Assembly (NCBI GenBank): GCA_001775995.1
Contig: MEZH01000007.1
Location: 46,934-110,933 of the forward strand
Source: Candidatus Bathyarchaeota archaeon RBG_16_48_13
GTDB lineage: Archaea; Thermoproteota; Bathyarchaeia; RBG-16-48-13
Length of the DNA: 64,000 nucleotides
Direction of reading: 5' to 3'
In this document: positions 1 to 64,000 of the stretch, piece after piece
How the letters are laid out: each line of letters starts with the position of its first letter
Numbering within the stretch: position 1 is the first letter of the stretch
Position numbers and translations under genes: made by a program
The notes under the pieces: model-generated
Told to the model about the DNA's origin: nothing
Database searches by the model: none
What the model saw: the letters and a program-made list of their open reading frames with translations, nothing else

Positions 1-251
1 TTTGAGACCCCGTGGACGTTTCTTATCTCGAAGATGATTTTGCTTAGTTCCTCCATGTCAACTGCGTTTATTATAGCTGTCATGTCTATGTCACCCGTCA
101 ACTCGTAGACCTTCTCAACCCCTGGAACCGAAGCCACTTTGGCCGCTAGATCCCGTGGACTCCCGGTTAGAACGCTTATGAAGACAAGGGCCGAAACGTC
201 TATTTCCTTTTCCATGAGTTCTTCTTCAATCTCTTTTTCGTTGTTCACCAT
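1..251 (-). CDS. Lrp/AsnC ligand-binding (RAM) domain protein, 3'-truncated by window edge
   Basis: Manual translation MVNNEKEIEEELMEKEIDVSALVFISVLTGSPRDLAAKVASVPGVEKVYELTGDIDMTAIINAVDMEELSKIIFEIRNVHGV; 'VEKVYELTGDID' is the typical AsnC C-terminal motif; no N-terminal HTH seen. Confidence 0.75.
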   Translation of the reverse strand, partial: MVNNEKEIEEELMEKEIDVSALVFISVLTGSPRDLAAKVASVPGVEKVYELTGDIDMTAIINAVDMEELSKIIFEIRNVHGVS

Positions 252-584
252 CGGAGTTCTCACCGAAGAGACTCTCTATGAAAATGATCTAATATAGGTT
301 CCCATTTGACCGACGCAATCAGAGCCTGACAAACAAACGATTTTTCCAGAATGAGTTTGACATATGTACTCTATCACCGAATACGACGCATTTCATTTCA
401 ATGTGATTGAAGGGTTGCAGCGACGGTATGGCAGAAAATTGGAAAGGGAGATGACTGATACTAGATCGTCCTCTATCATTTTGTATGTACTCGAGGACTA
501 TCAACGGCTGGTCTTTCAGTTCAGAGATTGTCTTATATTTTGAAGATGCCAAGATACCGAAAAACGTGATCGCGTTGAATCGAT

Positions 585-1605
585 GTGGTGATGGTTATGC
601 CTAGAATGGGTTTGATGGTTGCCCCAGAAGCTGAGTTCAGCGTCTTGGCTAAAACCGCCAAGTCAGCCGAGGAGTGTGGATTTGATTCTCTATGGATTGC
701 GGACAGAGCCTATGAAAGGGACTTCAACGTTGCCATGACCGTAGCAGCATACGCTACTAGGAGGATCAAGATTGCAGTCGGCGTCACGAACCCCTACACA
801 AGGCATCCAGTCAAGACCGCTTGCGCGATAGCATCACTCAACGAACTTCTTAACGGAAGGGCCATGTTGGGTATAGGCGCTGGTAGCCGAGATACTCTCA
901 GATCATTTGGCGGAGATTGGATCAAGCCGGTCAAGGCTTGCGAGGAGGCAATTCAGCTAATAAGATCGGTCTTGGACGGCGAGATGGTTCATCTTAAAAG
1001 GCGAATGCGTCACCGCGGACAGGGTTAGGATGCTCATCCCGAAGAGAAGCGAGATTTCGATAGTTGTGGGGTGTCGAAGGCCCAAGATGCTTCAAATGGC
1101 GGGGCGCGTAGCTGACGGCATCCTTCTGGACAATGTTCCGCTCAACTACATGAGGTATGCGATAGAGCAAGTGAAGAAGGGAGCTGCCTCTGTGGAGAGG
1201 AAGATTGATGATTTCGAATACGGAGACCTTGTGGTTTCAGCCGTCTCGGAGGACCGCGCAGAGGCCAGGAACCGGGTCAGAAGACACATACCATATGACT
1301 TCATCACAATATCAGGCAGGGAACTCAGAACTGTTGGCCTGACTTTCAAGGACGTGGAACCCATACGTGCAGCCCTGAGAAGGCAACTGCCTGAAGACTT
1401 TGCAATAGCCCGAGCAGCGGTCACGGATAGATGGTGGACCAATTCTCCATTTCGGGTACGCCTGAGGACTGCATCAGGCAGATAAGGGCAATGGAGAGCG
1501 CCGGAATGACCCTTGTCATATTGAGCATTCCGTCAAAACCGGAGGATGAACCTGAAAAAGATGATCAGGCTCTACGGAGAACAGGTTATCCCGGAATTCA
1601 AATAG
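585..1605 (+). pseudogene. LLM-class (Mer-like, probably F420-dependent) oxidoreductase split by three frameshifts
   Basis: ORFs 585-1028, 1030-1485 and 1431-1634 join into one LLM protein (GFDSLWIAD, GVTNPYTRHP, GIGAG, GTPEDC, C-terminal EKMIRLYGEQVIPEFK-TAG at 1603-1605) after removing one A at 996-999, adding one base near 1429 and removing one A at 1555-1559. Confidence 0.8.
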
Positions 1606-1653
1606 GAAATCTTTTCTTCTTTCAGCTGGATTAGTTGAGATAGGGATCGGTTT

Positions 1654-2556
1654 ATGTTCAAGTTCAAGGCGGAACAGAAGGTCTACACGATAGGTGGCGT
1701 CAAGATAGGGGGACAAGCTGGAGTGAACCCTCCCGTCATATATGGCTCCATCTTCGGGGAAGGGCAAGAGAAACTCGTTGCGGACCATAAGAAAGGCGTC
1801 TTCGACAGGAAAAAAGCGGAGAGAATAATCAAGAGGCAGGAGGAGCTGTCCGACAGAACCGGATGCCCCGACGCCCTAGATGTTGTGGTAATCTACGCTG
1901 GAGCTGTTCCATCGTACCTGGATTTCCTCGAGAAGGTGACCGACGCCCCGCTTAATGTCGGATCCATGACTTCCGAGATAAGAATGGCTGTCGCCAGATA
2001 TGTGTCTGAGGTGGGCCTAATCAACCGAGTCACCTGCGGACCAATATCCTTGGAAACAAAGAAGGAAGAGTTGGAGGTTTTCAAGGAGGAAAGAATTCCA
2101 TTCGTAGAGTTGAGCCTCTTCAACAAGGCGGATCCAACATCCCATGGCAGGGTTAAGATGTGGCGGAAGCTTTGGGAAAGGATCAAGGACTTGCCTTTCA
2201 AAGGATATCTCCTGGACACCGCTGTCCTTGACATGCCCAGCATTGCCCAGTCCTCCCTTTCGGTCCTCGAGGTCAAGGATAAACTCGGCTACCCAGTTGG
2301 ATGCGCCCCTGACAACGGAATAGCCATCTGGAAGAGCATGACAGAGAAGAAGGGGACGAACGAATACATGAATGCCGCCAGCCTCGCTGCCGTAATTCCA
2401 ATACTCTACGGGGCAGACTGGATCGTGTACAACATAGACCATTTGGAGTGGGTATTCCCAGCTTGTGCCTTGGCCAGCGGCATTTTCGCTTACGGCGCGA
2501 GGGAACTGGGAGCCAAACCCAGCCCAGAACACGCGCTATACAGAATTTTCAAGTGA
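1654..2556 (+). CDS. mtrH: Tetrahydromethanopterin S-methyltransferase subunit H family methyltransferase (stand-alone)
   Basis: N-terminus MFKFKAEQKVYTIGGVKIGGQAG..GSIF..HKKGVFDRKKAE..QEELSDRTG and later LLDTAV, GCAPDN match the MtrH family; 300 aa. Confidence 0.8.
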   Translation: MFKFKAEQKVYTIGGVKIGGQAGVNPPVIYGSIFGEGQEKLVADHKKGVFDRKKAERIIKRQEELSDRTGCPDALDVVVIYAGAVPSYLDFLEKVTDAPLNVGSMTSEIRMAVARYVSEVGLINRVTCGPISLETKKEELEVFKEERIPFVELSLFNKADPTSHGRVKMWRKLWERIKDLPFKGYLLDTAVLDMPSIAQSSLSVLEVKDKLGYPVGCAPDNGIAIWKSMTEKKGTNEYMNAASLAAVIPILYGADWIVYNIDHLEWVFPACALASGIFAYGARELGAKPSPEHALYRIFK

Positions 2557-2559
2557 ATT

Positions 2560-3708
2560 CTATTTTCTCTTTCTTGGAAGGGCGCTCAAGAGTCCCAAGG
2601 CATCATAGACAACCAGCGACAGGAAGCTCAGGTTCCAAGAGCTGGTTGCGTCGTAGATCAATCCAAAGATGGGCGAGCTAGCCATAATCCCGATGTTGAC
2701 CATCATCATTGAGATGGCCAACCCTACACTCGTGGCCTCAGGACCCGCGATCTCCGCTACCTCCGCCATCGCAGCGGGCGGAACAAGGTTGTTGAAGAAG
2801 CCGATGATGAGCATGAAGATAAGGAACAGAGAAAGGGGGACATAGGGAACTAAAGGGTAGAGGACAGCCAGCGCCAGCAACGGTAGGGCATAGACTATCT
2901 TCCTTGGCCGCACGCGATCTGCCAGCCAGCCGCCGAGGGGGCTGATGGGGATAGCCATAAACATCGTCAAGCTGACAAGAAAACTGCCCACAGGTACGAG
3001 GACGCCTCTGGCAACGTTGAGATAGGTTGGACCCCAGTTCAGAATGCAGTTGCCCGGAGAACCAACCCCCATGTTGGCCATGGGCAAGAGCCACAGGAAG
3101 GGATTGGACAAAGCCCTCTTCATCGAGAACCCAGGTCTATGAACTACTTTCCTATCGCTTGATAGAGCCAGGAACACCAGCGAGATGATTGCGAAGACCG
3201 AACTGAGCCACCAAACGATTCTCCAGCCGTAGCTCAGAGGAATAAGGGAGGAGAGGTTCATGCTGATCACGCTGCCTGCGGGATAGCAGGCCATGTATAG
3301 GCCCAACGCCAGACCCCTCTTCGCGGAGGGAGCAGAAAGAGAGATGATGGTGATAGCCGTCACGAGGGCAAAAGAAACGCCGACTCCTTCCACAGCTCTC
3401 CCGAAGAAGAGCAGATATGCATTTGGCGATAAGGCCTGCACAGCCGCTCCGATTATCATCAAAGCGATAGCTGCAATCCCCATTCTCTTAGTTCCATATC
3501 GGGATATCAATATCCCAGCTGGTATGGCGGTGACCACCACCGAGGCTCCCACCAAACCCATGAATAGACCCGCCAACGTGTACGAAAGGTCGAAATCAGC
3601 TATGAGCGCTTGAAGGTGAGAGGGAACCTTGAAAACCGCCAGAGCCGCTGAGAATGACATTATGAAGGAGACGAACATTGAGAGAAGAACGTCTTGGCGT
3701 TTTTCCAT
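2560..3708 (-). CDS. MFS transporter
   Basis: 382 aa with about 12 hydrophobic segments; MFS motif-A-like GILISRYGTKR and GGWLADRVRPRK. Confidence 0.85.
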   Translation of the reverse strand: MEKRQDVLLSMFVSFIMSFSAALAVFKVPSHLQALIADFDLSYTLAGLFMGLVGASVVVTAIPAGILISRYGTKRMGIAAIALMIIGAAVQALSPNAYLLFFGRAVEGVGVSFALVTAITIISLSAPSAKRGLALGLYMACYPAGSVISMNLSSLIPLSYGWRIVWWLSSVFAIISLVFLALSSDRKVVHRPGFSMKRALSNPFLWLLPMANMGVGSPGNCILNWGPTYLNVARGVLVPVGSFLVSLTMFMAIPISPLGGWLADRVRPRKIVYALPLLALAVLYPLVPYVPLSLFLIFMLIIGFFNNLVPPAAMAEVAEIAGPEATSVGLAISMMMVNIGIMASSPIFGLIYDATSSWNLSFLSLVVYDALGLLSALPRKRK

Positions 3709-3753
3709 AATCTACAGCCTTTAGGGTGAATGAGACAAAAGCCTAAAGAGTGA

Positions 3754-3792
3754 TTTATAAAAGTATTCAGGGCACAAAGCTTCATTTATATA
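3754..3792. promoter_or_regulatory. Divergent archaeal TATA boxes (TTTATAAA, TTTATATA) between MFS and RraA genes
   Basis: TTTATAAA at 3754-3761 and TTTATATA at 3785-3792, each about 45-50 nt from a divergent start codon. Confidence 0.4.
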
Positions 3793-3842
3793 CGAGCCAC
3801 AATAGACGTTGAAACATTAGGAGCCATTCAAGAAGGGAAGGT

Positions 3843-4523
3843 GTGTATCGGATGGTGTCGAAAGAAGAAAAGATCCTTATGGAATACAAGAAGCTATACG
3901 TCCCGGCCATTTCAGACGCGATGGACAGGTTGGGACTGCGACAGGGGTTTATGTCCCAAGAAATAAGACCAATTTGCCCACTCAACTCCGTTGCGACCAA
4001 GATCGTGGGATACGCTTGCACCATAAAAGTAGCCGAATCACGGGAAGCAAAAGACTCCGACCTTCTGGAGGAGTTCAAGGCCTTCGAGAGCATCAAGAAG
4101 AATTCCGCGGTGGTCCTTGACGGAGGAGGGACCTGGGTCTCATCGCTGTGGGGTCAGCTCCTTTCCACCGAAGCCACCAGAAGGGGAGCAGCTGGAGCGG
4201 TGGTGGATGGGCCTGTCAGAGACACCCAGACCGTCACGCAGATCGGATTCCCGGTCTTTGCGAGGGGCTTTGTTCCATCTAGTTCCAGAAACAGAATGAA
4301 GTTCGTCGGATGCGATATCACGGTGACCTGCGGTGGCGTGCGAGTCAGCCCCGGCGACCTGGTGATGGCCGACATCGATGGTGTTGTCGTTGTTCCCAAA
4401 GCTAGAATAGAGGCGGTCCTTGATGAGGCGAAGAAGGTGGCAGAAGATGACGTATGGGTTCTGGGACAGATAAAGTCGGGCAGGACTTTGGCGGAGATCG
4501 AACGGGAGAAACCCGTTCCGTGA
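3843..4523 (+). CDS. RraA family / HMG-CHA aldolase-like protein
   Basis: AISDAMD, IVGYACT, WGQLLS..A..RGAAGAVVDGPVRD, PVFARG, VSPGDLVMADIDGVVVVP motifs. Confidence 0.85.
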   Translation: MYRMVSKEEKILMEYKKLYVPAISDAMDRLGLRQGFMSQEIRPICPLNSVATKIVGYACTIKVAESREAKDSDLLEEFKAFESIKKNSAVVLDGGGTWVSSLWGQLLSTEATRRGAAGAVVDGPVRDTQTVTQIGFPVFARGFVPSSSRNRMKFVGCDITVTCGGVRVSPGDLVMADIDGVVVVPKARIEAVLDEAKKVAEDDVWVLGQIKSGRTLAEIEREKPVP

Positions 4524-4566
4524 TATCTCTTTTTGCCTATTGAAAAAGGTCGGCGGATGCACCCAT

Positions 4567-5733
4567 TCATCTGGGCGTGAGCGGAGAGATCGCCCTGAGC
4601 TTTGTCACTATCTTCGGCAGAACCTCTATCGCGTAGTCAACGTCCTCCCTTGCGTTGTACTTGCTCATCGTGAAGCTGAGGGAGCCATGAGCCTCTTCAT
4701 GTTTGAGACCGATCGCCAGCAGAACGGGAGAGGGTTCCAAGGTCTTCGAAGTGCATGCCGAGCCCGACGATACTGCAATACCTTCCATGTCTAGGCTAAG
4801 GAGGAGCGATTCACCCTCGACGTAGCTGAACCGGAGGTTTGCGTTGCTCGGAAGCCTTTGCGTCGGGTGACCGTTGAGGTAGGTATCGGGGATTCCGAGG
4901 AGGCCGTTCATCAACCGATCTCTAAGCGCGGTCATTTTTGAACCTTCTTCGACCATCTCGACCTTGGCAAGCTCTGCCGCCTTCCCCAATCCAACTATTC
5001 CGGGTATGTCCTCAGTCCCTGACCTCAGACCACGTTCCTGACCACCGCCGATGACCTGAGGTGACAGCTTAGTTCCCTCCTTGACGTAAAGGGCACCGAC
5101 GCCTTTCGGTCCGTACATGTCATTGGATGAGATTGTGACAAGGTCGACGTTGTCCTTCTGAACATCGATGGGTATCTTGCCAGCCGCCGCGACAGCATCT
5201 ACGTGGAGATAAATGTTTTTCCTCCTGGTGAGTTCACCCATCTCTCTTATTGGCTCAATTGTCCCTATCTCGCCGTTGGCATAATTCATCGACACGAGTA
5301 TTGTTTCATCAGTGATCTCCTTCTTGAGAACCTCTGGGTCCACCACGCCGCACTTGTCCACTGGGAGATAGGTTATCATGAAACCTTGCTTCTCGAGATG
5401 TTTACACAGGTTTCTGATCGAGATGTGCTCTATCTTGGTGGTGATTATATGTCTCCCGCGATCCTTGTTTCGGTATGCCACGCCTAGCAATGCCAGGTTG
5501 TTACCCTCGGTTGCCCCTGAGTTGAAGATTATCTCTTCCTTCTTGTTGGCATTGACCAGCTCGGCAACTTTCATCCTTGCATTCTCCAGAGCCTTCCGCG
5601 GCGCCTCTCCTAGGAAGTGGATGGAGGACGGATTTCCAAAGAATTCGGTAAAATATGGGAGCATGACTTCGACGATTCTCTGGTCTGCGGGATAACCCGC
5701 CTGGTAGTCGAAGCAAATCCTTTTCATAGCCAT
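4567..5733 (-). CDS. iscS: NifS/IscS-type cysteine desulfurase homolog with PLP Lys replaced by Asp
   Basis: FGNPSSIH, SGATEGNN, HVDAVAA, GGGQERGLRSGTE, SSGSACTS (Cys kept); SSNDMYGPKG where SxHKxYGPKG is expected. Confidence 0.85.
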   Translation of the reverse strand: MAMKRICFDYQAGYPADQRIVEVMLPYFTEFFGNPSSIHFLGEAPRKALENARMKVAELVNANKKEEIIFNSGATEGNNLALLGVAYRNKDRGRHIITTKIEHISIRNLCKHLEKQGFMITYLPVDKCGVVDPEVLKKEITDETILVSMNYANGEIGTIEPIREMGELTRRKNIYLHVDAVAAAGKIPIDVQKDNVDLVTISSNDMYGPKGVGALYVKEGTKLSPQVIGGGQERGLRSGTEDIPGIVGLGKAAELAKVEMVEEGSKMTALRDRLMNGLLGIPDTYLNGHPTQRLPSNANLRFSYVEGESLLLSLDMEGIAVSSGSACTSKTLEPSPVLLAIGLKHEEAHGSLSFTMSKYNAREDVDYAIEVLPKIVTKLRAISPLTPR

Positions 5734-5746
5734 CCTTGAACCCCCT

Positions 5747-5989
5747 TCACTTGACCTTTCTTATCAAGAACCTGATAACTTGGCCTTCCTTCTCCATTTT
5801 CAACATTTCTTGCCCTGTGATCTTCACTAAATATTGTATATCCGACTCCGCAGCGGGATCGTCTGCCACGAGCTCCAGGACCTCGCCAGCTTCCATCTTG
5901 TCGAGAGCCTCTCTGGTCTTGAGGACTGGGACAGGACAATACAAGCTTATGCAGTCGAGAAAACGGTTCTTCATGACTCTCTTTGTCAT
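5747..5989 (-). CDS. tusA: TusA/SirA-family sulfur carrier
   Basis: LDCISLYCPVPVLKTREAL..GEVLELVADDPAAESDI motif; 13 nt upstream of iscS on the same strand. Confidence 0.85.
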   Translation of the reverse strand: MTKRVMKNRFLDCISLYCPVPVLKTREALDKMEAGEVLELVADDPAAESDIQYLVKITGQEMLKMEKEGQVIRFLIRKVK

Positions 5990-6163
5990 ATAAACAGACC
6001 CCGAAGACATTCGAAGATTGGAGGACTAAGCCTCTTCGAAGTATTTTTCACACGAACCCGTATAAACGCTTCTATCCGAGCGGCTTATCAAGAGTTGACG
6101 GGTCCAGACCAATGCTTTTAATTTTTCATGTATAAAACGACATCATTTCTCATCAAAATAATC

Positions 6164-6178
6164 AAAAAAACTTAAATA
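6164..6178 (+). promoter_or_regulatory. Putative BRE/TATA of glnA
   Basis: A-run followed by TTAAATA about 48 nt upstream of the glnA ATG. Confidence 0.35.
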
Positions 6179-6225
6179 TCCAGAGACCTAACGGTCTGCA
6201 GTATTGAGGCTCTGGGTGAATTGAA

Positions 6226-7518
6226 ATGTCCGGCCAACCTGGTTTGATTGAACTTCAATTCATAGATATGACGGGTCAGTTGAGGTCTATAGACATAGAC
6301 ACGGAACGCTTCAAGAATGCAATAAGATTGGGGAAGATCGTTGACGGCTCCTCAATAAACATGAAACCGCTAGAAAAGAGTGACCTTCTCCTGAAACCCA
6401 TTATGGAAACGTACTTCCAGCTCCCATGGAATTCAGACGTAGCCAGAGTGCTCTGCGATATGTACGAACCCGCACAAAAGGTTGAGGACTTCGGAAAAGA
6501 AAAAGAGTTTGAGATTAGTCCCCGCTATGCCTTGAAGAAAATGATCAAGAGGATAGAGGCGGAGGGCTACAGTTTCCATACCAGCTGTGAGATGGAGTTT
6601 TTTGCGATAACAGAGAATAGGCCTTACGACCGGGCTGGCTACATGGCGCCCCCACCCATGGACAAGATCGCTCCCCTAAGAAGGGAGATCGTGAAAACGC
6701 TCTCCAAAGTGAACATTCAGGGCGAATACACCCACCACGAAGTGTCCACAGGACAATACGAGATCTGCTTCCGCCACAACGAGGCTTTGAGAACCGCGGA
6801 CAACGTGATGACATTCAAATATATCGCAAAGAATTTGGCGTCCATGCAGAACTTGACCCTGAGCCTGATGCCCAAACCTTACACAGGCATCAATGGAAGC
6901 GGGATGCATATCCACATGAGCCTTTTCGACTCGGAGGGGACGGAGAACCTCTTCTTCGGAGGGGGAGAGCTCCTTTCAAAGTTGGCTACCCACTTCATGG
7001 GGGGGATACTCAAGCATGCGAGAGCGATTTCAGCGCTTGCCGCCTCAACGGTCAACTCATACAAGAGACTACTCGCAGGCTACGAAGCACCGGTCTATGT
7101 CTGCTGGGGCTACATGAATCGCTCGGCTCTAATAAGAATCCCGAGTTTCAACTCCCCACAACTCGCGCGGTTAGAGCTAAGGATGCCGGACCCATGCTGC
7201 AACCCATATCTAGTCTTTGCTGCAATCCTTGCGGCAGGCCTTTGGGGAATATCTGAGAAGGTGGACCCAGGAGCACCATGGGACAAGAACGCATACTTCC
7301 ACCACGAAGGCCTTGATGTCATACCAGCAACTCTTAAGGAAGCCCTGGACGAGCTCGAGAAGGACAAGCTCATCAGAGAAGCTCTTGGTTCAAGCCTTAT
7401 GGATCACTACCTCAAAATCAAAAGAAGGGAATGGAGTGAGTATCAGAAACTCTATCCTGAGTGGAACCCCAACGAGATCACGGAGTGGGAGCGCAACAAG
7501 TACCTGGAGTTCTTTTAA
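6226..7518 (+). CDS. glnA: Glutamine synthetase type I
   Basis: DGSSI, HHEVSTGQYEI, MPKP..GINGSGMHIHMSL, NSYKRL..GYEAP, NRSALIRIP, RLELRMPDP..NPYL. Confidence 0.9.
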   Translation: MSGQPGLIELQFIDMTGQLRSIDIDTERFKNAIRLGKIVDGSSINMKPLEKSDLLLKPIMETYFQLPWNSDVARVLCDMYEPAQKVEDFGKEKEFEISPRYALKKMIKRIEAEGYSFHTSCEMEFFAITENRPYDRAGYMAPPPMDKIAPLRREIVKTLSKVNIQGEYTHHEVSTGQYEICFRHNEALRTADNVMTFKYIAKNLASMQNLTLSLMPKPYTGINGSGMHIHMSLFDSEGTENLFFGGGELLSKLATHFMGGILKHARAISALAASTVNSYKRLLAGYEAPVYVCWGYMNRSALIRIPSFNSPQLARLELRMPDPCCNPYLVFAAILAAGLWGISEKVDPGAPWDKNAYFHHEGLDVIPATLKEALDELEKDKLIREALGSSLMDHYLKIKRREWSEYQKLYPEWNPNEITEWERNKYLEFF

Positions 7519-7559
7519 AACCCTAAAAGCCACCTTTCGATAATCCCTAGTGGTCATCT

Positions 7560-7898
7560 TTGAAAGTGAAGATCCAATTCATCTCACCTCTCCAGAGCAT
7601 GGTCGGCAAATCAGAGGAGATGGTAGCCCTACCCGGAGGAGCCACGGCGATCGAAGCGATAAGGGCTGCGACAATAGGTGAAAAGACCGCCTACGAGAGT
7701 ATTTTCAACAATGACGGAACCTTGAAGCAGTATTTGGTGGTCATGAGGAACAGCCTGAACATAACGATGAGGGTTCAGGACGAGCCCCTGAAGGACGGCG
7801 ACCTTCTCCAGCTCCTCCCGACAGCAAGCGGTGGCGGGCCAAAAGGAGTCGCTGAGCACAAAGTTATAAGGAAGGCTCACGGACTCTTGGGACAATAG
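7560..7898 (+). CDS. MoaD/ThiS/SAMP-like ubiquitin-fold protein with 20-aa extension after Gly-Gly
   Basis: MKVKIQFISPL...LKDGDLLQLLPTASGG is the typical beta-grasp sulfur-carrier pattern; ORF continues GPKGVAEHKVIRKAHGLLGQ. Confidence 0.75.
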   Translation: MKVKIQFISPLQSMVGKSEEMVALPGGATAIEAIRAATIGEKTAYESIFNNDGTLKQYLVVMRNSLNITMRVQDEPLKDGDLLQLLPTASGGGPKGVAEHKVIRKAHGLLGQ

Positions 7899-7952
7899 AG
7901 TTAGTCGCCTAGGCATCTGTCACTTCGAGGACTATCCGAGAGGACAGCCGGA

Positions 7953-8843
7953 ATGCGTTATTCGAGGAACAGCTACTTATTCCTATTGAATACGATCATA
8001 TTCTTCAGCACATACGAGGTCGTGAATAGGGCCATCGCTCAGGAAATTGACCTGATACAGGTAAATTTCTTGCGCTTCTTGATCGGCGGTCTCTTTCTTC
8101 TTCCATTCGCAGTCCTGTCGATGAGAGGCAGAAGACCGGACGTCAGATCGGTTCTCGCTGCGGTGCCAGTGGGTGTACTCAACGTGTGCATAAGCATGAC
8201 TTTTCTCCAATTGAGCATAATCTATTCCGGAGCAGCCATCGCCGCAGTGGTATTCTCCTGCAATCCAATCTTCGTGGCTACCTTTTCACAAGTGATCCTG
8301 GGGGAGAAGATGAGCAGAAACAAGACAGCTGGACTCGTCTTCGGAATCGCGGGAGTCACGGTGACTTTTCTCGATGGCCTCCTCTCTGGGAACATAATCT
8401 CCATGGGGGTGCTGTTCGCCATCTTGTCAGCTATAATCTTCGGTCTCTACACGGTCCTCGGAAAGAGGGTGAGCGAGCCATTGGGAAGCACAATGATGAA
8501 CTCAGTCTCTTTCATATCCGGAAGCCTAATCCTGATGCCGATACTCTACTTGACCAATAAGCCGATCTTCAACTTCAGCCAATCAGCCTTGGTTCCTCTG
8601 ATCTACCTTTCGATATGCGTGACAGGGATTGCTTATCTCACGTACTTTGCGGCTCTCAGGGAGATGCCTGCGAACGTGGGATCCTCGGTCTTCTTCGTCA
8701 AGCCAATAGCAGCATCCCTGTTGGCTGTGGTCTTTCTCGGCGAGATGGTGACACCCTTCCTCCTTCTGGGGGGCTTATTGGTTTTGGCAGGAATATACCT
8801 CACGTTGTTCTTCGAACGCGGAAGAAGAACGGCCAAGAGTTGA
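7953..8843 (+). CDS. EamA/DMT family transporter
   Basis: 296 aa with about 10 TM segments in two repeats; RFLIGG, ILGEK, FLGE motifs. Confidence 0.85.
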   Translation: MRYSRNSYLFLLNTIIFFSTYEVVNRAIAQEIDLIQVNFLRFLIGGLFLLPFAVLSMRGRRPDVRSVLAAVPVGVLNVCISMTFLQLSIIYSGAAIAAVVFSCNPIFVATFSQVILGEKMSRNKTAGLVFGIAGVTVTFLDGLLSGNIISMGVLFAILSAIIFGLYTVLGKRVSEPLGSTMMNSVSFISGSLILMPILYLTNKPIFNFSQSALVPLIYLSICVTGIAYLTYFAALREMPANVGSSVFFVKPIAASLLAVVFLGEMVTPFLLLGGLLVLAGIYLTLFFERGRRTAKS

Positions 8844-8963
8844 GCGACCCCGATTTCAGGGCAAAGGGAAAAAGATCGCAATCCGTATTGAGCACCCAAT
8901 TTTAGAGGATCATAAGTTATAAGGTGGTAGTTCTAGGAATTGTATCAATTCGGAGGGAAGTCG

Positions 8964-10331
8964 ATGGCTTCAGTCGATTTAGTGATAAAGAATGGAAAGA
9001 TAGCCACGTCCACTGGAATCTTCGAAGGGGGCGTCGCCGTAAAAGATGGAAAGATCGCTGCAATTTCCAAGGATCCACTTCTTCCAAAGGCAGAGAAGAA
9101 GATAGATCTTAAGGGTCGTTTGCTGGTTCCGGGTGCAGTCGACGGCCACGTTCACGTGTACATACCGCCCTACACTGTCGAGAACTTCGAAACGGGCACA
9201 AGAGCGGCAGCGGTCGGAGGTGTGACCACGATCGTTGAGATGCCGTCGATTGGAGATTATTTGACGACCACGGTTAAGAATCTGAAATGGAAGATAAACG
9301 AGGGAAAAAAGAACGCGATAACGGACTTTGCGCTCTACGGTGGCGAGATTATGGAGGACAAAGACACCGCGGAGATCCCCGAGCTTGTTTGCAATGGAGT
9401 CGTGGGATTCAAAATAACGTTCGGCGGCGGTGACACAGCTGTCAAAAACGACGGCATAATCATGGACTCCTTCATGAAGATCGCCGAAACCGGCTCCTTG
9501 GCCACAATCCACGCGGAGAACGACCAGCTCTGGCAATACTTTAGGAAGAAACTCATGGATTCAGGTCGGAAGGATCCTGCAGCGCACTCTGAGTCCCGTC
9601 CAAACATCGTAGAGGCAGAAGCCTTATCCAAGGGAATCATGTTCTCCACGGAAGCTGGAAACAGGCTCCATGTAGCTCACCTCAGCACGATGGAGGGTAC
9701 GGAGATGGTGCGAGAGTCAAAATTCCTGGGCGACATGGTCACAGCGGAAGTCTGTCCTCACCACCTCATCTTCAGCATCGAAGATTACAAGAAGCTGGGA
9801 CCGTACATCGTGTGCAACCCGCCTATCCGCTCCAAGGAAGACAATGAAGCACTCTGGGACGCACTCGCGGATGGAACGATTGACATGGTGGTCACAGACC
9901 ATTGCGCATTCACCAAGAAGGAGAAAGAACCAGGCTGGAAGGATATCTGGAGCACGCCCTCCGGCATGGCGGGTCTAGAGACGAGCCTCTCGCTGATACT
10001 TAGCGAAGGCGTCAACAAAGGCAGATTCCCTCTCACCAGGTTTGTCCAAGTCATGTCCGAAGCGCCAGCGCGACTGATGGGGCTATACCCCAGAAAGGGG
10101 GCGATAAAGGTGGGCTCCGACGCGGACTTCGCTGTGTTAGATCTTAAACGGTCCCACACAATAAGAGCAGACCAACTGAGGTGCATCGGGGACTTCACGC
10201 CCTTCGAGGGGCGCAAAGTCAAAGGAAAACCCGTCTTGACCATCGTTAGGGGTGAAGTGGTAGCCGAGGAAGGCGAAGTCTTAGGGAAGCCCGGGTACGG
10301 CGAGTTCATACCATCAACGGTCCCTGAGTGA
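8964..10331 (+). CDS. Cyclic amidohydrolase (allantoinase / dihydropyrimidinase / dihydroorotase family)
   Basis: PGAVDGHVH, AAAVGGVTT, GFKI (carboxylated Lys), HAEN, HVAHLST, EVCPHHL, NPPIR, TDHC; SD GGAGG before ATG 8964. Confidence 0.85.
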   Translation: MASVDLVIKNGKIATSTGIFEGGVAVKDGKIAAISKDPLLPKAEKKIDLKGRLLVPGAVDGHVHVYIPPYTVENFETGTRAAAVGGVTTIVEMPSIGDYLTTTVKNLKWKINEGKKNAITDFALYGGEIMEDKDTAEIPELVCNGVVGFKITFGGGDTAVKNDGIIMDSFMKIAETGSLATIHAENDQLWQYFRKKLMDSGRKDPAAHSESRPNIVEAEALSKGIMFSTEAGNRLHVAHLSTMEGTEMVRESKFLGDMVTAEVCPHHLIFSIEDYKKLGPYIVCNPPIRSKEDNEALWDALADGTIDMVVTDHCAFTKKEKEPGWKDIWSTPSGMAGLETSLSLILSEGVNKGRFPLTRFVQVMSEAPARLMGLYPRKGAIKVGSDADFAVLDLKRSHTIRADQLRCIGDFTPFEGRKVKGKPVLTIVRGEVVAEEGEVLGKPGYGEFIPSTVPE

Positions 10332-10340
10332 AGAGAAAGA

Positions 10341-11282
10341 ATGCCCCATTTCGCCTGCCTAGTGGGAGGGAAAGCCGCCAAGAGGAGCAGATTCGGCTCC
10401 ATTTGGAAGAGCCATCAGATGGGAACCAAGCTGTCCGCTAAGGCCTGCCAAAAAGCACACCTGAGATTTCACGTCCTGGACTCGGAGTGGATATGGCATT
10501 ATCTGTCCCCAGAAGAAGCAAAAGATCTTGTCACGAATTTCCCCAGCCTGACAATGGTCCTTTCATTCGCCTCCAGACACAATGGGGCGCTCAAGATCCT
10601 CAGAAAAACCCTCGAAACAGGAATTGCAGATAAACTAGCATTGGACTTGGTGGTGGGCAACAACGCTTATCTAACCAGAAACGAGGCCAAGCGGGCGCCG
10701 GGAAGATCCTTAGTTGAAGCGGTAAAGTTCGCTCGTCGCCACTTTCAGGGCCCAGTGTTCGTGGGGACAGAGGGCATGTGGACGACCTCTGCGGAGCTCG
10801 CGGCTGAGTACGACTTGATACCGTTCTTCCTCTTGGACCGAAACATGGAGGAGAACCTTGGCCAGATCAGGGACTCCATGGGCAAGGGAAGCGTGGCGAT
10901 CTACGTGCCATTCATAATATCTGAGAACTACCCCCGCTTGTTGGACGATGTCCTTCAGAGACTCTCCGGATACATCTTCAGGAGGAAATGGGTTCAGAAG
11001 GGCTTGAGAGACTTGGGAGTGAACCCCTCTCAGCCACAGATAAGAGCGATAACGCAGGACAAACAGAAGATGACACCAGAGTTCCTGAAGAGTGAGCTTG
11101 GCGACTTCTTGCGTTCGGCCGCCTCCACATTATCCCTGTTTGGGACGCCAGAGACCGTTACCGAAAGGATCAGGGAACTCCATAAAGTCGGGTTCGATGT
11201 GATAGTTGGATATCCCATCAAAGAGAACGAGGAACAGGCGCTCGCTTTCGGCGATTGCATAAGGAAGGTCTCTGAGACATAG
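10341..11282 (+). CDS. Hypothetical divergent TIM-barrel / LLM-like protein
   Basis: 313-aa ORF 9 nt after the amidohydrolase; only the C-terminal SLFGTPETVTERIRELHKVGFD resembles LLM C-termini. Confidence 0.5.
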   Translation: MPHFACLVGGKAAKRSRFGSIWKSHQMGTKLSAKACQKAHLRFHVLDSEWIWHYLSPEEAKDLVTNFPSLTMVLSFASRHNGALKILRKTLETGIADKLALDLVVGNNAYLTRNEAKRAPGRSLVEAVKFARRHFQGPVFVGTEGMWTTSAELAAEYDLIPFFLLDRNMEENLGQIRDSMGKGSVAIYVPFIISENYPRLLDDVLQRLSGYIFRRKWVQKGLRDLGVNPSQPQIRAITQDKQKMTPEFLKSELGDFLRSAASTLSLFGTPETVTERIRELHKVGFDVIVGYPIKENEEQALAFGDCIRKVSET

Positions 11283-11288
11283 AAGGAC

Positions 11289-13949
11289 TTATTCAGCTTC
11301 CGCTCTCTGAATTATTCCCCTCAGATATTGACCGAAGTCTGCAAGCTCATTCCTCTTCTCGGTGCCGGCAAACCACGAAAAGATCAATCTCTGAATGGCC
11401 AACGCGAAGGCTATATGCACGTCTCCCCTCGAGATGTATATAACAGGTGAGTCTATCTCTTCTCGTACTTTGTCCACGGACCAGCCATCCTCTTTCAGGG
11501 CCACAATGAAACCCTTGAGGAAGCTCTCTGGATCCCTCCTGATGAAGCTCTGACCGTGCATAGTGTTCTGTTCTTGAACCTTCTTGAACTCTTCTCCGTA
11601 AACCCGTTTCAAAACGTTCATCTGGTGCTTCTTCAGCAGATCTTCCTCTACGTTGAGGATGGGGATTGACACGGATATCTCCTGATCCTCGGAAACGGGC
11701 ATCTTCACCTGCGTAAGAGCCCTTTTCCTGAACTCTCCTCCTTTTCTCGTGGCTGGGACTATAATCGGGGGCGTTTCGAGGGTGTTGAGCACCTTTTCCT
11801 CCCGAGTCACCTTTTTCTTAACTACCAGCGCAATCTCAGGTGTCACCGCTCTTCCTGCGTGCTCACTGGTTCTGGGCCTCATTGTAGCGAGGAAGGCACG
11901 TTCGGTGAAGACAGAGTGGTCAGCTATGATTGCATCACCCACAGGGATTCTCCTAATGAATTGAGCATCACCTATCTCCTTGGGAAGGAAAGTGGGGGTC
12001 CTCGCCTTGAGAGCAGCTATGTCGTCAGCAAAGATGAGCGTGTGTGTGATCAGAAGGTCGAGTTGGGACAGGATTCGGGTGTCCATGGCAGCCGGCTGCT
12101 GAGTGCAGAGGATGAGACCGCAGCCGGGCATCCTACCTCTCTTCGCGTATTCTATTAAAGGCTCCGAGGCGGCTGTCTTCCCAGCCGACGGGGCCAACAC
12201 GTGGGCTTCGTCCACGAGCAGCCACGTCACTGGGACACTGATCTTCTTCTTTTCTATACTGTACTCCACCTTCGAAGCTTCAAACTCCCTAGATAGGCGG
12301 GTCCGTTCGTCCAGTATCTTCCTTGCCAAGATTCCCACTACCAAGGCTCTCAGAGAGTCCCCCAGTTGGCTTACATCCAAAACCGAGACTTGGCCTTTGA
12401 CAGATAGTGTCTCTAGACGCAATCCTTCTTGGGAGAAGACCCCCCAATGTTTGGAGACTTCAAGTCGCATTTTTACAGCTCTGATTGTGTCTGGTTTGTA
12501 CATGTTCACGAGCTTTCCATCAGTCTGGACACACCCTATCAGGTCGTCAATCGAGTAGTCTGATTTCCCCTCGACCAGATGGCCACGGCCTTCTCCATCT
12601 ATTTCATAGCCCTCCCTGACCTCCTTGACGCTCTGCATCAGCAAACCACCGGAGGGACTTTCATAAGGGCTAATCCCAAACGTGGAGCACCAATCTTCCC
12701 CTGTCAGCTCACTTGGCTTTATGGCGAAGGCGAAATCTCTGGTCGCCTGAGGTACATCATCGTAAAATCCCACGGGAACAAAGACCTTGACGTTTTCGTA
12801 ACCTCTTGGCTCAAGACCCCATTCCTTGACCCTCGCCGCGTCTCTTTCGCCTTGCACGGGATATTTCATGCTCCAGAATGTTCCCATAGGATCGACAATT
12901 ATCACGCCGATCCCCAAGTCGGATCTAGCCAGCTCCTCCACTATGACCCCAAGGGTATAGGACTTGCCTGAGCCGGTCTTTCCAGAGATGAATACTCGAT
13001 GAGGCTGCATCACATCAAGCAAGATCTTCTTGCCGAAGCTAGAGTCCCCTGACTTCTCGCAGATCCTACCTATGTAGATGGTGCCGCTATCACCCAGTTT
13101 GGTTTGGTCTTCCTTGCTCCTGCCAATGAGTACACATTCACCCGAATCATCCCCTAAAATACTAAGAGGAACACTGAGCGAAGGTGTGAATTCACCAAAA
13201 AGGCTCGTTTCTGGATAATCCCGCCGAACTTTGCCTTCTCCTTGGACATAGGCCAAAGCCTCCTTGATGGAAAGGGCGTCATTCAGCACGCCCATAGGCG
13301 AGGAAATGAGTTTTCTGATCGTGATATCGATAGGGTAGTAGTCAGGGTCGAAGTTGGACAATCTCCAGAGATCAGTCACCAGCCCTTCATTGGAGTAGGC
13401 GGGCAGCTTCTCGGCAGCTTCATCTAAATGGCTTCTGTTTCCATCCAATAGGTACAGGACCGGAAGCATTTTCGACTTATCCTCTTCACTCAGGGTTGTG
13501 CCAGTCTTTTTAACTCTCTTCAGAAAATCAGCGTCCTTGGTAAGGAGGTACATCAGGCTCATCAAGTGAAAGGTCGAAAAGGATGCAACATTTGACTCGA
13601 AGAAGAAGAGGGCCTTGAAGAGAGCGTCCACAACTTTTTCATCTTGAAGAACCTTATAATATCTGATGAGGGATAGCACAACCGCCCCACTTGTATTCAC
13701 ATCGGCTTCGCCCATTTGATTAAACCATATCCCCTCGCTTGATTGAAGGGAAAGAAATTTCCGTGTGAGTTTTTGGGATTTTTCAAGGAACCGCGGCTTT
13801 CCCGTGATCTCATGAGCCAGCAGCAGGCCTTCAAGGTATTCAGTCTGGTCCTTCAGAGAGACGGGTTTGTAAGAGTCCAATGCAGCCAGGATTCGTACGA
13901 GGAACTCATGTAGAGGTCTCCCGAATTCGAAAACGTGCTGCTCCGCCAT
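11289..13949 (-). CDS. HerA/DUF87-family P-loop ATPase fused to an N-terminal alpha-helical toroid-like domain
   Basis: IYIG, HRVFISGKTGSGKS (Walker A), IIVDPMG, LLVDEAH (Walker B), RGRMPG..LILCTQQP; about 290-aa helical N-terminus with LQSSEGIW; SD GGAGG before ATG 13949. Confidence 0.8.
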   Translation of the reverse strand: MAEQHVFEFGRPLHEFLVRILAALDSYKPVSLKDQTEYLEGLLLAHEITGKPRFLEKSQKLTRKFLSLQSSEGIWFNQMGEADVNTSGAVVLSLIRYYKVLQDEKVVDALFKALFFFESNVASFSTFHLMSLMYLLTKDADFLKRVKKTGTTLSEEDKSKMLPVLYLLDGNRSHLDEAAEKLPAYSNEGLVTDLWRLSNFDPDYYPIDITIRKLISSPMGVLNDALSIKEALAYVQGEGKVRRDYPETSLFGEFTPSLSVPLSILGDDSGECVLIGRSKEDQTKLGDSGTIYIGRICEKSGDSSFGKKILLDVMQPHRVFISGKTGSGKSYTLGVIVEELARSDLGIGVIIVDPMGTFWSMKYPVQGERDAARVKEWGLEPRGYENVKVFVPVGFYDDVPQATRDFAFAIKPSELTGEDWCSTFGISPYESPSGGLLMQSVKEVREGYEIDGEGRGHLVEGKSDYSIDDLIGCVQTDGKLVNMYKPDTIRAVKMRLEVSKHWGVFSQEGLRLETLSVKGQVSVLDVSQLGDSLRALVVGILARKILDERTRLSREFEASKVEYSIEKKKISVPVTWLLVDEAHVLAPSAGKTAASEPLIEYAKRGRMPGCGLILCTQQPAAMDTRILSQLDLLITHTLIFADDIAALKARTPTFLPKEIGDAQFIRRIPVGDAIIADHSVFTERAFLATMRPRTSEHAGRAVTPEIALVVKKKVTREEKVLNTLETPPIIVPATRKGGEFRKRALTQVKMPVSEDQEISVSIPILNVEEDLLKKHQMNVLKRVYGEEFKKVQEQNTMHGQSFIRRDPESFLKGFIVALKEDGWSVDKVREEIDSPVIYISRGDVHIAFALAIQRLIFSWFAGTEKRNELADFGQYLRGIIQRAEAE

Positions 13950-14171
13950 CAACGATCCTCCCTTTACCGATCTTCTTGAAGTAATATTATCTCCCATTTC
14001 ATATCTGTTTGTTCGAACTAATCTCTGTTCCTAATAGACTCCAAGGAAAATTTCGAGGAAAATTATCGACCTGATGGTAGATGCAGCGGGCATGGGGGAG
14101 AATCCGAAGGAATATATCATTTGCTGTAGATACTCCCAAGTAGAGAGTTCATCTAGCTGGAGTGATGAAAG

Positions 14172-15134
14172 ATGCCTAGCGTGAACAAGTTGGCTGCCAA
14201 GATCTGCGAGAAGATGATTGAAGAGGCCGGGGAATTGAACATAGGATATGATCGCCTCAGGAATGGCAGCCACGTGATAGACACGGGGATAAGGGTCCCC
14301 GGTGGAATCCAAGCTGGGCTGCGCTCGATCACGTCATGCTTGGGCGGTCTTGGGAATGCATCGCTCGCCTCAATGGAGATCGATGGAATGATGGTGCCGG
14401 CAGTGAATGTCTACACGGATTTTCCAGTAGTCCCCCTACTATGCCAGGCAATGGGTGGATATCGAGAAGCCACTCGGGGGTGGCTCAACTTCAAGGCGGG
14501 CTCCTACAGAGCCATCGTCAGCGGTCCGGCCCGGGCTTTGGTTCATGAGCCCAAAGAACTGTTCGAGTTGATTGGATACAGTGATAACGCAGATGTGGCG
14601 GTATCGATCCTTCAATCCGAACAATACCCTGACGAGGTTGTGGCGGATGAACTGGCGAGAAGATGCAAGGTGAACCCAGAAAACTTGTACATGGTTCTTA
14701 GCCCCCTTTCGAGCATGGCAGGTTCGATACAAGTGATTGGCAGAAGCATCGAGAACGCGATGCTAAAGTTGCACAACCTGAACTTCGACGTAAGAAAAGT
14801 GAGGCACATCTATGGAATTGCGCCTCTGCCTCCACTTAGATCACGCAGCATTAACGTTGACGACATGCTATCCTATGGCAGCGTTGTTTACCTTTACGTG
14901 GATCCTGCGGAAGGAACAGATCTCAGGAAGCTAACCGGAAAGATCCCTTCAAGGTCGGCGAAATGCTATGGCAGACCCTTCTCGGAAATCCTCAAGGAAA
15001 GCGGCGGATTCGCAAAGATAGATATAGATTTCTTCGCCCCGGCGGAAGTCTACGTCAACGATCTGAGTACCGGCGCTTTATATAGATCCGGATCAATCAA
15101 CGGCAAGCTTCTGAGAAAGATGATGGCAATCTAG
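14172..15134 (+). CDS. mch: Methenyl-H4MPT cyclohydrolase (divergent)
   Basis: MPSVNKLA, VIDTGI..PGG..AG...CLGGL, SGPARAL, SMAGSIQVIGRSIE, DDMLSYG, YGRPF, FFAPAE motifs. Confidence 0.85.
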   Translation: MPSVNKLAAKICEKMIEEAGELNIGYDRLRNGSHVIDTGIRVPGGIQAGLRSITSCLGGLGNASLASMEIDGMMVPAVNVYTDFPVVPLLCQAMGGYREATRGWLNFKAGSYRAIVSGPARALVHEPKELFELIGYSDNADVAVSILQSEQYPDEVVADELARRCKVNPENLYMVLSPLSSMAGSIQVIGRSIENAMLKLHNLNFDVRKVRHIYGIAPLPPLRSRSINVDDMLSYGSVVYLYVDPAEGTDLRKLTGKIPSRSAKCYGRPFSEILKESGGFAKIDIDFFAPAEVYVNDLSTGALYRSGSINGKLLRKMMAI

Positions 15135-15438
15135 CCAACACACGATTTCTTATGTTCTTTGCCAAATACAAATTTCCTGGGATAGATATGACCAAATGGG
15201 GTTGGCCCCCAAGGTCAGGCGAGCAGCTAGCGGCGGACCCCGAATGTTCGCGTTGCTGGCGCGGCCCTTCACAGAGCGATTCTTGGATCAAACAACGTTC
15301 ACGAAGCTGACGCCCCGCGGTGATCCCCTTTGTGAGTGGTTCGATGAAATCGAAGAGTAGCACCTCGTTTCAAAGTACAATATGTTAATAAACGCAAATA
15401 GGTCAACATCCATCACGCTTACATCCAATTGGATATAT

Positions 15439-16590
15439 GTGGCGAAACTAGGAAAGGTGAAATACTTGGATATTAGCAGAGCCCGACAGCTTTTTCCGAT
15501 GCTCAGAACACATGTTTACCTAAACAATGCCTCCACTTCACCCTGCCCAACTCCCGTGAGAAGCGCTATGGCTGAGGCCATGGAAAAGTGGACCACGGAC
15601 GCTCATGTATATGAGTCTTGGATGGACAACTTGCAAGAGACCAAAGCACTTTTCTCTGAATTGATCGGCGCGAAGAAAGAGGAGATAGCGGGCATCACCA
15701 ATACATCCACCGGATTGAGCATCGTGGCCAACATGTTACCCTACAAAAAGGGATCAAATGTGGTCATAAACGACATGGAATTTCCAGCCAACACCTATCC
15801 ATGGCTCAACCTCAAGAGAAGGGGCGTCGAGGTCCGGGTCGTCAAGAACGTCGGAGGAAGGATACGGCTCAAAGATCTGGAGGAGGCTGTGGACGACCAC
15901 ACGGCAGCGCTATCAATAAGCCACGTGGAGTTCTCCAATGGCTTCCGCAACGATCTCAAGGCCATCTCGGAGATAGTGCATCGGCACGGCGCGACATTTG
16001 TGGTCGATGCGATCCAATCTGCCGGAGCCCTGGAAATCGACGTGAGGCGGCAGGGAGTTGACTTCCTAGCGACATCCTTCCACAAGTGGCTTTTGGGCCC
16101 GGAAGGGACTGGCTTCCTCTACGTTAGGGAGGAGCTGATCGACGAGTTCGATCCTTGGGCGACAGGTTGGCTCGCAGTGGAGAACCCTGAAGACTTCGAT
16201 AGCATGAACCTCAACTTCTCCAAAACAGCCCAGAAGTTCGAAACAGGTACTCATAACCTCTTGGGCTATGTGGGCGCAAAGGCCGCACTAGAGATATTTC
16301 ACGATATCGGGATGAGCGACGTGGAGAGGCGCATCCTGGATCTATCAGGAAGACTTCTGGAAGAACTCGAGGGATTGAAAGTGGATATTGTAACCACGAA
16401 GGAGGAGAGGTATCGTTCTGGGATAGTCAACTTCAAGGTACCAGAAGTGGACAGAGTCCTGGAGGGGTTGGCGAGGAGAAACATAGTGGTTTCCAAGAGG
16501 ACAGGAGGGATAAGAGTCTCCCCCCACTTCTTCAACGTCGAGGACGAATTGCAGCAGCTATGTCGAGCGGTCAAGGAGCTCTCTGAATAG
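15439..16590 (+). CDS. Class V PLP aminotransferase / cystine C-S lyase-like protein
   Basis: YLNNASTSP, NTSTGLS, EFPANTYPW, VDAIQSAG, SFHKWLLGPEGTGFLY, IRVSPHFFN; no C-terminal active-site Cys loop. Confidence 0.8.
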   Translation: MAKLGKVKYLDISRARQLFPMLRTHVYLNNASTSPCPTPVRSAMAEAMEKWTTDAHVYESWMDNLQETKALFSELIGAKKEEIAGITNTSTGLSIVANMLPYKKGSNVVINDMEFPANTYPWLNLKRRGVEVRVVKNVGGRIRLKDLEEAVDDHTAALSISHVEFSNGFRNDLKAISEIVHRHGATFVVDAIQSAGALEIDVRRQGVDFLATSFHKWLLGPEGTGFLYVREELIDEFDPWATGWLAVENPEDFDSMNLNFSKTAQKFETGTHNLLGYVGAKAALEIFHDIGMSDVERRILDLSGRLLEELEGLKVDIVTTKEERYRSGIVNFKVPEVDRVLEGLARRNIVVSKRTGGIRVSPHFFNVEDELQQLCRAVKELSE

Positions 16591-16626
16591 CCACCAATCT
16601 CATTCAGGCTGGAAAACGGAGAGACC

Positions 16627-17799
16627 TCAGTTCAGAAGATCAAGCGCGGAAAGAGCCATGACTTTGGCGGCTGTGATCACCTGGTCCAATTCAATGTATT
16701 CGTTTGCAACGTGATCAATTTTCTCGTCACCCGGGCCATACATCAGTGCTGGAATTCCATAGGAGAGATAGGATTTCGCGACGGTGGCTCCGCCAATTCC
16801 GATAAGTTTCGGCTCCTTCCCAAGGACAGACCTTACGGCACCGGAAACGACCTTCACAAAACCATTATCCGAGGAGACCTCGGTCGGAATCTGAGACGAG
16901 ACTTTCTCGACGACAACATCTATCTTCGGGTCTTGCTTCCTCAGGGATTCGATGAAGGCATTTAGCTCTTTCATGATGCCCTCTGGGGTCTGGCTCGGAA
17001 GATATCTTATATCTAATATAGCCTCCGCCTCTCCAGCCACCACGTTCGGGGCTATTCCTCCCTTTATGGTACCTATATTGATGGTGGGTCCACTCAGCAG
17101 CGGATGAGGAGAGTAGCTCATTTTGAATTCGCCTATGGCGCTCAGGACCTTGGAGAGCTTCTGGATTGCATTTACCCCCAGATTGGGCATGCTACCGTGT
17201 GCCTGAACCCCTCTGCACCTAAGCTTTAGCCAAAGGGTCCCCTTCTCCGCTATCTCCAGAGATTCGGAGAGAGTCTGTTCAGCGACCATGGCGAAGTCCG
17301 GTCTCAGCCCCACCACCTTCAAGAGATAGTCGACACCATAGGTGCTGCCCTTCTCCTCGTCTGCAGCAGCTATGATCATCAGCTTTCCCTTCAGCTTCGC
17401 CTTGGTTTCCTTCAGGGCCTTCAGGGCGAGTACGGCCGAGACAAGAGGCCCCTTATCGTCGGCTGCGCCTCGACCGTAGACTCGGCCATCCTTAAGCGTG
17501 GCCTTGAAGGGCGGAAAAGTCCATCCATCCCCAGCAGGGACGGTGTCGGAATGGCAGACTATCGCGAAAACGGGTCGGTTTTTTTCGCCGATGCTGCAGG
17601 ATATGTTGGTCCTACCCTTGGCTTTCTCATAGCTCGAAGATTTTAAGCCCAGTTCCTCGAATTCCTCTGAGAGGACCTGGGCGACATTGTGCTCATTGCC
17701 GGGCGGATTTACAGAGTCAACCTCTATTAGGCGCCCTAGGAGCCGGAAAGCTTCGTCTCGATATCTATCTATAATCCCGAAAATCCCTTTGCTGGACAT
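16627..17799 (-). CDS. M20 family metallopeptidase (ArgE/DapE-like)
   Basis: CHSDTVP, GRVYGRGAADDKG, ADEE, GVQAHGSMP..GVNAI, GGIAPNVV, YGPG..HVANE. Confidence 0.85.
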   Translation of the reverse strand: MSSKGIFGIIDRYRDEAFRLLGRLIEVDSVNPPGNEHNVAQVLSEEFEELGLKSSSYEKAKGRTNISCSIGEKNRPVFAIVCHSDTVPAGDGWTFPPFKATLKDGRVYGRGAADDKGPLVSAVLALKALKETKAKLKGKLMIIAAADEEKGSTYGVDYLLKVVGLRPDFAMVAEQTLSESLEIAEKGTLWLKLRCRGVQAHGSMPNLGVNAIQKLSKVLSAIGEFKMSYSPHPLLSGPTINIGTIKGGIAPNVVAGEAEAILDIRYLPSQTPEGIMKELNAFIESLRKQDPKIDVVVEKVSSQIPTEVSSDNGFVKVVSGAVRSVLGKEPKLIGIGGATVAKSYLSYGIPALMYGPGDEKIDHVANEYIELDQVITAAKVMALSALDLLN

Positions 17800-18019
17800 T
17801 CCACAACACTCTGCATGGTTTTGACCTGCAAGCTCTGTTGACCAAGTCTGAGTTTTATAAGGTTAGTGCCGATCCGCCTCATTTGCCATCCCGATGGGGT
17901 TCAGCTGTTTTAGCTGAAGTCCCTCTGATCGCATAGTGCTAATTGACTTGATTTCAGCTGCAGATAGACAAATAATGTGAGTCACTGAATATGATATTGT
18001 TCAAGTGGGTTGGATCTTC

Positions 18020-18826
18020 ATGTCTGGCAAGCTTTCTTTGGATTTTGATATGCCTAAATCCATAGCGATGGGTGAAGAATTCGTAAGGGAACATGTCAAG
18101 AGTGCGGCAGTGGACGGAGTTGCCATTGGATTAAGCGGTGGCCTAGACTCGTCATTGCTCGCTGCCTTGTGCGTCAGGGCGGTGGGACCCAACAAAGTAC
18201 ACGGATTCATAATGCCTGTTCGTGGCATCACGCCTTCAGGCGATGTTCGGGACGCAAGGGAATTGTCCAGACTCCTCGGAATAGAACATGCTTACGTGGA
18301 GATCGGGAAGATCGTCAAGGCTTTCATGGAGGCCAACCCCCTCAAGGATACTAATGTCGGCATAGCTCGCGGAAATGTCATGGCTAGAACCCGAATGACC
18401 CTCCTCTACTACGTCGCCAACCTCAAAAACCTTCTTGTGGCGGGCAGCGGTGACCGTAGCGAGATCCTCATAGGCTACTTCACGAAATATGGCGACGGGG
18501 GGGCAGACATCTTCCCCCTGGGCAACCTGTACAAGACGCAGGTTCGGGAATTGGCAAAGTACCTAGAGTTGCCGTCATCCATAGTCAACAAGCCGAGCAG
18601 CCCAAGGTTTTGGAAAGGCCATATTGCGGAGAACGAGATAGGTCTAGGGTACGGGAAGGTGGATTTGATCCTCCATGGCCTTCTAGACCTTAACCTCCAA
18701 CCAAAAGATGTCGCTTCGAAGGCAGATGTCTCGTTGGACGACATCGTGAAGGTATTGAAGATGGTTCAGCACTCAGAGCACAAACGGATGATGCCTCCTC
18801 TCCCACCTCCCATAACGTTGATGTAG
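18020..18826 (+). CDS. nadE: NH3-dependent NAD+ synthetase
   Basis: IGLSGGLDSS, GNVMARTRM, GYFTKYGDGGAD..PLGNLYKTQV, KPSSPRFW, SEHKR. Confidence 0.92.
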   Translation: MSGKLSLDFDMPKSIAMGEEFVREHVKSAAVDGVAIGLSGGLDSSLLAALCVRAVGPNKVHGFIMPVRGITPSGDVRDARELSRLLGIEHAYVEIGKIVKAFMEANPLKDTNVGIARGNVMARTRMTLLYYVANLKNLLVAGSGDRSEILIGYFTKYGDGGADIFPLGNLYKTQVRELAKYLELPSSIVNKPSSPRFWKGHIAENEIGLGYGKVDLILHGLLDLNLQPKDVASKADVSLDDIVKVLKMVQHSEHKRMMPPLPPPITLM

Positions 18827-18862
18827 GAGCAAAAACAGCCCAAGATTGGTGTTGCGAACCCT

Positions 18863-19117
18863 TTGGTCAATGTCGTCGCCAGGAAGGGAATCGCGACTGA
18901 CATGGAACTGTACGAGGAGATCTGCGATAGTCCCGGTCTTTCATGTTACGAGCTCGCCAAGAAAACGGGCTGGTTGGTAGGGGGATCTGGACCCTTTCAA
19001 GAGGCTGGCGAGGGTCAGCTAATAACGGTGGAGAAGATCCGGGAAGGGCCAAAGAGGTTGGTTTATCCCATGAACTGGACCGAGCTGGGCGAGGGTAAGC
19101 CCAAGAAGAAGTGCTGA
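18863..19117 (+). CDS. Small winged-helix-like hypothetical protein, possibly degraded
   Basis: ELYEEICDSPGLSCYELAKKTGW resembles archaeal wHTH starts; the recognition helix looks scrambled and KRLARV lies in another frame. Confidence 0.35.
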   Translation: MVNVVARKGIATDMELYEEICDSPGLSCYELAKKTGWLVGGSGPFQEAGEGQLITVEKIREGPKRLVYPMNWTELGEGKPKKKC

Positions 19118-19178
19118 CTAGACTAGATGGGGCATTTAAATAATCACTTGCCCTAAACTGGAATGGAGGGGTCATGAT

Positions 19179-20240
19179 TTGGATTTTGAGAAGGTCAAGT
19201 TCGGCGTGCTTTTGAGTCCCATGGCAATCAATAGAATGATAGAAGACACAATCCTCTGTGAGAAGTATGGGTACGATTCAGTCTGGTGGATCGACCATCT
19301 CATCAGCTACTTCCCCGAACATATTGTCCCTGAGCTCTTCACGACGATGGCCCTAATGGGCGACCAGACACGGAGGATAGCAATAGGTTCCTGCGTCGCG
19401 GACGTCCTGAGGAGACACCCCGCTTCCATAGCCGCATCGGTAGCGACGATTGATAGCATGTTCAACGGTCGCACAATACTTGGTCTTGGCGCCGGTGAGG
19501 CCATGAACCTCGAACCCTTTGGAATACCGACCGACAACCTCTACGGAAAATTGAGGGAGGCCATACTGGTCATTAGGCTGCTTTGGGCTTCAAGCAAGTT
19601 GAAACCGGCCAACTTCAAAGGAAAATTTTTCAAGCTAACCAAGGCATATGTCCAGATTCAGCCAAAGACGAAACCGAGCCCGCCCATATGGGTCGGTGCC
19701 TTCGGGCCAAAGATGCTCGAGATGACGGGTGAACTGGCCGACGGTTGGTTACCATTCTCCCACTCCCCAGAATCCTATAAGGCATGCATGGATGGTCCCA
19801 TAAGGAAGGGCGCCGAGAAGGCGAAGAGAACCCTAGCAAGATTCGTCCCTGCCATGAAACCCATAGCGACCGTGGCGAAGGACCTGGAGGAGGCTAGGAA
19901 TACCGTTCTGCCCCAGGCCAAGTACGTGTTGATGATACTACCAGACGTCCTGAAGATGGTCGCCCCTCATGTCTCTCACCCTGGGAGAGAAGCCCTCTCA
20001 GTGTCCAGGGAACCCACTGACGACGAATCAACCAGCAAGATAGCGCAGATGTCTAAGGCCATCCCGGACGAGTCAGCTCTCAAGACAGTCATCTGGGGAA
20101 ACCCAGATCAATGCATAGGACAGATAGAGGCATTCATCAAGGCGGGCTGTCAACACTTTGTTTTGGACTTCAGAGGTCCAGACGTGCAGCAGATTATTTC
20201 GACCTACGCAAAGAGAGTCATACCCTACTTCAGAAAATAG
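19179..20240 (+). CDS. LLM-class flavin (probably F420)-dependent oxidoreductase
   Basis: GYDSVWWIDHL, RRHPA..A..VATID, GRTILGLGAGEAMN..PFG, PPIWVGAFGPKMLEMTGELADGW, WGNPDQC. Confidence 0.85.
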   Translation: MDFEKVKFGVLLSPMAINRMIEDTILCEKYGYDSVWWIDHLISYFPEHIVPELFTTMALMGDQTRRIAIGSCVADVLRRHPASIAASVATIDSMFNGRTILGLGAGEAMNLEPFGIPTDNLYGKLREAILVIRLLWASSKLKPANFKGKFFKLTKAYVQIQPKTKPSPPIWVGAFGPKMLEMTGELADGWLPFSHSPESYKACMDGPIRKGAEKAKRTLARFVPAMKPIATVAKDLEEARNTVLPQAKYVLMILPDVLKMVAPHVSHPGREALSVSREPTDDESTSKIAQMSKAIPDESALKTVIWGNPDQCIGQIEAFIKAGCQHFVLDFRGPDVQQIISTYAKRVIPYFRK

Positions 20241-20284
20241 AACTGAACGCCTGAGACCGCTAGTAAGAAAAAGCTTCGGGGAAC

Positions 20285-21736
20285 CTAAGTTATGGTTCTC
20301 ACAAGATGCTTTTCTCTGTCATAAATGTTGATTACCAAGGCGTTTCTTCCATCTATCAGGTGAGTGGCGCAGGCGAAGCAGGGGTCGTAGGCCCTGAAGG
20401 CCATTTCAACCATATTCAATAAGCCGTCGTCGACCATCCCATTCTTTATGAGACCTGAAGCCGCTGTCTTCACGGAGGTGCAGATGGCGGGGTAGTTGTT
20501 CGTCGTGGCGACAATAAGGTTCACGTCCTTTATCAATCCTTCTTCATCAAGTTTGTAGTGATGTATCAGAGTTCCTCGAGCCGCCTCGACCACCCCCACG
20601 CCCTCTCCAGACTTGGTCGGGAATCTCCTTATGTCTGTGCTGGTTATTTCAGGGTCCCTACTCAGTTCGAGGGTTCTCTCCGCCGCGTAGAGGAGCTCCA
20701 CGAGCCGGGCCCAGTGGTAAGCTAAGGTCGAGTGCAGAGGCTTGCCGCCGAGGGTCTCGTACATTCGCAGGTATTCCTGCTGGGCTAGGGGAGTTGCCAT
20801 GCTTTCCGAGGCGTTGAGCCTCGCCAAGGGGCCGACCCTGTATATCCCGCTCTCCGATCCGTCAACGTAGCCTCTCCAGCCCACGTTCTTCAGGTACGGT
20901 AGCTTGGAGTATGTCCACTCTTCAACTCTCTCCTCCACAACGTCGAAGTAGTCCCCTGGGTTGAACCTTAGATACTCCTTTCCGCTTTGATTGACAACTC
21001 TGATCTTCCCGTCATAAAAGTTGACCTTGTTCTTCTCGTCAACCATACCCATGTAGTAGGTCTCGAGGTTGTAGGCATTGCTCTTGATCAGCTTCATGAA
21101 CTCCTCGTTTCCCAAGACCACCTTCTCGAAGACCCCGAGGGAGAGTTTGGCGAATTCCACGCAAGACTCGGCCATCTCCTCTATCTCTTGCTGCTCCTTG
21201 TCGGTGATGGGTTTAGACATGCCGCCGGGAAGGGCACATACGGGGTGAGTTGCTTTCCCTCCGATTATGGCGGTGATCTTCTGGCCGTAAGCCCTGTGCT
21301 TAATGACATCTTTCCCGATTTCCAGGCCAAGCTTGTTGATAACGCCTATCACGTTTCTATCGGAGGCTGGCGCCTTCGGTCCTACGATGAAGTCGGGGCC
21401 GCCTAAGAAGTAGAAGTGGAGTATGTGATCGTAGATATAGTAGGCGTTGAACATGAGCTCCCGGAGCCTCTTGGCTGCTGGTGGAGCCTCGACCCCGAAG
21501 GCTTGATCAAGAGCCTTTGCCGAGGCCATGTGGTGCGCCACGGGGCACACCCCACATATCCGTGTGGTTAGCTGGGGCATCTCCTCTGCCTTTCTCCCTA
21601 TGCAGAATTTCTCGAAGCCCCGGAGTTCAGGTACTTGGAGGTAGGCGTTCTGGACGTTTCCAGCATCGTCGAGGAAGATCTCTATCTTTCCATGACCTTC
21701 CAACCTTGTCACTGGATCTATAGTGATTTTCTTCAT
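20285..21736 (-). CDS. mvhA: [NiFe] hydrogenase large subunit, group 3c (MvhA)
   Basis: PVTRLEGH, RGFEKF, RICGVC (L1), EAARGTLIHHY, RAYDPCFACATH (L2) followed by a cleavable tail. Confidence 0.92.
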   Translation of the reverse strand: MKKITIDPVTRLEGHGKIEIFLDDAGNVQNAYLQVPELRGFEKFCIGRKAEEMPQLTTRICGVCPVAHHMASAKALDQAFGVEAPPAAKRLRELMFNAYYIYDHILHFYFLGGPDFIVGPKAPASDRNVIGVINKLGLEIGKDVIKHRAYGQKITAIIGGKATHPVCALPGGMSKPITDKEQQEIEEMAESCVEFAKLSLGVFEKVVLGNEEFMKLIKSNAYNLETYYMGMVDEKNKVNFYDGKIRVVNQSGKEYLRFNPGDYFDVVEERVEEWTYSKLPYLKNVGWRGYVDGSESGIYRVGPLARLNASESMATPLAQQEYLRMYETLGGKPLHSTLAYHWARLVELLYAAERTLELSRDPEITSTDIRRFPTKSGEGVGVVEAARGTLIHHYKLDEEGLIKDVNLIVATTNNYPAICTSVKTAASGLIKNGMVDDGLLNMVEMAFRAYDPCFACATHLIDGRNALVINIYDREKHLVRTIT

Positions 21737-22704
21737 TACTTGACTCTCCTATTTATGATGGAAGAAGGCAAAGTGTACTTATAGAAGGTGCCAACGGGGT
21801 CCTTGATCTCGCCAACAAGCTGATCCATGTCATTCTCGGATTTTTCTTTCTCATTCTCTATCCCGAGGATGGAAGAGAGGGCGCCGATCATGGCCGCCCC
21901 TTGGTCCGAGGCGCCTGGTATTGGCCCCATACAACCTGTGCAGGGCATGTTAGCGTCTAGACACGGCTCGCCGCATCCTGATCGTGTTGCCGGACCCATG
22001 CAGATGATCCCTTGGTCTAGGAAACACTTCTTCGGGTCGAGTGCTGTTTCGTGGAAGCGTTTCACTTTTGCGATTTTCTTGTTTCCCTTTTCTCTCTTGC
22101 AGCTCTCACAAAGGGAGATCTCCGGTGCAAGAACTGAACCCTTCTTCGGATTTGTTCCCGAAGAAAAGGATTGAAGAACCTTGGCTATCAAGTCAACTGG
22201 AGGCGGGCAGCCGGGCAAGTAGAAATCTACATTCACCACTTGATCTAAGGTCTTGACGGTATCGTAAAACTCAGGCAAGGTAAGCTCGCCCTCCTTAGCT
22301 TCGGAGCAAGTCCTAGGAATCACACCAGGGAGGTTTTTGGTGGAGACACTTTCCCGGTAGACTTTCTCGAACACTGTCCTCCTATTGTGCAGGTTAGCCA
22401 ATCCCGGAACTCCGCCGCCACAGGCGCAAGAACCGAAGGAGATTAGAATTCTCGATTTCTTCCTAAGCAGCTTGGCTAAGAGTTCATTTTCCCCATTTCT
22501 TATGGAGCCGTTAAAGAAGCAGATATCGACGCTCTTGTCGCCCATTGCCTTTATATCTTTGTATTTGATGTCCATGACCACAGGCCAGAACACTATGTCA
22601 GCGACCTTCAACGTGTCTAGGATCTTCTCGTTGACATCGAGGACTGCCACTTCGCAGCCTCCACAGGTCGAAGCCCAGTAGAAGCCAATCTTCAATTTAC
22701 TCAT
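21736..22704 (-). CDS. mvhG: [NiFe] hydrogenase small subunit MvhG
   Basis: STCGGCE, GSCACGGG, YLPGCPP, CESC, CFLDQG..CMGPATRSGC...C, PCTGCMGP. Confidence 0.9.
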   Translation of the reverse strand: MSKLKIGFYWASTCGGCEVAVLDVNEKILDTLKVADIVFWPVVMDIKYKDIKAMGDKSVDICFFNGSIRNGENELLAKLLRKKSRILISFGSCACGGGVPGLANLHNRRTVFEKVYRESVSTKNLPGVIPRTCSEAKEGELTLPEFYDTVKTLDQVVNVDFYLPGCPPPVDLIAKVLQSFSSGTNPKKGSVLAPEISLCESCKREKGNKKIAKVKRFHETALDPKKCFLDQGIICMGPATRSGCGEPCLDANMPCTGCMGPIPGASDQGAAMIGALSSILGIENEKEKSENDMDQLVGEIKDPVGTFYKYTLPSSIINRRVK

Positions 22705-22718
22705 CAATGTGCCTCCCA

Positions 22719-23216
22719 TTATGCCTGTGAAGTAGAAGTGACCCGGGACGCTACCCTTTCAAGCTCTCTTAAGGAGGACCCAGCGAATTCTCCTCCCGTC
22801 TTCGTCAGCGGGTTGGGCCCAAGCCTCTTTATCTCGTCCGTCATCTCCTTTACGACATCAGCGAATCTCGCACCTTCCGAAGCCGAGACCCATTCAACCC
22901 TGAGCCGCTGGGGCTCGAAACCCAACTGTTGTAGGAGCTTCCTCAGGGCAGCGATCCTCCTATAGGTCTTGAAGTTGCCCGAGACATAATGACAGTCGGA
23001 AGGCAAGTGACAGCCCGCCACCAGCACCCCATCCGCTCCGCTCTTGAAGGCCTCAAGCACGAAAGCTGGGTCAATTCTCCCGCTACACATGACCCTTATT
23101 ATTCTGAGGTTCGGCGGGTATTGCATACGGCTTATTCCAGCTAGATCCGCGCCCGCGTAGGAACACCAGTTGCATAAGAATCCCAAGATTTTCGGCTGAA
23201 ATTCGTCTACGGCCAT
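22719..23216 (-). CDS. mvhD: MvhD [2Fe-2S] subunit
   Basis: FLCNWCSYAGADLAG, RVMCSGRIDP, GADGVLVAGCH..DCHY, WVSASEG. Confidence 0.92.
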   Translation of the reverse strand: MAVDEFQPKILGFLCNWCSYAGADLAGISRMQYPPNLRIIRVMCSGRIDPAFVLEAFKSGADGVLVAGCHLPSDCHYVSGNFKTYRRIAALRKLLQQLGFEPQRLRVEWVSASEGARFADVVKEMTDEIKRLGPNPLTKTGGEFAGSSLRELERVASRVTSTSQA

Positions 23217-23217
23217 T

Positions 23218-25191
23218 TCAATCCCTCAGAACTGCTTTGACCTGAGCTAGGATGGCATCATCTGTGAAGTGGCACATCTTGATTGACTTGGTAGGGCAAG
23301 CTGATCCGCAGACGCCACATCCCTTGCACAAGACTTCAATGACGCTCGACACCTGTTTGCCTGACTTCTCTTTCATCTTTATGGCGCCGTACTCGCAGAC
23401 GGATTCGCATATTCTGCATCCGGAACATAGATCCTCATCGACGCTCGCTATGATCCCTTCTAACTCAACCTTGCCCATCGATAAAGGCACGGCGGCTCTG
23501 GAGGCCGCTGCGCCAGCCTGAGCCACAGCATCGGGTATATCCTTTGGGCCTTGAGCCGCACCGCCCAAGAAGACGCCATCGATGTTGGTCTCGACGGGTC
23601 TCAGCTTCGGGTGTGCTTCCAAGAAGAAGCCGTCAGGTCCCCTCGAAAGCTTCAGAATGCTTTGGAGCTCCGAAGTGTCGGCCCTGGGGATGACACCCGT
23701 GGCCAACACAGCCAGATCGAACTCCCTCTCTGCGACTTCGCCCAGTAATGTATCTTCGAACCTTAGGACTAGATTCTTGTCATCGGGATTCTCCAGAATC
23801 TCGCCGACCCGACCTCTGATGAATCGCACACCTTCCTGCTGAACGCGTTCATAGAACTCCTCATAGCCTTTACCGAAGCACCTCATGTCTATGTAGAATA
23901 TCGAGACCTCCGCACCAGGGAACTTCTCCTTGATCTGGTGCGCTTGCTTCAAGGAGGCCATGCAACAAACCCTTGAACAGTAGAGGTTGGCGTTCTTGTC
24001 TCTGGAACCAACGCATTGAACGAATGCGACACTTCGCGGCGCCTTGCCATCGGAAGGCCTCAACACTTTCCCGCTAGTAGGTCCTGAGGCGTTCACCAAT
24101 CTCTCAAATTCCAACCCGTTTATTACATTTCGGTAGATTCCGTAACCGTACTCGGCTTTATGACCCGCGTCGTATAGGTCATAGCCAGTGGCGATGATTA
24201 TCGCCCCCACCTCGAGCTCCACTTCCGCGGGCAGCTGACCGAAGTCTATTGCCCCTGAGGTGCAGAACTTCTCACAAGCCCTGCAGATGTTCTTCTTGAA
24301 GTAGAGGCAGTTTTCTCTGTCAATGGTGTACCTCAACGGGACGGCTTGAGGGAAAGGAACGTATATCGCCTTTCTAGTGCCCAGGCCCAGGTCGAACTCG
24401 CTGGGGACATTGACCGGGCACTTTTCAGCGCACAAGCCACACCCGGTGCACTTGGATTCATCAACGTATCTCGGCTTCTTCAAGACCCTGGCCTTGAAGT
24501 TGCCTATGTAACCATCTATAGCCTTGACCTCAGAGTAGGCGAGCAAGCTGATGTTGGGGTGTCTAGAAATGTCCACCATCTTCGGCGTCAGGATGCATGC
24601 CGAGCAATCTAGAGTTGGAAAAGTCTTGTCGAGCTGAGCCATGTGGCCTCCAATGGATGGGGTCTTTTCCACTAGATGGACCTTGAAGCCTTGATCTGCA
24701 AGGTCCAAGGAAGACTGGATCCCAGCTATGCCGCCACCTATCACGAGGGCTGCAGGGGTCACTGGCACTTCACGCATCTGTAGGGGCTCGTCGAAGACTG
24801 ATTTGGCCACGGCCGCAGCTACGAGGGCGATGGCCTTTACCGTGGCTTTTTCCGGCTCCTTCATGTGGACCCAGGAGCACTGTTCTCTTATGTTAGCCAT
24901 CTCTACCAGATAGGGGTTTAAGCCGGCTTCTTGAGCGGCCTTTCTGAAAGTGGGCTCATGCATGCGGGGTGAACATGAGGCAACTATGACTCGGTTCAAC
25001 TTCCTGTCTCGGATGTCCTGTTTTATCATCGCCTGGCCCGGCTCCGAACACATGTACTTGTAGTCCTTGGCAAGCACAACATTCGGCAGACCTGCAATTC
25101 GCTGGGCGACCTTCTCTACGTCGACTGTACCCGCTATGTTGGTTCCACAGTGACAGATGTAGACGCCTATTCTCTCGTCAGCCATACTCAC
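23218..25191 (-). CDS. hdrA: Heterodisulfide reductase subunit A
   Basis: GVYICHCG, ASCSPR, NIREQCSWVH, IGGGIAG, KTFPTLDCSACIL, FVQCVGSR, YCSRVCC, two ferredoxin regions. Confidence 0.93.
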   Translation of the reverse strand: MSMADERIGVYICHCGTNIAGTVDVEKVAQRIAGLPNVVLAKDYKYMCSEPGQAMIKQDIRDRKLNRVIVASCSPRMHEPTFRKAAQEAGLNPYLVEMANIREQCSWVHMKEPEKATVKAIALVAAAVAKSVFDEPLQMREVPVTPAALVIGGGIAGIQSSLDLADQGFKVHLVEKTPSIGGHMAQLDKTFPTLDCSACILTPKMVDISRHPNISLLAYSEVKAIDGYIGNFKARVLKKPRYVDESKCTGCGLCAEKCPVNVPSEFDLGLGTRKAIYVPFPQAVPLRYTIDRENCLYFKKNICRACEKFCTSGAIDFGQLPAEVELEVGAIIIATGYDLYDAGHKAEYGYGIYRNVINGLEFERLVNASGPTSGKVLRPSDGKAPRSVAFVQCVGSRDKNANLYCSRVCCMASLKQAHQIKEKFPGAEVSIFYIDMRCFGKGYEEFYERVQQEGVRFIRGRVGEILENPDDKNLVLRFEDTLLGEVAEREFDLAVLATGVIPRADTSELQSILKLSRGPDGFFLEAHPKLRPVETNIDGVFLGGAAQGPKDIPDAVAQAGAAASRAAVPLSMGKVELEGIIASVDEDLCSGCRICESVCEYGAIKMKEKSGKQVSSVIEVLCKGCGVCGSACPTKSIKMCHFTDDAILAQVKAVLRD

Positions 25192-26084
25192 TTATTGCCT
25201 CCAGTTATGCCTAGTCTCTCCAAGTATGCGGGCGGGACGCTGTTGTCGTAGAGCCCGAGCTTCTCTGGAGACAGACCCATGGCTAGGCCCAGAAGTTGGG
25301 TAATATATAGAACAGGTACCCTTTCCTTCAACCTCCCTTTATCCCTGAGCTCGGTCTGGCCCAGATCGAACTGAAGGTGACAGAAGACGCAGGGCGTCAC
25401 GATGCAATCAACCCCTGCAGCGGTCATGTTCTGGACCTTTTCGAGCGTGAAGTCCAAGGCGACTAGCGGCTCGCCAGACCTGACGCCGCCGCCTGCCCCA
25501 CAGCAAATATTCTTGTCTTTGTATGGGACGCTCTCAGCCCCGACGAGGCTGACCAAGTCGTCCAAGAAGACGGGTCTCTCAGAGGAGCCGTGAGCCCTGA
25601 TCTTGGTGGGTTTTAAGTAATGACACCCGTAATGGGCCGCAACCCTCAGGCCTTTCAATTGCCGTGTTATATGGTTTTTCAGGGTTTCCGAGCCCACATC
25701 CTTGTCCAAGACCTCAACTACGTGTTTCACTTGAGTGCCGCCGCCGTAGCTTCGCTTTACCTTTTCCAAGAGTGCGTTTACTCTTCCTCGTCTTTCTTTG
25801 TCATTCAGTATGACGGAGGCTTCTTGAAGAGAGGCGTAGCAACCGTTGCAGGTGAGGGTTATGTCCAGCCCCAGCTGCTCTGCAATGGAGAGGTTTCTGG
25901 CACCTATGACTAGCCAGTTCTCAAGGTCGAAGCTCCCCAAGACACCTGGGGCCGGGCAGCAAGTGGCGCCGTTCATCTCTAGTAGGTCTATCTGAAATTC
26001 ATTCATTACGAGTCTCGTGGCGGCCTCGATGCCTGGATAGCGAAGGGGCATTATGCACCCTAGAAAGAAGGCGTATTTCTTCAT
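25188..26084 (-). CDS. hdrB: Heterodisulfide reductase subunit B
   Basis: FFLGCIMPLRYP, TCCPAPG, TCNGC, HYGCH, CCGAGGG, PCVFCHLQFD (two CCG domains). Confidence 0.92.
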   Translation of the reverse strand: MKKYAFFLGCIMPLRYPGIEAATRLVMNEFQIDLLEMNGATCCPAPGVLGSFDLENWLVIGARNLSIAEQLGLDITLTCNGCYASLQEASVILNDKERRGRVNALLEKVKRSYGGGTQVKHVVEVLDKDVGSETLKNHITRQLKGLRVAAHYGCHYLKPTKIRAHGSSERPVFLDDLVSLVGAESVPYKDKNICCGAGGGVRSGEPLVALDFTLEKVQNMTAAGVDCIVTPCVFCHLQFDLGQTELRDKGRLKERVPVLYITQLLGLAMGLSPEKLGLYDNSVPPAYLERLGITGGNK

Positions 26085-26647
26085 TTCTTATCCCTAATTA
26101 CCTTGTTGTAGAAGCCGTCAGTTCTCATGATCTCTTGGATCTCTGCTAGGGCCTCTGGAAACAGTAATGAGGTCGGAGGAACCGGGCTCAGACCAAGCTT
26201 GACGCGGGTCTTCTTCCCTTCCTCGTTGAGTGGTATCGTGTGACCGGTTTTTATGAAGTTGTTAGCAACGACGAGGTGGCGCTCCTTTGCTCTACCCTCC
26301 TCGAAGGCAATATTCCTGACGATCTTCACAATCTCGGTCACTCTCACGTCTCTGGGGCACCTTTCTTGGCAGGTATAGCAGGTAGTGCAAGACCAGAGAT
26401 CATTAGTATCCAGGACTTCTTCCCTATATCCCATCTGGATTCCCCTTATCATGGAGCGAATCCTCAAGGCGGTTCTCCTTCCTGAGGGACAGCTCCCAAC
26501 GCACGTTCCACATTGGACACATTCGTACAGGGTATTCAAATCTTCCAGCGGGTAGATTCTCGCTCCCCTACTCATCACTTCTTTGGCCAGATTCCAGGAG
26601 GGAACGCGGTTCGCTTTCGAGTCTTTCAAAGTGGACAGATCTGCCAC
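26081..26647 (-). CDS. hdrC: Heterodisulfide reductase subunit C
   Basis: CVQCGTCVGSCPSG and WSCTTCYTCQERCPR. Confidence 0.92.
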   Translation of the reverse strand: MADLSTLKDSKANRVPSWNLAKEVMSRGARIYPLEDLNTLYECVQCGTCVGSCPSGRRTALRIRSMIRGIQMGYREEVLDTNDLWSCTTCYTCQERCPRDVRVTEIVKIVRNIAFEEGRAKERHLVVANNFIKTGHTIPLNEEGKKTRVKLGLSPVPPTSLLFPEALAEIQEIMRTDGFYNKVIRDKK

Positions 26648-26725
26648 CTCTAAGGGGAAAAGTATTGTTTACAAGGACTACTTAAGGGGAAGCTATTAAA
26701 ACATAACGCAGTTATAATTAAGGCA

Positions 26726-27205
26726 TTAAAGCCGGCTTCCAAGGAGACTGGCGATCTCTTTTTCGACGAGCCGAGCAACCTCGGAGGCCCCTCGCCTTAC
26801 ATTTGAGTTTAAGCCCATCCTCATCTCGCTTACTTCAGCGACCTCGACACCTAATATCTTGACTTTGCTGGAAATGTTACCGTACAAAGCTTCGCTGAGT
26901 TTCAAGACCGTGGGTAGACCCAAGTCATGTAGGGTCAACATAGGAGAAGCTGGAAAATACTGTAACTCACCATAATCAAGGACTCGAATGCCCCCGACTT
27001 TTCCCCCAGATTTGAAGGCATCAACTATCAGGACCTTGTCAAACTTCCCGATGAGATCCACAAGATCTATTCCTCTCACACCCAACTCTATCAATTCAAC
27101 TTCGGGTGGTATACGCTTACGCTTCCTTAGCTTCTCCAGGACGAATGGTCCGACCCCATCATCCCCCAACAAGAGGTTGCCACAACTCACGACAGCGATC
27201 TTCAG
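26726..27205 (-). CDS. Hydrogenase maturation protease (HyaD/HycI family), probable CTG start
   Basis: GNLLLGDDGVG, IVDA, TLHDLGL; the KIAVV strand lies upstream of GTG 27190 and begins at CTG 27205/27208 just after an in-frame TAG. Confidence 0.85.
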   Translation of the reverse strand: MKIAVVSCGNLLLGDDGVGPFVLEKLRKRKRIPPEVELIELGVRGIDLVDLIGKFDKVLIVDAFKSGGKVGGIRVLDYGELQYFPASPMLTLHDLGLPTVLKLSEALYGNISSKVKILGVEVAEVSEMRMGLNSNVRRGASEVARLVEKEIASLLGSRL

Positions 27206-27318
27206 CAGCTAAGCCTCGCGTTTTATTGATGTGTCATCTTTCCCGATGAACATTTTTTTATATTAAGAAACGAAAACATAATAAGATTGCGTGAAAACCG
27301 ATTGGAGCGCGCCATAGG

Positions 27319-28725
27319 TTGAACATTTTAATAAAAAACGGGTATGTCATAACGGTCGATCCGAAGAGAAGGATGATCAAGGACGGAGCGATTGTGATAG
27401 AAGGCAACAAAATAGTCGCTATCGGCAAGACGGATGACATTCAGAAGAAGTACAAGGCTGAGGAAGTCATAGACGCGAAGAACATGGCAGTCCTGCCTGG
27501 CCTAATCAACACCCACACCCACCTCTTCCAAGTTCTCCTGAGGAGTCTTGGCGACGACATGAAGCTCTTCGATTGGTGGCCCAAGATGGTTGGTCCTGCC
27601 TCGGTCCACCTCAAAAAGGAAGATGTTTATTGGAGCGCCCTTACGGGCTCCTTGGAACTTCTCAAGAGCGGGTGTACTACCACCATGGACAACTATTATC
27701 CTCATCCAGTTTGGGGTCTAACCGACGAGTGCTTGAAAGCCTTCATAAAGATAGGCATACGCGGCATAGAGGCAGTAGGAGGCACCGATAAGTCGGAGCC
27801 ATACTTCCCCCCGCCGGAGGTCCTTGTGAAGAACACTGACGACATAATAAGGGAGATAGTGAGGCTCATCAAGAAATGGAATGGAAAGGCCAACGACAGG
27901 GTCCATGTCTGGTTCGGATGTGGAGCGCCATTTGCCAATACCGATGAGCTGGTTGAGAAGGAGCATGACAATGCTGAGAAATACGGCGTGGGCATGTGCG
28001 ACCACCTTCACGAAACTCAAGACGAGGTCAACCAATGGAAGAAGGAAAACGGGGGCCTAACACCCATTCAATACTACTACAAGAAGGGCATCCGCTTCCT
28101 CGGCAGCAACCTCGTTGGAATTCACTGCGTGTGGATGGATGATGAGGACCTCAAGATCATGGCGAAGACCGATACGAAAGTGTCTCACAACCCCGTCAGC
28201 AACATGTATCTGGCAAGCGGCGTCTGTCCTGTCCCGAAAATGCTCGACATGGGAATAACTGTGAGCTTGGGAGTCGACGGCCCAGCCAGCAACAACGATC
28301 AAGACATGTTCGAATTGATGAAATCCACCGCCCTGCTCCAAAAGGTGGCGACCTGCAACCCAACAGCAATAACCGCGGAAAAGGTTCTAGAGCTGGCAAC
28401 TATAGACGGAGCCAGAGCCTTGAGAATGGAGAAAGAGATCGGTTCCATAGAGCCGGGCAAGAAGGCTGACATCATACTGGTTGACCTGAAAGCAGCGAAC
28501 ATAGCCCCTGTCAATAGAGTGGCGTCCCAACTAGTCTATTGTGCAAAGTCAAGCAATGTCCACACAGTCATAGTGGACGGAAAAGTCGTGATCAGAAAGG
28601 GTTCGCTGAGAACAATGAAAGAAGAGGAGATTCTAAAGAACGTTCAAGAAACCACAGACAAATTGGTCGAAAGGGCGGGGATGACAAAACTAAGAGAGAG
28701 GCCCTGGATAACGAAAGTGCAGTAA
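27319..28725 (+). CDS. Amidohydrolase, MTA/SAH/5'-deoxyadenosine deaminase-like (AtzA/MtaD family)
   Basis: PGLINTHTH, HLHET..E, SHNPVSNMYLASG, GVDGPASNN, IGSIEPGKKADII. Confidence 0.85.
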   Translation: MNILIKNGYVITVDPKRRMIKDGAIVIEGNKIVAIGKTDDIQKKYKAEEVIDAKNMAVLPGLINTHTHLFQVLLRSLGDDMKLFDWWPKMVGPASVHLKKEDVYWSALTGSLELLKSGCTTTMDNYYPHPVWGLTDECLKAFIKIGIRGIEAVGGTDKSEPYFPPPEVLVKNTDDIIREIVRLIKKWNGKANDRVHVWFGCGAPFANTDELVEKEHDNAEKYGVGMCDHLHETQDEVNQWKKENGGLTPIQYYYKKGIRFLGSNLVGIHCVWMDDEDLKIMAKTDTKVSHNPVSNMYLASGVCPVPKMLDMGITVSLGVDGPASNNDQDMFELMKSTALLQKVATCNPTAITAEKVLELATIDGARALRMEKEIGSIEPGKKADIILVDLKAANIAPVNRVASQLVYCAKSSNVHTVIVDGKVVIRKGSLRTMKEEEILKNVQETTDKLVERAGMTKLRERPWITKVQ

Positions 28726-28746
28726 GTCATCTTCCCTCTTTCTATT

Positions 28747-29868
28747 TTACATCATCTTCCAGTTTCCGCATTTTCCACAGGTTCTGCAGACGAACATTTT
28801 TTGGAAGAGCTCATCAACATATTCAAAGCCTCCTTTGGATTCCCTTATGGGACCATAATAAAGGACCATGTTCTTGAGGTAACGCCTCACAAGGTCTTCC
28901 TTTCCGCGGAAAAGACGCATTACATCACCTTCAGTCAGCCACCGTTTCTCCATGAAAACCGTGACGATGGTTTCTGGGAGGTCTTTGTCTATGTCGAAAG
29001 GCCTCTTCACGGCACTTATTTTCTCTCCGACCACATCTAACTTTTGGAGGTCAGCATTGCCTAGACCTCTATCCTGTCCTCGAGCAATGGGGTTCTTTTG
29101 AACAATCTTCTTGTAGTTGAAACCCATGATCGACGCGGCCACCGAGTCAGTTGCCACGACGTCGGAACCAGCCACAATAAGGTTGGCTTCTGCTGGAGCC
29201 CCGAAACAAGGGCTGTACCCACCCTCCATTCCTATCGTGCCATCTATTACCGTGAGGACGGGTGGAAATAGTTCCACTAAGTCGCATATGGCATCATCAA
29301 TGACCTTGTGAAGTCTACCTCGGACTTGGGGGAATGGGATGAGCCCATAGAGGTTTTTCATGCCTAGAGTTACCCCAGTGATGTCATGCACCTTCATCAC
29401 AGGAATACTGATTATGGCGTCGGCCTCTGCAAGGATTGAAGGAAGCTCATGGGATGCCAACACCCTGAGATTCGGGTTCTCGTATCTAATCATCTTCTCG
29501 GCCGAGAGATTGAGGAGTTCGACGTCGAGGTCTCGGAAGATATCGAATTGAGGTCTTCTGTAGATTCTATCGAGAGAAGGCTCGATTTGAATTGGTGCAC
29601 CATCAACTGTGGGAACGTTGTAGTTTGAATCGATTATGGTTATGTCATCAGTCAGCTCCTTAAGAGCATTTATGATTGTAACCGTGACTGTTGGATTTGT
29701 GCTGACTCCGCTCTCAGGCGCCCCTCCGCCCAGCAAGTTGGGCTTGACGAAAACCTTCCATCCCTTCTTGACGAATTTGCCCATGCCGCCAAGAAGATTG
29801 AGGGCCTTCTTCGTCGCAATGATCTCATCGCCCTCGACCTTGACAACTGAGACAAGAGGTTTAGCCAT
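28747..29868 (-). CDS. DUF362 family Fe-S protein with atypical C-terminal domain
   Basis: VFVKPNLL, TNPTVT, ISIPVMKVH..TGVTLGMKNLYG, VIDG..GMEG, DVVATD; C-terminal CRTCGKC. Confidence 0.75.
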   Translation of the reverse strand: MAKPLVSVVKVEGDEIIATKKALNLLGGMGKFVKKGWKVFVKPNLLGGGAPESGVSTNPTVTVTIINALKELTDDITIIDSNYNVPTVDGAPIQIEPSLDRIYRRPQFDIFRDLDVELLNLSAEKMIRYENPNLRVLASHELPSILAEADAIISIPVMKVHDITGVTLGMKNLYGLIPFPQVRGRLHKVIDDAICDLVELFPPVLTVIDGTIGMEGGYSPCFGAPAEANLIVAGSDVVATDSVAASIMGFNYKKIVQKNPIARGQDRGLGNADLQKLDVVGEKISAVKRPFDIDKDLPETIVTVFMEKRWLTEGDVMRLFRGKEDLVRRYLKNMVLYYGPIRESKGGFEYVDELFQKMFVCRTCGKCGNWKMM

Positions 29869-29944
29869 AAATATGCCTCGAAGTCTAATTAGTTTGAAAG
29901 AATAGCTTTAAGCTATCTCTGTCAGATCAATTGAGGGATTCTTC

Positions 29945-30727
29945 CTGGGTGAACTCATTTTCATAGGATTGGGCTTGCATGATGAGAGCGGAGTATCCCT
30001 AAGAGGGATAACAGATGCCAAGGAATCGGAGGTAGCATATATTGAGCTCTACACGAATTCTATGCCCGAGCTCTCCCTGAAGAGGCTTGAGGACCTGATC
30101 GGTAAGAGACCGCAGATGCTGAGCAGGGATGATCTGGAGGAGAGAAGCAACGAGAGCATATTGAAGGAAGCTTCTAGGAAGAGAGTCGCGTTGCTGGTCC
30201 CTGGCGACCCCATGATAGCCACAACTCACATCACTTTGAGGATAGCAGCAGAAAGAATGGGTATTAAGACAAGAGTCGTTCACGGCGCCTCAATAATTTC
30301 CGCCGCCATAGGACTCTCGGGACTGCAGAATTACAAGTTTGGCAGGAGTGTGACGATCCCTTTCCCCGGTAATGACAAACCTTCCGAGACCCCTTACGAG
30401 GTATTGAGAGAGAACAGATCTCTGGGGCTTCATACCCTCGTATTTCTTGATGTTAGAGTAGAGGAAGGACGCTCCATGAGGATCCACGAGGGTCTGGAGA
30501 TACTTTCATCCATTGAGAGCAAAAGAATGGAAGAAGTCATTTCCAATGTCATGATAGTCGTTGGGATTGCGAGAGCCGGCTCAGACCGACCAGTTGTGAA
30601 GGCGGGAAGATTGAGGGAGTTATTGACCTTTGAGTTTGGGGATGCGCCCCATATTCTTATCTTTCCAGGAAGACTCCACTTCATGGAAGAGGAAGCGCTA
30701 AAGGTTCTGGGGGGCTATCAAAAATGA
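29945..30727 (+). CDS. dph5: Diphthine synthase, probable CTG start
   Basis: ELIFIGLGL, ELYT, GDPMIATTH, GASIISA, YKFGRSVTIPF, GLHTLVFLD, PGRLHFMEEEAL. Confidence 0.92.
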   Translation: MGELIFIGLGLHDESGVSLRGITDAKESEVAYIELYTNSMPELSLKRLEDLIGKRPQMLSRDDLEERSNESILKEASRKRVALLVPGDPMIATTHITLRIAAERMGIKTRVVHGASIISAAIGLSGLQNYKFGRSVTIPFPGNDKPSETPYEVLRENRSLGLHTLVFLDVRVEEGRSMRIHEGLEILSSIESKRMEEVISNVMIVVGIARAGSDRPVVKAGRLRELLTFEFGDAPHILIFPGRLHFMEEEALKVLGGYQK

Positions 30728-30996
30728 AAGAGGACAGAGACCTAGAGATCGAAGCACGAACGAAGAAGTATATTCTCACGACTGAGAAAGCGCTGAGCAA
30801 CATGAAAATGCTCGATAAGTCCTTGGTGAGTGAAATAGACGTTCGGATGGTCTTGAATTCCGCTAAGAACTACTACAGAGACGCTCAGCATTACATGGAG
30901 GAGGAGGATTTCACGACAGCATTAGCGTCCATAGCTTATTGTGAAGGACTCATGGATGCCTTGAAATTCATGGGTTTCGTGGATCTTTCTTGGTAA
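30724..30996 (+). CDS. DUF357 family protein
   Basis: AKNYYRDAQHY.E..D..TALASIAYCEGLMDAL; conserved neighbor of dph5; ATGA overlap. Confidence 0.8.
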   Translation: MKEDRDLEIEARTKKYILTTEKALSNMKMLDKSLVSEIDVRMVLNSAKNYYRDAQHYMEEEDFTTALASIAYCEGLMDALKFMGFVDLSW

Positions 30997-31062
30997 AACA
31001 AGAAAAGGGAAAGAAGCTTGAAAGGGTTACGACATCCCCAAAAGTAGAACGGAGGTCTTGCC

Positions 31063-32037
31063 CTAACTTGAGATCTCCTTCACTGCTCTGACTATCTTTT
31101 CTTCGTCAGGCAACAGGCTGTCCTCAAGGATCGGACAGAAAGGTATCGGTGTATCGGGCGTCGCGACTCGCTTGATCGGTGCGTCTAGATAGTCAAAGGC
31201 TTCTTCGGCCAGGATAGCCGCCACCTCACTGCCGAAGCCGCCCTTCTTCCACGCCTCGTGGACTATCACTACTCTACCGGTTTTCTTCACCGATTCCAAG
31301 ATGGTGTCCTTATCCAAGGGTGCTATGGTTCTCGGATCGATGACCTCAACACTTATGCCCTGCCCCTTGAGTTTGTCTGCCGCGGCCAATGCCCTGTGAA
31401 CCATAAGCGAGGTCGCTATGAGTGTGACGTCATCGCCACTTCTCTTGATATCGGCTTTTCCGAAGGGAATCAGATATTCCTCTTCTGGGACTTGATTCTT
31501 GACGAAGTAAAGGAGCTTGTGCTCCAAGTACAGGACCGGATTATTTCCCCTTATGGCAGTCTTCAATAGACCCTTGGCGTCGTATGCCGTCGAGGGCATG
31601 ACCACTTGGAGGCCCGGAATGTGCATGAAGATGGCTTCGAGGCTTTGGGTGTGTTGAGAGCTTGAGCGCGTTCCTGCCCCTGTGGCCGTTCTGACCACCA
31701 TGGGCAGCGTCCATTGTCCTGCCGACATGTACCTTATCTTCGAAGCTTGGTTGAGGAGCATGTCCATGCACACGCCCAAAAAGTCGGAGAACATTATCTC
31801 GGCCACAGGTCTTAATCCCATGGCAGCGCTTCCTACGGCGGTCCCCAAGATGGCGGATTCTGAGATCGGAGTGTCCCTGACTCGGTCGGCTCCGAAGCGG
31901 GCCATCAATCCTCTGGTGACACCGAAATCTCCTCCGATGAGCCCTATGTCTTCGCCCAGAACGAAGACGTTCTCATCACGAGCCATCTCCTCACCTAACG
32001 CTTCGCGAATCGCTTCACTGATGTTTATTTCTCTCAT
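31063..32037 (-). CDS. 2-oxoacid/acetoin dehydrogenase E1 beta subunit
   Basis: GEDIG, RVRDTPISE, RPVAEIMF, QHTQS, PSTAYDAKGLL, EVIDPRT.PLD, VHEA. Confidence 0.9.
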   Translation of the reverse strand: MREINISEAIREALGEEMARDENVFVLGEDIGLIGGDFGVTRGLMARFGADRVRDTPISESAILGTAVGSAAMGLRPVAEIMFSDFLGVCMDMLLNQASKIRYMSAGQWTLPMVVRTATGAGTRSSSQHTQSLEAIFMHIPGLQVVMPSTAYDAKGLLKTAIRGNNPVLYLEHKLLYFVKNQVPEEEYLIPFGKADIKRSGDDVTLIATSLMVHRALAAADKLKGQGISVEVIDPRTIAPLDKDTILESVKKTGRVVIVHEAWKKGGFGSEVAAILAEEAFDYLDAPIKRVATPDTPIPFCPILEDSLLPDEEKIVRAVKEISS

Positions 32038-32055
32038 TGCATCTGGCCTCCCGAT

Positions 32056-33015
32056 TTAACCATAAACGTCTCTAAGCGCCTCTTCTGGCTCCGGGTATGG
32101 GCTTTCCTTGGCGTACCTAACGGCGTCTTCGACCTCCGCCACGCCGTCCTTGCGTATCATCTCGTCGTCACCTTCCTTTAGGGCACCAGATTTCATCAAT
32201 CTGGCTTTGAGGAGACTGATCGGATCCCGCCTCGCAGCTTCTTCGATATCCTCTTTAGGTCTGTATGATTGAGAATCGGCTGCGTAGGAACCATACAATC
32301 TGGCTGATTTGCATTCGACCAATGATGGCCCATTTCCATCCCTTGCCCTGTCAACAGCTTCCTTGACAGCCTCGTAGACCGCTTCAACATCTTGCCCGTC
32401 GACGGTGACGCCTGGGATATTGTATGCCTTTGCCCTCCCAGATACATTGGCTATCGGCGTTGATCTGGAGACATGGGTTGAAATCGCGTATTGATTGTTA
32501 TCACAGACGAAGACCGCTGGAAGCTTCCATAAGGCTGCCAAGTTGATCCCCTCGTGGAATGCCCCCGTGTTATTCGCACCATCACCGAAGACAGTTACTG
32601 CTACCCGGTTCTCGCCTCTCAACTTGAATGAAAACGCTATTCCATCAGCGATTGGGATGGATGATCCGACTATTCCCGTTGTGAGAAAAAGACATAGATC
32701 GCGATCGGATAGGTGCATAGAACCGCCCTTTCCCTTGCAGCAACCGCTCTCTTTGGCAAACAGTTCAGCCATGATCTTACGCATGGGAATACCTTTGGCG
32801 ATAGCGTGTCCATGGGCTCGGTGACCACCCAGCAGCATGTCATCCTTCAGCAACGCTCCAGTTGAGCCTACCGCCACCGCTTCCTGCCCCATGCAAAGAT
32901 GAAGAAAGCCTGGCAACTCCCCTTTCCGAAAGAGCTCCTGAACTTTCTCTTCGAATAGCCTGATCCTAATCATGGTTTTATAGAATTCGACCAATTCTGT
33001 GTCGGAGAGAACCAT
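32056..33015 (-). CDS. 2-oxoacid/acetoin dehydrogenase E1 alpha subunit (TPP-dependent)
   Basis: GFLHL..GQEA, GKGGSMH, TPP motif GDGA..(N)24..NN; RLYGSY where RxxGH is expected. Confidence 0.88.
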   Translation of the reverse strand: MVLSDTELVEFYKTMIRIRLFEEKVQELFRKGELPGFLHLCMGQEAVAVGSTGALLKDDMLLGGHRAHGHAIAKGIPMRKIMAELFAKESGCCKGKGGSMHLSDRDLCLFLTTGIVGSSIPIADGIAFSFKLRGENRVAVTVFGDGANNTGAFHEGINLAALWKLPAVFVCDNNQYAISTHVSRSTPIANVSGRAKAYNIPGVTVDGQDVEAVYEAVKEAVDRARDGNGPSLVECKSARLYGSYAADSQSYRPKEDIEEAARRDPISLLKARLMKSGALKEGDDEMIRKDGVAEVEDAVRYAKESPYPEPEEALRDVYG

Positions 33016-33198
33016 CCCAAAACCCCTAAGACTATAAATCCTATGGGGTTAATTAGAATTTGCATTGAGCAGAAAGGGACAAGCGAGTTCAGTTATTTGA
33101 TCGAAAATAGACAACCACCGTGAGGTTAGTTTGAAAAGACATAGTTAAGATAATTCTGATCAGAAAGAAAAAGGGTCTCTTGAAATGGAGAATCTTTT

Positions 33199-33648
33199 AT
33201 GAGAAAAAGAAAGACCGTCTTGGCCTCGGGCGCCTTCGACCTACTTCATTACGGTCACGTTCGCTTTCTGGAGGAGAGCAAGAAAGCGGGTGGGGACGGG
33301 GCACGCCTAGTCGTGGTCGTGGCCAGGGATCTAACAATCAAAAGAAGGAAGGGAAGGCCACCAGTGATCCCCGAAGACCAGAGGAGGGCCTTGGTAGAAG
33401 CACTGAAGCCTGTGGACAGGGCAGTCCTAGGATCTGAAGTATTTGATGTGAGAAGAATCCTAAAGCGGATCAAGCCGGATGTCGTTACAGTGGGGCACGA
33501 CCAAGGATCGCTTGAAGGGGAGCTGACAAATCTGATAACTCGAGAAGGGATGAAGACAAAGGTTGTCAAGATAGGAAAGTTCGGTCTCGAAGAATTGGCC
33601 AGCTCATCCAAGATCAAACGGAGGATTGTTGAGGGCTCGAAACAGTAA
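33199..33648 (+). CDS. ribL: Archaeal FAD synthetase (cytidylyltransferase-like)
   Basis: GAFDLLHYGHVRFLEESKK, VVVARD, PEDQRR..VEALKPVD, IKPDVVTVGHDQ, SSSKI. Confidence 0.88.
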   Translation: MRKRKTVLASGAFDLLHYGHVRFLEESKKAGGDGARLVVVVARDLTIKRRKGRPPVIPEDQRRALVEALKPVDRAVLGSEVFDVRRILKRIKPDVVTVGHDQGSLEGELTNLITREGMKTKVVKIGKFGLEELASSSKIKRRIVEGSKQ

Positions 33649-34342
33649 CTTTGACCTCCACCTTATCGCCCTCCTTCAAGCTCAACTGCTGCCTTATATA
33701 CACTGGCGCTATGAGCTCGATTACGTCTGCGACATAATGGGTTCGCATCGCAGTTATTAGGGCGCCTTCCACTTTACCTCCCATGATGACTTTGTAGCAT
33801 CTTGCCCCACCGTAGGTCCTCGAACCGTCCTCGAAGCCCTCCAGAGTTATCGCAGGATAGGCCTCTATCTCTTTTCTTACCTGGATGTTGGTCGGATCCT
33901 TCAGTTTGAGGTTCAAGGTTCCAGGATAGGGATCGAAGCCAAGCTTCCTCATTATTTGTCGCCGATAGCCCCTGAGACTGAGGTAATAGGCACCTTCCCC
34001 GAGACCATCGAAGACATACCCCTCGAGGGTGATCGTAGTAGGCGGGACTTCAAAAATAGATTTCAAGCTTAGGAAAACCCGCCTGATCTCTTCCAAGCCA
34101 AGATCCGAGATCTTGATAACCCCGCCTTTTCGGGTGATCTGGCGCTGGATATAGCCAACGCGCTCCAGCTCCATCAGGTGGCGAGAAACCGTCTGCTGGG
34201 AAACCTTGAGTCGATCAGCTAGCTCAGTGGTCGATATCTGGATAGCCCTGTCCTTTGCGCCAAGCTCGGCAAGTTTGACGAGCGTAAAGAAGAGGATTCT
34301 TGTCTGATCTTCTCCCCGATCCATTTCAGGCAAAGCCAACAA
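33614..34342 (-). CDS. ribK: CTP-dependent riboflavin kinase with N-terminal wHTH (RbkR-like)
   Basis: ISTTELADRLKVSQQTVSRHL HTH; GLGEGAYY, LGFDPYPGTLN, RTHY, ELIAP. Confidence 0.9.
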   Translation of the reverse strand: MLALPEMDRGEDQTRILFFTLVKLAELGAKDRAIQISTTELADRLKVSQQTVSRHLMELERVGYIQRQITRKGGVIKISDLGLEEIRRVFLSLKSIFEVPPTTITLEGYVFDGLGEGAYYLSLRGYRRQIMRKLGFDPYPGTLNLKLKDPTNIQVRKEIEAYPAITLEGFEDGSRTYGGARCYKVIMGGKVEGALITAMRTHYVADVIELIAPVYIRQQLSLKEGDKVEVKVTVSSPQQSSV

Positions 34343-34367
34343 CCGACCCTGGGATATTTGTTATTGG

Positions 34368-35027
34368 TCACGCGCGCTCTTTAAATAACGTTTTCTCGGC
34401 AAGCGCTTTGGCCATCCACAAAGGCTCCGGAAGTCGATGACCGGTTATCAGTTTCGACACGACTTCCAGCGAGCTCCTGAGCCTCGTTCCGTGTCCTACG
34501 CTGATATAGAGCGGAGCGGAGTGAGGTGCATATCTCAGGATTGAGCCCACGACTTCCCCAGAATCGATTATGGACGATTGAAGGGACGAATTTTCTACAA
34601 CTTTACCGCAGAGAAGGCTCTTCGCGACCCCCACCGTGGGCATTGCTGTCAGGACACCCACCTAGCTGGCAAGACCCATCCTGCGCGGATGAGCCACCCC
34701 ATGACAGTTTATCAAATAGAGGTCTGCTTTTCTTTCCGCATCTCTGATTAGTTCTATCATCGGGGGACCTTCCCTGAGTGACAACAAAGTTGGAATATAT
34801 GGAAAATTGATCCTCACACTCCTTAATTGGGAGTGAAGTAGTTCTAAAGAACCATAATCGTACATGGCGCATGCAACAGCTGCGTCTTCCCCGTTGTATG
34901 CTATGCCGAGACCAGCCACATTTCTAATGGGGCTGGAGAAGGTGTCTTCGGCGATCACGTTCCTTGCCAGTTCGGTTTGAAACCTTCGCACTTCAACCAT
35001 GTCGAAGGGTTTCTGAGGATCTTTCAA
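34368..35027 (-). pseudogene. nfi: Endonuclease V homolog with in-frame TAG and altered catalytic residues
   Basis: PYIP wedge, LREGP, HPRRMGLAS*VGV..PTVGVAKS, PLYISVGH, RLPEP; ORFs 34662-35027 and 34368-34661 are the same frame separated by one TAG (34662-34664). Confidence 0.8.
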
Positions 35028-35085
35028 ATAGGTCCCCTTAGGCAGAGAACTGTGGAAGAGACACTTTAGATCAGATGCCCCCCAG

Positions 35086-36684
35086 TCAGGTCTTTCTCAG
35101 TGTGGCCCTTATCCCTATGAAGACAGGCCCTCGGATATCTATCTTCTTCTTCTTGCCTGTAATGTAGCGTTCAGCGACGTCGTTTATTCGGATGTTGATG
35201 TCACTCGGAAGTTTCGCCATTCTCACCCGAAGGGAAAAGTCATCGGTTTGCTCTTTATATAGCATCTTTTCTATTTGCGATGCAGCTTGAGAGGCCACCG
35301 CCTCCAAGTATCGAATGTTTGTGGTGATGCCATTCTCTCTAGCTTCTTTCACTATCGTAACGTGCTCCATGCCCCTTTCAGGGATTCCTAGGAGGTTGCC
35401 ATCATAAGCGTATATTGTGTTCAGAGCGGCTGGACCTAGAAGTTTGGTGTTAGGGTCGTGCTCATAGACATAGACTGTCAAATTTCCCTCCTCGAAAACT
35501 TTGAATTCGCAGGGACTCCTGGCCTCAGCGTTTTTCATAGCCACGTCAATTATGGCATCTTTGACTCTCTCTCCCAGTTTTGACTGCGGGGTTTCGAGAG
35601 GTTGGACGGCTCGGGCGAGTTCTTCATCTGTTAGTGCCAACTCTTTGTGGAATTGAGGATAGACGAGTTTTCGAATGTCTTTTTCACCACGAAGGAGCAT
35701 AGTCATCCGCTCCACTCCTAGCCCGATGTTAAGGACAGGATATTCTAGGCCGTAATTGGCCAAGGCCACGGGGCTGTATAAGCCCAGTTCAAGCACCTCC
35801 ACCCATCTATCTGCACTTTTCTGGTGGACAAAACATTCGTGGTCGGTCCCCGGGGCGTAGTACTTCGGGGTGATCTCCTTGTTCTCGAATCTCACTTCCT
35901 CGAAGTTCATAGCATTGCAGATGTTTGAAGCGATGAGTTTGCCTCTCTCAACAGTAGCTTCGGACCCCATGACAACGCAACTGGCTACGGTGTGGGCTCG
36001 GAGGTGAGTCTGGTCTTCTGTCTGTTCCCGTCTCAAACGGAGGCCTATTGAGAATAGTTTCATTGGCAACTCAACTTTGTACTGAAGAGCTTTCAGTGTC
36101 TCAAACCAAGCGCTCGTCATGTGAGATCGCACGGTTAGGTTTGTAGGTACGGGTTTGAGAGTTGTGAACTCAGGGAAGACCTCCCGAATGATCTGGAGTG
36201 CCTTTTCGTCGGGTATTTGCAGCTTCTTAGCGACTTCCTCCACCAGATCGTCGGCAGCTATGTTGCCTTTCTTATAATCCCTGAGGACCGTCTGAAGGTT
36301 GGCGATCTTAGTCCGATCCAATTCGACGCCCAACTCCTCGATCTTCTGGCATCTGTCTTTGCCCAAACCTATGTCAGGCCTAGGAAGAGTTGCTAGGTAA
36401 TAGCATCTATCGAGGATGATAGGTGCTTCTGGCCCATACTGTTTGTATATTTCTTCCTCTTCAACAACGAAGGGGTTGATTATTTCATTGAATCCCAACT
36501 TCAAGAAAGTTTGGCGGAGAAGTTCAGCGGTATCTACAACGGGATGGGATTTGCCCTTCAGAGGCCATATGATCTTGGCGTCCTCCGACGCCGAGCGAAG
36601 CAGTTCGTTGCCGTCGGCCCAGACTTTTTCGAACCCTTCCTTTCGGACCCTTGCCAGTATCCCCTGAGTATCAAGCTTTTTCAT
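35086..36684 (-). CDS. sepS: O-phosphoseryl-tRNA(Cys) synthetase
   Basis: GKSHP, KQYGPEA..ILDRCYYLA.LPRPDIG, RSHMTSAWF, FSIGLRLRREQ.ED.THL, YSPVALA.Y, NIGLGVER; 532 aa. Confidence 0.92.
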   Translation of the reverse strand: MKKLDTQGILARVRKEGFEKVWADGNELLRSASEDAKIIWPLKGKSHPVVDTAELLRQTFLKLGFNEIINPFVVEEEEIYKQYGPEAPIILDRCYYLATLPRPDIGLGKDRCQKIEELGVELDRTKIANLQTVLRDYKKGNIAADDLVEEVAKKLQIPDEKALQIIREVFPEFTTLKPVPTNLTVRSHMTSAWFETLKALQYKVELPMKLFSIGLRLRREQTEDQTHLRAHTVASCVVMGSEATVERGKLIASNICNAMNFEEVRFENKEITPKYYAPGTDHECFVHQKSADRWVEVLELGLYSPVALANYGLEYPVLNIGLGVERMTMLLRGEKDIRKLVYPQFHKELALTDEELARAVQPLETPQSKLGERVKDAIIDVAMKNAEARSPCEFKVFEEGNLTVYVYEHDPNTKLLGPAALNTIYAYDGNLLGIPERGMEHVTIVKEARENGITTNIRYLEAVASQAASQIEKMLYKEQTDDFSLRVRMAKLPSDINIRINDVAERYITGKKKKIDIRGPVFIGIRATLRKT

Positions 36685-37324
36685 CTTCGGGCATCGTCCT
36701 TTTCAAGGTCCTTTCTAAGCTCTTTATGGAATGCTCAAGGTGATCTCTGCGCAACTCCATAGTCACGTCTCCACGAGTGGCCTCGATTAGCTTCCTGTCG
36801 ACGTCGAGCTTCCTTCTCATACCGGGAGCTATGGCGTCGGCGCACTCCACTGTCATCAGCTCCGTGTATATTTTCTCCATGAGTGCCAGGGATTTCTCTG
36901 CGGTCTTCATTTCGCCTCTTCTCAGGTTATCCAGAATTCCACGTCTAATTTCCCCTACTAGATCCGCCAGTCCCAAAGCATACATGATGGGGGGGACGCC
37001 TATCTCTTTGGGAGATGGAAAACGGTCTTCCTCCACAATGCATTGGAATACCTTTGCCTCGGTATACTCTTGATAGGCTGTTACGACATAGCCCACGTCT
37101 TGGAATTGCGGGTTCTTTTCAAGGACAACTGCGAGCTTTTCTAGGCTTTGGCCAGCTTCTTTGAGCCTCTTTTCCGCCTCTACCTTGTCTCCGCGGTGGA
37201 TGGAGAGTATGGCTTGATCGGAGAGCTTGGTGATGACCTTGGTATCGATCAGCATTTTTTCTCTTACTTGGTCCTTCTCTTTGGCTTCTCTTCTAATATT
37301 GTCCACTATCTTCTTCAGAGACAT
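36671..37324 (-). CDS. Translin family protein
   Basis: RE..L...KVI.KLS..AI..IHRG, AYQEYTEA, Y.LGLADLVGEIRR, MRRKLD. Confidence 0.85.
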   Translation of the reverse strand: MSLKKIVDNIRREAKEKDQVREKMLIDTKVITKLSDQAILSIHRGDKVEAEKRLKEAGQSLEKLAVVLEKNPQFQDVGYVVTAYQEYTEAKVFQCIVEEDRFPSPKEIGVPPIMYALGLADLVGEIRRGILDNLRRGEMKTAEKSLALMEKIYTELMTVECADAIAPGMRRKLDVDRKLIEATRGDVTMELRRDHLEHSIKSLERTLKRTMPEDEKA

Positions 37325-37379
37325 ATCATCACCATAATCAGACCATATTAACTCAGGGTAAAGAATATCTAAAGATTAT

Positions 37380-38336
37380 CTAGGGGGCCGTCAACTTAAT
37401 GGGCTTCTCTAGTCTACTCATAAGAATCACCTTGCTCTCTCGACATTCATCGATCAGATTATAGCCGGTTTCATTGGCTAAATCTTTCGAGAAGTCCTTG
37501 ATCTCTTCGTGTGTTGGCATGTTCTCAAACTTCAACCTGCGCCGAGATGACCCGACGTACACATAGCCCTTGGGTTCTACGTACGTTGGATTCGCCCTCT
37601 TTATCAAGTTGGCAAAACCCTTCGGATCACGCATGTTCAGGCCACGGACCAAGGTCAGCCTGAGGACGGTGGGGCAGCTGAAGGACGGGAGGAGATCAAG
37701 GGTTCTGATTAGGTTTGGCCAAAGATTTGGAAGTTGCGGCCTGCAGACTTCCTTGAAGATGTTTTCATCAGGTCCGTATACCGAGACGTAAAGTTGTGAG
37801 GGTGCCTTGATTTTCTCCAAGGCTTTCGGGATCGTGCCATTCGTGACCAAGAAGGTTGTGAAGCCTCTTTTATGGAAAATCTCCAAAAGAGAGCTCAGTT
37901 TTGGGTAAAGGGTGGGCTCTCCGTCAAGGCTGATGGCTGCGTGTTTTGGGTTGAGGGCCTCATTATAGATCTTCATATCGAGGTTCGTGTGGCTTTTGTA
38001 GCCGCTCAGTATCTTGCGATGAGCTAGTATGGATTCATCCACGATCGTTTCAGGGTCATCCATCAAGGGCAGCTTCGTTTCTACCCAAGATATTTTGAGG
38101 TCGCTTGGTTGCACCCTCCAGCAGAACTGGCATTGCATGGTGCAGTGCGCGACTGTGGGGGTCATCTGAAGACAACGGTGTGTTTGGATTCCGTAGAATT
38201 TCTGTTTGTAGCATGCTCTATTTTCAGTCAATTTCATGTGAAGCCATCGACATTTTTTCACAGCCGAGTGGTGACCCACTAGTTGATATTTCTGGCTTCT
38301 GAGCGTCGTCCGAAGCTCGGCGGGCAGGATTGACAT
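37380..38336 (-). CDS. taw1: 4-demethylwyosine synthase (radical SAM Tyw1/Taw1)
   Basis: HSAVKKC.W, CYKQKFYGI..HRCLQMTP, CTMQCQFCWR, HAAISLDGEPTLYP, FLVTNGT, EPKGYVYVG.SR. Confidence 0.93.
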   Translation of the reverse strand: MSILPAELRTTLRSQKYQLVGHHSAVKKCRWLHMKLTENRACYKQKFYGIQTHRCLQMTPTVAHCTMQCQFCWRVQPSDLKISWVETKLPLMDDPETIVDESILAHRKILSGYKSHTNLDMKIYNEALNPKHAAISLDGEPTLYPKLSSLLEIFHKRGFTTFLVTNGTIPKALEKIKAPSQLYVSVYGPDENIFKEVCRPQLPNLWPNLIRTLDLLPSFSCPTVLRLTLVRGLNMRDPKGFANLIKRANPTYVEPKGYVYVGSSRRRLKFENMPTHEEIKDFSKDLANETGYNLIDECRESKVILMSRLEKPIKLTAP

Positions 38337-38410
38337 AATCGTCTAGCCCTTTTTCCTGAAGAAAGTTGCCCACAAAGAGAAAATGGGGATGGTCTGAGGA
38401 AGGCATCTGC

Positions 38411-39025
38411 CTACTTTATTGGAGCAGACTCCTCTTCGATGCCGTTGTTGGTTATCACCAATATGTCCGCGCCTTCGCCGCTGGCTATGTCCCGGGCCAC
38501 AGCAGATTTGAGGCTTCTCATGACTAGATCTCTGGCTTCCTTCAGAGACATATTGTCCTTGTAGTCAGCTTCCAGCATCCCTATTGCGATCTCCGCACCA
38601 GATCCAACACAGGCAAACTTGTCGGGAATAACTGAACCGAGAGGATCTAGGACGTGTAGACTTGGACCGCCCTCATCTACTCCTCCGATGATTGTCTGAG
38701 TCAGCATGGGATAAAGGCGTCTCTCGAAGAGGAGGCTAGACATCAACTTAGCCACAGACTTCACTGACATCGGTCGGTTGTGCTCTAGGATGTACAGACT
38801 CGAGTAGGCTGAGACCTCTCGGATGAGTACCTGCATATCAGAGATTAACCCTGCGCAGGCAGCACCCACGTTATCGGTGAGTTTGAACACCTTTCTACCT
38901 GATTTGCTCATTATGAAGTAACCGTAGGAAACCCTTCGCTCAGAGGCCAATATGACGCCCTCTTTGAAGAGGAGCCCGATGGTTGTGGCGCCAGGAATCG
39001 CGAACTGTTCACCCAAGGATGACAC
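38411..39025 (-). CDS. psmB: Proteasome beta subunit, probably non-catalytic paralog
   Basis: PGATTIG (Ala at the Thr1-equivalent position), ILASERR, GLISD, DPLGS, VGSG..IA.G, RDIASG. Confidence 0.88.
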   Translation of the reverse strand: MSSLGEQFAIPGATTIGLLFKEGVILASERRVSYGYFIMSKSGRKVFKLTDNVGAACAGLISDMQVLIREVSAYSSLYILEHNRPMSVKSVAKLMSSLLFERRLYPMLTQTIIGGVDEGGPSLHVLDPLGSVIPDKFACVGSGAEIAIGMLEADYKDNMSLKEARDLVMRSLKSAVARDIASGEGADILVITNNGIEEESAPIK

Positions 39026-39114
39026 TCCAATGACTTAAAGGGTTAATAAAACCGTGTTTATTAAAGGTTACATATAGCGGTTTACCGCCCTCCGAATTTC
39101 CTAGGAAAGTTCTT

Positions 39115-39393
39115 ATGGCAACAAAATTGACGAATCGAGCCTTCTTGAACAAGATATTCTGGGATACCAGGGAAGACCCGAGAGATTACCTATTAGCCTT
39201 CGTTCATAGAGGAGACCTGATGGATAGAAGGATTATACCGCTGGAAAGGATCAAGCACCTGGAGCCATCTGGCTTCATCTACGAGGGCGATGAGGGAGAG
39301 ACATTTATTCCATATCATCGAATTATCGAGGTCAAAGACATTAGGGATGGCAAAGTAGTTTGGTTCAGCAGAAGGACGCAAACAAAGAGATGA
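39115..39393 (+). CDS. DUF504 family RNA-binding protein
   Basis: LNKIFWD, FVHRG, IPYHRIIEV motifs. Confidence 0.8.
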   Translation: MATKLTNRAFLNKIFWDTREDPRDYLLAFVHRGDLMDRRIIPLERIKHLEPSGFIYEGDEGETFIPYHRIIEVKDIRDGKVVWFSRRTQTKR

Positions 39394-40400
39394 GACAGCC
39401 CTTTGCGGGATTGAGGACAATCCTCTCGAGCAAGGAGTTGTTGGACTTCGCCTTTAGCCGGGCGAAGAAGGAGGCTATGAAGGTCTCCGCGAAATTGCCT
39501 AAGGAGATCATGGTAAGAAGAAAAGAGACAACACGGATAGAGACCGCGGGCAAAGCCCTCGTGGAGAAGCTCCAGAGCGTGTTGGAGGATATGCCGCAGC
39601 TCGATGACCTGCCGCCCCTTTATAGGGAGCTGGCTGACACTGTGGTCGGCGTTCAGTCCTTAAAGAAGAATCTTGGAGCGTTGAAGTGGGCCGCGATTAC
39701 CGTGGGGAACATAGCCAAATCATATTCACGAAGAACCAGAGTCGCTGATGGAATTGATGAAGCATCAAACGCAAGGAGGAGCGCATACGGTCGAATATCC
39801 TCGGTAATAAAGCAGATCTCGGGGAACCTTGATTACCTCAGGGATTCGAGATCAAAGCTGGCGAAGCTGCCAACGTTCTCCACAGACGTTCACACTTTGG
39901 TGGTGGCGGGATATGCAAATGTGGGGAAAAGTAGCTTGGTTAAACAGATCTCTTCAGCCAAACCAGAGGTCGACTCATACCCGTTTACAACCAAGGAGAT
40001 AATGGTGGGTCACGGCAGAGTTGGGGAAAGGCTGTACCAAGTGGTTGACACCCCTGGCCTCTTGGATCGGCCGCTGAAGAACAGAAACAAGATCGAGCTT
40101 CAGGCTATCTTAGCTCTAAGATACCTCGCCAATTGCATAATCTTCCTGCTAGACCCAAGTGAGACCTGTGGTTATTCAATGGAGAAACAGTTAAACCTCT
40201 TCAAGGAGATAGATGAGGAGTTCCCTGATACCCCGAAGATAGTCGCCATGAACAAAATAGATCTTGCTGAGAAGGAGGCGTTGGAGAAGATAAAAGCCAT
40301 GTTCCCTGAGGTTTACCCACTATCAGCTCTTACGAATGAGGGAGTAAGGAATGTACTGGAGGCAGCTTTGTCGAAGGCGGGTAACATAAATCTAGGCTAG
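39390..40400 (+). CDS. NOG1 family GTP-binding protein
   Basis: AGYANVGKSS, YPFTTK, DTPGLLDRP..RN.IE.QA, NKID; ATGA overlap with DUF504. Confidence 0.9.
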   Translation: MRQPFAGLRTILSSKELLDFAFSRAKKEAMKVSAKLPKEIMVRRKETTRIETAGKALVEKLQSVLEDMPQLDDLPPLYRELADTVVGVQSLKKNLGALKWAAITVGNIAKSYSRRTRVADGIDEASNARRSAYGRISSVIKQISGNLDYLRDSRSKLAKLPTFSTDVHTLVVAGYANVGKSSLVKQISSAKPEVDSYPFTTKEIMVGHGRVGERLYQVVDTPGLLDRPLKNRNKIELQAILALRYLANCIIFLLDPSETCGYSMEKQLNLFKEIDEEFPDTPKIVAMNKIDLAEKEALEKIKAMFPEVYPLSALTNEGVRNVLEAALSKAGNINLG

Positions 40401-41471
40401 TGTAGAGAGATTTTTTATTCCTTTTCCCTCAATTCTGATGGTGGCTGGTTCGCCTTCCCTCCCCTCGATCTGAAATTCGATGCCGAGAATTTTCTTGCTT
40501 ATTTCAAGGCAGGTCACAGTGTGAAGGGTCAGTTGGGTTGTTCGCAAGACTGATACACCGTCAGCCATGGCTGCCCAAACGATCAATTGATCTGCCAAGT
40601 GCAAGTCAACAGCCGCTCCTGTAGAGAATTGGCTCAAGAGTCCTTCTGCGACATCCATTCCAGTCTTCTGATCAGAGGCTCCTTTTCTTCCTAAGGCGTC
40701 GTTGGCGAACAGCATGCCAGAGGTGGTCTCAGCAAATAAGAAGATACCGCTCCCTTCGTTCAAGGCACATTGCGATTCCCAAGATTTTCGGCTCTCATTT
40801 TCAATGGATATGTCTTGGTATCCCGCGCGTCTCAGAACGGCCTCGGCACCACTGGTCAAACCCTCGGTCACACTTGGAGGAAGCCTAGAACTAAACGAGA
40901 ACCCTCTGATCTTGATGACCCTACCCAGGTCCGTCAGCGTCAGGGGGCTTAATCTCCTGATTGGCTTTGATATTGCCTTGATTATACCTCCACCCTTCGG
41001 ATAAAACCCTCTCTTCGTCATCCCCACGGATGCCTCGTACCCCAGCCTCTTGAGGGTTGGCACAAGAACGCATTGCATGAACTCAACGGGAGGAGCGAAT
41101 GGATTATTCGTGCCTCCTTTAACCCGGATAGTGACTTCTCCAGGTGTGTAGGCTAGGGAGGGCATGAGAGCTTGGAGGACGAGAGTGGTGCTGCCAGCAG
41201 TCCCAATGTCGAAGAAGAAGTCGCCTTCTCGGAGTTGATGCGGGACAAATTCTAATTCTTTCGAACCCAGTTGGAGACCTTTAACCTCGGCATTTGAGAT
41301 TTGTGCGACGGCCTTCACGGCGACGAAGTGCTGAGGTTGTAGGCCGGGCCGCGTCCTCTTAGATCTTATGTTGATGATTTTCACGGGCTTTCCGGTGGCA
41401 GCTGAAAGGGCAACTGAAACCCTTAGAATCTGACCCCCACCTTCCAAGATGCTACCGTCGATGACTTTCAG
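40392..41471 (-). CDS. rtcA: RNA 3'-terminal phosphate cyclase, probable CTG start
   Basis: IDGS.LEGGGQILR, IRSKR.RPGL.PQH, GSTTLVLQ, GGTNNP, RGFYPKGGG, D.HLADQL. Confidence 0.92.
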   Translation of the reverse strand: MKVIDGSILEGGGQILRVSVALSAATGKPVKIINIRSKRTRPGLQPQHFVAVKAVAQISNAEVKGLQLGSKELEFVPHQLREGDFFFDIGTAGSTTLVLQALMPSLAYTPGEVTIRVKGGTNNPFAPPVEFMQCVLVPTLKRLGYEASVGMTKRGFYPKGGGIIKAISKPIRRLSPLTLTDLGRVIKIRGFSFSSRLPPSVTEGLTSGAEAVLRRAGYQDISIENESRKSWESQCALNEGSGIFLFAETTSGMLFANDALGRKGASDQKTGMDVAEGLLSQFSTGAAVDLHLADQLIVWAAMADGVSVLRTTQLTLHTVTCLEISKKILGIEFQIEGREGEPATIRIEGKGIKNLSTLA

Positions 41472-41586
41472 GTTGAACCCTCCTTGAGAAAAACCAGACC
41501 TTTTCTCGCGCTTATGACCTTTCTTGGAAAGGATAAATATCTGTTTTCCAGGATAATTGACATTAAAGTATTACGCAGAGGTTTAG

Positions 41587-42528
41587 ATGTTGGAATCCTT
41601 AGATAAAGCCGTGTTGAAGAAGGCCATAAGAAAGGCGGCCAGGTGGTCGTGGAGACTTCGGAACAAAGATTTTGGGTGGGGAAACGACGCCGTTGTGATA
41701 AGGGATTCATACGTGCTGGATGGCGCTGAACTCATGGCTGGACTCATGAAGGCGGGAATCAGTCCGCGCAGCAGCAAGATGAAGCAGAGCTTAGAATGGG
41801 TCAAGAAGGAGCTGACTGCCAAGGACAAGTGGTGGATAAAGAGTCCTGAGGCATCCAAGTTCTTCTTATGGCCTGTGTTCGTATTATTGCTAGCTAAGGA
41901 GCCTGCCAGCTCGCCAGTGATCTCCCAAGCATTGTCAGAACTGAGGCAGTTTAAGGTCTCAGGAAGAGGTTGGAATAATGCTCTTGGAGGTGACAGCAAT
42001 ATCTACGTCACAGCTCTGGCCTTGATCTGCCTGCCAAATATTTCGGCCACAGCCGAAGACCTGAAGGAGGCGAAAGCCTGGCTTATGTCGGTCCAGAACC
42101 AAGATGGCAGTTGGGGATACTATCCAACGTGGAGGGGGGAGAACATATGCACTTCAATTTCTACTTGGGGTTTGATTGAGGCTGGTGAGAAGGACTCCAA
42201 AGCTGTAAAGAAGGCGACCCAATGGCTTCTCGCCTCCCAGAGGAGAGACGGCCACTGGCAACTTAACTATGAGGTGGGTGCTATGGATGGCCACGGCGAC
42301 GCTTATATTCACTTCAGCACGCCATGGACTCTGACGGCTCTCCTGAAGAGCGGGATGAAGGCCACGGACGAACCCATAGTAAGAGGAATGAAGTATCTTA
42401 TGAGCTTCCAAGACAAGAATGGTGGATGGCCTGCCACAGATATATCAATCTTAGCAGAGAGGTTGACCCGCACGACCTGGGCAACTGGAAACGCTCTAAT
42501 GGCCATAGCAGCGTATCTCAAAGCCTGA
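41587..42528 (+). CDS. Prenyltransferase / squalene-cyclase repeat (QW-motif) alpha-alpha toroid protein
   Basis: Repeats WLMSVQNQDGSWG, WLLASQRRDGHW, YLMSFQDKNGGWP; no DxDD cyclase motif. Confidence 0.7.
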   Translation: MLESLDKAVLKKAIRKAARWSWRLRNKDFGWGNDAVVIRDSYVLDGAELMAGLMKAGISPRSSKMKQSLEWVKKELTAKDKWWIKSPEASKFFLWPVFVLLLAKEPASSPVISQALSELRQFKVSGRGWNNALGGDSNIYVTALALICLPNISATAEDLKEAKAWLMSVQNQDGSWGYYPTWRGENICTSISTWGLIEAGEKDSKAVKKATQWLLASQRRDGHWQLNYEVGAMDGHGDAYIHFSTPWTLTALLKSGMKATDEPIVRGMKYLMSFQDKNGGWPATDISILAERLTRTTWATGNALMAIAAYLKA

Positions 42529-42573
42529 GAGGATCCAGTGGGTCCTTTCTCACATCCCTTTTCTCCTGACGCC

Positions 42574-43092
42574 TCATATATTCTCCATTTGATAAATCCC
42601 TGAGTAAGTCTCCTTGACAGGCTTCGTCGTCTTGAAGAAGATGAGCTGAACGATTCTAGCGTTTCTTTTTATCTTTAGTCCATTAGGGTTGAAGACGGTG
42701 AGGAGGGACGTGCTTCTTCCTGTGTAGCCGCTGTCCCAGATCGCGCTCTTCGCTGAGGCGCCACATCTGAGGAGGGTGGAACGGGGAAAGGCGAAAGCGA
42801 TCAAGTCGTTTGGGATGTTTACCACTTCGTTGAACACTATTTTATAGGCTCCCTGATTTAGGAAGACGTAGTCGTCCTGCTCGAATTCCATCTTTTCTGT
42901 CTGAGCCAACACCCTGGAGGCATTGTTGAAGTCGATTACCCCCGCGGACCTGAATTCTTCCACCATTCTAACGGTGAGGTCTATGCCGTCCGGACCGACC
43001 TGCAAATATGGATCTATCATTCCCTCTACCAAAGGTGGTTGCTTTCTTAGGAGCTCAGCCAGGTCTTCCTTCGTCAAAAGGCTTCCAGACAT
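42574..43092 (-). CDS. dut: Trimeric dUTPase (archaeal dCTP deaminase/dUTPase family)
   Basis: QVGPDGIDLT, FPRSTLLRCG, WDSGYTGR, RIVQLIF, YSGIYQ. Confidence 0.85.
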   Translation of the reverse strand: MSGSLLTKEDLAELLRKQPPLVEGMIDPYLQVGPDGIDLTVRMVEEFRSAGVIDFNNASRVLAQTEKMEFEQDDYVFLNQGAYKIVFNEVVNIPNDLIAFAFPRSTLLRCGASAKSAIWDSGYTGRSTSLLTVFNPNGLKIKRNARIVQLIFFKTTKPVKETYSGIYQMENI

Positions 43093-43160
43093 TTTGATCA
43101 ACGGTACTAAAAGATAAGAGCCACAAATATAATTCTTATAGTATGTCGAGGCGAGGAGCA

Positions 43161-43721
43161 ATGTTCACCATTCTCTTGGACAAGGTCGGCAAGGTCGTTG
43201 TCGGGGCGTTAGTTGATGACAGGGGCAGGGTTTGGTCAACGACCATGACAGAAAAAGGGAGAAAGGAGGCGAGCGACTCCCTTCTGCGAAGTCTGCCCAT
43301 AGGGGCATACTTCAGAGAAGAAAGGAACGAGATGAATGAGAAGATTCTGGATAGCCTGAAACGGGCCGTAATGGGACGTGAATTTGTTAACGAGTACGAG
43401 CTGGTGATGGATCGAATACCAAGTTTCCACAGGAAGGTCTACGAGACCTTGCGAAAAATCCCTCGAGGAAGGGTAATATCCTATGGAGAGCTTGCCAGAG
43501 CATCAGGTTCGGAGGGAGCAGCCCGTGCCGTTGGGAACGCAATGCGTGACAATCCTTTTCCTCTGATAGTCCCGTGTCATAGAGTCATAAAATCCAACCT
43601 TGAACTCGGAGGATTTGGGGGAGGAGAGGATCTGAAAAAGAGGATCCTCGCGAGCGAGGGGATAGTCTTTAAGGAGAGAATGGCTGATAAAGCCTCTTTG
43701 ATCAAACATGGAGAAGTGTAG
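43161..43721 (+). CDS. ogt: Methylated-DNA--protein-cysteine methyltransferase
   Basis: IPRG.VISYGELA, ARAVGNAM..NP..LIVPCHRVI, GGFGGG..K..L..EG. Confidence 0.9.
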   Translation: MFTILLDKVGKVVVGALVDDRGRVWSTTMTEKGRKEASDSLLRSLPIGAYFREERNEMNEKILDSLKRAVMGREFVNEYELVMDRIPSFHRKVYETLRKIPRGRVISYGELARASGSEGAARAVGNAMRDNPFPLIVPCHRVIKSNLELGGFGGGEDLKKRILASEGIVFKERMADKASLIKHGEV

Positions 43722-43731
43722 TAAGACGAAG

Positions 43732-44250
43732 ATGAGAAGAGGTCTCTATGTTGGTCGTTTTCAGCCCTTCCACAAGGGCCATCTGAAGGTCGTAGAACTT
43801 CTTCTAAGAAAAGTGAACGAGTTGGTGATAGTCATTGGAAGCGCTCAGTATAGCCACCAACTCGATAACGTCTTTACCGCTGGGGAACGTATCACAATGA
43901 TCAAGGAGGCTCTGGATGAGGCAAAGCTTGACTCGTGCAGATGCTACATAGTTCCCCTGATTGACACTATGGTTCACAGCATATGGGTATCCCACGTCGT
44001 GTCTTACGTGCCAAGGTTCGACGTTGTGTTCACCAACGAATCCCTTACGAGGAGACTCTTCAAGGAAGCTGGCTTCGATGTTAAGGCGATACCAAAGTAC
44101 GAACGGAACGTTTACTCCTCCACCGAAGTCAGGCGACGCCTTGTCAAGGCCGAAAACTGGGAGGAGCTAGTGCCAAAGGCCGTGGCCAGGTATATCAAAA
44201 GCATAGATGGCGTTGAGAGGCTGAGAGACCTCCTCAAGTCTGACAAGTAA
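43732..44250 (+). CDS. nadM: Nicotinamide-nucleotide adenylyltransferase
   Basis: GRFQPFHKGH, IGSAQYSH...N.FTAGER, SSTEVR, W.ELVP. Confidence 0.92.
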   Translation: MRRGLYVGRFQPFHKGHLKVVELLLRKVNELVIVIGSAQYSHQLDNVFTAGERITMIKEALDEAKLDSCRCYIVPLIDTMVHSIWVSHVVSYVPRFDVVFTNESLTRRLFKEAGFDVKAIPKYERNVYSSTEVRRRLVKAENWEELVPKAVARYIKSIDGVERLRDLLKSDK

Positions 44251-44283
44251 CAAACTTAACTTAAAGAAGCGCATGATGTACAA

Positions 44284-45099
44284 TTGGCTGAGAAGAGTAG
44301 ACTGATAGTCGCGATTTTGACCGATTTTGGCCAACAGAGTTGGTACGTGCCGGCAATCAAAGGCGTCCTCCTCACCATCTGTCCCGATGCGAGAATAGTT
44401 GACTTGAGCCTCCAGGTGCCGCGCCAAGACGTGCTAGCTGGTGCGTTCATTTTGGGTTTTTCCTCAGTATATTATCCGAGAGGCACGGTTTTTCTCTGCA
44501 TCGTGGATCCCAGCGTCGGCACTGATAGGAATCTGATCATTATGGAAAGCGATGAGAGACACTATTTTGTCGCGCCCGACAATGGCCTTCTGACATTCGT
44601 TGCTAAACGGGAGGGGATCAGAAAAATCGTGAAGATAACGAACCGGAAATATATGCTCAGAGAGATCTCTCGGACATTTCATGGAAGAGACATTTTGGCT
44701 CCCGCTGCAGCTTATCTAACTAGGGGAGAACCGTTAGAGAAATTTGGGCCCAAAGTAAAGAAAATTGTCAGGCTTGACATTGAGGAGCCGCGTGTCGAGA
44801 ATGGAACAGTTAGAGGCAAAATTATCTTCGTAGACGACTTCGGCAATATGATCACCAACATAGGTGAAGCTATTCTGAAGAAGGCGGACATAAAATCTGG
44901 GACAGAGATCTCAGTGATGTTCACCCCTTTCAGTGAGATGATGCTCTTCTGCCAAACCTACGATGATGTGAAGGCGGATAAACCTCTGGGCCTCATAGGA
45001 AGCACGGGCTTCTTTGAGATTTCCGTGAATCATGGAGACGCGGCCAAGAGATACCACGCATATCCGGGATCTGATGTGATAATTGCTGTCAAAGTCTGA
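44284..45099 (+). CDS. SAM hydroxide adenosyltransferase (DUF62, chlorinase/fluorinase family)
   Basis: LTDFG, VDPSVGTDR, FVAPDNGLL, TFHGRDILAPAA, VDDFGN.ITNI, GS.GFFEISVN.G.AA. Confidence 0.88.
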   Translation: MAEKSRLIVAILTDFGQQSWYVPAIKGVLLTICPDARIVDLSLQVPRQDVLAGAFILGFSSVYYPRGTVFLCIVDPSVGTDRNLIIMESDERHYFVAPDNGLLTFVAKREGIRKIVKITNRKYMLREISRTFHGRDILAPAAAYLTRGEPLEKFGPKVKKIVRLDIEEPRVENGTVRGKIIFVDDFGNMITNIGEAILKKADIKSGTEISVMFTPFSEMMLFCQTYDDVKADKPLGLIGSTGFFEISVNHGDAAKRYHAYPGSDVIIAVKV

Positions 45100-45408
45100 T
45101 TTCTGCTTCGGAATGACCCACAATCTGATGCTTATGTCAAGAAAAGGCAGGTGAAACGTAATCTCAATTCCACTCTTGGTGGATTCCAACGTCTTTTTTG
45201 AGGGATTATCTCTAAGGAGTTGGATTGTTTCTCAAAACACAACACAATCTCAACAGGACTATATCGACGAGTTGCCATTGAGATACTTTCTGATCAATTC
45301 ACCATCAATTGGGAGAATCGATTCAACTTCTAGTCTCCGATCGTTGTTAGGCATATCTCTTAAATAGCTTTCACATAGTATTTGTTTACAAAATCTGAGG
45401 GGTTTGGT

Positions 45409-46596
45409 ATGAGCTCTCAATCGCAGCAAAGAGGAGAACTTGAGTCAGCGCTCGCAAAGAGACAGCTGATCATGCTACCCGGACCAACGAATGTCCCTGA
45501 CAGAATCCTAAGCGCAATGTCTAAGCCAATGATAAACCATAGAGGACCCGAGTTTAGGGAGCTCCTCACCCGGATTTCCCAGAATGCCCAATACGCCTTC
45601 CAGACTAAGAAGGACGTTTTCGTCTTCTCCTCCTCGGGGACAGGGGGGGTAGAGGCAGCATTTCAAAACATAATATCGCCCGGCGACAAGGTCCTGGTGC
45701 CGGTCTTCGGCCTCTTCAGCCAGAGGATGAAGGAGATCATAGAGGTTTGTGGGGGTGTTCCCGTGGAAATCACCTGTGAATGGGGCAGCGGACCGACTCC
45801 AAGCCAAGTTGAAGAGAAGATCAAGAAAGAGAAGGTGAAGGCAGTAGGACTTGTCTACAATGAGACGTCTACGGGTACCACCGTAAGGGGCTTGAAAGAG
45901 ATAGCGAAGATAGCCAAGGACAATGGCGCGTTGATCGTTGTGGATGCCATCTCTATACTAGCTGGGGACGAGTGCCCCGTCGACAAATGGAACATAGATA
46001 TTTGCATCACCGGCAGTCAGAAGTGCCTGGCTGCACCCCCTGGAGTGGCACTGGTCTCAGTGAGCGAGGACGCCTGGAACACGGTAAGAAGGACAAAGAT
46101 AGGCTCGGTTTACTTCAGCCTGATTAATATGAAGGAATCTTTGGATAAGGGAGAGACCCCATTCACCCCCGCGATACCCGTATTCTATGCATTGGATGAA
46201 GCCCTATGCATGTTGATTGAGGAGGGGCTGGGGAACAGGATCAGGAGACATAGAATCTGCGCCGAAGCCTTTTATGCGGGGCTTCCGGCAATGGGGTTGA
46301 AGCTCTTCGCAGAAGATGCGTTCCGATCCAATATGGTCATAGCGGTAAGGAACCCGGATGGATTGGACGACAAGACATTCCTTACGAACCTCCGGAGGAA
46401 ATACAGAGTCATAATATCCGGGGGAATGGGGAAATTGAAAGGCCAGACCTACAGGATAGGAAACATGGGTTCCATATCGCCGGACGAAGTCATAACCACA
46501 ATAGGATGTATGGGAAGCGCTTTGATGGACGCTGGGATCAAAGCGGACGTTGGAGCAGGAATCTTGGCAGCCCGGGAAAAGTTCACGAATTACTAA
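45409..46596 (+). CDS. Class V aminotransferase (serine-pyruvate / alanine-glyoxylate type)
   Basis: MLPGPT.VP, HRGPEF, SSGTGGVEA, NETSTG, VDAIS, GSQKCLAAPPG, TPFTP, RIGNMG. Confidence 0.9.
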   Translation: MSSQSQQRGELESALAKRQLIMLPGPTNVPDRILSAMSKPMINHRGPEFRELLTRISQNAQYAFQTKKDVFVFSSSGTGGVEAAFQNIISPGDKVLVPVFGLFSQRMKEIIEVCGGVPVEITCEWGSGPTPSQVEEKIKKEKVKAVGLVYNETSTGTTVRGLKEIAKIAKDNGALIVVDAISILAGDECPVDKWNIDICITGSQKCLAAPPGVALVSVSEDAWNTVRRTKIGSVYFSLINMKESLDKGETPFTPAIPVFYALDEALCMLIEEGLGNRIRRHRICAEAFYAGLPAMGLKLFAEDAFRSNMVIAVRNPDGLDDKTFLTNLRRKYRVIISGGMGKLKGQTYRIGNMGSISPDEVITTIGCMGSALMDAGIKADVGAGILAAREKFTNY

Positions 46597-46634
46597 TGCG
46601 ATTGGTTTCCTTTTTCCCTTCTTGGAGATTTCAT

Positions 46635-47297
46635 ATGAAGGTTCTGGTGGCGTCAGACCTCCACGGGAATACGCGATTTGCCGCCAAATTAGTGAAGAGA
46701 GCTCTGGACGAAGAGATTGGGCTATTTGTCATTTGCGGCGACGTTACGAACTTTGGCACAGTGAACTTAGCCCTTAAAGTGTTGGACGTTTTTGCGGAGA
46801 CGAAGCTGCCAATCCTTTTCGTGCCTGGAAACTGCGACCCCAAAGAATTGGCTAATACGAAGACCAGAGATGGAATTCAATGCATACATCGCAGTAGTCA
46901 AGAATTCGGAGGCTACGAGTTCATGGGTCTGGGAGGATCCTCAACGACCCCATTTCGTACTCCCTTCGAACTGAGCGAGCCAGAGATCGAAGTAATGCTG
47001 GAAGACGCATACAACAACACGAACAGGCAGAAACCGCTAGTGTTGGTTAGCCACACCCCGCCCAGAGATACCTTGCTCGATAGAACGAAGTTTGGAATCT
47101 CCGCAGGAAGCGCTTCGGTTAGAAGGTTCATCCAAGAAAAGAAACCCGCAGCCGTCTTTTGTGGACACATACACGAATCTCGGAGTGTCGATTACTTGGA
47201 TTCGATACCCATGGTCAACCCAGGTCCAGCTTTTGATGGTTATTTCGCCATAGCTTGGCTTAAAGATGGGGTGCGGATCGAGTTGGAATGTCTCTGA
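46635..47297 (+). CDS. Calcineurin-like metallophosphoesterase
   Basis: SDLHG, CGDVT, VPGNCD, HTPP, CGHIHE, VNPGP. Confidence 0.88.
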   Translation: MKVLVASDLHGNTRFAAKLVKRALDEEIGLFVICGDVTNFGTVNLALKVLDVFAETKLPILFVPGNCDPKELANTKTRDGIQCIHRSSQEFGGYEFMGLGGSSTTPFRTPFELSEPEIEVMLEDAYNNTNRQKPLVLVSHTPPRDTLLDRTKFGISAGSASVRRFIQEKKPAAVFCGHIHESRSVDYLDSIPMVNPGPAFDGYFAIAWLKDGVRIELECL

Positions 47298-47350
47298 ACT
47301 GGCGACAAAACAAAGAATATATATTTGGTTCATTTCAAGTTCTTGACCGT

Positions 47351-47450
47351 GGGCTGGTCGTCTAGTCTGGTTAGGATATCCGCCTGACAGACCTTTTCTA
47401 GGTCCAAGAGACGCGGAAGGTCGCCGGTCCGAATCCGGCCCGGCCCACCA
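47351..47450 (+). tRNA. tRNA-Val(GAC) with 22-nt intron and encoded CCA
   Basis: Acceptor stem GGGCTGG/CCGGCCC, anticodon stem TCCGC/GCGGA, spliced loop CTGACAC, T-arm GCCGG-TCCGAAT-CCGGC. Confidence 0.9.
47389..47410 (+). other. tRNA-Val intron, probably at position 36/37
   Basis: BHB geometry: CCTG/CAAG central helix (one mismatch), bulges ACA and AGA, intron helix GACCT/AGGTC; a 37/38 junction gives the same mature sequence but no central helix. Confidence 0.7.
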
Positions 47451-47662
47451 CTGTTAGGGCATAGAACCTCAATAATCTTACATGCCTAGACGAGACACTC
47501 CAAGCGCGCGCCACACCAATTGCTCGCTCATAGCCTAGCTTTAGATCTTGCCGGGAGTCTTGTTCATTGTTTTGACTTAAATTCACGTTGACCGGATTAT
47601 ACAGCAAACGTTTGGTCGAGATGCCAGGATTCATGTTCCGTAGGAATCCCTGAGGTGAAGAA

Positions 47663-48433
47663 ATGAGCTTTCAAGAGAGGATCAGACAGAAGAAGGGCAA
47701 AGAAAAGATCATAATGCTGACGGCCTACGACTTTCAGATGGCGAGAATACTGGCTCGGACTGGTATCGACTTGATCCTTGTGGGCGATAGTCTAGCGATG
47801 GTAGTGCAAGGCCGAAGCGACACCAAGAGCGTCACGATGTCTGACATGATATATCACATAAAGGCGGCAGCAAGAGGAGCTGAGAACACCCCCATCATCG
47901 GGGACTTGCCAAGGGACAGCTGCAACTCTGTGGAGGATGGCTTACGGAATGCCAAGCTGTTCATCAAGGCGGGTGCACATGGAGTCAAGATTGAGGGGAA
48001 GAAAGCGGAGGTCATAAAAGCCCTGGCAAGCGGGGGAATCCCGGTTATGGGCCATATTGGAATGCTTCCCCAGACTGCAGAATCCTACCACGTGAAGGGA
48101 AAAAAGCCCGAAGAGGCCGAACAGATCCTCCAAGACGCTCGAGCCCTGGACAGGCTCGGCGTGTTTTCCATGGTGCTGGAGTGCATCCCCGAAGACCTGG
48201 CAAAGATGATAACAGAAACCGTCGATGTGCCGACGATAGGCATCGGAGCGGGCAAATACTGTGACGGACAGGTGCTGGTCACGAATGACATGCTCGGTTT
48301 CGACGATGACTTCAAACCAAAATACGTGAAAGTATACGCCAACTTCAACAAAGCGACAAAGGATGCTGTTTCCAAGTTCATCGAAGAAGTCTTCGAAGGC
48401 AAGTTTCCCGACGATGAACACACCTACCATTGA
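47663..48433 (+). CDS. panB: 3-methyl-2-oxobutanoate hydroxymethyltransferase
   Basis: MLTAYD, ILVGDSL, GDLP, VKIEG, PVMGHIG.LPQ, VLECIP, TIGIGAG..CDGQVLV..DMLG. Confidence 0.93.
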   Translation: MSFQERIRQKKGKEKIIMLTAYDFQMARILARTGIDLILVGDSLAMVVQGRSDTKSVTMSDMIYHIKAAARGAENTPIIGDLPRDSCNSVEDGLRNAKLFIKAGAHGVKIEGKKAEVIKALASGGIPVMGHIGMLPQTAESYHVKGKKPEEAEQILQDARALDRLGVFSMVLECIPEDLAKMITETVDVPTIGIGAGKYCDGQVLVTNDMLGFDDDFKPKYVKVYANFNKATKDAVSKFIEEVFEGKFPDDEHTYH

Positions 48434-48891
48434 ATCCTAGAGAAAACGTTGGCGCCGCGAGCGCTCAACATGTCGTAGAGTCGCTCTCTGTCACCTCTCG
48501 AGGACGATCTATCGGTCGTAGGGTTAAGCGGTCAACGGGTTACACGATGTCCCTGATCTACATGAGCCTGCGATTCGCATATCTGCCCCAGCGTGAGGCT
48601 GGTCGCCCTCAATACCTTCAAACCAGAGACTTCGCCTTGATCGTGCGCCGGATAGGACTTGCACATTAGGTGCGGATAACGCGTGACCTGCCACGCATTT
48701 GATTTCAGTGTGATTAGGCACAGGAAGAAATGATTCACTCAAATGTTGAACTGAATACCTCCAGACCTGCTACATCATTTTGGCTTCTTGCCAGCAAATT
48801 GACGTCAAAACCGGTCCCGACGCCTTGGTTTGCGCTTCCTAGCCAATCCTAGCTACAGGTTTGCTGCAGACTCAGACCCTTCTGGGGTTTT

Positions 48892-48910
48892 AATCCGGCC
48901 CGGCCTACTA
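48892..48910 (+). repeat. Direct repeat of the tRNA-Val 3' end (attR-like)
   Basis: AATCCGGCCCGGCCtACtA versus tRNA 47432-47450 AATCCGGCCCGGCCCACCA: 14 nt exact, 17 of 19 overall. Confidence 0.7.
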
Positions 48911-49081
48911 TTCTTTCTGAAGGCGAGTTCTGGTGATTATCCTATACCCTTAGAAAGTTGATGACTTTTTCATCGGCTGTGGCCCTTAGGATCCCGTCCT
49001 TCATGGGCTTCCACTTGTAAGTCCCATTGTTTGATCAGGATTCGACTTGGTTTCTAGTTCTTGCCAATAATATCGGGTTAT

Positions 49082-49385
49082 AGGAGAAGGGATAACAAGG
49101 GATATCTAGGTGGGACAATCGTGGATAATCAGCGGTGATGATTGAGTCAATAGAGGATACCAAGGGATATTGAAGGACAATCAGTACCAAAGGGTCTTGC
49201 TGGTTTCTTGATAGCTGGCTTCGCTCAGACAACTAGTGTGTTGGAGCCTCTGCCAGGTGGTTGAGGCTCATCTGCCGAGGAATCGCAACCAACACTAAGC
49301 CCTGGATATCTTGGACTACGCTCATTGTCCCTTATGATAGCCATTCTGCGCGTCCCTGTTATCCCGCATTATCCCTTACTCCTCT
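49082..49385. repeat. Non-coding quasi-palindrome with convergent phased GGGAYA arrays
   Basis: Seven plus-strand NGGAYA copies (49089-49179) and four minus-strand copies (49326-49375); perfect 8-9-bp cross-matches; nested apical hairpins. Confidence 0.7.
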
Positions 49386-49719
49386 TATGCCATCGGCCAA
49401 CTTGGAGATGCGGCTTTCTCAATTTCCATTCTGCTTGTGGGATGCGAACTGAGCCGAATGGAGAATACATAGATGGGATTCGAGTTTCGTTCCAGCGCCT
49501 TATGTGCTTTCCGCGGAATAATTTCACCCGTTGGGAGTATTCTGGAAATTCTGAAAACGGGGAAGGCGGGACCTGAGGATCTTGACAGGCCCAATCAATC
49601 TGGCGTTAGAGGCATCCATTAATCTAGTAGTTCAAGATGATCGGGGAGACATGAGAAGAATCGAATCAGCACTCAACTTTCTAATTAGCTCCAGGAATGA
49701 CACCTGCTCCAAGACCCAC

Positions 49720-49905
49720 CTATATGACTCTGAGTCTCTGGATGCTGTGAGTTTGCCAAGAATAGTGGCGGAGCTTCTTGGAGGCACCATATCCGCAAGC
49801 GGAGCATTTCTTCTCTCTCTTGTGGTAGGAATGCCTCCCACACCGTCTACAGCGGATGTGCACAGTCTGGTTTTTCTTTCCGAAAGATGGCGTTCCCTTG
49901 CCCAT
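49720..49905 (-). CDS. rpl37e: 50S ribosomal protein L37e
   Basis: [32 protein letters not shown]. Confidence 0.95.
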
Positions 49906-49914
49906 GATCTAGAT

Positions 49915-50142
49915 TCACCTTGCAGGAGGCGATATTATTATTACGTTGTCCCCTCTGACGATTATGACGCCGAGCTTCTGGATGTTTTCAGTGTTCGAGA
50001 CATCCTCAGCGTCTTCCAAGACCAAGTTCATGTGTTGGTCGAAGGATTGAAGTTTCCCTCTGAGACTCTTTCCACCCTTCAGCCTTACCAGTACCTGTTT
50101 GCTGAGGCTTTCGTTCAGTATCTTTGTCGCCGCTTCGGTCAA
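49915..50142 (-). CDS. Sm-like (Lsm/SmAP1) protein
   Basis: VLVRLKGG..LRGKL.SFDQHMNLVLEDAE, IIVRGDNVI.ISP; conserved position upstream of rpl37e. Confidence 0.93.
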   Translation of the reverse strand: MTEAATKILNESLSKQVLVRLKGGKSLRGKLQSFDQHMNLVLEDAEDVSNTENIQKLGVIIVRGDNVIIISPPAR

Positions 50143-50249
50143 ATTCGATCAACCTTTGTTGGAGCTTGAACACATCCTGAACATCTATTGGGTGACCCCT
50201 TAATGATTTAAATCTATCGCGCTCCCTAAGGAGATGCCGGGAAGACAGT

Positions 50250-50747
50250 TTGAAGGGCAGACGCAGGCGCCTCCTTAGCAGCAAGGAGATAAGAGACTTC
50301 TTAACAGATATCTCTTCAGCACTTGGAAGCGAATACGATGACCTCTTTGACCGGATCTCCAAGATCGAATTGATCGAGACCGACGAAGGTGACATATATT
50401 ACTTCGACGAGAGACCCGTTTTGATCAAGATCGGCGAGAAGCGTATACCCACACTCCTCTTCGATGAACTCCTGAACCGTCTGCCATGGGTTTTTGTCGA
50501 TCGAGGCGCTATCCCGCATGTGTGCAACGGCGCCGATGTCATGGCGCCAGGGATCAAGGAGATAAAAGGATTCTTCAAGGAGGGGGCATTGGTAGTCGTT
50601 GGCGACTCAGAACATAAGAAAGCCTTGGCCGTGGGTCTGGCTGTGCTTGGGGATGGCGATGCCCGGCAAACAAGAAAAGGGAAAGTGGTGAAAAATCTTC
50701 ACTACGTCGGAGATCCCATTTGGGGTAGGATCAGAGAAACTCAATAA
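50250..50747 (+). CDS. PUA-domain RNA-binding protein (DUF1947/Tma20-like)
   Basis: PTL, VFVDRGAIPHVCNGADVMAPGI, KALAVG, KGKVVKNLHYVGD. Confidence 0.88.
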   Translation: MKGRRRRLLSSKEIRDFLTDISSALGSEYDDLFDRISKIELIETDEGDIYYFDERPVLIKIGEKRIPTLLFDELLNRLPWVFVDRGAIPHVCNGADVMAPGIKEIKGFFKEGALVVVGDSEHKKALAVGLAVLGDGDARQTRKGKVVKNLHYVGDPIWGRIRETQ

Positions 50748-50793
50748 TATCGAATTTTGAAACAAAGCATAATGGCGTATTGGTGGCGGTTGA

Positions 50794-51150
50794 TTGGGTT
50801 TAGTGGAAAGGTTCAAGCGCAAGAAAGAGGAGGAACCTTGTGAAACCACAGCACTCAGACATGCCTTGATATATGTCAAAGCTCTATCCATACAAGATCT
50901 CTCTGATCTGAATCATATAAAGGCAGAATTCAACCAAGGAAATATCATAATATTGAAGGTTACACCCCTCGCCAAGAAGAATTTGGATGATGTCAAGAAG
51001 GCGATATCATATTTGACGAGTTGCGTAAGGGAGGCGGGTGGAGATATCGCTCGCTTGGGAGAAGAGAGGGTATTAATCACCCCACCGAGCGTCAAGATCT
51101 GGAAGAAAGATAGCCAGCCTCGAGAATCCTCCGGATCTATTTCAATCTAA
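50794..51150 (+). CDS. sepF: Cell division protein SepF (DUF552)
   Basis: GNIIILKVTPL, GGDIARLGEERVLITP. Confidence 0.8.
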   Translation: MGLVERFKRKKEEEPCETTALRHALIYVKALSIQDLSDLNHIKAEFNQGNIIILKVTPLAKKNLDDVKKAISYLTSCVREAGGDIARLGEERVLITPPSVKIWKKDSQPRESSGSISI

Positions 51151-53056
51151 TTGTCTCCAGATTCTGTGGTGCAATGGCATTTATCTTCAGCACCTTCTTG
51201 AAGGTGTTGGCCACGCCCAAGCATTTCTTGCTCTCTCCATGATTGACTATTATTAGGTCCGGATGGGGCATTATCTTTCTAGCATAACCGAAGATTTGAT
51301 TACGATCACTGTGACCGCTGAAGCCCTCAACTGCATCCACCCCGCATTCCACTTTAAAAGCCTCCGTTCTACCCTCATTGTTGAGCATATTGAAATCTCG
51401 ATTTCCTCTGAGAAGGCGCCGACCTGTTGTGCCTTCAATCTGATAGGAGACGAAGATGACAGTGTTCAATGGGCTTGGGGCCAACATCTTGAACCATTCT
51501 ATCGAAGGGCCGCCCTCGAGCATACCAGAAGTGGCTAGGGTTATGCTTGGACTTGACCCGTCGATCTGAGCTCTGGCATTTGAGCTCTCTATGACAGTGA
51601 AGTAGTCAGACTGGAATGGATTTATGCCTTCCTTTATTATCCTGTCTCTCACCTCCCTAGAAAGGTATTCAGGATATGCTGTATGTATCGCAGTTGCTTC
51701 TGAGATCATGCCTTCAATATAGACTGGAACTTCCCTCATGAGACCCTGCCTCATATAGCTATCAAGCACAAGCATGATCTCCTGCGCCCTGCCTACCGCC
51801 GGAACAGGGATAAGGACTCGACCGCCGCCTTCAATTGTCTTATTCACTATGAAGGCGAGCTTCTCCTCAACCTCCTTTCTGGATGGCATTATGTCTTCCG
51901 GTGCGCCGTAGGTGCTTTCAGTAATCAGGGTTTCAATTCTTGGAAAAGTCATGACGGCCGGTTCGAGGAGCATTGTGTGACCGAATTTCAGGTCTCCCGT
52001 GTAGACGATATTGTGCAAGCCTTCACCTATATGAAGATGAACTATGGATGATCCCAGGATATGCCCTGCGTTATGAAGAGTCAACCTCATGTCGGGGGAT
52101 ATGTCGGTGACCGTGCCGTACTTGAGCGGGATCGTGTGGAGGACGGTCTCCCTCACGTCCTTCTGATCGTAGGGAGTCTGACGGCCACTCTTAGTGAGCA
52201 CATCGAGGCTGTCAAGTTGAAGGAGGGTCATTAGGCTCGATGTAGGCTCTGAGCAATATACTGGACCATCAAACCCGTACTTGTAGAGAAAAGGCAGGAG
52301 TCCACAATGGTCCAGGTGGGCATGAGATATTATTACAGCGTCTAGAGTGTCAAGATCGAACTCGTCGATGTTAAACTTGGGGAAAGCATCAGAGGAGTCC
52401 ATATAGGCAGGGTTCATACCACAATCGAGGAGGACTGAGCTTTCTTTGGTTCGGACCAGCATGGATGATCTACCGACCTCCCTGAAACCGCCTAAGGTAG
52501 TAAGCAGGACCTCATTGCTCCTAAGGAAAGTTGGCCTGAAGATCCTCTCGCCAACGTCTCTCATGATCCTTTCGCGTTCTTTGGCTTCAGAATGCAAGTA
52601 GTGGCGGATGTGAGCTATTATCATGGATGGAAGAGGTGGTGACCGAAGGACCCTTGGTCTCCATCTAGTGGCACTTACTATCTTCTGGAGGGTAATACCA
52701 TCTTTGCCGATGACAAGACCTGGTTTCTTCGCCTCTATGACAACTTCGCCCACGGTTGGATCGAATGTCACATTTGTAACCTCAGCCTCAGGCGGAACCA
52801 GTTGCTTGACAGCGTTCTCGGTTTCTCTCTCCTCGAGACGAACAGAAGGGTCGGACCTTATTACAACTCTCTTCCTTATTCGATTAACCATATCGGTAAC
52901 GATGTAGCTCTGTTCGAAGAGAATTTCAGGTCTCTTGGCATAAATAGCCAGTTTTGGACCCTCAAACTCGATCCTGGTGATCTCAGCTTCCTTGGGAACA
53001 TATCCGAGGATGGCTTCACGTATTCTAGTTTGTATCTCGTTAAATGAAGTCCCCAC
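51137..53056 (-). CDS. Beta-CASP ribonuclease aCPSF1 with KH domains
   Basis: IEFEGP, KH region, LGGFREVGRS, SHAHLDH, AGHILGS, YTGD, ESTYG, GRAQE, FSGHSD, NHGE. Confidence 0.94.
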   Translation of the reverse strand: MGTSFNEIQTRIREAILGYVPKEAEITRIEFEGPKLAIYAKRPEILFEQSYIVTDMVNRIRKRVVIRSDPSVRLEERETENAVKQLVPPEAEVTNVTFDPTVGEVVIEAKKPGLVIGKDGITLQKIVSATRWRPRVLRSPPLPSMIIAHIRHYLHSEAKERERIMRDVGERIFRPTFLRSNEVLLTTLGGFREVGRSSMLVRTKESSVLLDCGMNPAYMDSSDAFPKFNIDEFDLDTLDAVIISHAHLDHCGLLPFLYKYGFDGPVYCSEPTSSLMTLLQLDSLDVLTKSGRQTPYDQKDVRETVLHTIPLKYGTVTDISPDMRLTLHNAGHILGSSIVHLHIGEGLHNIVYTGDLKFGHTMLLEPAVMTFPRIETLITESTYGAPEDIMPSRKEVEEKLAFIVNKTIEGGGRVLIPVPAVGRAQEIMLVLDSYMRQGLMREVPVYIEGMISEATAIHTAYPEYLSREVRDRIIKEGINPFQSDYFTVIESSNARAQIDGSSPSITLATSGMLEGGPSIEWFKMLAPSPLNTVIFVSYQIEGTTGRRLLRGNRDFNMLNNEGRTEAFKVECGVDAVEGFSGHSDRNQIFGYARKIMPHPDLIIVNHGESKKCLGVANTFKKVLKINAIAPQNLETIRLK

Positions 53057-53098
53057 TAGACTAGCTCCTTTTTTTACAAAAGCAATTGTGAAGACGAC

Positions 53099-53734
53099 TT
53101 ACTGAGCGAGTCTCTTCTTCTCTTCATCCGACAACTCGTGATAGCCTTCTTCTGTAATTATCGCCACATCGAAACTATCCCCGCTGGCACTGTCCCTCTT
53201 CATAGAGGAGTGGATTGCTCTTACAATCAGATTCACACCATCATCTATAGACAGGTTTTCCCGGTATTCGCTCTCGAGAAGTCCGTAGGCTATAGGCGAA
53301 CCAGAACCAGTTGAAACACATTTCTCTTCAGTCACGGAACCGAATGGATCTAGCGCATAAATGTGCGATCCACTTTCGTCGACACCAGCTACGAGTGCTT
53401 GAAGGGAGAGGGGAATGTACCGAGACGAGAACAGGAGATTAGCAACCAATCTAGCTGCTGACTTGACTGGCATGGCCCTGCCTTTCTCGAGATAGTAGAG
53501 CTGGGCGTTAGCCTTAAGAGTCTCCACGACAGCCTGAGCGTCTGCCACGGTCCCGGCAATAGTCATAGCCAATTTGTCATAGATTTTGTATACCTTCTTG
53601 GCTTTCTTGTGGGCCACAAAATATCCCATGGTAGCTCTCGTATCTGTAGCAAGGACCACCCCATTACTGCAAACTATTCCTATGGTAGTGGTTCCCTTAA
53701 GTATCATGTCTGCTGGTTTGGTTTCATGAATCAT
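53099..53734 (-). CDS. psmB: Proteasome beta subunit, catalytic
   Basis: KGTTTIG (propeptide cleavage and Thr1), DTRAT.G, AG.VADAQ, TGSGSP.AYG, RDSASG; SD GGAGG. Confidence 0.92.
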   Translation of the reverse strand: MIHETKPADMILKGTTTIGIVCSNGVVLATDTRATMGYFVAHKKAKKVYKIYDKLAMTIAGTVADAQAVVETLKANAQLYYLEKGRAMPVKSAARLVANLLFSSRYIPLSLQALVAGVDESGSHIYALDPFGSVTEEKCVSTGSGSPIAYGLLESEYRENLSIDDGVNLIVRAIHSSMKRDSASGDSFDVAIITEEGYHELSDEEKKRLAQ

Positions 53735-53913
53735 GTAATAGCATCCTCCGAGAAGAAAAACCCATGAAAGCAATTCTTTGCTCGAAGTGGAATACTAGAT
53801 ATAACAACTACGATGTGAGACAGCAGATGCTTAAAAATATTTCGAGTGGAGAGCACAATAGGGATACAACATTTATAGAACGGGCACTAGGAAAGAGGGT
53901 TAGTGACGTCCAA

Positions 53914-54972
53914 GTGGCTCAAAAAGTCCATCGAATGGAACTTCCCCGAGAAGTTCTGATCGGAAGCAACATACTTCCTTTGGTTGGCCCGGCCCTAAAG
54001 AAACTGGGGTTCGCATCAACAGCTGTGACATTCACAGGTTCCATAACAAGGAAGGTCGCAGCCGAACCCGTAGCTGATTCTATGAGGGAAAACGGCATAG
54101 GCACGACTTTTGAGCTGGTAGGTGGGTCCTCAACAGAGGATTTGACCCTAGCTCAAGATGCGATAAGAGAGATCAGGCCTGAAGTTGCTCTGGCGGTGGG
54201 TGGCGGACGAGTTATTGACATAACGAAATTGGCATCCTTCAATGAGAACATTCCATTTATCAGTATACCCACGACCGCTTCTCACGACGGAATAGCCAGT
54301 CCTTGGGCCTCTATCAAGGGCTTGGAAAAGCCTTTTTCCATAAGAGCTCAGGCGCCTCTCGCTATAATTGCAGATATCGCTAAGATCAATGAGGCACCCT
54401 ACAGATTTACGGAAAGCGGATGCGGAGACATCATATCAAAATACACTGCAGTGAGAGACTGGAGATTAGTCCACAAGCTTAGGGACGAGTACTACGGAGA
54501 CTACGCCGCCAATCTTGCTCTTATGAGCGCCAAACTGATCATGAAAAACACCGACATCATTAGGAGAAATAATGAGGAGGGCGTTCAAATCGTCCTCGAA
54601 GCCCTCATTAGCTGCGGAGTAGCTATGAGCATAGCCGGAAGTAGCAGACCGTGCAGTGGCTCAGAACATCTCTTCAGTCACGCCCTCGATATTGCAGCGT
54701 CCAGACCGGCTCTTCACGGAGAACAGTGTGGGGTCGGAACGATCATGATGGCTTACCTCTACGGTGCGGATTGGAAGATGATAAGGGACTCGTTGAAAGC
54801 TTTGGGTGCTCCGACTAATGCTAAGGAGTTGCAGACAGAACCTGAATTTATAATACAGGCTTTGACTCAAGCTCATCTGATTAGGCGCGAGAGATTTACC
54901 ATCCTGGGGGAAAATGGCCTCTCGAGGGATGCAGCTGAGAAATTGGCTAGGGCGACAGGAGTCATAGAATAA
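53914..54972 (+). CDS. egsA: NAD(P)-dependent glycerol-1-phosphate dehydrogenase
   Basis: ELPREV, VGGGRVID..K, PTTASHDGIASP, SGCGD, GSSRPCSGSEHLFSHALD, LHGEQCG. Confidence 0.93.
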   Translation: MAQKVHRMELPREVLIGSNILPLVGPALKKLGFASTAVTFTGSITRKVAAEPVADSMRENGIGTTFELVGGSSTEDLTLAQDAIREIRPEVALAVGGGRVIDITKLASFNENIPFISIPTTASHDGIASPWASIKGLEKPFSIRAQAPLAIIADIAKINEAPYRFTESGCGDIISKYTAVRDWRLVHKLRDEYYGDYAANLALMSAKLIMKNTDIIRRNNEEGVQIVLEALISCGVAMSIAGSSRPCSGSEHLFSHALDIAASRPALHGEQCGVGTIMMAYLYGADWKMIRDSLKALGAPTNAKELQTEPEFIIQALTQAHLIRRERFTILGENGLSRDAAEKLARATGVIE

Positions 54973-55434
54973 ATGGCTGAGCAGAAGCGAATTATCACCA
55001 TAGTTGGGGAGAGACAAGCAAGACCGAAATTCGCCTTCTTGTACAATGGCCCCAGCCGAGCATGTAAAGACTGCAATTATTTTAAAGTCTGTCAGGAGAA
55101 ACTGGATCAAGGCAGCGTATATGAGATTGTTAAAGTCAGGGATAAGGAAATTCCCTGCAATATCCACGACGACAAAGCCAGGGTGGTAGAGGTCGTGGAG
55201 GCCGATCTTTCTGTGGCTGTTAACCGAAGGGAAACCTTTGAGGGGGCAACAGTAACAATAAAGTCCTCGGATTGCGACAACAAGAGTTGCCCCAGTTTCG
55301 GTATATGCATGCCCCTGGGTCTCCAAAAGAAGGGAAAATACAGGATCGTTGGTGTCTTAGGACCTATTTCTTGCCCTCTTCGGCGGCCTTTGGTTGAGGT
55401 TCGGGCTCGGCGGGTTCCAAAGCCTTCTTCTTAA
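54973..55434 (+). CDS. UPF0179 family protein
   Basis: ITIVG..A.P.F.F.Y.G....C..C.....C..KL..G..YEI.KVR....C..H; conserved neighbor of egsA. Confidence 0.8.
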   Translation: MAEQKRIITIVGERQARPKFAFLYNGPSRACKDCNYFKVCQEKLDQGSVYEIVKVRDKEIPCNIHDDKARVVEVVEADLSVAVNRRETFEGATVTIKSSDCDNKSCPSFGICMPLGLQKKGKYRIVGVLGPISCPLRRPLVEVRARRVPKPSS

Positions 55435-56125
55435 AGGACTCAATAAAGGACAATTCTTCTACCTCAGGGAAGAATCTTTGGATATCCATGTTTATACCAC
55501 GTTTGGCTAATTGAAGCCCTTCGAGAAAGAAAACCTCTTCAGGTAAGTGCACCTTTACGTTCTTGCCCTCGACATTCAGGTCCAGCTTCTCAGTAGCAAT
55601 AGCGGGTATGCGTCTCTCTATGAGCGCTTTGATCTTATCGGTTTTCTTCTTCAAAACCTTCTTCACAGTGACCTGGTAGAGCAAATTCTTTCCAGCAAGG
55701 GAAGGGTTAAAGTCGACCTGAACTCTGCCTGCGCCGACGCTTCTGATGACGGCCGGTTTCCCGTCCATCTCCAGCTTCATCCCAGGGAACGGCGCAACCC
55801 GCTCGTCCTTGAATTTTCTGAACGGTACCATCTTGACTTTGCTTGGATCTCTGTTTCCAAATCCTTTATCTGGAGGTATCTCGATCGTAGCTGTCTCCCC
55901 TTCTTTCAAGCCTTTCAGGCCTTCGTCAAGGCCTTTAAGGACCCAACCTTCACCAACAACTACAAGGTCGGGGTTATATACGGAACCTTCCTTATGTAGG
56001 CCTTCCTTCTTCGCCACCTCTTCCAAAGTGGTGGAGAACGTTTCGCCAGTTTCTTTCACCTTACCCATGTAATCGATGAATATGAAATCGCCCTTCTTCG
56101 TCATTTCTTCCTTCTTTTCGGACAC
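55364..56125 (-). CDS. FKBP-type peptidyl-prolyl isomerase (long archaeal type)
   Basis: KGDFI.IDY.G, FSTT.EE.AK..G, GLDE.L, PPDKGFG.RD, VDFNPSLAGK.L.Y. Confidence 0.9.
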   Translation of the reverse strand: MSEKKEEMTKKGDFIFIDYMGKVKETGETFSTTLEEVAKKEGLHKEGSVYNPDLVVVGEGWVLKGLDEGLKGLKEGETATIEIPPDKGFGNRDPSKVKMVPFRKFKDERVAPFPGMKLEMDGKPAVIRSVGAGRVQVDFNPSLAGKNLLYQVTVKKVLKKKTDKIKALIERRIPAIATEKLDLNVEGKNVKVHLPEEVFFLEGLQLAKRGINMDIQRFFPEVEELSFIESFKKKALEPAEPEPQPKAAEEGKK

Positions 56126-56355
56126 TAAAATATCCTCCGACTAACTTCTTAGCATGGTTATTTGGAGTTGCCTTTAACCTTTATCTTTCTTGCGACCTGA
56201 TATGCATTCAAGAATCATCAGACTATATGGGTATTATTCGTCAGCTCAGGGTAAATTTCCTTGGAATTTTCGATGTTGAGAGCCTCTTTAAGTTTAAATA
56301 AAGTGTCTGGCAACTTGGTTTTATGATCGGCACAAATGCGGTTGATCACTGGAAA

Positions 56356-56451
56356 GCGGTCGTAGTCTAGTTTGGTCTAGGACGTCAGCCTGCCAACCGG
56401 ATCTAGGGCGGAGCGCTGGTGACCCGGGTTCAAATCCCGGCGACCGCACCA
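56356..56451 (+). tRNA. tRNA-Gly(GCC) with canonical 37/38 intron (56396-56413) and encoded CCA
   Basis: Acceptor GCGGTCG/CGACCGC, loop CTGCCAC after splicing, BHB helix CTGC/GCGG, T-arm CCGGG-TTCAAAT-CCCGG. Confidence 0.92.
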
Positions 56452-56476
56452 CCAATCTCTAGGGAGCATAGCATCG

Positions 56477-56896
56477 TTGAAAGTCGTCACCCGAGATTTG
56501 GAACTTCACACAAAGGGCGAGTCAGACATTTTGAATATCACTGAAGAAATTGCAAATGAAATTGAATCATCAAAAATCGGGAACGGCGTCGTCACCATAT
56601 TTGTTAAGGGTTCCACCGCTGCCCTGACGACAATCGAATATGAACCTGGCCTCAAGCAGGATTTCCCAGCGTTTTTGGAGAGGATAGCTCCACGGAATAT
56701 CGAATACCAACATGAGCGGACTTGGCATGATGGTAATGGCCACTCTCACGTGAGGGCTTCCCTTATTGGACCGAGCCTCACTGTCCCTATTGTGGACGGT
56801 AGACTCACCTTGGGGGTGTGGCAGCAGATAGTTGTCTTGGAGTTTGACACCCGAAGCCGCGTGAGAACCTTGGTGACTATGATAATGGGTGAATGA
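56477..56896 (+). CDS. YjbQ/UPF0047 family protein
   Basis: GSTAALTTIEYEPGL, Y.HE..WHDGNGHSHVRASLIGPS, L.LG.WQQI...EFD. Confidence 0.9.
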   Translation: MKVVTRDLELHTKGESDILNITEEIANEIESSKIGNGVVTIFVKGSTAALTTIEYEPGLKQDFPAFLERIAPRNIEYQHERTWHDGNGHSHVRASLIGPSLTVPIVDGRLTLGVWQQIVVLEFDTRSRVRTLVTMIMGE

Positions 56897-56952
56897 GAGC
56901 AACCCTTAAGTTACTTTCCCATTCCTAAATGAGAAATATTGCTCTGCTTAGA

Positions 56953-57051
56953 GCGGCTGTGGTCTAGTCTGGTCTAGGACTTCAAGTCCCTCAAGGGGCG
57001 AGCAAGCCTTCCAAGCTGACTACCCGGGCTCAAATCCCGGCAGCCGCACCA
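56953..57051 (+). tRNA. tRNA-Gly(TCC) with non-canonical 29/30 intron (56985-57005) and encoded CCA
   Basis: Acceptor GCGGCTG/CAGCCGC; removing 21 nt restores TCAGC-CTTCCAA-GCTGA; BHB bulges CAA and AAG around the GTCCC/GGGGC hairpin; T-loop CTCAAAT. Confidence 0.88.
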
Positions 57052-57056
57052 GACAC

Positions 57057-58046
57057 GTGGTCTCAGATTCAAAAAGGACGGGCGCAACACAAGTGGAAAC
57101 CTACAGCCCCGACGATCTCAGGGAAAAGTACAAGGAAACAAAGTGGATCTCGCCGTACCAGAAGATAGTGGCTGTCCATGATGAGAAATTAAGCCAAATA
57201 GAAGTCCACGAGTATCACGCCAGGGGGAAATGCGTTGGTGGGGCTGCTTGGGAAACATATCATTATCCCAGGGTCAGTCCTCTCGTCCTGGAGGCTCGAA
57301 GAGAAGGCCCAAAGAACATCTTTCGAGTCAAGACAGGGTCAACCAACTTGCATCTGGTTCCTGGAATAGCAGGTGCTGGCATCGAACAGGCTTGCGTCGA
57401 CGGAGAAGAGATAAAACTTACCTACGCCGGTCTGGCTGGAGGGGGCATAGCTGCAACAATATGCAGGGGTCTAGCTTCAGGCGTAAAGAGGATAGAGATC
57501 AAGGAAAGAGGTGGAGGGAACCAACTTGGCAGAGCTACTCTCATCCTCCCGCTGAAGCACAGATTGGTCGTTGGGATAGACGATACAGACAGCCCTTCAG
57601 GAGGCGCCACTTGGTCCCTCTCGAACGAATTGGGCTACTTTCTCGAGAAACATAGGCAGGCGGACTACCTTAACCACACCATCGTCCAGCTCTACACAGG
57701 GAACCCCTGGAAGACCACCAATGGCGTCAGCATAGCTTTGACCTTCGCCGTTTTGCCGCAGAAAAAAGAAAAGTTGATCCAAATCATAAAACGCCAACTG
57801 AGGCAGAATTCCCAATCATCGGAAACGGCCATCGCCCTATTTGACGGGATAAAGCCGCCGGACTCCATCAAGGTATTCGCTCTTCACGCTAAGACGCGCC
57901 TCATTGAGATGGAGGAAGCCCAAACAACGGCCCGAGGAGAAAATGTGTCTCTTGTTCCAATCACTGGTCAGCGTGGGGTCATAGGAGCTTTGGCAGCTAT
58001 TGGGTACGCCGATGAGCCTGATGAAGCCGTAAAGATCATAAAATGA
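57057..58046 (+). CDS. Methanogenesis marker protein 11-like (TiaS N-terminal-like, DUF1743)
   Basis: WISPYQKI, EVHEYH, SPLVLEARREG, YAGLAGGG, GGG..LGRAT, GIDDTD...GATW, NP.KTTN, GQRGVIGALAA.G. Confidence 0.75.
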   Translation: MVSDSKRTGATQVETYSPDDLREKYKETKWISPYQKIVAVHDEKLSQIEVHEYHARGKCVGGAAWETYHYPRVSPLVLEARREGPKNIFRVKTGSTNLHLVPGIAGAGIEQACVDGEEIKLTYAGLAGGGIAATICRGLASGVKRIEIKERGGGNQLGRATLILPLKHRLVVGIDDTDSPSGGATWSLSNELGYFLEKHRQADYLNHTIVQLYTGNPWKTTNGVSIALTFAVLPQKKEKLIQIIKRQLRQNSQSSETAIALFDGIKPPDSIKVFALHAKTRLIEMEEAQTTARGENVSLVPITGQRGVIGALAAIGYADEPDEAVKIIK

Positions 58047-58061
58047 TAACAGGCGATCACC

Positions 58062-59141
58062 ATGGACCCTACTCTCCTTAAAGTGAGTTTACTATGCTAT
58101 GGCGCACGATCCCCGCCAGATTTTGACAAAGGAAGATGTGGGGGTGCGGGTCCGGCTGGTGGAGGATATCTCGTTTTGGATGGCACCGCGACGCCGTCCA
58201 CGAACGTGGCGTTTCAGGGCCATCATGTGAGGAATTCCCCCTTTTCCATTGAGAAAGTTGGAGAAGAATGCTTGCTTTGCCAAGATAACGCCCCGTCGAT
58301 TGCGGTTCGGTTAGTCGAAAGACCGGCTTTTCTCGACAACAGAACCTCTGAGGGTATTCCTGTTTGGAAAATCGCGTCTTTTCACGGGAGCGATGCAATA
58401 GGCGTTACGATAGACAAGAACTGCTATTACTGGAGAAACAAACAGCAGTGCAAATTCTGCGCCATAGAGCAGAAAATCAAGACCCACTCCGGAAAGAGCC
58501 TTGCTATCAAGACACCTCAGCAAGTGAGTGACGCGATTGAGGCAGCGGTCGAATCAGGGTTCTGCCACCACGTGACCCTTACCACAGGCATCGCTGAGAC
58601 ACCTGACAGAGGAGCTACCCCCTATATACCAATACTTAGAGAAATTAGAAGGAACCTAAAAACTCCAGTTCATGTTCAGCTCGAGCCTCCTCAGGATCTT
58701 GAGATGCTGGGGAGACTATACGAAGAAGGAGCGGACACCGTTGGGCTCCACATTGAGAGCCTTGACGAGAAGGTCAAGAGAAGAGTCTGCCCGGGAAAGC
58801 CGCCAGATAGAGTATATTTTCGGGCTTGGAAATATGCTGAAAAGACTTTTGGCCAAAATCAGGTCAGCACGTTCATTCTGGTCGGACTTGGTGAGGACCC
58901 AAAGCTGACAGATAGAAGATTGGAGAATGTGACATCGGCCGGCGCGATTCCATTTGTAACGCCCTTTAGACCCCTTCTAGGGACAGAATTGGAAAATGAG
59001 GATCCACCAAATCCTTCGTATCTTCTGGGAATCACGGAAAAGGCCGTAGTCAAAATGAAAGACAGTGGTATGAAACCCAATGAGAACAGAGCGGGTTGTG
59101 TGAGGTGCGGAGCCTGCTCCGCCATAATGGAAGTTTTTTGA
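58062..59141 (+). CDS. Radical SAM protein, MSMEG_0568-like
   Basis: Non-canonical CX8CX2C (CYYWRNKQQCKFC), TLTTG, VQLEPP, GLHIES, ILVGLGE, PFRPL.GT, C-terminal AGCVRCGACS. Confidence 0.7.
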   Translation: MDPTLLKVSLLCYGARSPPDFDKGRCGGAGPAGGGYLVLDGTATPSTNVAFQGHHVRNSPFSIEKVGEECLLCQDNAPSIAVRLVERPAFLDNRTSEGIPVWKIASFHGSDAIGVTIDKNCYYWRNKQQCKFCAIEQKIKTHSGKSLAIKTPQQVSDAIEAAVESGFCHHVTLTTGIAETPDRGATPYIPILREIRRNLKTPVHVQLEPPQDLEMLGRLYEEGADTVGLHIESLDEKVKRRVCPGKPPDRVYFRAWKYAEKTFGQNQVSTFILVGLGEDPKLTDRRLENVTSAGAIPFVTPFRPLLGTELENEDPPNPSYLLGITEKAVVKMKDSGMKPNENRAGCVRCGACSAIMEVF

Positions 59142-59165
59142 GAACTACCTTGAGGCTTAAGGGTA

Positions 59166-59999
59166 TTGGACATTCTCAAGAGAATTCAAGAACTCCAGCG
59201 AAATAGTCATCGAATAGGGTTTGGGGTCAGGGTTGAAGACAGGACTCACCCAGACAAGATCATAGAGGTCGCGGAAAAAGTGGAGTCCATGCATTTTGGG
59301 AGGGTCATCTATGTGGGACAAATGTGTTCATCGCCAATGAGGGATGCAATCTATACCGAGGAACCTGAGAGAATGCTATTAGATCTCCTGTGTATGGGGG
59401 ATATCGATGCCGCGGTTAGGGGGACTGCAAAGGCATCCGTTATTTTGAGATTAATAAAAGAAAAACTTGGGCAACGGTCTTTCTTTAGGATTGCTCTCCT
59501 AGAAACAAGTATGGGTCATCAGTTCCTCTTAGCACCAGTGGGGATTGATGAAGGTAGCTCGATAAATGAGAGACTGACGATTATCACGTCTGGGGCTCAA
59601 CTGCTGAAGCAGCTTGGGGTCGAACCTAGGATTGGTGTACTTTCAGGTGGCAGGATGGAGGACATAGGTAGAAGTCCCGATATTGACAAGACTATAGAAG
59701 AGAGCCAGGAGCTGACGAGCAAAGCGCGGGAACAACTGCCTTACATAATAGAGCATTATGGAATACTGGTCGAAGACGCCATACAGGCGAGAGCAAATCT
59801 TATCCTTGCACCTAACGGCATGATTGGTAACTTCGTCTACCGGACGCTCATCCATCTGGGTTCTGGCAAGTCCCATGGTGCTATCTACGTCGGCATTAAC
59901 GAAATACTGGTAGACACGTCACGATCTGCTCCCCCAGAGGAATATTTACATGCCATTCGCCTTGCAAATGCGCTGACCACGATAGCAAAAAGAATCTGA
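59166..59999 (+). CDS. mtxX: Methanogenesis marker Mmp4/MtxX family protein
   Basis: DAAVRGT, LLAPVGIDEG, GVLSGGR.ED.GR...IDKTI, GIL.E.A, AP.G..GN..YR, VDTSR. Confidence 0.82.
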   Translation: MDILKRIQELQRNSHRIGFGVRVEDRTHPDKIIEVAEKVESMHFGRVIYVGQMCSSPMRDAIYTEEPERMLLDLLCMGDIDAAVRGTAKASVILRLIKEKLGQRSFFRIALLETSMGHQFLLAPVGIDEGSSINERLTIITSGAQLLKQLGVEPRIGVLSGGRMEDIGRSPDIDKTIEESQELTSKAREQLPYIIEHYGILVEDAIQARANLILAPNGMIGNFVYRTLIHLGSGKSHGAIYVGINEILVDTSRSAPPEEYLHAIRLANALTTIAKRI

Positions 60000-60043
60000 A
60001 AGAAAGCCATTTAAGGAACCAGCTCCGAGACCTTACAACTTGA

Positions 60044-60140
60044 GGGCCGGTAGCTCAGCCTGGTATGAGCGCTGCGTTGGCATCGCAGAGACCCATTGTA
60101 GGGCTGTAAGTCACGGGTCCGAATCCCGCCCGGTCCACCA
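60044..60140 (+). tRNA. tRNA-Ala(GGC) with non-canonical 45/46 intron (60091-60109) and encoded CCA
   Basis: G3:U70 identity pair, CTGCG-TTGGCAT-CGCAG; BHB helix GCAG/CTGT with bulges AGA and AAG; splicing gives variable loop AGGTC; T-loop TCCGAAT. Confidence 0.9.
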
Positions 60141-60254
60141 CCGTTTTCCTTATTGTATTTCTGGGCGACGAAGGAAACGAATCTGAACACATTGTAAACA
60201 AAACCGAAACACTATAAAATGTCTAGTAGGAATAATGAAAATGGAGGCACGAGA

Positions 60255-60569
60255 TTGCCCATAGATCCAGATTTTATGAAGAAGCGCAACGTGACTGGAA
60301 ATCATGCGGGCCACGCTGTCTGGGGAGAGGTCGAACCACCATCCAAACTGGGCATACACGGCACCCAGGTGGCTTTGGACCAAGACGTCTGTGATGGAGA
60401 TGGTATTTGCATATCAGTGTGTCCCGTTAGTGTCTTCGATTGGGTTGATTCCCCGGGTCACCCTCTCTCAGACAGAAAATCAGATCCGACCAATGAGCCA
60501 GCGTGCATCCAGTGCCTTGCCTGCGAGATGCAATGCCCCACCAAAGCGATCAAAATAACCCCGCCATGA
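60255..60569 (+). CDS. zfx: Zinc-containing 7Fe ferredoxin (Zfx type)
   Basis: PIDPDF..GNHAGH..WG.VEPP.KLGIHG extension, CDGDGIC...CP (Asp variant), GHP.S.RK.DP, CIQCLACEMQCP; SD GGAGG before TTG 60255. Confidence 0.85.
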   Translation: MPIDPDFMKKRNVTGNHAGHAVWGEVEPPSKLGIHGTQVALDQDVCDGDGICISVCPVSVFDWVDSPGHPLSDRKSDPTNEPACIQCLACEMQCPTKAIKITPP

Positions 60570-60623
60570 AAGACAGTCAATTAATGCCAATGACTCGTAC
60601 TATTATTGGACCACCGAGCCTCT

Positions 60624-61439
60624 TTACGCTGGGGCAGTTTTCTTTTCTGTAATCTCTCTAAGATATCTCAAGATGGCTTCAGCCAATTCCATGGGTGTGT
60701 TCTCGTTGACAACGATATTTACAGTCACCGTGAATGCTACGCTGGTCATCCCGGTCTTTGCGGTCTCAGTCAAAACATCCATGGATCCCGAAGGGGGCTT
60801 TGGTGTGTAAAACGAAGGCTTTCCCTCGTCTACCTGAGTCTTTATAGGTTCTTTTGTGATACTGATCTGACCTGATTCTATCTTGTAGTCCAATAGTTTT
60901 GCTTCCGAAAACAACTCTGCCAAGAATTTCGCGCCATCTGCGTAGCGTTCCGGCTTAAGCCGGCCCTTGTCACTTCTATATAGGAAATCTTGTAGACCGG
61001 TCACACTCCCAGCCATGCCTTTGCATTGCTTCCCAAAGAACTCGACCTTGATCCCTTTGGAGAAGAGGGGATGACGCGCGAGAATCTTGGTCCATTCACC
61101 TGAGGCCTCTTCAGGCCTGCCGGTCTGAAGGAAGTAGACTAGTTCCTTTGTTTCTTCCACCACTTCGTATTTGAGGATTCGCTTGGTTTCTACTTCGTGA
61201 GCCCTCTCCTCAAGAAAGCCAAGGTATCGAAGATAATCCAAAATTGAGCTACAAATAGCTTCGGACTTGGAGGGGCTATTGGGAGCTTCACTTAGGTCCT
61301 TGCTATCCATTGGTCGGTTCTCCATAGAGAAAACCTCAAGAACCTTCCAAAGCTTGTCAACAGTGACTTCAGATCGACTAGGCAGCTTGATGTAAGTGGA
61401 AAAGACTTCTGTTGATTCCGGGGAATTCCTCTCTGCCAT
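60624..61439 (-). CDS. Hypothetical protein with winged-helix-like N-terminus
   Basis: 271-aa ORF with plausible composition; SILDYLRYLGFLE wHTH-like segment; short beta/alpha C-terminal module after a low-complexity linker. Confidence 0.6.
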   Translation of the reverse strand: MAERNSPESTEVFSTYIKLPSRSEVTVDKLWKVLEVFSMENRPMDSKDLSEAPNSPSKSEAICSSILDYLRYLGFLEERAHEVETKRILKYEVVEETKELVYFLQTGRPEEASGEWTKILARHPLFSKGIKVEFFGKQCKGMAGSVTGLQDFLYRSDKGRLKPERYADGAKFLAELFSEAKLLDYKIESGQISITKEPIKTQVDEGKPSFYTPKPPSGSMDVLTETAKTGMTSVAFTVTVNIVVNENTPMELAEAILRYLREITEKKTAPA

Positions 61440-61571
61440 TTCAGCATCTCCAGATTCAGTTAGAATTATCGCGGTTCGTTATTAAAAACAATTCCAAGCA
61501 GAAAATCAAGGATAACACATGTCATTACTTAATCCAAACCTTAAATATCGGCATGAGAGCCGTATCAGTCA

Positions 61572-61895
61572 ATGAGCACCTCAGCGATTGACGGCATCTT
61601 TACACCTCTTATTGCTCAACTTGGTTTGGGGGGTGTGGGTGGCCTTCTCGTAGGCTATGCATTTAAGAAGCTTCTAAAGGTCATCGCTGTGATATTAGGC
61701 ATATTCATATTCGGATTATTATTTCTAGTCTATGTAGGAATGATTGACATGAACTTCGATAAATTCCTTGAAGCCTTGGGCAGATTGGTTGGTTTGGCAT
61801 CCGGCGTTCAAGACCTCATCCTCGCAATCTTTGCATCTTTGCCATTTGCGGCGAGCTTCACATTTGGCTTCTTCCTAGGCTTCAAGAGAGGCTGA
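61572..61895 (+). CDS. FUN14 family membrane protein
   Basis: QLGLGGVGG.LVGYA.KK..K, G.I.MN.D, F..GF.LGFK.G. Confidence 0.88.
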   Translation: MSTSAIDGIFTPLIAQLGLGGVGGLLVGYAFKKLLKVIAVILGIFIFGLLFLVYVGMIDMNFDKFLEALGRLVGLASGVQDLILAIFASLPFAASFTFGFFLGFKRG

Positions 61896-61915
61896 GAATT
61901 ATGGATCGAACAGTC

Positions 61916-63205
61916 CTAGCACTTTGGAAATGCTGGATTTAGGATTTCGAGTCTGCTCAGTTCTTGATCCAACAACAAAAGGAAAGTCCCTATATCTGAA
62001 ACCAGCCCCATGGCTTGTGTAGTCCCCCTATCGAGAAGCTTCGTCACAGTTGCCGGGTTGATGTCAACGCAGACTACCGTGACATCTGATGGAAGCATGT
62101 TGCCTACAGCTATTGAATGAAGCGTTGTAGATAGCATCAACACGACCCTTGCACCTCTCAAGGCTTCTTTGTATTTCTTCTGAGCTTCCACCACATCAGT
62201 GATCACGTCGGGCAATGGCCCATCATCCCTAATGGAACCTGCAAGGACGCATGGAACGCCATTCTTTACGCATTCATAAATAATGCCACTGTTAAGGACA
62301 CCCTTCTTCATAAGCTCGGATAATGAGCCCGCCTTGAAGACTTCGTTGATGGCTGCTATGTGATTTCGGTTTCCCTTTATTGTGGACGAACCGTCTGTGA
62401 GCCTTATCCCTAGAGATGTGCCATATAGAGCAGATTCCACGTCATGGACAGCTAGGGCATTACCGGCCAAGAGGGCATTAACATAGCCTTCTCTTATCAG
62501 TCTCGCCAGCGCTCCGGAAGATCCTGTGTGAACAACAGCTGGGCCCGCAACTACTACTATCTTGCCCCCTAGGCGTTTGATTTCGTATAGGCTCTGCGCC
62601 ACTCGCCTTATGATCGAATTGGAAGGCTTCTCCGAAGAGACGCTGCTGCTCATGAACTCGAAAACGCCAACGCCCTCTCGCGGGCGCTCAGGGGGTTTGA
62701 TCTTTATTCCCACGTCTTCGACAACTATTAGATCGTCTTTCTTGACCTCTCTTATGGCCCTGCAGTAGGCTTCACTCTTCCTCCTATCGACAACAATCGC
62801 CTTGTCCATCATCAAATTCTTGACAACCACCCATTTTCCGTCGAGATAGATGAAGGTTGGATGGTTGGCCGTGGAGTAGAAGCCATCAGGCAAAACCATG
62901 TCGGCTGGAGCGGGCTCAAGCTTGACCTCTCGTTCCTCCCTTGATACGGCTCCAAGCCCGTAAAGCTCATGCAACATGTTCTGGAGGTGCCCTTCATTGC
63001 GTCCTTTCACAACCAATCGAGCGTAGCTGTAGTCAGTCTTCCCTTTCCCTATCTTGAATTCTACGACTTTGAAATCTCCTTCGAGATCCATGATCTTGTC
63101 AAAGATTTTTGTCAAGATCATAGAGTCTATGAGGTGGCCTTCGACCTCTATCTCATGCTCAAAGGTCTTCTTGTGAAAAGATTTCTTCGGCTGAAAAGTG
63201 GACAC
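61916..63205 (-). CDS. TIGR00300 family protein (LOR/SDH-related, ornithine cyclodeaminase-like)
   Basis: IEVEGHLIDS, PDGFYST.NHPT, FEFM.S.VSSE, GPAVVHTG, AGNALAVHD.E..L.GTSLG, LAGSIRDDGPLP, LHSIAVGN; start uncertain. Confidence 0.88.
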   Translation of the reverse strand: MSTFQPKKSFHKKTFEHEIEVEGHLIDSMILTKIFDKIMDLEGDFKVVEFKIGKGKTDYSYARLVVKGRNEGHLQNMLHELYGLGAVSREEREVKLEPAPADMVLPDGFYSTANHPTFIYLDGKWVVVKNLMMDKAIVVDRRKSEAYCRAIREVKKDDLIVVEDVGIKIKPPERPREGVGVFEFMSSSVSSEKPSNSIIRRVAQSLYEIKRLGGKIVVVAGPAVVHTGSSGALARLIREGYVNALLAGNALAVHDVESALYGTSLGIRLTDGSSTIKGNRNHIAAINEVFKAGSLSELMKKGVLNSGIIYECVKNGVPCVLAGSIRDDGPLPDVITDVVEAQKKYKEALRGARVVLMLSTTLHSIAVGNMLPSDVTVVCVDINPATVTKLLDRGTTQAMGLVSDIGTFLLLLDQELSRLEILNPAFPKC

Positions 63206-63287
63206 CCTTGTAGAACCAAGCACCACTCTGGATGCGTTGAGGAGATAGAATTGAGGTAGACACGATATAAAGGTTACATTTCCTCTA

Positions 63288-64000
63288 TTAAGCACTTAAG
63301 GTGGGAATAACTTTCTCTCCAAGCAGGCTCAAGGCTTCACCAATGTTGGGGCCATATGGTTGAAACAGATTGACTCTGGTCGCACCGTTTCTCTGATATG
63401 CCAAGATCTGTTCTGAACATTGTTCAGGAGTGCCAACGATTGCAAAGGGTCTAGCCAGCTCAGGCGTAATCAGTCGTGAAGCAGCAATTTCACCATGCTT
63501 AATCATAGTATCAGCAATCAGTCGCTGCATCTTCGGATTGATGTTTGCTGACTCCAGAAGATACGGGTTACAGTCCTTGATTTGAACCGCAAAGTTGAAT
63601 CTCAGAGCCGGATCTTTAAGGAGATAATTTAGTGCATCCTCAGATCTGGGCGCTATGCATAGGTTGATTGAGCATATCAAATCGAATATTCCTGGTTTTA
63701 TCCGTCTTCCAGACTTTCTGAGTCCGGGTTCAGCGAATCGGATAGCGTCTTGAAGAAAACCTAGAGGTGGAGCTCCAAGGTTTATTCCATCAGCTAACTC
63801 GCCTGCCAAAGCCTCTGTCTTTGGTCCCCTAACAGCTAGATAGATAGGTATCCTGTGATTCTTGGGGGGTTGGGCGAGATAAGCGTCTCTCAATTCCATC
63901 GTCTTGCCCTTGAAGTTGATTCTCTTTCCGTCAAAAAGCAATCTAGCTACAGTTACGGCTTCCCTTAGGTGTGCCAACGGCCTATCCCAGAGTGGCTTGC
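63288..64000 (-). CDS. LLM-class (Mer-like) oxidoreductase, 5'-truncated by window edge
   Basis: Open frame runs off the window (KPLWDRPLAHLREA); IPIYLAVRGPK...LAGELADG, AIVGTPEQC, GPN..EAL.LLGEKVIP. Confidence 0.82.
   Translation of the reverse strand, partial: KPLWDRPLAHLREAVTVARLLFDGKRINFKGKTMELRDAYLAQPPKNHRIPIYLAVRGPKTEALAGELADGINLGAPPLGFLQDAIRFAEPGLRKSGRRIKPGIFDLICSINLCIAPRSEDALNYLLKDPALRFNFAVQIKDCNPYLLESANINPKMQRLIADTMIKHGEIAASRLITPELARPFAIVGTPEQCSEQILAYQRNGATRVNLFQPYGPNIGEALSLLGEKVIPTLSA

Follow-up and report, generated by a model that had tools for sequence, protein, structure and literature searches.

Pseudouridine-55 is described as the most universally conserved tRNA modification, and U55 as a rule forms the T-loop U-turn and contacts G18 (PMC7912444). 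In Sulfolobus islandicus, U54 and U55 are found in 46 of 46 tRNAs and Pus10 is essential (PMC11077068), which shows a strong constraint in at least one archaeon other than the one described here. In the bacterium Lactiplantibacillus plantarum, C55 is encoded in all tRNA-Gly isoacceptors except GCC, and the wild-type C55 transcript was charged in vitro equally to a C55U mutant (J Biochem 2023, PMC10464925). A base other than U at position 54 is workable in the eukaryotic initiator tRNA with its A54-A58 T-loop (PMC7912444). Enzymes that convert a genomic C in tRNA are known. In Methanopyrus kandleri, the cytidine-deaminase-THUMP fusion CDAT8 edits C8 to U8 in about 30 tRNAs (PMC3695527). In Vibrio cholerae, TrcP, in which a deaminase and a pseudouridine synthase are fused, performs C-to-pseudouridine editing at position 32 of tRNA-Tyr (PMC9553926).

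The DNA analysed here is a stretch of 64,000 nucleotides (the window) from the genome of the uncultured archaeon RBG_16_48_13 (G000), which is available as a metagenome-type assembly of 0.85 Mb in 16 contigs and is 75% complete. Other G-numbers denote sampled comparison genomes. The following genes of the window are relevant:

47351..47450, + strand: tRNA-Val(GAC); sequence read and anticodon parsed, Rfam tRNA model 48.7 bits
56356..56451, + strand: tRNA-Gly(GCC); sequence read, Rfam tRNA model 56.9 bits
56953..57051, + strand: tRNA-Gly(UCC); sequence read, Rfam tRNA model 39.1 bits
57057..58046, + strand: TiaS-like gene (tRNA-Ile2 agmatidine synthetase domains); Pfam TiaS_TCKD 1.6e-15, TiaS_FLD 2.1e-4
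60044..60140, + strand: tRNA-Ala(GGC); sequence read, Rfam tRNA model 45.7 bits

The TiaS-like neighbour is a tRNA-modification gene, not a deaminase, and is listed for context only.

Direct reading confirmed the original prediction that the U54-U55 (T-psi-C) consensus is broken in three of the four tRNA genes, by C55 in tRNA-Val and tRNA-Ala and by C54 in tRNA-Gly(UCC). The T-arm of tRNA-Val(GAC) is GCCGG/TCCGAAT/CCGGC (T54 at 47428, C55 at 47429), that of tRNA-Ala(GGC) is ACGGG/TCCGAAT/CCCGC (C55 at 60119) and that of tRNA-Gly(UCC) is CCGGG/CTCAAAT/CCCGG (C54 at 57029, T55 at 57030). The tRNA-Gly(GCC) gene has the canonical T-loop TTCAAAT and served as an internal control. Introns are located 3' of position 37 in tRNA-Val(GAC) (22 nt), in the anticodon loop of tRNA-Gly(GCC) (18 nt), within the 5' strand of the anticodon stem of tRNA-Gly(UCC) at about 29/30 (21 nt) and in the variable region of tRNA-Ala(GGC). 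The exon structure of tRNA-Gly(UCC) was deduced against the intron-less Gly(UCC) gene of the relative G017 (L011). Once the introns are removed, the exons rebuild standard cloverleaves. Because the T-arms are uninterrupted, U54 and U55 cannot be recovered by another register or intron placement.

The original prediction also held that the deviant genes are otherwise intact, and for the stems, G3:U70 and CCA this is borne out by the sequences. All four genes encode CCA and have a 7-bp acceptor stem, a 5-bp T-stem with a 7-nt T-loop, G18-G19, G53-C61, C56 and A58. One mismatch, of A49 (60113) with C65 (60129), is present in tRNA-Ala(GGC), which has the G3:U70 identity element. AT-rich boxes are found 22-37 nt upstream of all three deviant genes, and all four genes exceed the gathering score of the Rfam model RF00005 (29 bits). 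Judging by tRNA-Gly of L. plantarum, U54/U55 are a consensus feature of RF00005 tRNAs and not a functional requirement. Such genes are easily missed: ARAGORN recovers two of the four, and an Rfam scan of the window with speed filters recovers three, tRNA-Val (match G000:C7:94284-94380) being lost to the filters. As a practical warning, C55 and C54 genes are prone to escape tRNA finders and filters for 'invariant bases'.

The tabulation of positions 54 and 55 that had been proposed with the prediction extends the pattern to the whole source genome. Among its 33 tRNA genes found, C55 is present in seven (Val-GAC, Val-UAC, Ala-GGC, Ala-UGC, Pro-CGG, Thr-GGU and Gly-CCC), C54 in one (Gly-UCC) and A54 in one (Thr-CGU). 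The C55 arm pattern SSGGTCCRARTCCSS has seven matches in the genome versus none for the reversed control; the number of C55 arms exceeds chance. Among GC-rich T-arms, seven C55 arms stand against seven canonical ones, with 0-1 for the reversed controls, and the most GC-rich T-stems of the genome are those of all eight C54/C55 arms. Position 8 is T in every readable tRNA gene, an early intron obscuring it in two. A sequencing, assembly or binning artefact might be suspected in a fragmented metagenome-type assembly. However, the identical C55 variant is spread over seven genes on three contigs and recurs in orthologues of many independent assemblies, including single-contig ones, so that the probability of an artefact is practically negligible.

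A further possibility is that the deviant genes are redundant copies or pseudogenes in decay, or that drift has fixed slightly harmful mutations in them, with canonical copies residing in the unassembled 25% of the genome. The small size of the assembly would be compatible with this, as would additional defects in three genes: C33 and a lack of encoded CCA in Gly-CCC, A54, an A30-C40 mismatch and again no encoded CCA in Thr-CGU, and A49-C65 in Ala-GGC. Nevertheless, the three deviant genes of the window have intact stems, identity elements, CCA and upstream boxes and exceed the Rfam threshold. Moreover, they are the only ones found for essential G34 anticodons. The original prediction had named untranscribed duplicates of canonical copies among the outcomes that would speak against it; no canonical copy with the same anticodon as a deviant tRNA was found among the 33 genes of this 75%-complete genome. 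For the anticodons of Val-GAC, Val-UAC, Ala-GGC, Ala-UGC, Thr-GGU and Pro-CGG, no other gene was found, so that, for example, GUY, GCY and ACY codons rely on C55 tRNAs. This matches natural C55 tRNAs of the L. plantarum tRNA-Gly type, in which the gene-encoded C55 belongs to the normal decoder. Since orthologues elsewhere share the C55 state, as do tRNA genes of a complete genome that lacks duplicates, we regard decay, redundancy or harmful mutation as very unlikely.

This complete genome, G190, consists of a single contig of 2,191,724 bp (99% complete) and has C55 in 12 of 45 tRNA matches, namely five of five Leu, three of three Thr, Ile-GAU, a CAU tRNA, Arg-UCU and Gly-CCC. Each of the 12 anticodons is present once. 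Of the 30 relatives sampled, 22 belonging to the same order and 8 to the same class, 11 have C55 arms; across the phylum, one or more such arms are present in 76 of 401 genomes sampled. The C55 of Thr-GGU recurs in the orthologues of G011, G014, G020 and G022, that of Gly-CCC in G005 and G016, and that of Ala-GGC in G010; a C55 Gly gene of G008 probably has the anticodon CCC. C54 was detected in Tyr, Ala and Thr tRNAs of four relatives. Conversely, the T-arm of Val-UAC in G016 equals that of RBG_16_48_13 except for U55, and Val-GAC has TTC in G006, G010 and G016 of the same order and in G024 and G030 of the same class. U55 and C55 flip between orthologues, with G18-G19 retained. In 151 genomes of the class, purines at position 55 do not exceed what chance predicts; hence, a pyrimidine constraint persists.

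Some of these tRNAs are conserved in a way that could point to a distinct subset with a regulatory or stability role, lacking pseudouridine-55 or carrying another modification at C55/C56, so that the variant would not be neutral. Val-GAC retains C55 in at least six genomes of at least two genera of another family in the same class, Pro-UGG/CGG retains it across a third family, every Leu and Thr tRNA of G190 has it, and in RBG_16_48_13 the GC-rich T-stems coincide with it. However, the identity of the C55 tRNAs changes from genome to genome (Val, Ala, Pro, Thr and Gly in RBG_16_48_13, Glu, Arg and Ile in relatives, Leu and Thr in G190), and orthologues in the same order are canonical. Such turnover resembles the outcome of drift where constraint is relaxed and not a conserved functional class, and we consider a dedicated subset improbable.

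One of the two possibilities raised by the original prediction was a C-to-U editing activity acting on the T-arm. C55 and C54 would then be deaminated to U after transcription, and perhaps further converted to pseudouridine, by an undescribed enzyme analogous to CDAT8 or TrcP. Like M. kandleri, RBG_16_48_13 has a genomic C at a near-universal U position in many of its tRNA genes, although the site is position 8 there and 54/55 here. TrcP provides a conceptual model for the route from genomic C to pseudouridine. These precedents for C-to-U conversion in tRNA lend some plausibility to editing, as does the deviant base itself, which is nearly always C, with a purine never above chance. Free alternation of C and U among orthologues would be expected if the RNA product were identical. 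The genes for Pus10 and Cbf5, whose status the prediction had proposed to check, are both present, as is that for Trm56, and Pus10 and Cbf5 would be available to complete a C-to-U-to-pseudouridine route. In addition, three tRNAs of the genome have an A-C mismatch in a stem (Ala 49-65, Ile 50-64 and Thr-CGU 30-40), and a C-to-U change would mend each of these.

The gene content, however, does not point to such an enzyme. In contrast to M. kandleri with its CDAT8, no match to the cytidine-deaminase fold (PF00383, PF14437) and no deaminase-THUMP fusion, for which the prediction had suggested searching, was found in the 75%-complete source genome, where THUMP is limited to ThiI, Pus10 and a stand-alone protein of 177 aa. 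Likewise, no fusion of a deaminase with a pseudouridine synthase was found there. Unlike TrcP, the Pus10 of RBG_16_48_13 (443 aa) carries the usual zinc, THUMP and catalytic domains only. Its domain matches are restricted to Pus10_THUMP_arc and Pus10_C, and its alignment covers positions 3-401 of the 402 in the TIGR01213 model, in agreement with a standard architecture. Nor is there a match to PF00383 or PF14437 in two complete genomes rich in C55 tRNAs, G190 (12) and G349 (at least five). Among the 30 relatives, the presence of a deaminase does not follow C55: no cytidine deaminase gene accompanies the C55 or C54 of G005, G006, G008, G010 and G025, and family f4 has the gene together with zero C55 arms and one C54 tRNA (Ala-UGC of G009). 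The deaminase genes found in relatives are single-domain and ComEB/dCMP-deaminase-like.

The base pattern does not require editing either, since U-to-C is the commonest substitution and A-C the best-tolerated mismatch. For tRNA-Ala(GGC), the predicted A49-C65 mismatch is indeed present, but a G49-to-A49 change is the simpler explanation: position 49 pairs as G49:C65 in the Ala(UGC) paralogue and as a Watson-Crick C49:G65 in the Ala(GGC) orthologues of G010 and G017. The equal charging of the bacterial C55 transcript in vitro also speaks against editing. C-to-U editing of C55/C54 is unsupported by gene content, and we consider it unlikely. Conversion of C55/C54 to U or pseudouridine by an enzyme with a fold other than that of the known cytidine deaminases is likewise doubtful, and slightly more so. 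If such an enzyme existed, a T-loop editing system spread over the phylum would account for the free alternation of U and C among orthologues.

The explanation we favour, and regard as probable, is that these tRNAs are functional and retain C55 or C54, the lineage having relaxed its requirement at these positions to a pyrimidine. Of the two possibilities offered by the original prediction, tolerance of an alternative elbow fits all tests: sole genes found per anticodon, recurrence in orthologues and C55 in about a quarter of the G190 matches. Since no RNA-level evidence on any C55 archaeal tRNA was found in the literature searched, we infer that C at 55 (Val, Ala) or 54 (Gly-UCC) is kept in the mature elongator tRNAs. 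The elbow would presumably be held by the G19:C56 pair, base stacking and the GC-rich T-stem. C55 would lie opposite the retained G18 and could not become pseudouridine-55, and Pus10 may still modify the adjacent U, which is U54 in the C55 tRNAs and U55 in the C54 tRNA. In this lineage and in much of the phylum, the requirement at 54/55 would thus be for a pyrimidine, not strictly for U, which would allow U-to-C and C-to-U changes to come and go among orthologues. There are counterpoints to the proposed tolerance. C is unable to form the same hydrogen bonds as U55, and all three stem mismatches are repairable by C-to-U changes. Moreover, canonical copies or a deaminase gene may lie in the 25% that the assembly of RBG_16_48_13 lacks. 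S. islandicus, which we take to belong to the same phylum, shares the cloverleaf, G18-G19, G53-C61, C56, A58 and the set of Pus10, Cbf5 and Trm56 with RBG_16_48_13, but the latter has C for U54 or U55 in 8 of 33 genes. Pseudouridine is therefore impossible at these sites unless the C is edited.

The L. plantarum tRNA-Gly genes resemble the present case in that C55 is gene-encoded in otherwise normal elongator tRNAs and that, in both systems, the GCC isoacceptor of Gly is canonical and UCC and CCC are deviant. They differ in that L. plantarum is a bacterium with one affected amino-acid family, whereas in the archaeon at least five families (Val, Ala, Pro, Thr and Gly) and about a quarter of the tRNAs are affected, with C54 and A54 in addition. 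The A54 of Thr(CGU) is shared with the eukaryotic initiator tRNA; the latter, however, has a purine-purine pair in a specialised initiator, in contrast to C54 in an elongator tRNA-Gly.

The C55/C54 pattern is not evidence for a new mechanism, and natural C55 has already been published for one bacterium. Most likely, it represents a tolerated natural variant and not the sign of a new RNA-editing system. Unless editing occurs, about a quarter of the tRNA genes of RBG_16_48_13 and every Leu and Thr tRNA found in G190 are barred from pseudouridine-55, and many genomes of the phylum are likewise affected. These archaea thus offer a natural system for asking what U55 and pseudouridine-55 contribute to the tRNA elbow, and why Pus10 is essential in some archaea.

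Direct reading of the DNA confirms the original prediction that three of the four tRNA genes in the window carry C instead of the near-invariant T at position 54 or 55:

47351-47450, tRNA-Val(GAC), T-arm GCCGG-TCCGAAT-CCGGC, C55 at 47429
56356-56451, tRNA-Gly(GCC), T-loop TTCAAAT
56953-57051, tRNA-Gly(UCC), T-arm CCGGG-CTCAAAT-CCCGG, C54 at 57029
60044-60140, tRNA-Ala(GGC), T-arm ACGGG-TCCGAAT-CCCGC, C55 at 60119, A49-C65 mismatch

The acceptor stems, G18-G19, G53-C61, C56, A58 and the encoded CCA are intact in these genes, and tRNA-Ala(GGC) has kept G3:U70. Restoration of U55 by an intron or another register is ruled out, because the T-arms are uninterrupted and no intron placement can bring back a U. 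The A49-C65 mismatch of tRNA-Ala had been regarded as a target for C-to-U repair. Editing of C65 is unnecessary, since the paralogue Ala(UGC) has G49:C65. ARAGORN recovered two of the four genes and the Rfam gathering scan three; tRNA-Val(GAC) was missed by the latter in the 64-kb window and scored 48.7 bits in the whole-genome search. Intron-rich, C55-bearing tRNAs of this kind are under-called by standard finders. A few bases past tRNA-Gly(UCC) begins a TiaS-like open reading frame (57057-58046, plus strand, 329 aa, TCKD and FLD domains). The genome has two elongator-type CAU tRNAs, and the encoded protein is likely the agmatidine synthetase that acts on one of them.

Positions 54 and 55 were tabulated genome-wide, as the original prediction had suggested, from an intron-tolerant custom scan combined with Rfam hits. 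The assembly (G000; 848,615 bp, 16 contigs, 75% complete) contains the window as C7:46934-110933. Thirty-three tRNA genes were found, confined to contigs C1, C4 and C7, and anticodons were assigned for 31 of them. C55 is present in seven genes, namely Val-GAC and Ala-GGC of the window and five others:

C7:240172-240267, tRNA-Val(UAC), C55
C1:83312-83444, tRNA-Ala(UGC), C55
C1:36249-36338, tRNA-Pro(CGG), C55
C1:50883-51019, tRNA-Thr(GGU), C55
C4:121837-121928, minus strand, tRNA-Gly(CCC), C55, C33 where U33 is near-universal, no encoded CCA

C54 occurs once (Gly-UCC) and A54 once (Thr-CGU). Consequently, the window is a sample of a genome-wide state that affects about 27% of the genes found. 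All C55 arms of this genome lie on SSGG-type T-stems; seven GC-rich arms have C55 versus seven canonical ones, with 0-1 matches for reversed-pattern controls. No deviant gene is accompanied by a canonical copy of identical anticodon among the 33 genes of this 75% complete genome. Canonical paralogues exist for other isoacceptors (Ala-CGC, Gly-GCC, Pro-UGG and Thr-UGU).

Several tRNA genes outside the window are unusual in other respects:

C4:85439-85556, minus strand, Gly(GCC)-like gene, 37.8 bits in Rfam
C1:55035-55111, minus strand, intron-less tRNA-Thr(CGU), T-loop ATCGAAG with A54 and G60
C7:314211-314350, minus strand, tRNA-Ile(GAU), C50-A64 mismatch in the T-stem
C1:48576-48735, minus strand, tRNA-Trp(CCA) with a long intron

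The C33 of tRNA-Gly(CCC) holds in any intron register, and the orthologues in two relatives (G005, G016) and in the complete genome G190 have U33; the gene may be decaying or may have a second odd position. The Gly(GCC)-like gene comes in addition to the canonical GCC copy of the window and is possibly a pseudogene. Its acceptor stem (GGGGAGG) is unusual, it has C33, a 41-nt intron and an A31-G39 mismatch, and CCA is not encoded. tRNA-Thr(CGU) still scores 56 bits despite an A30-C40 mismatch and the lack of CCA; another known case of A54 is the initiator tRNA of eukaryotes. Together with Ala A49-C65 and Ile C50-A64, its mismatch is one of three A-C mismatches in stems of this tRNA set. In the tRNA-Trp intron, a CUCCAG segment is duplicated and motifs resembling box C/D are present, which recalls the intron with a guide RNA in tRNA-Trp of archaea.

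A pattern scan of 30 relatives, of which 22 belong to the same order and 8 to the same class, found one or more C55 arms in 11. The genes with these arms include orthologues of Thr-GGU (G011, G014, G020, G022), of Gly-CCC (G005, G016, and a Gly gene of G008 whose anticodon is probably CCC) and of Ala-GGC (G010). C55 further occurs in Glu-UUC (four genomes), Ile-GAU, Arg, Thr-UGU, Thr-CGU, Gly-GCC and Gly-UCC, and C54 in Tyr-GUA (G006, G010), Ala-UGC (G009), and Thr-UGU and Ala-GGC (both G017). Across the phylum, one or more C55 arms occur in 76 of 401 sampled genomes. The proportion is 20 of 25 in a family of the same class, and at least six genomes of this family keep Val-GAC with C55 and a T-arm identical to ours at all positions but 65; another family retains C55 in Pro-UGG and Pro-CGG.

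Val loci were retrieved from relatives by BLAST with a query limited to the 5' part of the Val gene. Val-GAC is canonical in three genomes of the same order (G006, G010, G016) and two of the same class (G024, G030), and the Val-UAC T-arm of G016 differs from that of G000 solely at position 55. Hence, U and C interchange repeatedly. The C55 and C54 tRNAs might form a specialised functional subset, but this is quite improbable, given that the affected families vary between genomes. Purines at position 55 matched at or below the level of the reversed control in 151 genomes of the class, and these matches are mostly not tRNAs. The exception is a tRNA-Cys(GCA) of one relative (locus L150, G025:C11 around 3590-3670, minus strand) with G55 in the T-loop TGCAAAT and no GG (G18-G19) in the D-loop. 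The alternative elbow of this tRNA-Cys is of another kind, and G025 has two such arms.

The complete genome G190 of the same phylum (a single contig of 2,191,724 bp, 99% complete) has C55 in 12 of 45 tRNA matches, i.e. all five Leu and all three Thr genes (for example C1:77582-77666, 556185-556269 and 1547385-1547470) as well as Ile-GAU, one CAU tRNA, Arg-UCU and Gly-CCC, and each of these 12 anticodons occurs once. G190, G349, G367 and G421, all assembled as single contigs, are probably isolates. With G190 complete, the caveat of a partial assembly no longer applies to the wider claim that C55 tRNAs serve as working decoders in the phylum. The Leu arms of G190 have GTGGG stems, so the restriction of C55 to SSGG-type stems fails there, and scans with such patterns undercount and give lower bounds. 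Uniqueness per anticodon, conservation in orthologues and the complete genome contradict both the idea that the deviant genes are pseudogenes or redundant copies, which is very unlikely, and an artefact, the probability of which is negligible.

Known editing of tRNAs comprises C-to-U at C8 in M. kandleri (PMC3695527) and C-to-pseudouridine at C32 in V. cholerae (PMC9553926), and both rely on cytidine-deaminase-fold domains. No deaminase of PF00383 or PF14437 was found in the 75% complete G000, and the complete genomes G190 (12 C55 tRNAs) and G349 (at least five) have no match to either family. The THUMP domains of G000 belong to three proteins, ThiI, Pus10 and a stand-alone one of 177 aa, the last of which has no deaminase domain, is too short for one and was rejected as an editing candidate. 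Deaminase genes do not track C55 among the 30 relatives: five (G005, G006, G008, G010, G025) have C55 or C54 and no deaminase gene, and family f4, which has a deaminase gene, lacks C55 arms and has just one C54 tRNA (Ala-UGC in G009). The deaminases found in relatives are single-domain and ComEB/dCMP-deaminase-like. One is some 2 kb away from a tRNA-Glu gene with C55 (G022:C137:15797-15811 and 17815-18168), which is probably a coincidence because other genomes with C55 tRNAs lack a deaminase. The C-to-U editing activity put forward originally thus finds no pointer in gene content, and post-transcriptional editing of C55 or C54 appears unlikely.

As for the T-loop enzymes named in the original prediction, Pus10 is full-length in G000 (361 bits; a 443-aa open reading frame in which archaeal THUMP and Pus10_C are the sole domains) and Cbf5 was matched in two pieces. 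TrmY was not found in G000 and was likewise undetected by the same search in a Sulfolobus acidocaldarius control genome; Trm56 is encoded. A U55C transcript of P. furiosus tRNA-Asp is unmodified by Cbf5, and Pus10 forms far less pseudouridine in it (PMC1616971). Consequently, C55 tRNAs are without pseudouridine-55 unless edited.

In S. islandicus, all 46 tRNAs have U54 and U55 and Pus10 is essential (PMC11077068), and a T-loop review regards U55 as conserved, naming no exception among archaea (PMC7912444). We found no description of C55 or C54 in archaeal tRNA genes in the literature. C55 itself has been published before in one bacterium: the tRNA-Gly species of L. plantarum except the GCC isoacceptor have C55, and a change to U55 leaves glycylation as in the wild type (PMC10464925).

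It is probable that the C55 and C54 tRNAs are working tRNAs that retain the C, and that the requirement at positions 54 and 55 is relaxed to 'pyrimidine' in this phylum. The elbow would presumably cope through the retained G18-G19, with G19:C56 and base stacking unaffected and GC-rich T-stems. The present case adds the companion C54 variant and the scale seen in this phylum of archaea, where as much as roughly a quarter of a tRNA set and whole amino-acid families are affected.

Follow-up and report, generated by a model that had tools for sequence, protein, structure and literature searches.

A phased quasi-palindrome of facing iteron arrays in a Bathyarchaeia genome, a likely docking site for a DNA-binding protein of an unannotated two-gene cassette

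A 304-bp element at positions 49082-49385 of a 64,000-nucleotide stretch of archaeal DNA (the window, meaning the whole stretch that was analysed) is a quasi-palindrome made of two facing arrays of (G)GGAYAA boxes. The element is likely a double-stranded DNA docking platform for a sequence-specific DNA-binding protein, of the type found with a two-gene cassette, and not an RNA gene. Tracing the element in other genomes uncovers a recurrent and unannotated Bathyarchaeia module that consists of a phased iteron palindrome, a gene for a protein with a long coiled-coil tail (referred to here as CC) and a gene for a helical partner. The copy in the window is probably an orphan relic, lacking the cassette genes and lying within about 2.3 kb of DNA inserted between a tRNA-Val gene and rpl37e. 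The source genome (G000) is a Bathyarchaeia metagenome-assembled genome of 848 kb in 16 contigs that is 75% complete.

The left arm of the element (49087-49182, plus strand) carries seven (G)GGAYAA boxes in two groups, of four and three, with plus-strand GGAYA cores at 49090, 49100, 49113, 49123, 49155, 49165 and 49175 and spacings of 10, 13, 10, 32, 10 and 10. The right arm (49325-49385, minus strand) carries three boxes, at 49326, 49360 and 49370, together with a degenerate fourth at 49351. Between the arms lies a centre of 142 bp (49183-49324; 52% GC) with local hairpins at 49235-49297, 49245-49269 and 49276-49285 and one stray plus-strand GGAYA core at 49304; its GC content is 43% at the minimum over 30 bp, and it is not AT-rich. 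An earlier reading of these letters (the preliminary description) had listed plus-strand NGGAYA boxes from 49089 to 49174 with the same series of spacings, three perfect cross-pairs and the central hairpins, and all of these are present in the sequence as stated. Its four minus-strand boxes were recovered at 49326, 49360 and 49370, and the one at 49351 exists in the degenerate form GGGACG, which is not a GGAYA core.

The element holds 11 GGAYA boxes in 304 bp, compared with the 1.6±1.2 (maximum 7) expected from 5000 dinucleotide-preserving shuffles, and the Poisson expectation for stretches this dense in boxes is 1.7e-4 for the whole 848-kb assembly. It is the densest 300-bp interval of the assembly (11 boxes; runner-up 8; mean 1.2), the sole convergent GGAYA array within it, and present there once. 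The seven boxes of the left arm have a phase resultant of 0.86 at a 10.5-bp period. The density, by the shuffling check proposed in the preliminary description, and the phasing are both far above background. With about one helical turn between boxes, the sites within each arm all face the same side of the helix. Similarity between the two arms is limited to the boxes. Density, phasing, the single copy and the existence of homologues of about 300 bp together characterize the whole quasi-palindrome as an orphan cis-site of the GGGAYAA type.

A DNA-level search for the window element in 40 relatives returned no match. Look-alikes were also sought with a three-box pattern in 400 Bathyarchaeia genomes, which gave 17 matches against about 12 in the control and is therefore near the control rate; the whole architecture is found in two of these matches, in genomes G112 (L093:1462-1760; seven plus boxes facing nine minus boxes) and G020 (L101:1447-1745; six plus boxes facing five minus boxes). 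A third look-alike, in genome G292 (L247:828-1135), holds the 18-mer TTATCCCGCATTATCCCT that is identical to the right arm of the window element at 49359-49376. Only four elements of the GGGAYAA type are known, and the four share a length of about 300 bp, the (G)GGAYAA box and a similar series of spacings, the series of the G112 element (10, 13, 9, 10, 10, 35) being nearly that of the window. Their neighbourhoods are unrelated and non-syntenic. On the matter of copy number raised by the preliminary description, the element is single-copy in its own genome and has look-alikes of about 300 bp in three other Bathyarchaeia genomes. The centres of the G112 and G020 elements are about 60 bp long with 38-39% GC (20-23% GC over 30 bp), and compared with these the centre of the window element is about twice as long and less AT-rich.

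Two further box clusters have a different layout. One (L096:1497-1550, G132:C121) consists of four tandem 12-bp units, each with GGGATAA, that form direct repeats unlike the facing arrays and lie directly upstream of an ORF of about 55 aa that looks winged-helix-like by eye. The other (L098:1500-1540, G392:C4) has four GGGACAAT boxes at 10-bp spacing with no facing array, within 700 bp of A-rich non-coding DNA that precedes a gene for an ATP-dependent DNA ligase.

A CC gene lies beside each of the three look-alikes, intact in one case (G112) and decayed in two (G020 and G292). In G112 the start codon of a 596-aa CC protein, which has close relatives at 86-90% identity, is about 10 bp from the nearest box, and the gene is followed by a 178-aa ORF. 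In G020 the N-terminal region of CC beside the element is a pseudogene (tblastx 2e-7, in-frame stops), followed by a tRNA-like stretch and then by a truncated DNA ligase gene. The CC homologue of G292, 340 bp from the element, is truncated to about 150 aa. Beside the tRNA-like stretch and the decayed CC gene of G020, the DNA ligase gene survives only as two C-terminal fragments (L231:4067-4900, G020:C203), which suggests a disrupted or rearranged locus.

The intact cassette consists of two genes. The first encodes CC, a protein of 400-620 aa whose compact helical head is HTH-like and whose long tail is a coiled coil, and the second is a helical ORF of 150-180 aa that follows CC in all five intact loci checked. 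The conserved N-terminal region of CC, of about 215 aa, retrieves 389 representative clusters at E<=1e-3, and these carry only generic coiled-coil protein names in the source databases. No Pfam, PHROG or PDB-sequence match beyond coiled-coil noise was obtained for CC, no enzymatic domain was detected by Pfam, and a search of the ESM Atlas yielded no usable match. The gene is sporadically distributed: within one family 3 of 59 genomes carry it, and among fairly complete Bathyarchaeia genomes 11 of 201 do, with two copies in several genomes, and it was not found in a sample of 300 further genomes of the phylum. Neither was the CC protein found in IMG/VR, nor the CC head in PLSDB (tblastn, 72,556 plasmids). 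The neighbours of the cassettes are ordinary chromosomal genes and toxin-antitoxin pairs; no integrase, Rep-type, helicase, primase, polymerase or NTPase gene is found beside the cassettes examined, and no NTPase or ribbon-helix-helix family is represented among the cassette genes or their neighbours. In the source assembly, at its 75% completeness, and in the flanks of the element no CC gene or relic was detected by tblastn or by profile, and because of this the window element is linked to the cassettes solely through the homology of the sites.

Distant CC homologues (22-29% identity) mostly have arrays of their own, with 10-11-bp spacing and a position just upstream of the start codon, and several of these loci also have an inverted distal set of boxes and an AT-rich centre. 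At L233, GGGGCCAA boxes are followed by an AT-rich stretch (35% GC) and then by complementary boxes that extend into the start of the ORF. L234 has seven copies of GTGGGCA plus an inverted distal pair, and L235 and L236 have six copies of AAAGTAAC with spacings of 11, 11, 31, 11 and 31 and, some 180 bp upstream, a pair in inverted orientation. Nine copies of GACTCA together with inverted copies are found at L250, GGGATCG facing its complement at L253, five copies of CATGTGA at L246 and six copies of TGATCCT at L243. The arrays abut the start codon in G112, at L233-L236 and at others. The CC genes of L244 and L249 have no clear array upstream. A repeated-8-mer statistic has a median of 6.5 upstream of CC against 5 in gene-body controls, and scores of at least 7 were obtained for 8 of 14 upstream loci against 2 of 37 controls, the loci not being independent of each other.

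The wording of the box follows the protein that it accompanies. The orthologous cassettes of G302 and G322 have the same box, and the heads of the three GGGAYAA-associated CC proteins are 37-42% identical to each other compared with 26-29% to other CC heads. A KLYTRG stretch after the HTH-like helix pair is common only to these three heads. At the level of sequence comparison, box wording and CC protein therefore co-vary, since the distant CC homologues carry differently worded arrays of their own.

What the four GGGAYAA elements have in common is the box together with its orientation and helical phasing, the features that selection would be expected to maintain in a DNA site bound by a protein. 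The preliminary description had also offered a structured, sponge-like non-coding RNA with repeated GGA motifs, which would be a transcript of about 300 nt folded into a long hairpin with GGGAUAA/UUAUCCC arms and possibly acting as a protein sponge. When folded, the window, G112 and G020 elements do form long hairpins, of a stability slightly above that of shuffled sequences (z -1.7 to -2.9), the values for the window element itself being modest (z -1.7 on the plus strand and -2.1 on the minus strand), and TATA-like AT stretches can be seen by eye just upstream of the window and G020 copies. Against this, the RNAalifold consensus of the four homologues amounts to -5.6 kcal/mol and 15 pairs, essentially one helix of box on inverted box, and the apical three-way junction is found in the window copy only. 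The arms are complementary only at the boxes, and Rfam gives no family for the element: at E<=10 the interval 48400-49700 yields only a chance snoRNA match that lies outside it. The G112 array ends about 10 bp short of the start codon and nothing promoter-like lies outside it, and the arrays of L246 and L254 were detected in one orientation only and therefore cannot form a hairpin. The covariation and Rfam checks called for by the preliminary description hence turn out against its RNA option, which is very unlikely. The reading as a DNA docking platform is preferred because no RNA fold is common to the four look-alikes and the similarity of their arms is confined to the boxes. SRP RNA and RNase P RNA, candidates suggested by the rod shape and the GGAA-looped apical helix, were both found elsewhere on contig C7.

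The head of CC was modelled in AlphaFold from a 79-sequence alignment, and residues 1-120 form seven helices at a pLDDT of 93. A Foldseek search with this model gave nothing at E<=0.001. The top row in VIA-align was the HTH region of Spo0J/ParB (Z 6.8, 60 residues, rmsd 4.8), followed by KorB (Z 5.3, 54 residues, rmsd 2.5), a ParB-parS complex (Z 4.8) and DnaA domain IV (Z 4.8-4.9), with unrelated helical proteins interspersed. All of these weak matches score below what is safe for helical models and within the range that helical proteins may attain by chance. A Pfam match of the head to MerR_1 is weak (E 0.008) and below the cut-off. A 260-residue model of CC was of low confidence, and its structure matches are meaningless. 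The predicted head fits an HTH reader of DNA.

The first option of the preliminary description, a protein bound to one face of the helix on both arms, is supported by the homologous elements and by the analogous arrays in front of CC genes. By analogy with known systems, CC would be the binder. Each CC head would read one iteron on one face of the helix, the coiled-coil tails would oligomerize, and the two facing arrays would thereby be pulled across the centre into one higher-order nucleoprotein complex. The AT-rich centre of intact cassettes presumably holds the promoter, and CC binding would then shut off the cassette's own promoter, whereas the bound complex may in addition mark the DNA for stable keeping or anchoring. 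Three kinds of site had been named under this option. A centromere-like or operator-like site is the best fit, the canonical replication origin is excluded, and for transposon-type ends a target duplication and further copies are lacking.

Archaeal origins of the Orc1/Cdc6 type have ORB or mini-ORB boxes inverted around an AT-rich unwinding element and usually lie next to orc1/cdc6. The element is similar to these in that inverted boxes flank a centre, which is AT-rich in the homologues; it differs in that its box is unrelated to ORB and no orc1/cdc6 gene is near it (C7:96 kb). An AT-rich stretch between the inverted boxes is present in the homologues and absent from the window element, with its centre of 52% GC. 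The canonical origin of this genome is on contig C1, where classical ORB boxes, in which a G-string follows TTCCAGTGGAAA, and a tract rich in AT (G000:C1:~91300-92200) immediately precede orc1/cdc6 (C1:92204-93286); contig C4 carries a second orc1 gene. The GC skew of C7, another check named in the preliminary description, follows gene orientation and has no turn at the site.

The element could also be the origin of a small replicon that is, or formerly was, integrated, with the arrays flanking an unwinding region and CC acting as initiator or origin-binding factor. Such an origin would agree with the AT-rich DNA, about 60 bp in length (20-23% GC over 30 bp), that separates the inverted arrays of the homologues, with the weak resemblance of the CC head to DnaA domain IV, with a cassette that is sporadic, has its own specificity in each copy and occurs twice in some genomes, and with the location of the site within DNA inserted at a tRNA gene. 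It is nevertheless unlikely, as no helicase, primase, polymerase or Rep-type gene accompanies any cassette, the neighbours being ordinary chromosomal or toxin-antitoxin genes, CC has no enzymatic domain, the centre of the window element has 52% GC, the skew does not turn at the element, and no relatives were found in IMG/VR or PLSDB.

The element of the window lies in a gene-free gap that spans 48434-49719 (1286 bp). At its left edge is panB (47663-48433, plus strand; Pfam PF02548, E 5e-95) and at its right edge rpl37e (49720-49905, minus strand), beyond which follows the conserved Lsm gene (49915-50142, minus strand), the last two being identified by their translations and by tblastn to relatives. 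A 195-aa plus-strand ORF at 49582-50169 was discarded as a neighbour gene, since it is an antisense shadow of rpl37e and Lsm, and the matches that it seemed to have in 17 relatives are explained by reading the conserved Lsm gene on its opposite strand. The preliminary description had placed the site downstream of the Lsm-rpl37e transcript, and this placing is correct because the real genes are on the minus strand to the right of the gap. Synteny was also sought through panB in 68 metagenome loci and abandoned, as panB is not syntenic and there is no DNA similarity; no other gene of the window is beside panB in 42 related metagenome loci. Two other readings of the gap sequence were rejected. 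For a tRNA with a giant intron, ARAGORN finds none in the gap with introns up to 400 nt, and for a degraded coding sequence, the gap ORFs have no real Pfam match (at E<=1 only two chance matches, E about 0.1) and no tblastx relic appears against related loci.

An intron-bearing tRNA-Val gene is located to the left of panB (47351-47447, plus strand; local Rfam search, 48.7 bits, E 7e-10). It was overlooked by the Rfam gathering run over the whole window and by ARAGORN. A 78-aa ORF on the minus strand (47398-47634) that overlaps this gene is probably spurious. In one relative (L086) 19 bp separate the end of this tRNA from the stop codon of rpl37e, and tRNA genes are also present at this rpl37e junction in other relatives. 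The source genome has 2.27 kb between tRNA-Val and rpl37e, including panB and the element, that is absent from the junction of the relatives. A 14-nt direct copy of the 3′ end of tRNA-Val, which is att-like, is found at 48892-48905 (plus strand) as an exact repeat of 47432-47445; a repeat of the tRNA 3′ end that bounds inserted DNA is a feature of tRNA-targeting integrative elements. The tRNA-Val gene is thus a probable integration target that bounds the inserted DNA. From the tRNA gene, the 14-nt copy and the 2.27 kb absent in relatives it follows that the site is part of DNA that was acquired or rearranged at a hot spot formed by a tRNA gene. No match to the integrase family PF00589 is found anywhere in the assembly at E<=10.

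The 14-nt copy forms the end of a non-coding sequence of about 120 nt, element A (48785-48905, plus strand), which has paralogues on contig C14: one at C14:181-301 with 75-82% identity and a partial copy of 35 nt at C14:5976-6009. The indels between element A and its C14 paralogue are not multiples of three. Copies of element A may represent att flanks of a family of integrative elements. The C14 copies (L005, L006) bracket about 5.7 kb that contains N runs and in which a Cas1-like fragment and zinc-ribbon ORFs are recognizable by eye only. Elsewhere on this contig (G000:C14:9392-10826) there are IS200/IS605-type ORFs, TnpA-like and fragmented TnpB-like, as judged by eye from the ORF sequences.

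Multiple subterminal repeats that bind a transposase are present at the ends of Mu, Tn7 and IS21, and the element might accordingly be a miniature non-autonomous transposon, or solo transposon ends, with its boxes as transposase-binding sites. It would agree with the short repeats arrayed in inverted orientation, with a size conserved at about 300 bp, with positions that are non-syntenic across four genomes and with the insertion-prone tRNA region. This explanation is highly improbable, for there is one copy per assembly and no further copies, no convincing target-site duplication is visible by eye in the flanks of the window and G112 copies, and no transposase is nearby. In intact loci, moreover, the element is fixed before the start of the CC gene, as an operator would be.

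In its widest form the docking-platform reading would make the CC/partner pair and the facing arrays an archaeal system, not previously described, for keeping or anchoring DNA without an NTPase, composed of a site and its reader, with specificities that diversify as plasmid incompatibility determinants do, and of which the window element is a fossil; this is a tentative proposal that we regard as possible but doubtful. Bathyarchaeia are an abundant uncultivated sediment lineage, and to our knowledge the DNA partition and anchoring systems of Archaea are poorly known. If true, an NTPase-free cassette built like bacterial KfrA or the Par protein of pSK1 would widen the picture of archaeal partition and anchoring. 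The CC cassettes offer testable protein-DNA pairs with natural specificity variants. For annotation, phased arrays at 10-11-bp spacing in these genomes are best taken as a sign of a protein-docking site and not of an RNA gene or an origin.

Among known systems, the first to be compared is parC/ParR of plasmid R1, where tandem iterons about one helical turn apart are situated upstream of the operon and parC is split into two blocks with the promoter between them (PMC5016525). One dimer of the adaptor occupies each iteron, and the resulting complex acts as the centromere and as a repressor of the promoter (PMC5016525). The tubC/TubR site and the parS heptad arrays of omega proteins are grouped with R1 parC as similar iteron sites. 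The repeats of parC are direct, whereas the arrays of the element are facing, and systems of this kind use a small ribbon-helix-helix or winged-helix adaptor and a gene for an NTPase motor (ParM, TubZ or ParA). The arrangement of type II partition, with a ParM NTPase and a ParR adaptor beside the iterons, is not seen here, as no NTPase gene is beside any cassette.

A second comparison is with Par of pSK1, whose par site is a repeat cluster upstream of par. This protein, together with RacA and RocS, resembles the proposed design of CC in combining a DNA-binding head with a coiled coil and in having no adjoining gene for a dedicated NTPase. The three differ from CC in that no sequence relation to it is detectable and in that the CC cassette has a second gene. 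Par constitutes a single-protein plasmid partition system (PMC11500499).

A close parallel in design is KfrA of the broad-host-range plasmids RA3 and RK2/R751. KfrA is described as having an N-terminal HTH head and a long alpha-helical oligomerizing tail, as an autorepressor whose operator consists of five 9-bp repeats, and as pairing with a second alpha-helical protein, KfrC, and aiding the stable keeping of the plasmid (PMC7783346; PMC7821693). There are several differences. No KfrA Pfam family is detected in five CC proteins (one at E<=0.1, four at E<=0.01), CC hosts are archaea with the genes in chromosomal contexts and without ParA/ParB partners, and CC arrays come as two sets of 4-10 boxes that face each other from either side of a centre rather than as one set of five direct repeats. 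The window itself has no cassette genes, so that the combination of HTH-like head, alpha-helical tail and downstream alpha-helical partner occurs in the homologous cassettes and not in the window. In these homologous cassettes the likeness to KfrA/KfrC extends to the same gene order, the same protein design and a repeat array at the start of the gene.

What the first reader, a model, noticed from the sequence alone, without database searches (positions are those of the whole stretch)
57057..59999. mmp11 - atypical radical SAM - mtxX: candidate uncharacterised biosynthetic or modification operon
Seen: three tightly spaced genes (gaps of 15 and 24 nt) between two tRNAs. Known: Mmp11 (TiaS N-terminal-like, GIDDTD motif) and Mmp4/MtxX (phosphotransacetylase-like fold) are methanogenesis markers of unknown function. 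The CX8CX2C radical SAM with terminal CxxCxxC resembles the MSMEG_0568 family, known from a different bacterial gene cluster. Inference: ATP-dependent activation, radical C-C or C-S chemistry and acyl/phosphoryl transfer acting on one product, such as a C1-cofactor side chain or a tRNA/protein modification. I know of no description of this three-gene combination.
Basis: partly seen in the sequence, partly recalled or inferred. Interest (0 to 1): 0.7.

Follow-up and report, generated by a model that had tools for sequence, protein, structure and literature searches.

The report
Methanogen-marker and radical-SAM gene module
Three tightly packed genes of unknown function (two "methanogenesis markers" and an unusual radical-SAM enzyme) recur together in many archaea, including ones that make no methane. 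They track the thiol-recycling enzyme heterodisulfide reductase, so they probably build a small thiol-type cofactor.

Summary
Mmp11 (57057/57093-58046), a CX8CX2C radical-SAM protein (58062-59141) and Mmp4/MtxX (59166-59999) lie 15 and 24 nt apart between two intron-bearing tRNA genes.

The adjacency is not unique. At least two of these genes lie side by side in nine or more lineages, and all three in about six, in at least three different orders. This includes cultured Geoglobus acetivorans and Methanonatronarchaeum.

A fourth partner appears: an AIR-synthase-like protein that scores best as methanogenesis marker 2 and second-best as the Nit1C protein sll0787/NitF. The radical-SAM enzyme is an ortholog of Nit1C's NitD. 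The trio is therefore an archaeal variant of the unsolved Nit1C core, fused to markers 4 and 11.

The host is a Bathyarchaeon (75% complete) in which no MCR was found. Among 61 Bathyarchaeia, all 7 genomes carrying any module gene belong to the 12 that have canonical HdrB. Only one of the 7 has McrA.

My best reading is a single pathway for a small acidic/hydrophobic thiol or phospho-acyl cofactor serving HdrABC. Final assembly of coenzyme B, or of a similar thiol, is my specific guess at about 0.25.

The papers I read do not mention the radical-SAM link. This scan had flagged the same stretch and Nit1C-like archaeal cores before.

The parts
56953..57048 (+). Intron-bearing tRNA gene directly upstream of the operon
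   Evidence: Rfam RF00005, 39.1 bits; not called by ARAGORN; sequence read
57057..58046 (+). Mmp11 (methanogenesis marker 11). It has a family-specific N-terminal domain of about 156 aa plus a TiaS-type kinase domain (TCKD). The likely true start is the GTG at 57093.
   Evidence: TIGR03280 343.1 bits, over cut-off. PF22641 at residues 171-242. Fold match to TiaS 3amt: Z 22.4, rmsd 1.8 over 152 residues, restricted to model residues 155-313. DDTD and the Thr18 equivalent are invariant. Homologue lengths are 309-320 aa.
58062..59141 (+). NitD/MSMEG_0568-type radical-SAM enzyme, with CX8CX2C, a C-terminal CX2CX2C (probably an auxiliary cluster) and a conserved N-terminal beta domain carrying a GRxGGAGPAGG loop
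   Evidence: Model pLDDT 94. Nearest folds are LipA, HydE, PylB and BioB. In the tree it is sister to an AIRS-linked Bathyarchaeota NitD-type protein.
59166..59999 (+). Mmp4/MtxX, a phosphotransacylase-fold protein with a DTSR motif at residues 250-253
   Evidence: TIGR03270 224.3 bits, over cut-off. E 2.4e-43 to the crystal structure 9NZY of M. thermautotrophicus MtxX. Motif position.
60044..60140 (+). tRNA-Ala(GGC) with intron, the downstream border of the operon
   Evidence: ARAGORN; Rfam 45.7 bits
60219..60569 (+). Small dicluster ferredoxin, a possible electron donor to the radical-SAM enzyme (inferred)
   Evidence: NCBIfam ferredoxin matches. A 112-aa Fer4 gene holds the same position after the trio on the related contig of P0006, and a Fer4 protein follows the rSAM gene in L073.
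20285..27190 (-). mvhADG-hdrABC operon with a hydrogenase protease. It is linked to the module by co-occurrence, not adjacency.
   Evidence: HdrB TIGR03288 383.7 bits and HdrC TIGR03290 189.3 bits, both over cut-off, plus HdrA, VhuD/G/A-like proteins. Co-occurrence across 61 genomes is.

Best explanation
The three genes form one transcription unit and belong to a four-family functional module:
- Mmp11, a TiaS-type ATP-dependent O-kinase with a unique substrate domain;
- a NitD-type radical-SAM enzyme with a probable auxiliary Fe-S cluster;
- Mmp4/MtxX, a phosphotransacylase-fold protein that lacks Pta's catalytic Asp;
- an Mmp2/sll0787-type AIR-synthase-like ATP enzyme, encoded elsewhere or not recovered in this genome.

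I infer that the module makes or tailors one small molecule through ATP-driven O-phosphorylation or acyl-phosphate formation, acyl or phosphoryl transfer and, where the radical-SAM enzyme is present, radical functionalisation (possibly sulfur insertion) of an aliphatic acid. The product is most likely an acidic, partly hydrophobic thiol-type cofactor used with HdrABC.

My specific guess (about 0.25) is the unassigned last steps of coenzyme B, or of a CoB-like thiol. In that scheme Mmp2 activates the carboxylate, MtxX transfers the acyl group from acyl-phosphate to threonine, Mmp11 phosphorylates the threonine hydroxyl, and the radical-SAM enzyme offers an optional alternative route to the mercapto-acyl chain.

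What is shown: family identities, conserved linkage, homology to the Nit1C core, and co-occurrence with HdrB independent of MCR. What is inferred: every catalytic role and the product.
For: Linkage. Module genes lie side by side in shuffled orders:
- Mmp11-rSAM-MtxX here and on the P0006 contig.
- Mmp2-like<>Mmp11-rSAM-MtxX directly after mcrBDGA in GCA_024256265.
- MtxX-Mmp11-rSAM in G046 and the G061/62/85-87 clade.
- rSAM-Mmp11-MtxX in J060.
- Mmp11-MtxX-Mmp2-like in G005.
- Mmp11-rSAM with overlapping genes in Geoglobus acetivorans.
- rSAM-Mmp11 in Methanonatronarchaeum.
- rSAM next to Mmp2-like in Bathyarchaeota, Thermoplasmata and bacterial Nit1C-type loci.
- mmp2-mtxX adjacency in Methanomicrobiales is published (PMC12978539).

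Phylogeny. Mmp11-linked and AIRS-linked rSAMs interleave in the tree, with at least 4 switches.

Fourth partner. The adjacent AIRS proteins score best on Mmp2 (242-364 bits) and next on sll0787 (187-304 bits).

Literature. MtxX, the AIRS-like protein and the TiaS-like protein are markers m15-m17. Those three are among the few that persist in non-methanogens, and no function has been inferred for them (PMC9635834; PMC4153887).

Co-occurrence. In 61 Bathyarchaeia the 7 genomes with any module family (G000, G005, G026, G027, G046, G047, G052) all fall among the 12 with strong HdrB. The naive hypergeometric probability is 2e-6, and 0.003 at family level. McrA was found in only one of the 7.

This window carries mvhADG-hdrABC.

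Chemistry hints:
- Mmp11 keeps TiaS's DDTD, the Thr18 equivalent, PxKT and GRGxIGALAAIG.
- The MtxX crystal paper concludes that its ligand is hydrophobic plus acidic and sits where acetyl-phosphate binds in Pta.
- Asgard rSAM orthologs pair with an acyl-CoA-synthetase-alpha-like protein.
- Thioredoxin-reductase-like genes flank the module in three lineages, and CoM-type genes (cysteate-synthase-like plus ComDE) follow it in Geoglobus.
Against: - No enzyme of the module has been assayed, so the product is a guess.
- G027, a 100%-complete McrA+ Bathyarchaeon, has rSAM and Mmp2-like but no Mmp11 or MtxX. Methanosaeta concilii has only an mtxX pseudogene (PMC4153887). Mmp11 and MtxX therefore cannot be universally required for an MCR cofactor.
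- Classical methanogens and the lone-Mmp11 genomes G070-G083 lack the rSAM ortholog.
- Bacterial Nit1C hosts have no CoB.
- Five HdrB+ Bathyarchaeia lack the module.
- ComDE is missing from most module genomes.
- The repeated adjacency of thiL/thiDN is not explained by this reading.
- No Mmp2-like gene was found in this 75%-complete genome.
- The genomes compared are related to each other, so the co-occurrence statistics overstate significance.
Confidence: 0.45

Rival explanations
1. Thiamine-related function. The module acts in thiamine or TPP biosynthesis, salvage or derivatisation, for example processing of the Thi4 thiazole product or a phosphorylation step.
For: The only thiL of the genome lies directly beside the module in three unrelated lineages: G061 (rSAM><thiL), G052 (thiDN-mmp11><thiL) and Methanonatronarchaeum (thiL-rSAM-mmp11). 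yjbQ, the 'secondary thiamine-phosphate synthase', precedes the trio in this window. The rSAM gives weak matches to ThiH.
Against: Thiamine is made by nearly all archaea, yet Mmp2/4/11 occur in methanogens and under 5% of other archaea (PMC4153887). thiL is not adjacent here, in G046 or in Geoglobus. This reading does not explain the HdrB co-occurrence.
Confidence: 0.12
2. Macromolecule modification. The TiaS-like kinase and the radical-SAM enzyme modify a tRNA/rRNA base or a protein residue, for example on Hdr or MCR subunits, through O-phosphorylation of an amide carbonyl followed by radical chemistry.
For: The TCKD of TiaS acts on tRNA C34 and on its own Thr18, and its catalytic motifs are kept. 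The operon lies between tRNA genes. In one genome the module follows mcrBDGA. LipA, one of the nearest rSAM folds, acts on a protein-bound substrate.
Against: Mmp11 lacks TiaS's OB and zinc-ribbon tRNA-binding domains; it scores 48.9 bits on the TiaS model against a cut-off of 600. MtxX has a small-molecule cleft. The module persists without MCR. Flanking tRNA genes were not seen in the other loci examined.
Confidence: 0.13
3. Metallocluster or Fe-S maturation. The module builds or inserts a special cluster, such as the non-cubane clusters of HdrB or the L-cluster-like clusters of the MCR activation complex.
For: The module co-occurs with canonical HdrB. The rSAM has an extra Cys motif, and NifB and HydE appear among its fold matches. 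Mmp2 resembles HypE/SelD-type maturases. The 2025 activation-complex paper does not mention Mmp2, Mmp4 or Mmp11 (PMC12176620).
Against: Five HdrB+ Bathyarchaeia lack the module. Classical methanogens lack the rSAM. Bacteria with Nit1C lack canonical HdrB and MCR. MtxX's acidic/hydrophobic ligand cleft fits an organic molecule better.
Confidence: 0.1
4. Nit1C-like nitrogen or nitrile metabolism. As in bacteria, the rSAM-centred genes serve a nitrogen-starvation or cyanide/nitrile-related pathway, and Mmp11 and MtxX are lineage-specific add-ons.
For: The rSAM is orthologous to NitD, and Mmp2-like proteins are homologous to NitF/sll0787. A Thermoplasmata locus also carries the MSMEG_0565-type glycosyltransferase. 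The Nit1C composition is taken from PMC11049912.
Against: The genes annotated next to this trio include no nitrilase, GNAT or flavoprotein. The function of NitD and NitF is itself unknown, so this rival names a relative rather than a mechanism.
Confidence: 0.1
5. Evolutionary remnants with no shared function. These would be leftover methanogenesis genes that merely happen to be neighbours.
For: Adam et al. treat m15-m17 in non-methanogens as remnants (PMC9635834).
Against: The ORFs are intact and highly conserved: mean column identity is 58% for Mmp11, 65% for its N-domain and 50% for the rSAM. Adjacency is kept while gene order changes across phyla. Near-complete MCR-less genomes retain the module.
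Confidence: 0.03

Closest known systems
Nit1C cluster (nitBCDEFGH of Pseudomonas; sll0783-0787 of Synechocystis; MSMEG_0565-0572)
   Same: The radical-SAM protein has the same architecture and motifs: an N-terminal GRxGGAGP domain, CX8CX2C and a C-terminal CX2CX2C, all invariant across archaeal and Kineococcus members. It nests among NitD-type proteins in the tree. Its usual partner, the sll0787/NitF-type AIR-synthase-like protein, is homologous to Mmp2, which joins this trio in other genomes.
   Different: No nitrilase, GNAT, flavoprotein or glycosyltransferase lies beside the trio here. Mmp11 and MtxX are not Nit1C components. The TIGR04043 score is just under its cut-off (286.9 against 303.7). 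The Nit1C core itself has no known chemistry (PMC11049912).
TiaS (tRNA-Ile2 agmatidine synthetase)
   Same: The C-terminal half of Mmp11 has the TCKD kinase fold (Z 22.4 to 3amt). It keeps DDTD, the Thr18 equivalent, PxKT and GRGxIGALAAIG.
   Different: Mmp11 has no ferredoxin-like, OB or zinc-ribbon tRNA-binding domains. In their place it has a unique, very conserved 156-aa N-terminal domain, found only in Mmp11 among 1.84 billion representatives. It scores 48.9 bits on the TiaS model against a cut-off of 600.
MtxX/Mmp4 of Methanothermobacter thermautotrophicus (PDB 9NZY) and phosphotransacetylases
   Same: It is clearly the same family as 9NZY (E 2.4e-43) and has the DTSR motif. It shares the Pta/Ptb/PlsX fold (PMC12978539).
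   Different: The published synteny (mtxAH, mmp2, mmp12, uppS) does not include Mmp11 or a radical-SAM gene. MtxX lacks Pta's catalytic Asp. Scores on Pta/Ptb models are far below cut-off.
LipA / BioB / HydE / PylB group of radical-SAM enzymes
   Same: These give the best fold matches (Foldseek E 3e-9 to 1e-7, TM about 0.5) and weak sequence matches. Some of them carry an extra Fe-S cluster, from general knowledge, as the extra Cys motif suggests here.
   Different: The cluster motif is CX8CX2C instead of CX3CX2C. The extra N-terminal domain is unmatched. The auxiliary Cys motif is C-terminal. No substrate is known.

Membership tests
Mmp11 (TIGR03280, methanogenesis marker 11) | HMM score over the curated cut-off across the full length | tested here: met
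   343.1 bits against 255.8, profile positions 1-291 of 292
Mmp11 (TIGR03280, methanogenesis marker 11) | Occurs only in methanogens (the distribution that gave the family its name) | tested here: not met
   No McrA, McrG, McrC or McrD was found in this 75%-complete genome. None was found in G046 (98% complete), G005, G026 or G052. Geoglobus, a non-methanogen, also has Mmp11. This concerns the family's name, not homology.
TiaS (NF040849) | Full-length match including the tRNA-binding OB and zinc-ribbon domains | tested here: not met
   48.9 bits against a cut-off of 600; only TiaS positions 2-153 align. The fold match is limited to model residues 155-313.
TiaS (NF040849) | TCKD catalytic motifs: DDTD and the Thr18 equivalent | tested here: met
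   D163, D164, T165, D166 and T173 are invariant in 36 sequences. They align to D8, D9, T10, D11 and T18 of A. fulgidus TiaS. The roles of these residues are recalled from the TiaS literature.
MSMEG_0568 / NitD radical SAM (TIGR04043) | HMM score over the curated cut-off | tested here: inconclusive
   286.9 bits against 303.7. NCBI gives this family name to archaeal homologues at 36-43% identity, and the tree nests this protein among AIRS-linked members.
MSMEG_0568 / NitD radical SAM (TIGR04043) | Atypical CX8CX2C cluster motif plus a C-terminal CX2CX2C | tested here: met
   C121/C130/C133 and C346/C349/C352 are invariant in 32 sequences, including Kineococcus
Nit1C cluster | Neighbouring nitrilase, GNAT, sll0787-type AIR-synthase-like and flavoprotein genes | tested here: not met
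   The neighbours annotated are YjbQ, a ferredoxin, an unknown 271-aa protein and an NPN-dependent ornithine cyclodeaminase, plus a 107-aa ORF whose counterpart on the related contig is FUN14. No Mmp2/sll0787-like gene was found in the 75%-complete genome.
Mmp4/MtxX (TIGR03270) | HMM score over cut-off and similarity to the solved MtxX | tested here: met
   224.3 bits against 190. E 2.4e-43 to 9NZY over residues 81-270. DTSR at residues 250-253.
Phosphotransacetylase / phosphotransbutyrylase | Score over the family cut-offs; catalytic Asp | tested here: not met
   Best score 34.6 bits against cut-offs of 310-475. Loss of the catalytic Asp in MtxX is taken from PMC12978539 and was not checked residue by residue here.
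Coenzyme B biosynthesis (proposed role) | Present in every organism that uses MCR/CoB | tested here: not met
   G027 is McrA+ and 100% complete but lacks Mmp11 and MtxX. mtxX is a pseudogene in M. concilii (PMC4153887).
Coenzyme B biosynthesis (proposed role) | Enzyme activity on 7-mercaptoheptanoate or its threonine amide | not testable with these tools
   Needs biochemistry

The most novel reading that the evidence does not exclude
Mmp2, Mmp4/MtxX and Mmp11 are the long-missing enzymes for the last steps of coenzyme B synthesis: carboxylate activation, N-acylation of threonine from an acyl-phosphate, and threonine phosphorylation. The NitD-type radical-SAM enzyme provides an alternative sulfur-insertion route to the mercapto-acyl chain. 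MCR-less archaea such as this Bathyarchaeon and Geoglobus would then make a CoB-type thiol as the substrate of their otherwise 'orphan' HdrABC.
Probability: 0.22. Interest if true: 0.9.

Novelty: new variant of a known kind. Interest (0 to 1): 0.68.

Why it matters
Markers 2, 4 and 11 are among the most conserved methanogen genes without a function. Papers from 2022 and 2026 state that neither context nor structure revealed their role. This analysis adds four things:
- It ties the three markers to each other and to a radical-SAM enzyme.
- It links them to the 20-year-old unsolved bacterial Nit1C cluster.
- It separates them from methane formation and connects them to heterodisulfide reductase.
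- It names a cultured non-methanogen, Geoglobus acetivorans, that carries all four genes.

This turns several open questions into direct experiments. What do these markers do? What is the substrate of HdrABC in archaea without MCR? Which enzymes finish coenzyme B? What does the Nit1C core make? Methanogen-specific cofactor enzymes are also candidate targets for methane mitigation.

Tried and rejected
- Complex prediction on Mmp11 plus the rSAM gave 'no answer' (score 0.00). It counts neither for nor against binding.
- Fold of the Mmp11 N-domain. Foldseek and VIA-wide lists were filled by the TCKD half, with only generic ferredoxin-like rows reaching residues 27-150. The atlas returned only Mmp11-like clusters. 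There was no Pfam hit. hhalign of the N-domain against the C-domain gave probability 0.2, so it is not an internal duplication.
- An exhaustive profile search with the N-domain found only Mmp11-type proteins and fragments, and no informative fusions.
- ComDE as a proxy for CoM synthesis is present in only 2 of 5 module genomes and Geoglobus, and is absent even from McrA+ G027 and G061. It is therefore uninformative.
- Mmp16/ComF gave only partial sub-threshold relatives.
- The 'AIRS' genes next to the module in L028, L100 and L105 turned out to be true thiL, not Mmp2. I dropped my first reading of them as the fourth partner.
- The 700-bp gap after the Geoglobus rSAM holds no MtxX.
- Searches for papers naming marker 11 returned nothing. 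The MCR activation-complex paper does not mention Mmp2, Mmp4 or Mmp11.


Full report
**1. Observation**

The window holds three same-strand ORFs at 57057-58046, 58062-59141 and 59166-59999. The gaps between them are 15 and 24 nt.

- Mmp11: TIGR03280, 343.1 bits against a cut-off of 255.8. The TiaS TCKD domain (PF22641) covers residues 171-242.
- Radical SAM: PF04055; 286.9 bits on TIGR04043 (MSMEG_0568), just under its cut-off of 303.7; 186 bits on NF045502 variant_rSAM.
- Mmp4/MtxX: TIGR03270, 224.3 bits against 190.

The motifs are C121-X8-C130-X2-C133 and C346-X2-C349-X2-C352 in the radical-SAM protein, GIDDTD at residue 173 of Mmp11 and DTSR at residue 250 of MtxX.

The operon lies between an intron-bearing tRNA at 56953-57048, which Rfam finds and ARAGORN misses, and tRNA-Ala(GGC) at 60044-60140. 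Homologues of Mmp11 are 309-320 aa long. The real start is therefore probably the GTG at 57093 rather than 57057.

**2. The host**

The assembly is 849 kb in 16 contigs and 75% complete. The closest radical-SAM loci in named genomes are indeed Bathyarchaeota.

No McrA was found with TIGR03256. No McrA, McrG, McrD, McrC or Mmp8 was found by tblastn with proteins from a related mcr locus.

The window does carry a complete operon on the minus strand at 20285-27190: hydrogenase protease, hdrC, hdrB, hdrA, mvhD, mvhG and mvhA. HdrB and HdrC score over their equivalog cut-offs.

**3. The adjacency is conserved, with shuffled gene order**

The same families lie together in these loci:
- A metagenome contig whose radical-SAM protein is 59% identical has the same order and the same wider synteny.
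- GCA_024256265 has Mmp11-rSAM-MtxX directly after mcrBDGA, with a divergent AIR-synthase-like gene and with MtaA, Mmp8, McrC and an A2-like gene nearby.
- G046, a 98%-complete Bathyarchaeon without McrA, has MtxX-Mmp11-rSAM.
- A clade of McrA+ MAGs (G061, G062, G085-G087) has MtxX-Mmp11-rSAM, sometimes with a second Mmp11 copy.
- MAG J060 has rSAM-Mmp11-MtxX beside uppS.
- G005 has Mmp11-MtxX followed by an AIR-synthase-like gene.
- Cultured Geoglobus acetivorans has overlapping Mmp11-rSAM genes.
- Methanonatronarchaeum has rSAM-Mmp11.

Adjacency that survives changes of order across phyla is the classical sign of functional coupling.

**4. A fourth partner and the Nit1C link**

I scanned 80 genome loci holding relatives of the radical-SAM protein. 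Three contexts appear:
- next to an AIR-synthase-like gene, in bacteria, Bathyarchaeota and Thermoplasmata;
- next to an acyl-CoA-synthetase-alpha-like gene, in Asgard archaea;
- with Mmp11 and MtxX.

The archaeal AIR-synthase-like proteins score best on methanogenesis marker 2 (TIGR03267, 242-364 bits). Their second-best match is the sll0787 family, the NitF protein of the bacterial Nit1C cluster. A Thermoplasmata locus also has the MSMEG_0565-type glycosyltransferase.

In a tree of 88 radical-SAM proteins, the Mmp11-linked and AIRS-linked members interleave, with at least four switches. The window's protein is sister to an AIRS-linked Bathyarchaeota protein (SH-aLRT 97). The Asgard CoA-ligase-linked proteins form a separate clade.

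The radical-SAM gene is therefore an ortholog of Nit1C NitD. Its Nit1C partner NitF is homologous to Mmp2. NitD and NitF have no known function (PMC11049912).

Every Mmp11 genome I tested has an Mmp2-like gene somewhere. None was found in this incomplete genome.

**5. What the literature says**

- Borrel 2014 lists the AIR-synthase-like protein and the 'Zn-ribbon DNA-binding' protein (Mmp11) as present in all methanogens and in under 5% of other archaea. MtxX is present in over 90% of methanogens (PMC4153887).
- Adam 2022 numbers them m15 (MtxX), m16 (AIRS-like) and m17 (TiaS-like). It finds m15-m17 among the few markers that persist in non-methanogens and could not infer a function (PMC9635834).
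- The 2026 MtxX crystal paper reports synteny with mtxAH, mmp2, mmp12 and uppS. It concludes that the ligand is probably hydrophobic plus acidic and sits where acetyl-phosphate binds in Pta (PMC12978539).
- None of these papers mentions a radical-SAM partner or Nit1C. No paper in the library names marker 11.

**6. Anatomy of the proteins**

Mmp11. The model has pLDDT 94. Its C-terminal half is a TiaS TCKD (Z 22.4, rmsd 1.8 Å over 152 residues to 3amt). DDTD, the Thr18 equivalent, PxKT and GRGxIGALAAIG are all invariant. It lacks TiaS's tRNA-binding domains.

The 156-aa N-terminal domain of Mmp11 is more conserved than the kinase domain, at 65% mean identity. Invariant residues are E40, H42, R44, C47, W53, E54, H57, N75, E98, Y111 and R125, together with Gly-rich loops. 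It matches no Pfam family and is not a copy of the C-terminal domain. Among 1.84 billion representatives it was found only in proteins of Mmp11 length (about 280-355 aa) or in fragments (88 hits). I take it to be the substrate domain. This is inference.

Radical-SAM protein. The model has pLDDT 94. It is a full barrel closest to LipA, HydE, PylB and BioB. It carries an unmatched N-terminal beta domain with an invariant GRxGGAGPAGG loop and a C-terminal Cys triad. Nearly invariant C243 could be a fourth ligand. The triad is likely an auxiliary cluster.

MtxX. It matches the solved structure 9NZY at E 2.4e-43.

**7. Distribution test**

I searched this genome plus 60 Bathyarchaeia relatives.
- Mmp11 or close relatives occur in G000, G005, G026, G046 and G052.
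- Mmp2-like proteins occur in G005, G026, G027, G046, G047 and G052.
- The radical-SAM protein occurs in G000, G027, G046, G047 and G052.
- Strong HdrB matches occur in 12 genomes.

All 7 genomes with any module family fall among those 12. The naive hypergeometric probability is 2e-6, and 0.003 when counted by family. The genomes are related to each other, so these figures overstate significance.

McrA was found only in G027. Within this class the module therefore follows canonical heterodisulfide reductase rather than MCR.

**8. Other context signals**

- Thioredoxin-reductase-like genes flank the module in Geoglobus, G005 and G026.
- In Geoglobus, Mmp11-rSAM is followed by cysteate-synthase-like, fused ComDE and SsuA-like genes, which is a coenzyme-M-type set. 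MtxX lies 15 kb away and Mmp2-like 170 kb away.
- Ferredoxin genes follow the module here, on the related contig of P0006 and in L073.
- Unexplained: the single-copy thiL abuts the module in three lineages. In one of them Mmp11 sits between thiDN and thiL. yjbQ precedes the trio in this window.

**9. Interpretation**

Shown: a four-family module, its homology to the Nit1C core, its independence from MCR and its association with HdrB.

Inferred: all four partner types handle ATP-dependent O-phosphorylation or acyl-phosphate/acyl-thioester chemistry. These are the AIRS superfamily, TCKD, the Pta fold and, in Asgard archaea, ACD-alpha. The radical-SAM fold group includes enzymes that functionalise aliphatic chains, some of them by sulfur insertion.

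The simplest single product is a small acidic, partly hydrophobic thiol or phospho-acyl cofactor used with Hdr. Coenzyme B (7-mercaptoheptanoyl-threonine phosphate) fits the chemistry step by step. To my knowledge, its last enzymes are unassigned.

The evidence against is real:
- G027 has MCR but lacks Mmp11 and MtxX.
- M. concilii has only an mtxX pseudogene.
- Classical methanogens lack the radical-SAM enzyme.
- Nit1C bacteria have no CoB.
- The thiamine linkage is unexplained.

I therefore give 0.45 to the general reading and about 0.22-0.25 to the CoB-specific one. The rivals are thiamine, macromolecule modification, cluster maturation, Nit1C-type nitrogen metabolism and remnants.

**10. 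Novelty**

The families are named but uncharacterised. The linkage of Mmp11 and MtxX to a NitD-type radical-SAM enzyme, and through Mmp2 to Nit1C and HdrB, was not in any paper I could find.

The scan itself had flagged this same stretch (e1-2771953). It had also flagged Nit1C-like archaeal cores on other DNA (e1-3388888, e1-1453874). I reached the Nit1C and Mmp2 links independently before reading those notes. They agree with my results.

Noticed in passing
window 56356-56451, 56953-57048, 60044-60140: All three tRNA genes near the operon are 93-97 nt long, so they carry introns. The middle one is found only by Rfam (39 bits) and is missed by ARAGORN. Its T-loop reads CTCAAAT.
   Followed up: partly
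window 20285-27190 (-): A complete mvhADG-hdrABC operon with a hydrogenase maturation protease, in a genome where no MCR was found. This is an 'orphan' heterodisulfide reductase whose substrate is unknown.
   Followed up: partly
window 61916-63295 (-): A nickel-pincer-nucleotide-dependent ornithine cyclodeaminase (TIGR00300, 585 bits) lies 2 kb downstream of the trio. The same neighbour is present on the related metagenome contig.
   Followed up: no
L100 (G052:C219) 1352-4691; L028 8062-9027; L105 3815-4765: The genome's only thiL lies directly beside Mmp11 or the rSAM in three unrelated lineages. In G052, Mmp11 sits between thiDN and thiL.
   Followed up: partly
L104 (Geoglobus acetivorans CP087714) 4838-11840: A thioredoxin reductase is divergent from Mmp11-rSAM. 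Downstream come cysteate-synthase-like, fused sulfopyruvate decarboxylase (ComDE) and SsuA-like genes. This is a coenzyme-M-type set in a non-methanogen.
   Followed up: partly
L116/L125 (G087:C1) and L118/L124 (G086:C21): Two Mmp11 paralogues flank the module (Mmp11-MtxX-Mmp11-rSAM and MtxX-Mmp11-rSAM-Mmp11).
   Followed up: no
L005, L009, L012, L017-L019 and about 15 more Asgard loci: In Asgard archaea the NitD-type radical-SAM gene pairs with an acetate-CoA-ligase-alpha-like gene (CoA_binding + Succ_CoA_lig) instead of the AIRS-like gene or Mmp11.
   Followed up: partly
L131 (Geoglobus G176:C1:29300-48500) 6767-13323 (-): MtxX sits in a tightly overlapping operon with a MetE-like protein, a MarC/NAAT transporter, a Nudix hydrolase, an RlmB-like methyltransferase and a divergent 438-aa AIRS-superfamily protein.
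   Followed up: no
G000:C12:18796-19686: A 523-aa protein partially matches methanogenesis marker 16 / ComF (139 bits, positions 1-291 of 391). Similar proteins occur in G046 and Geoglobus.
   Followed up: no
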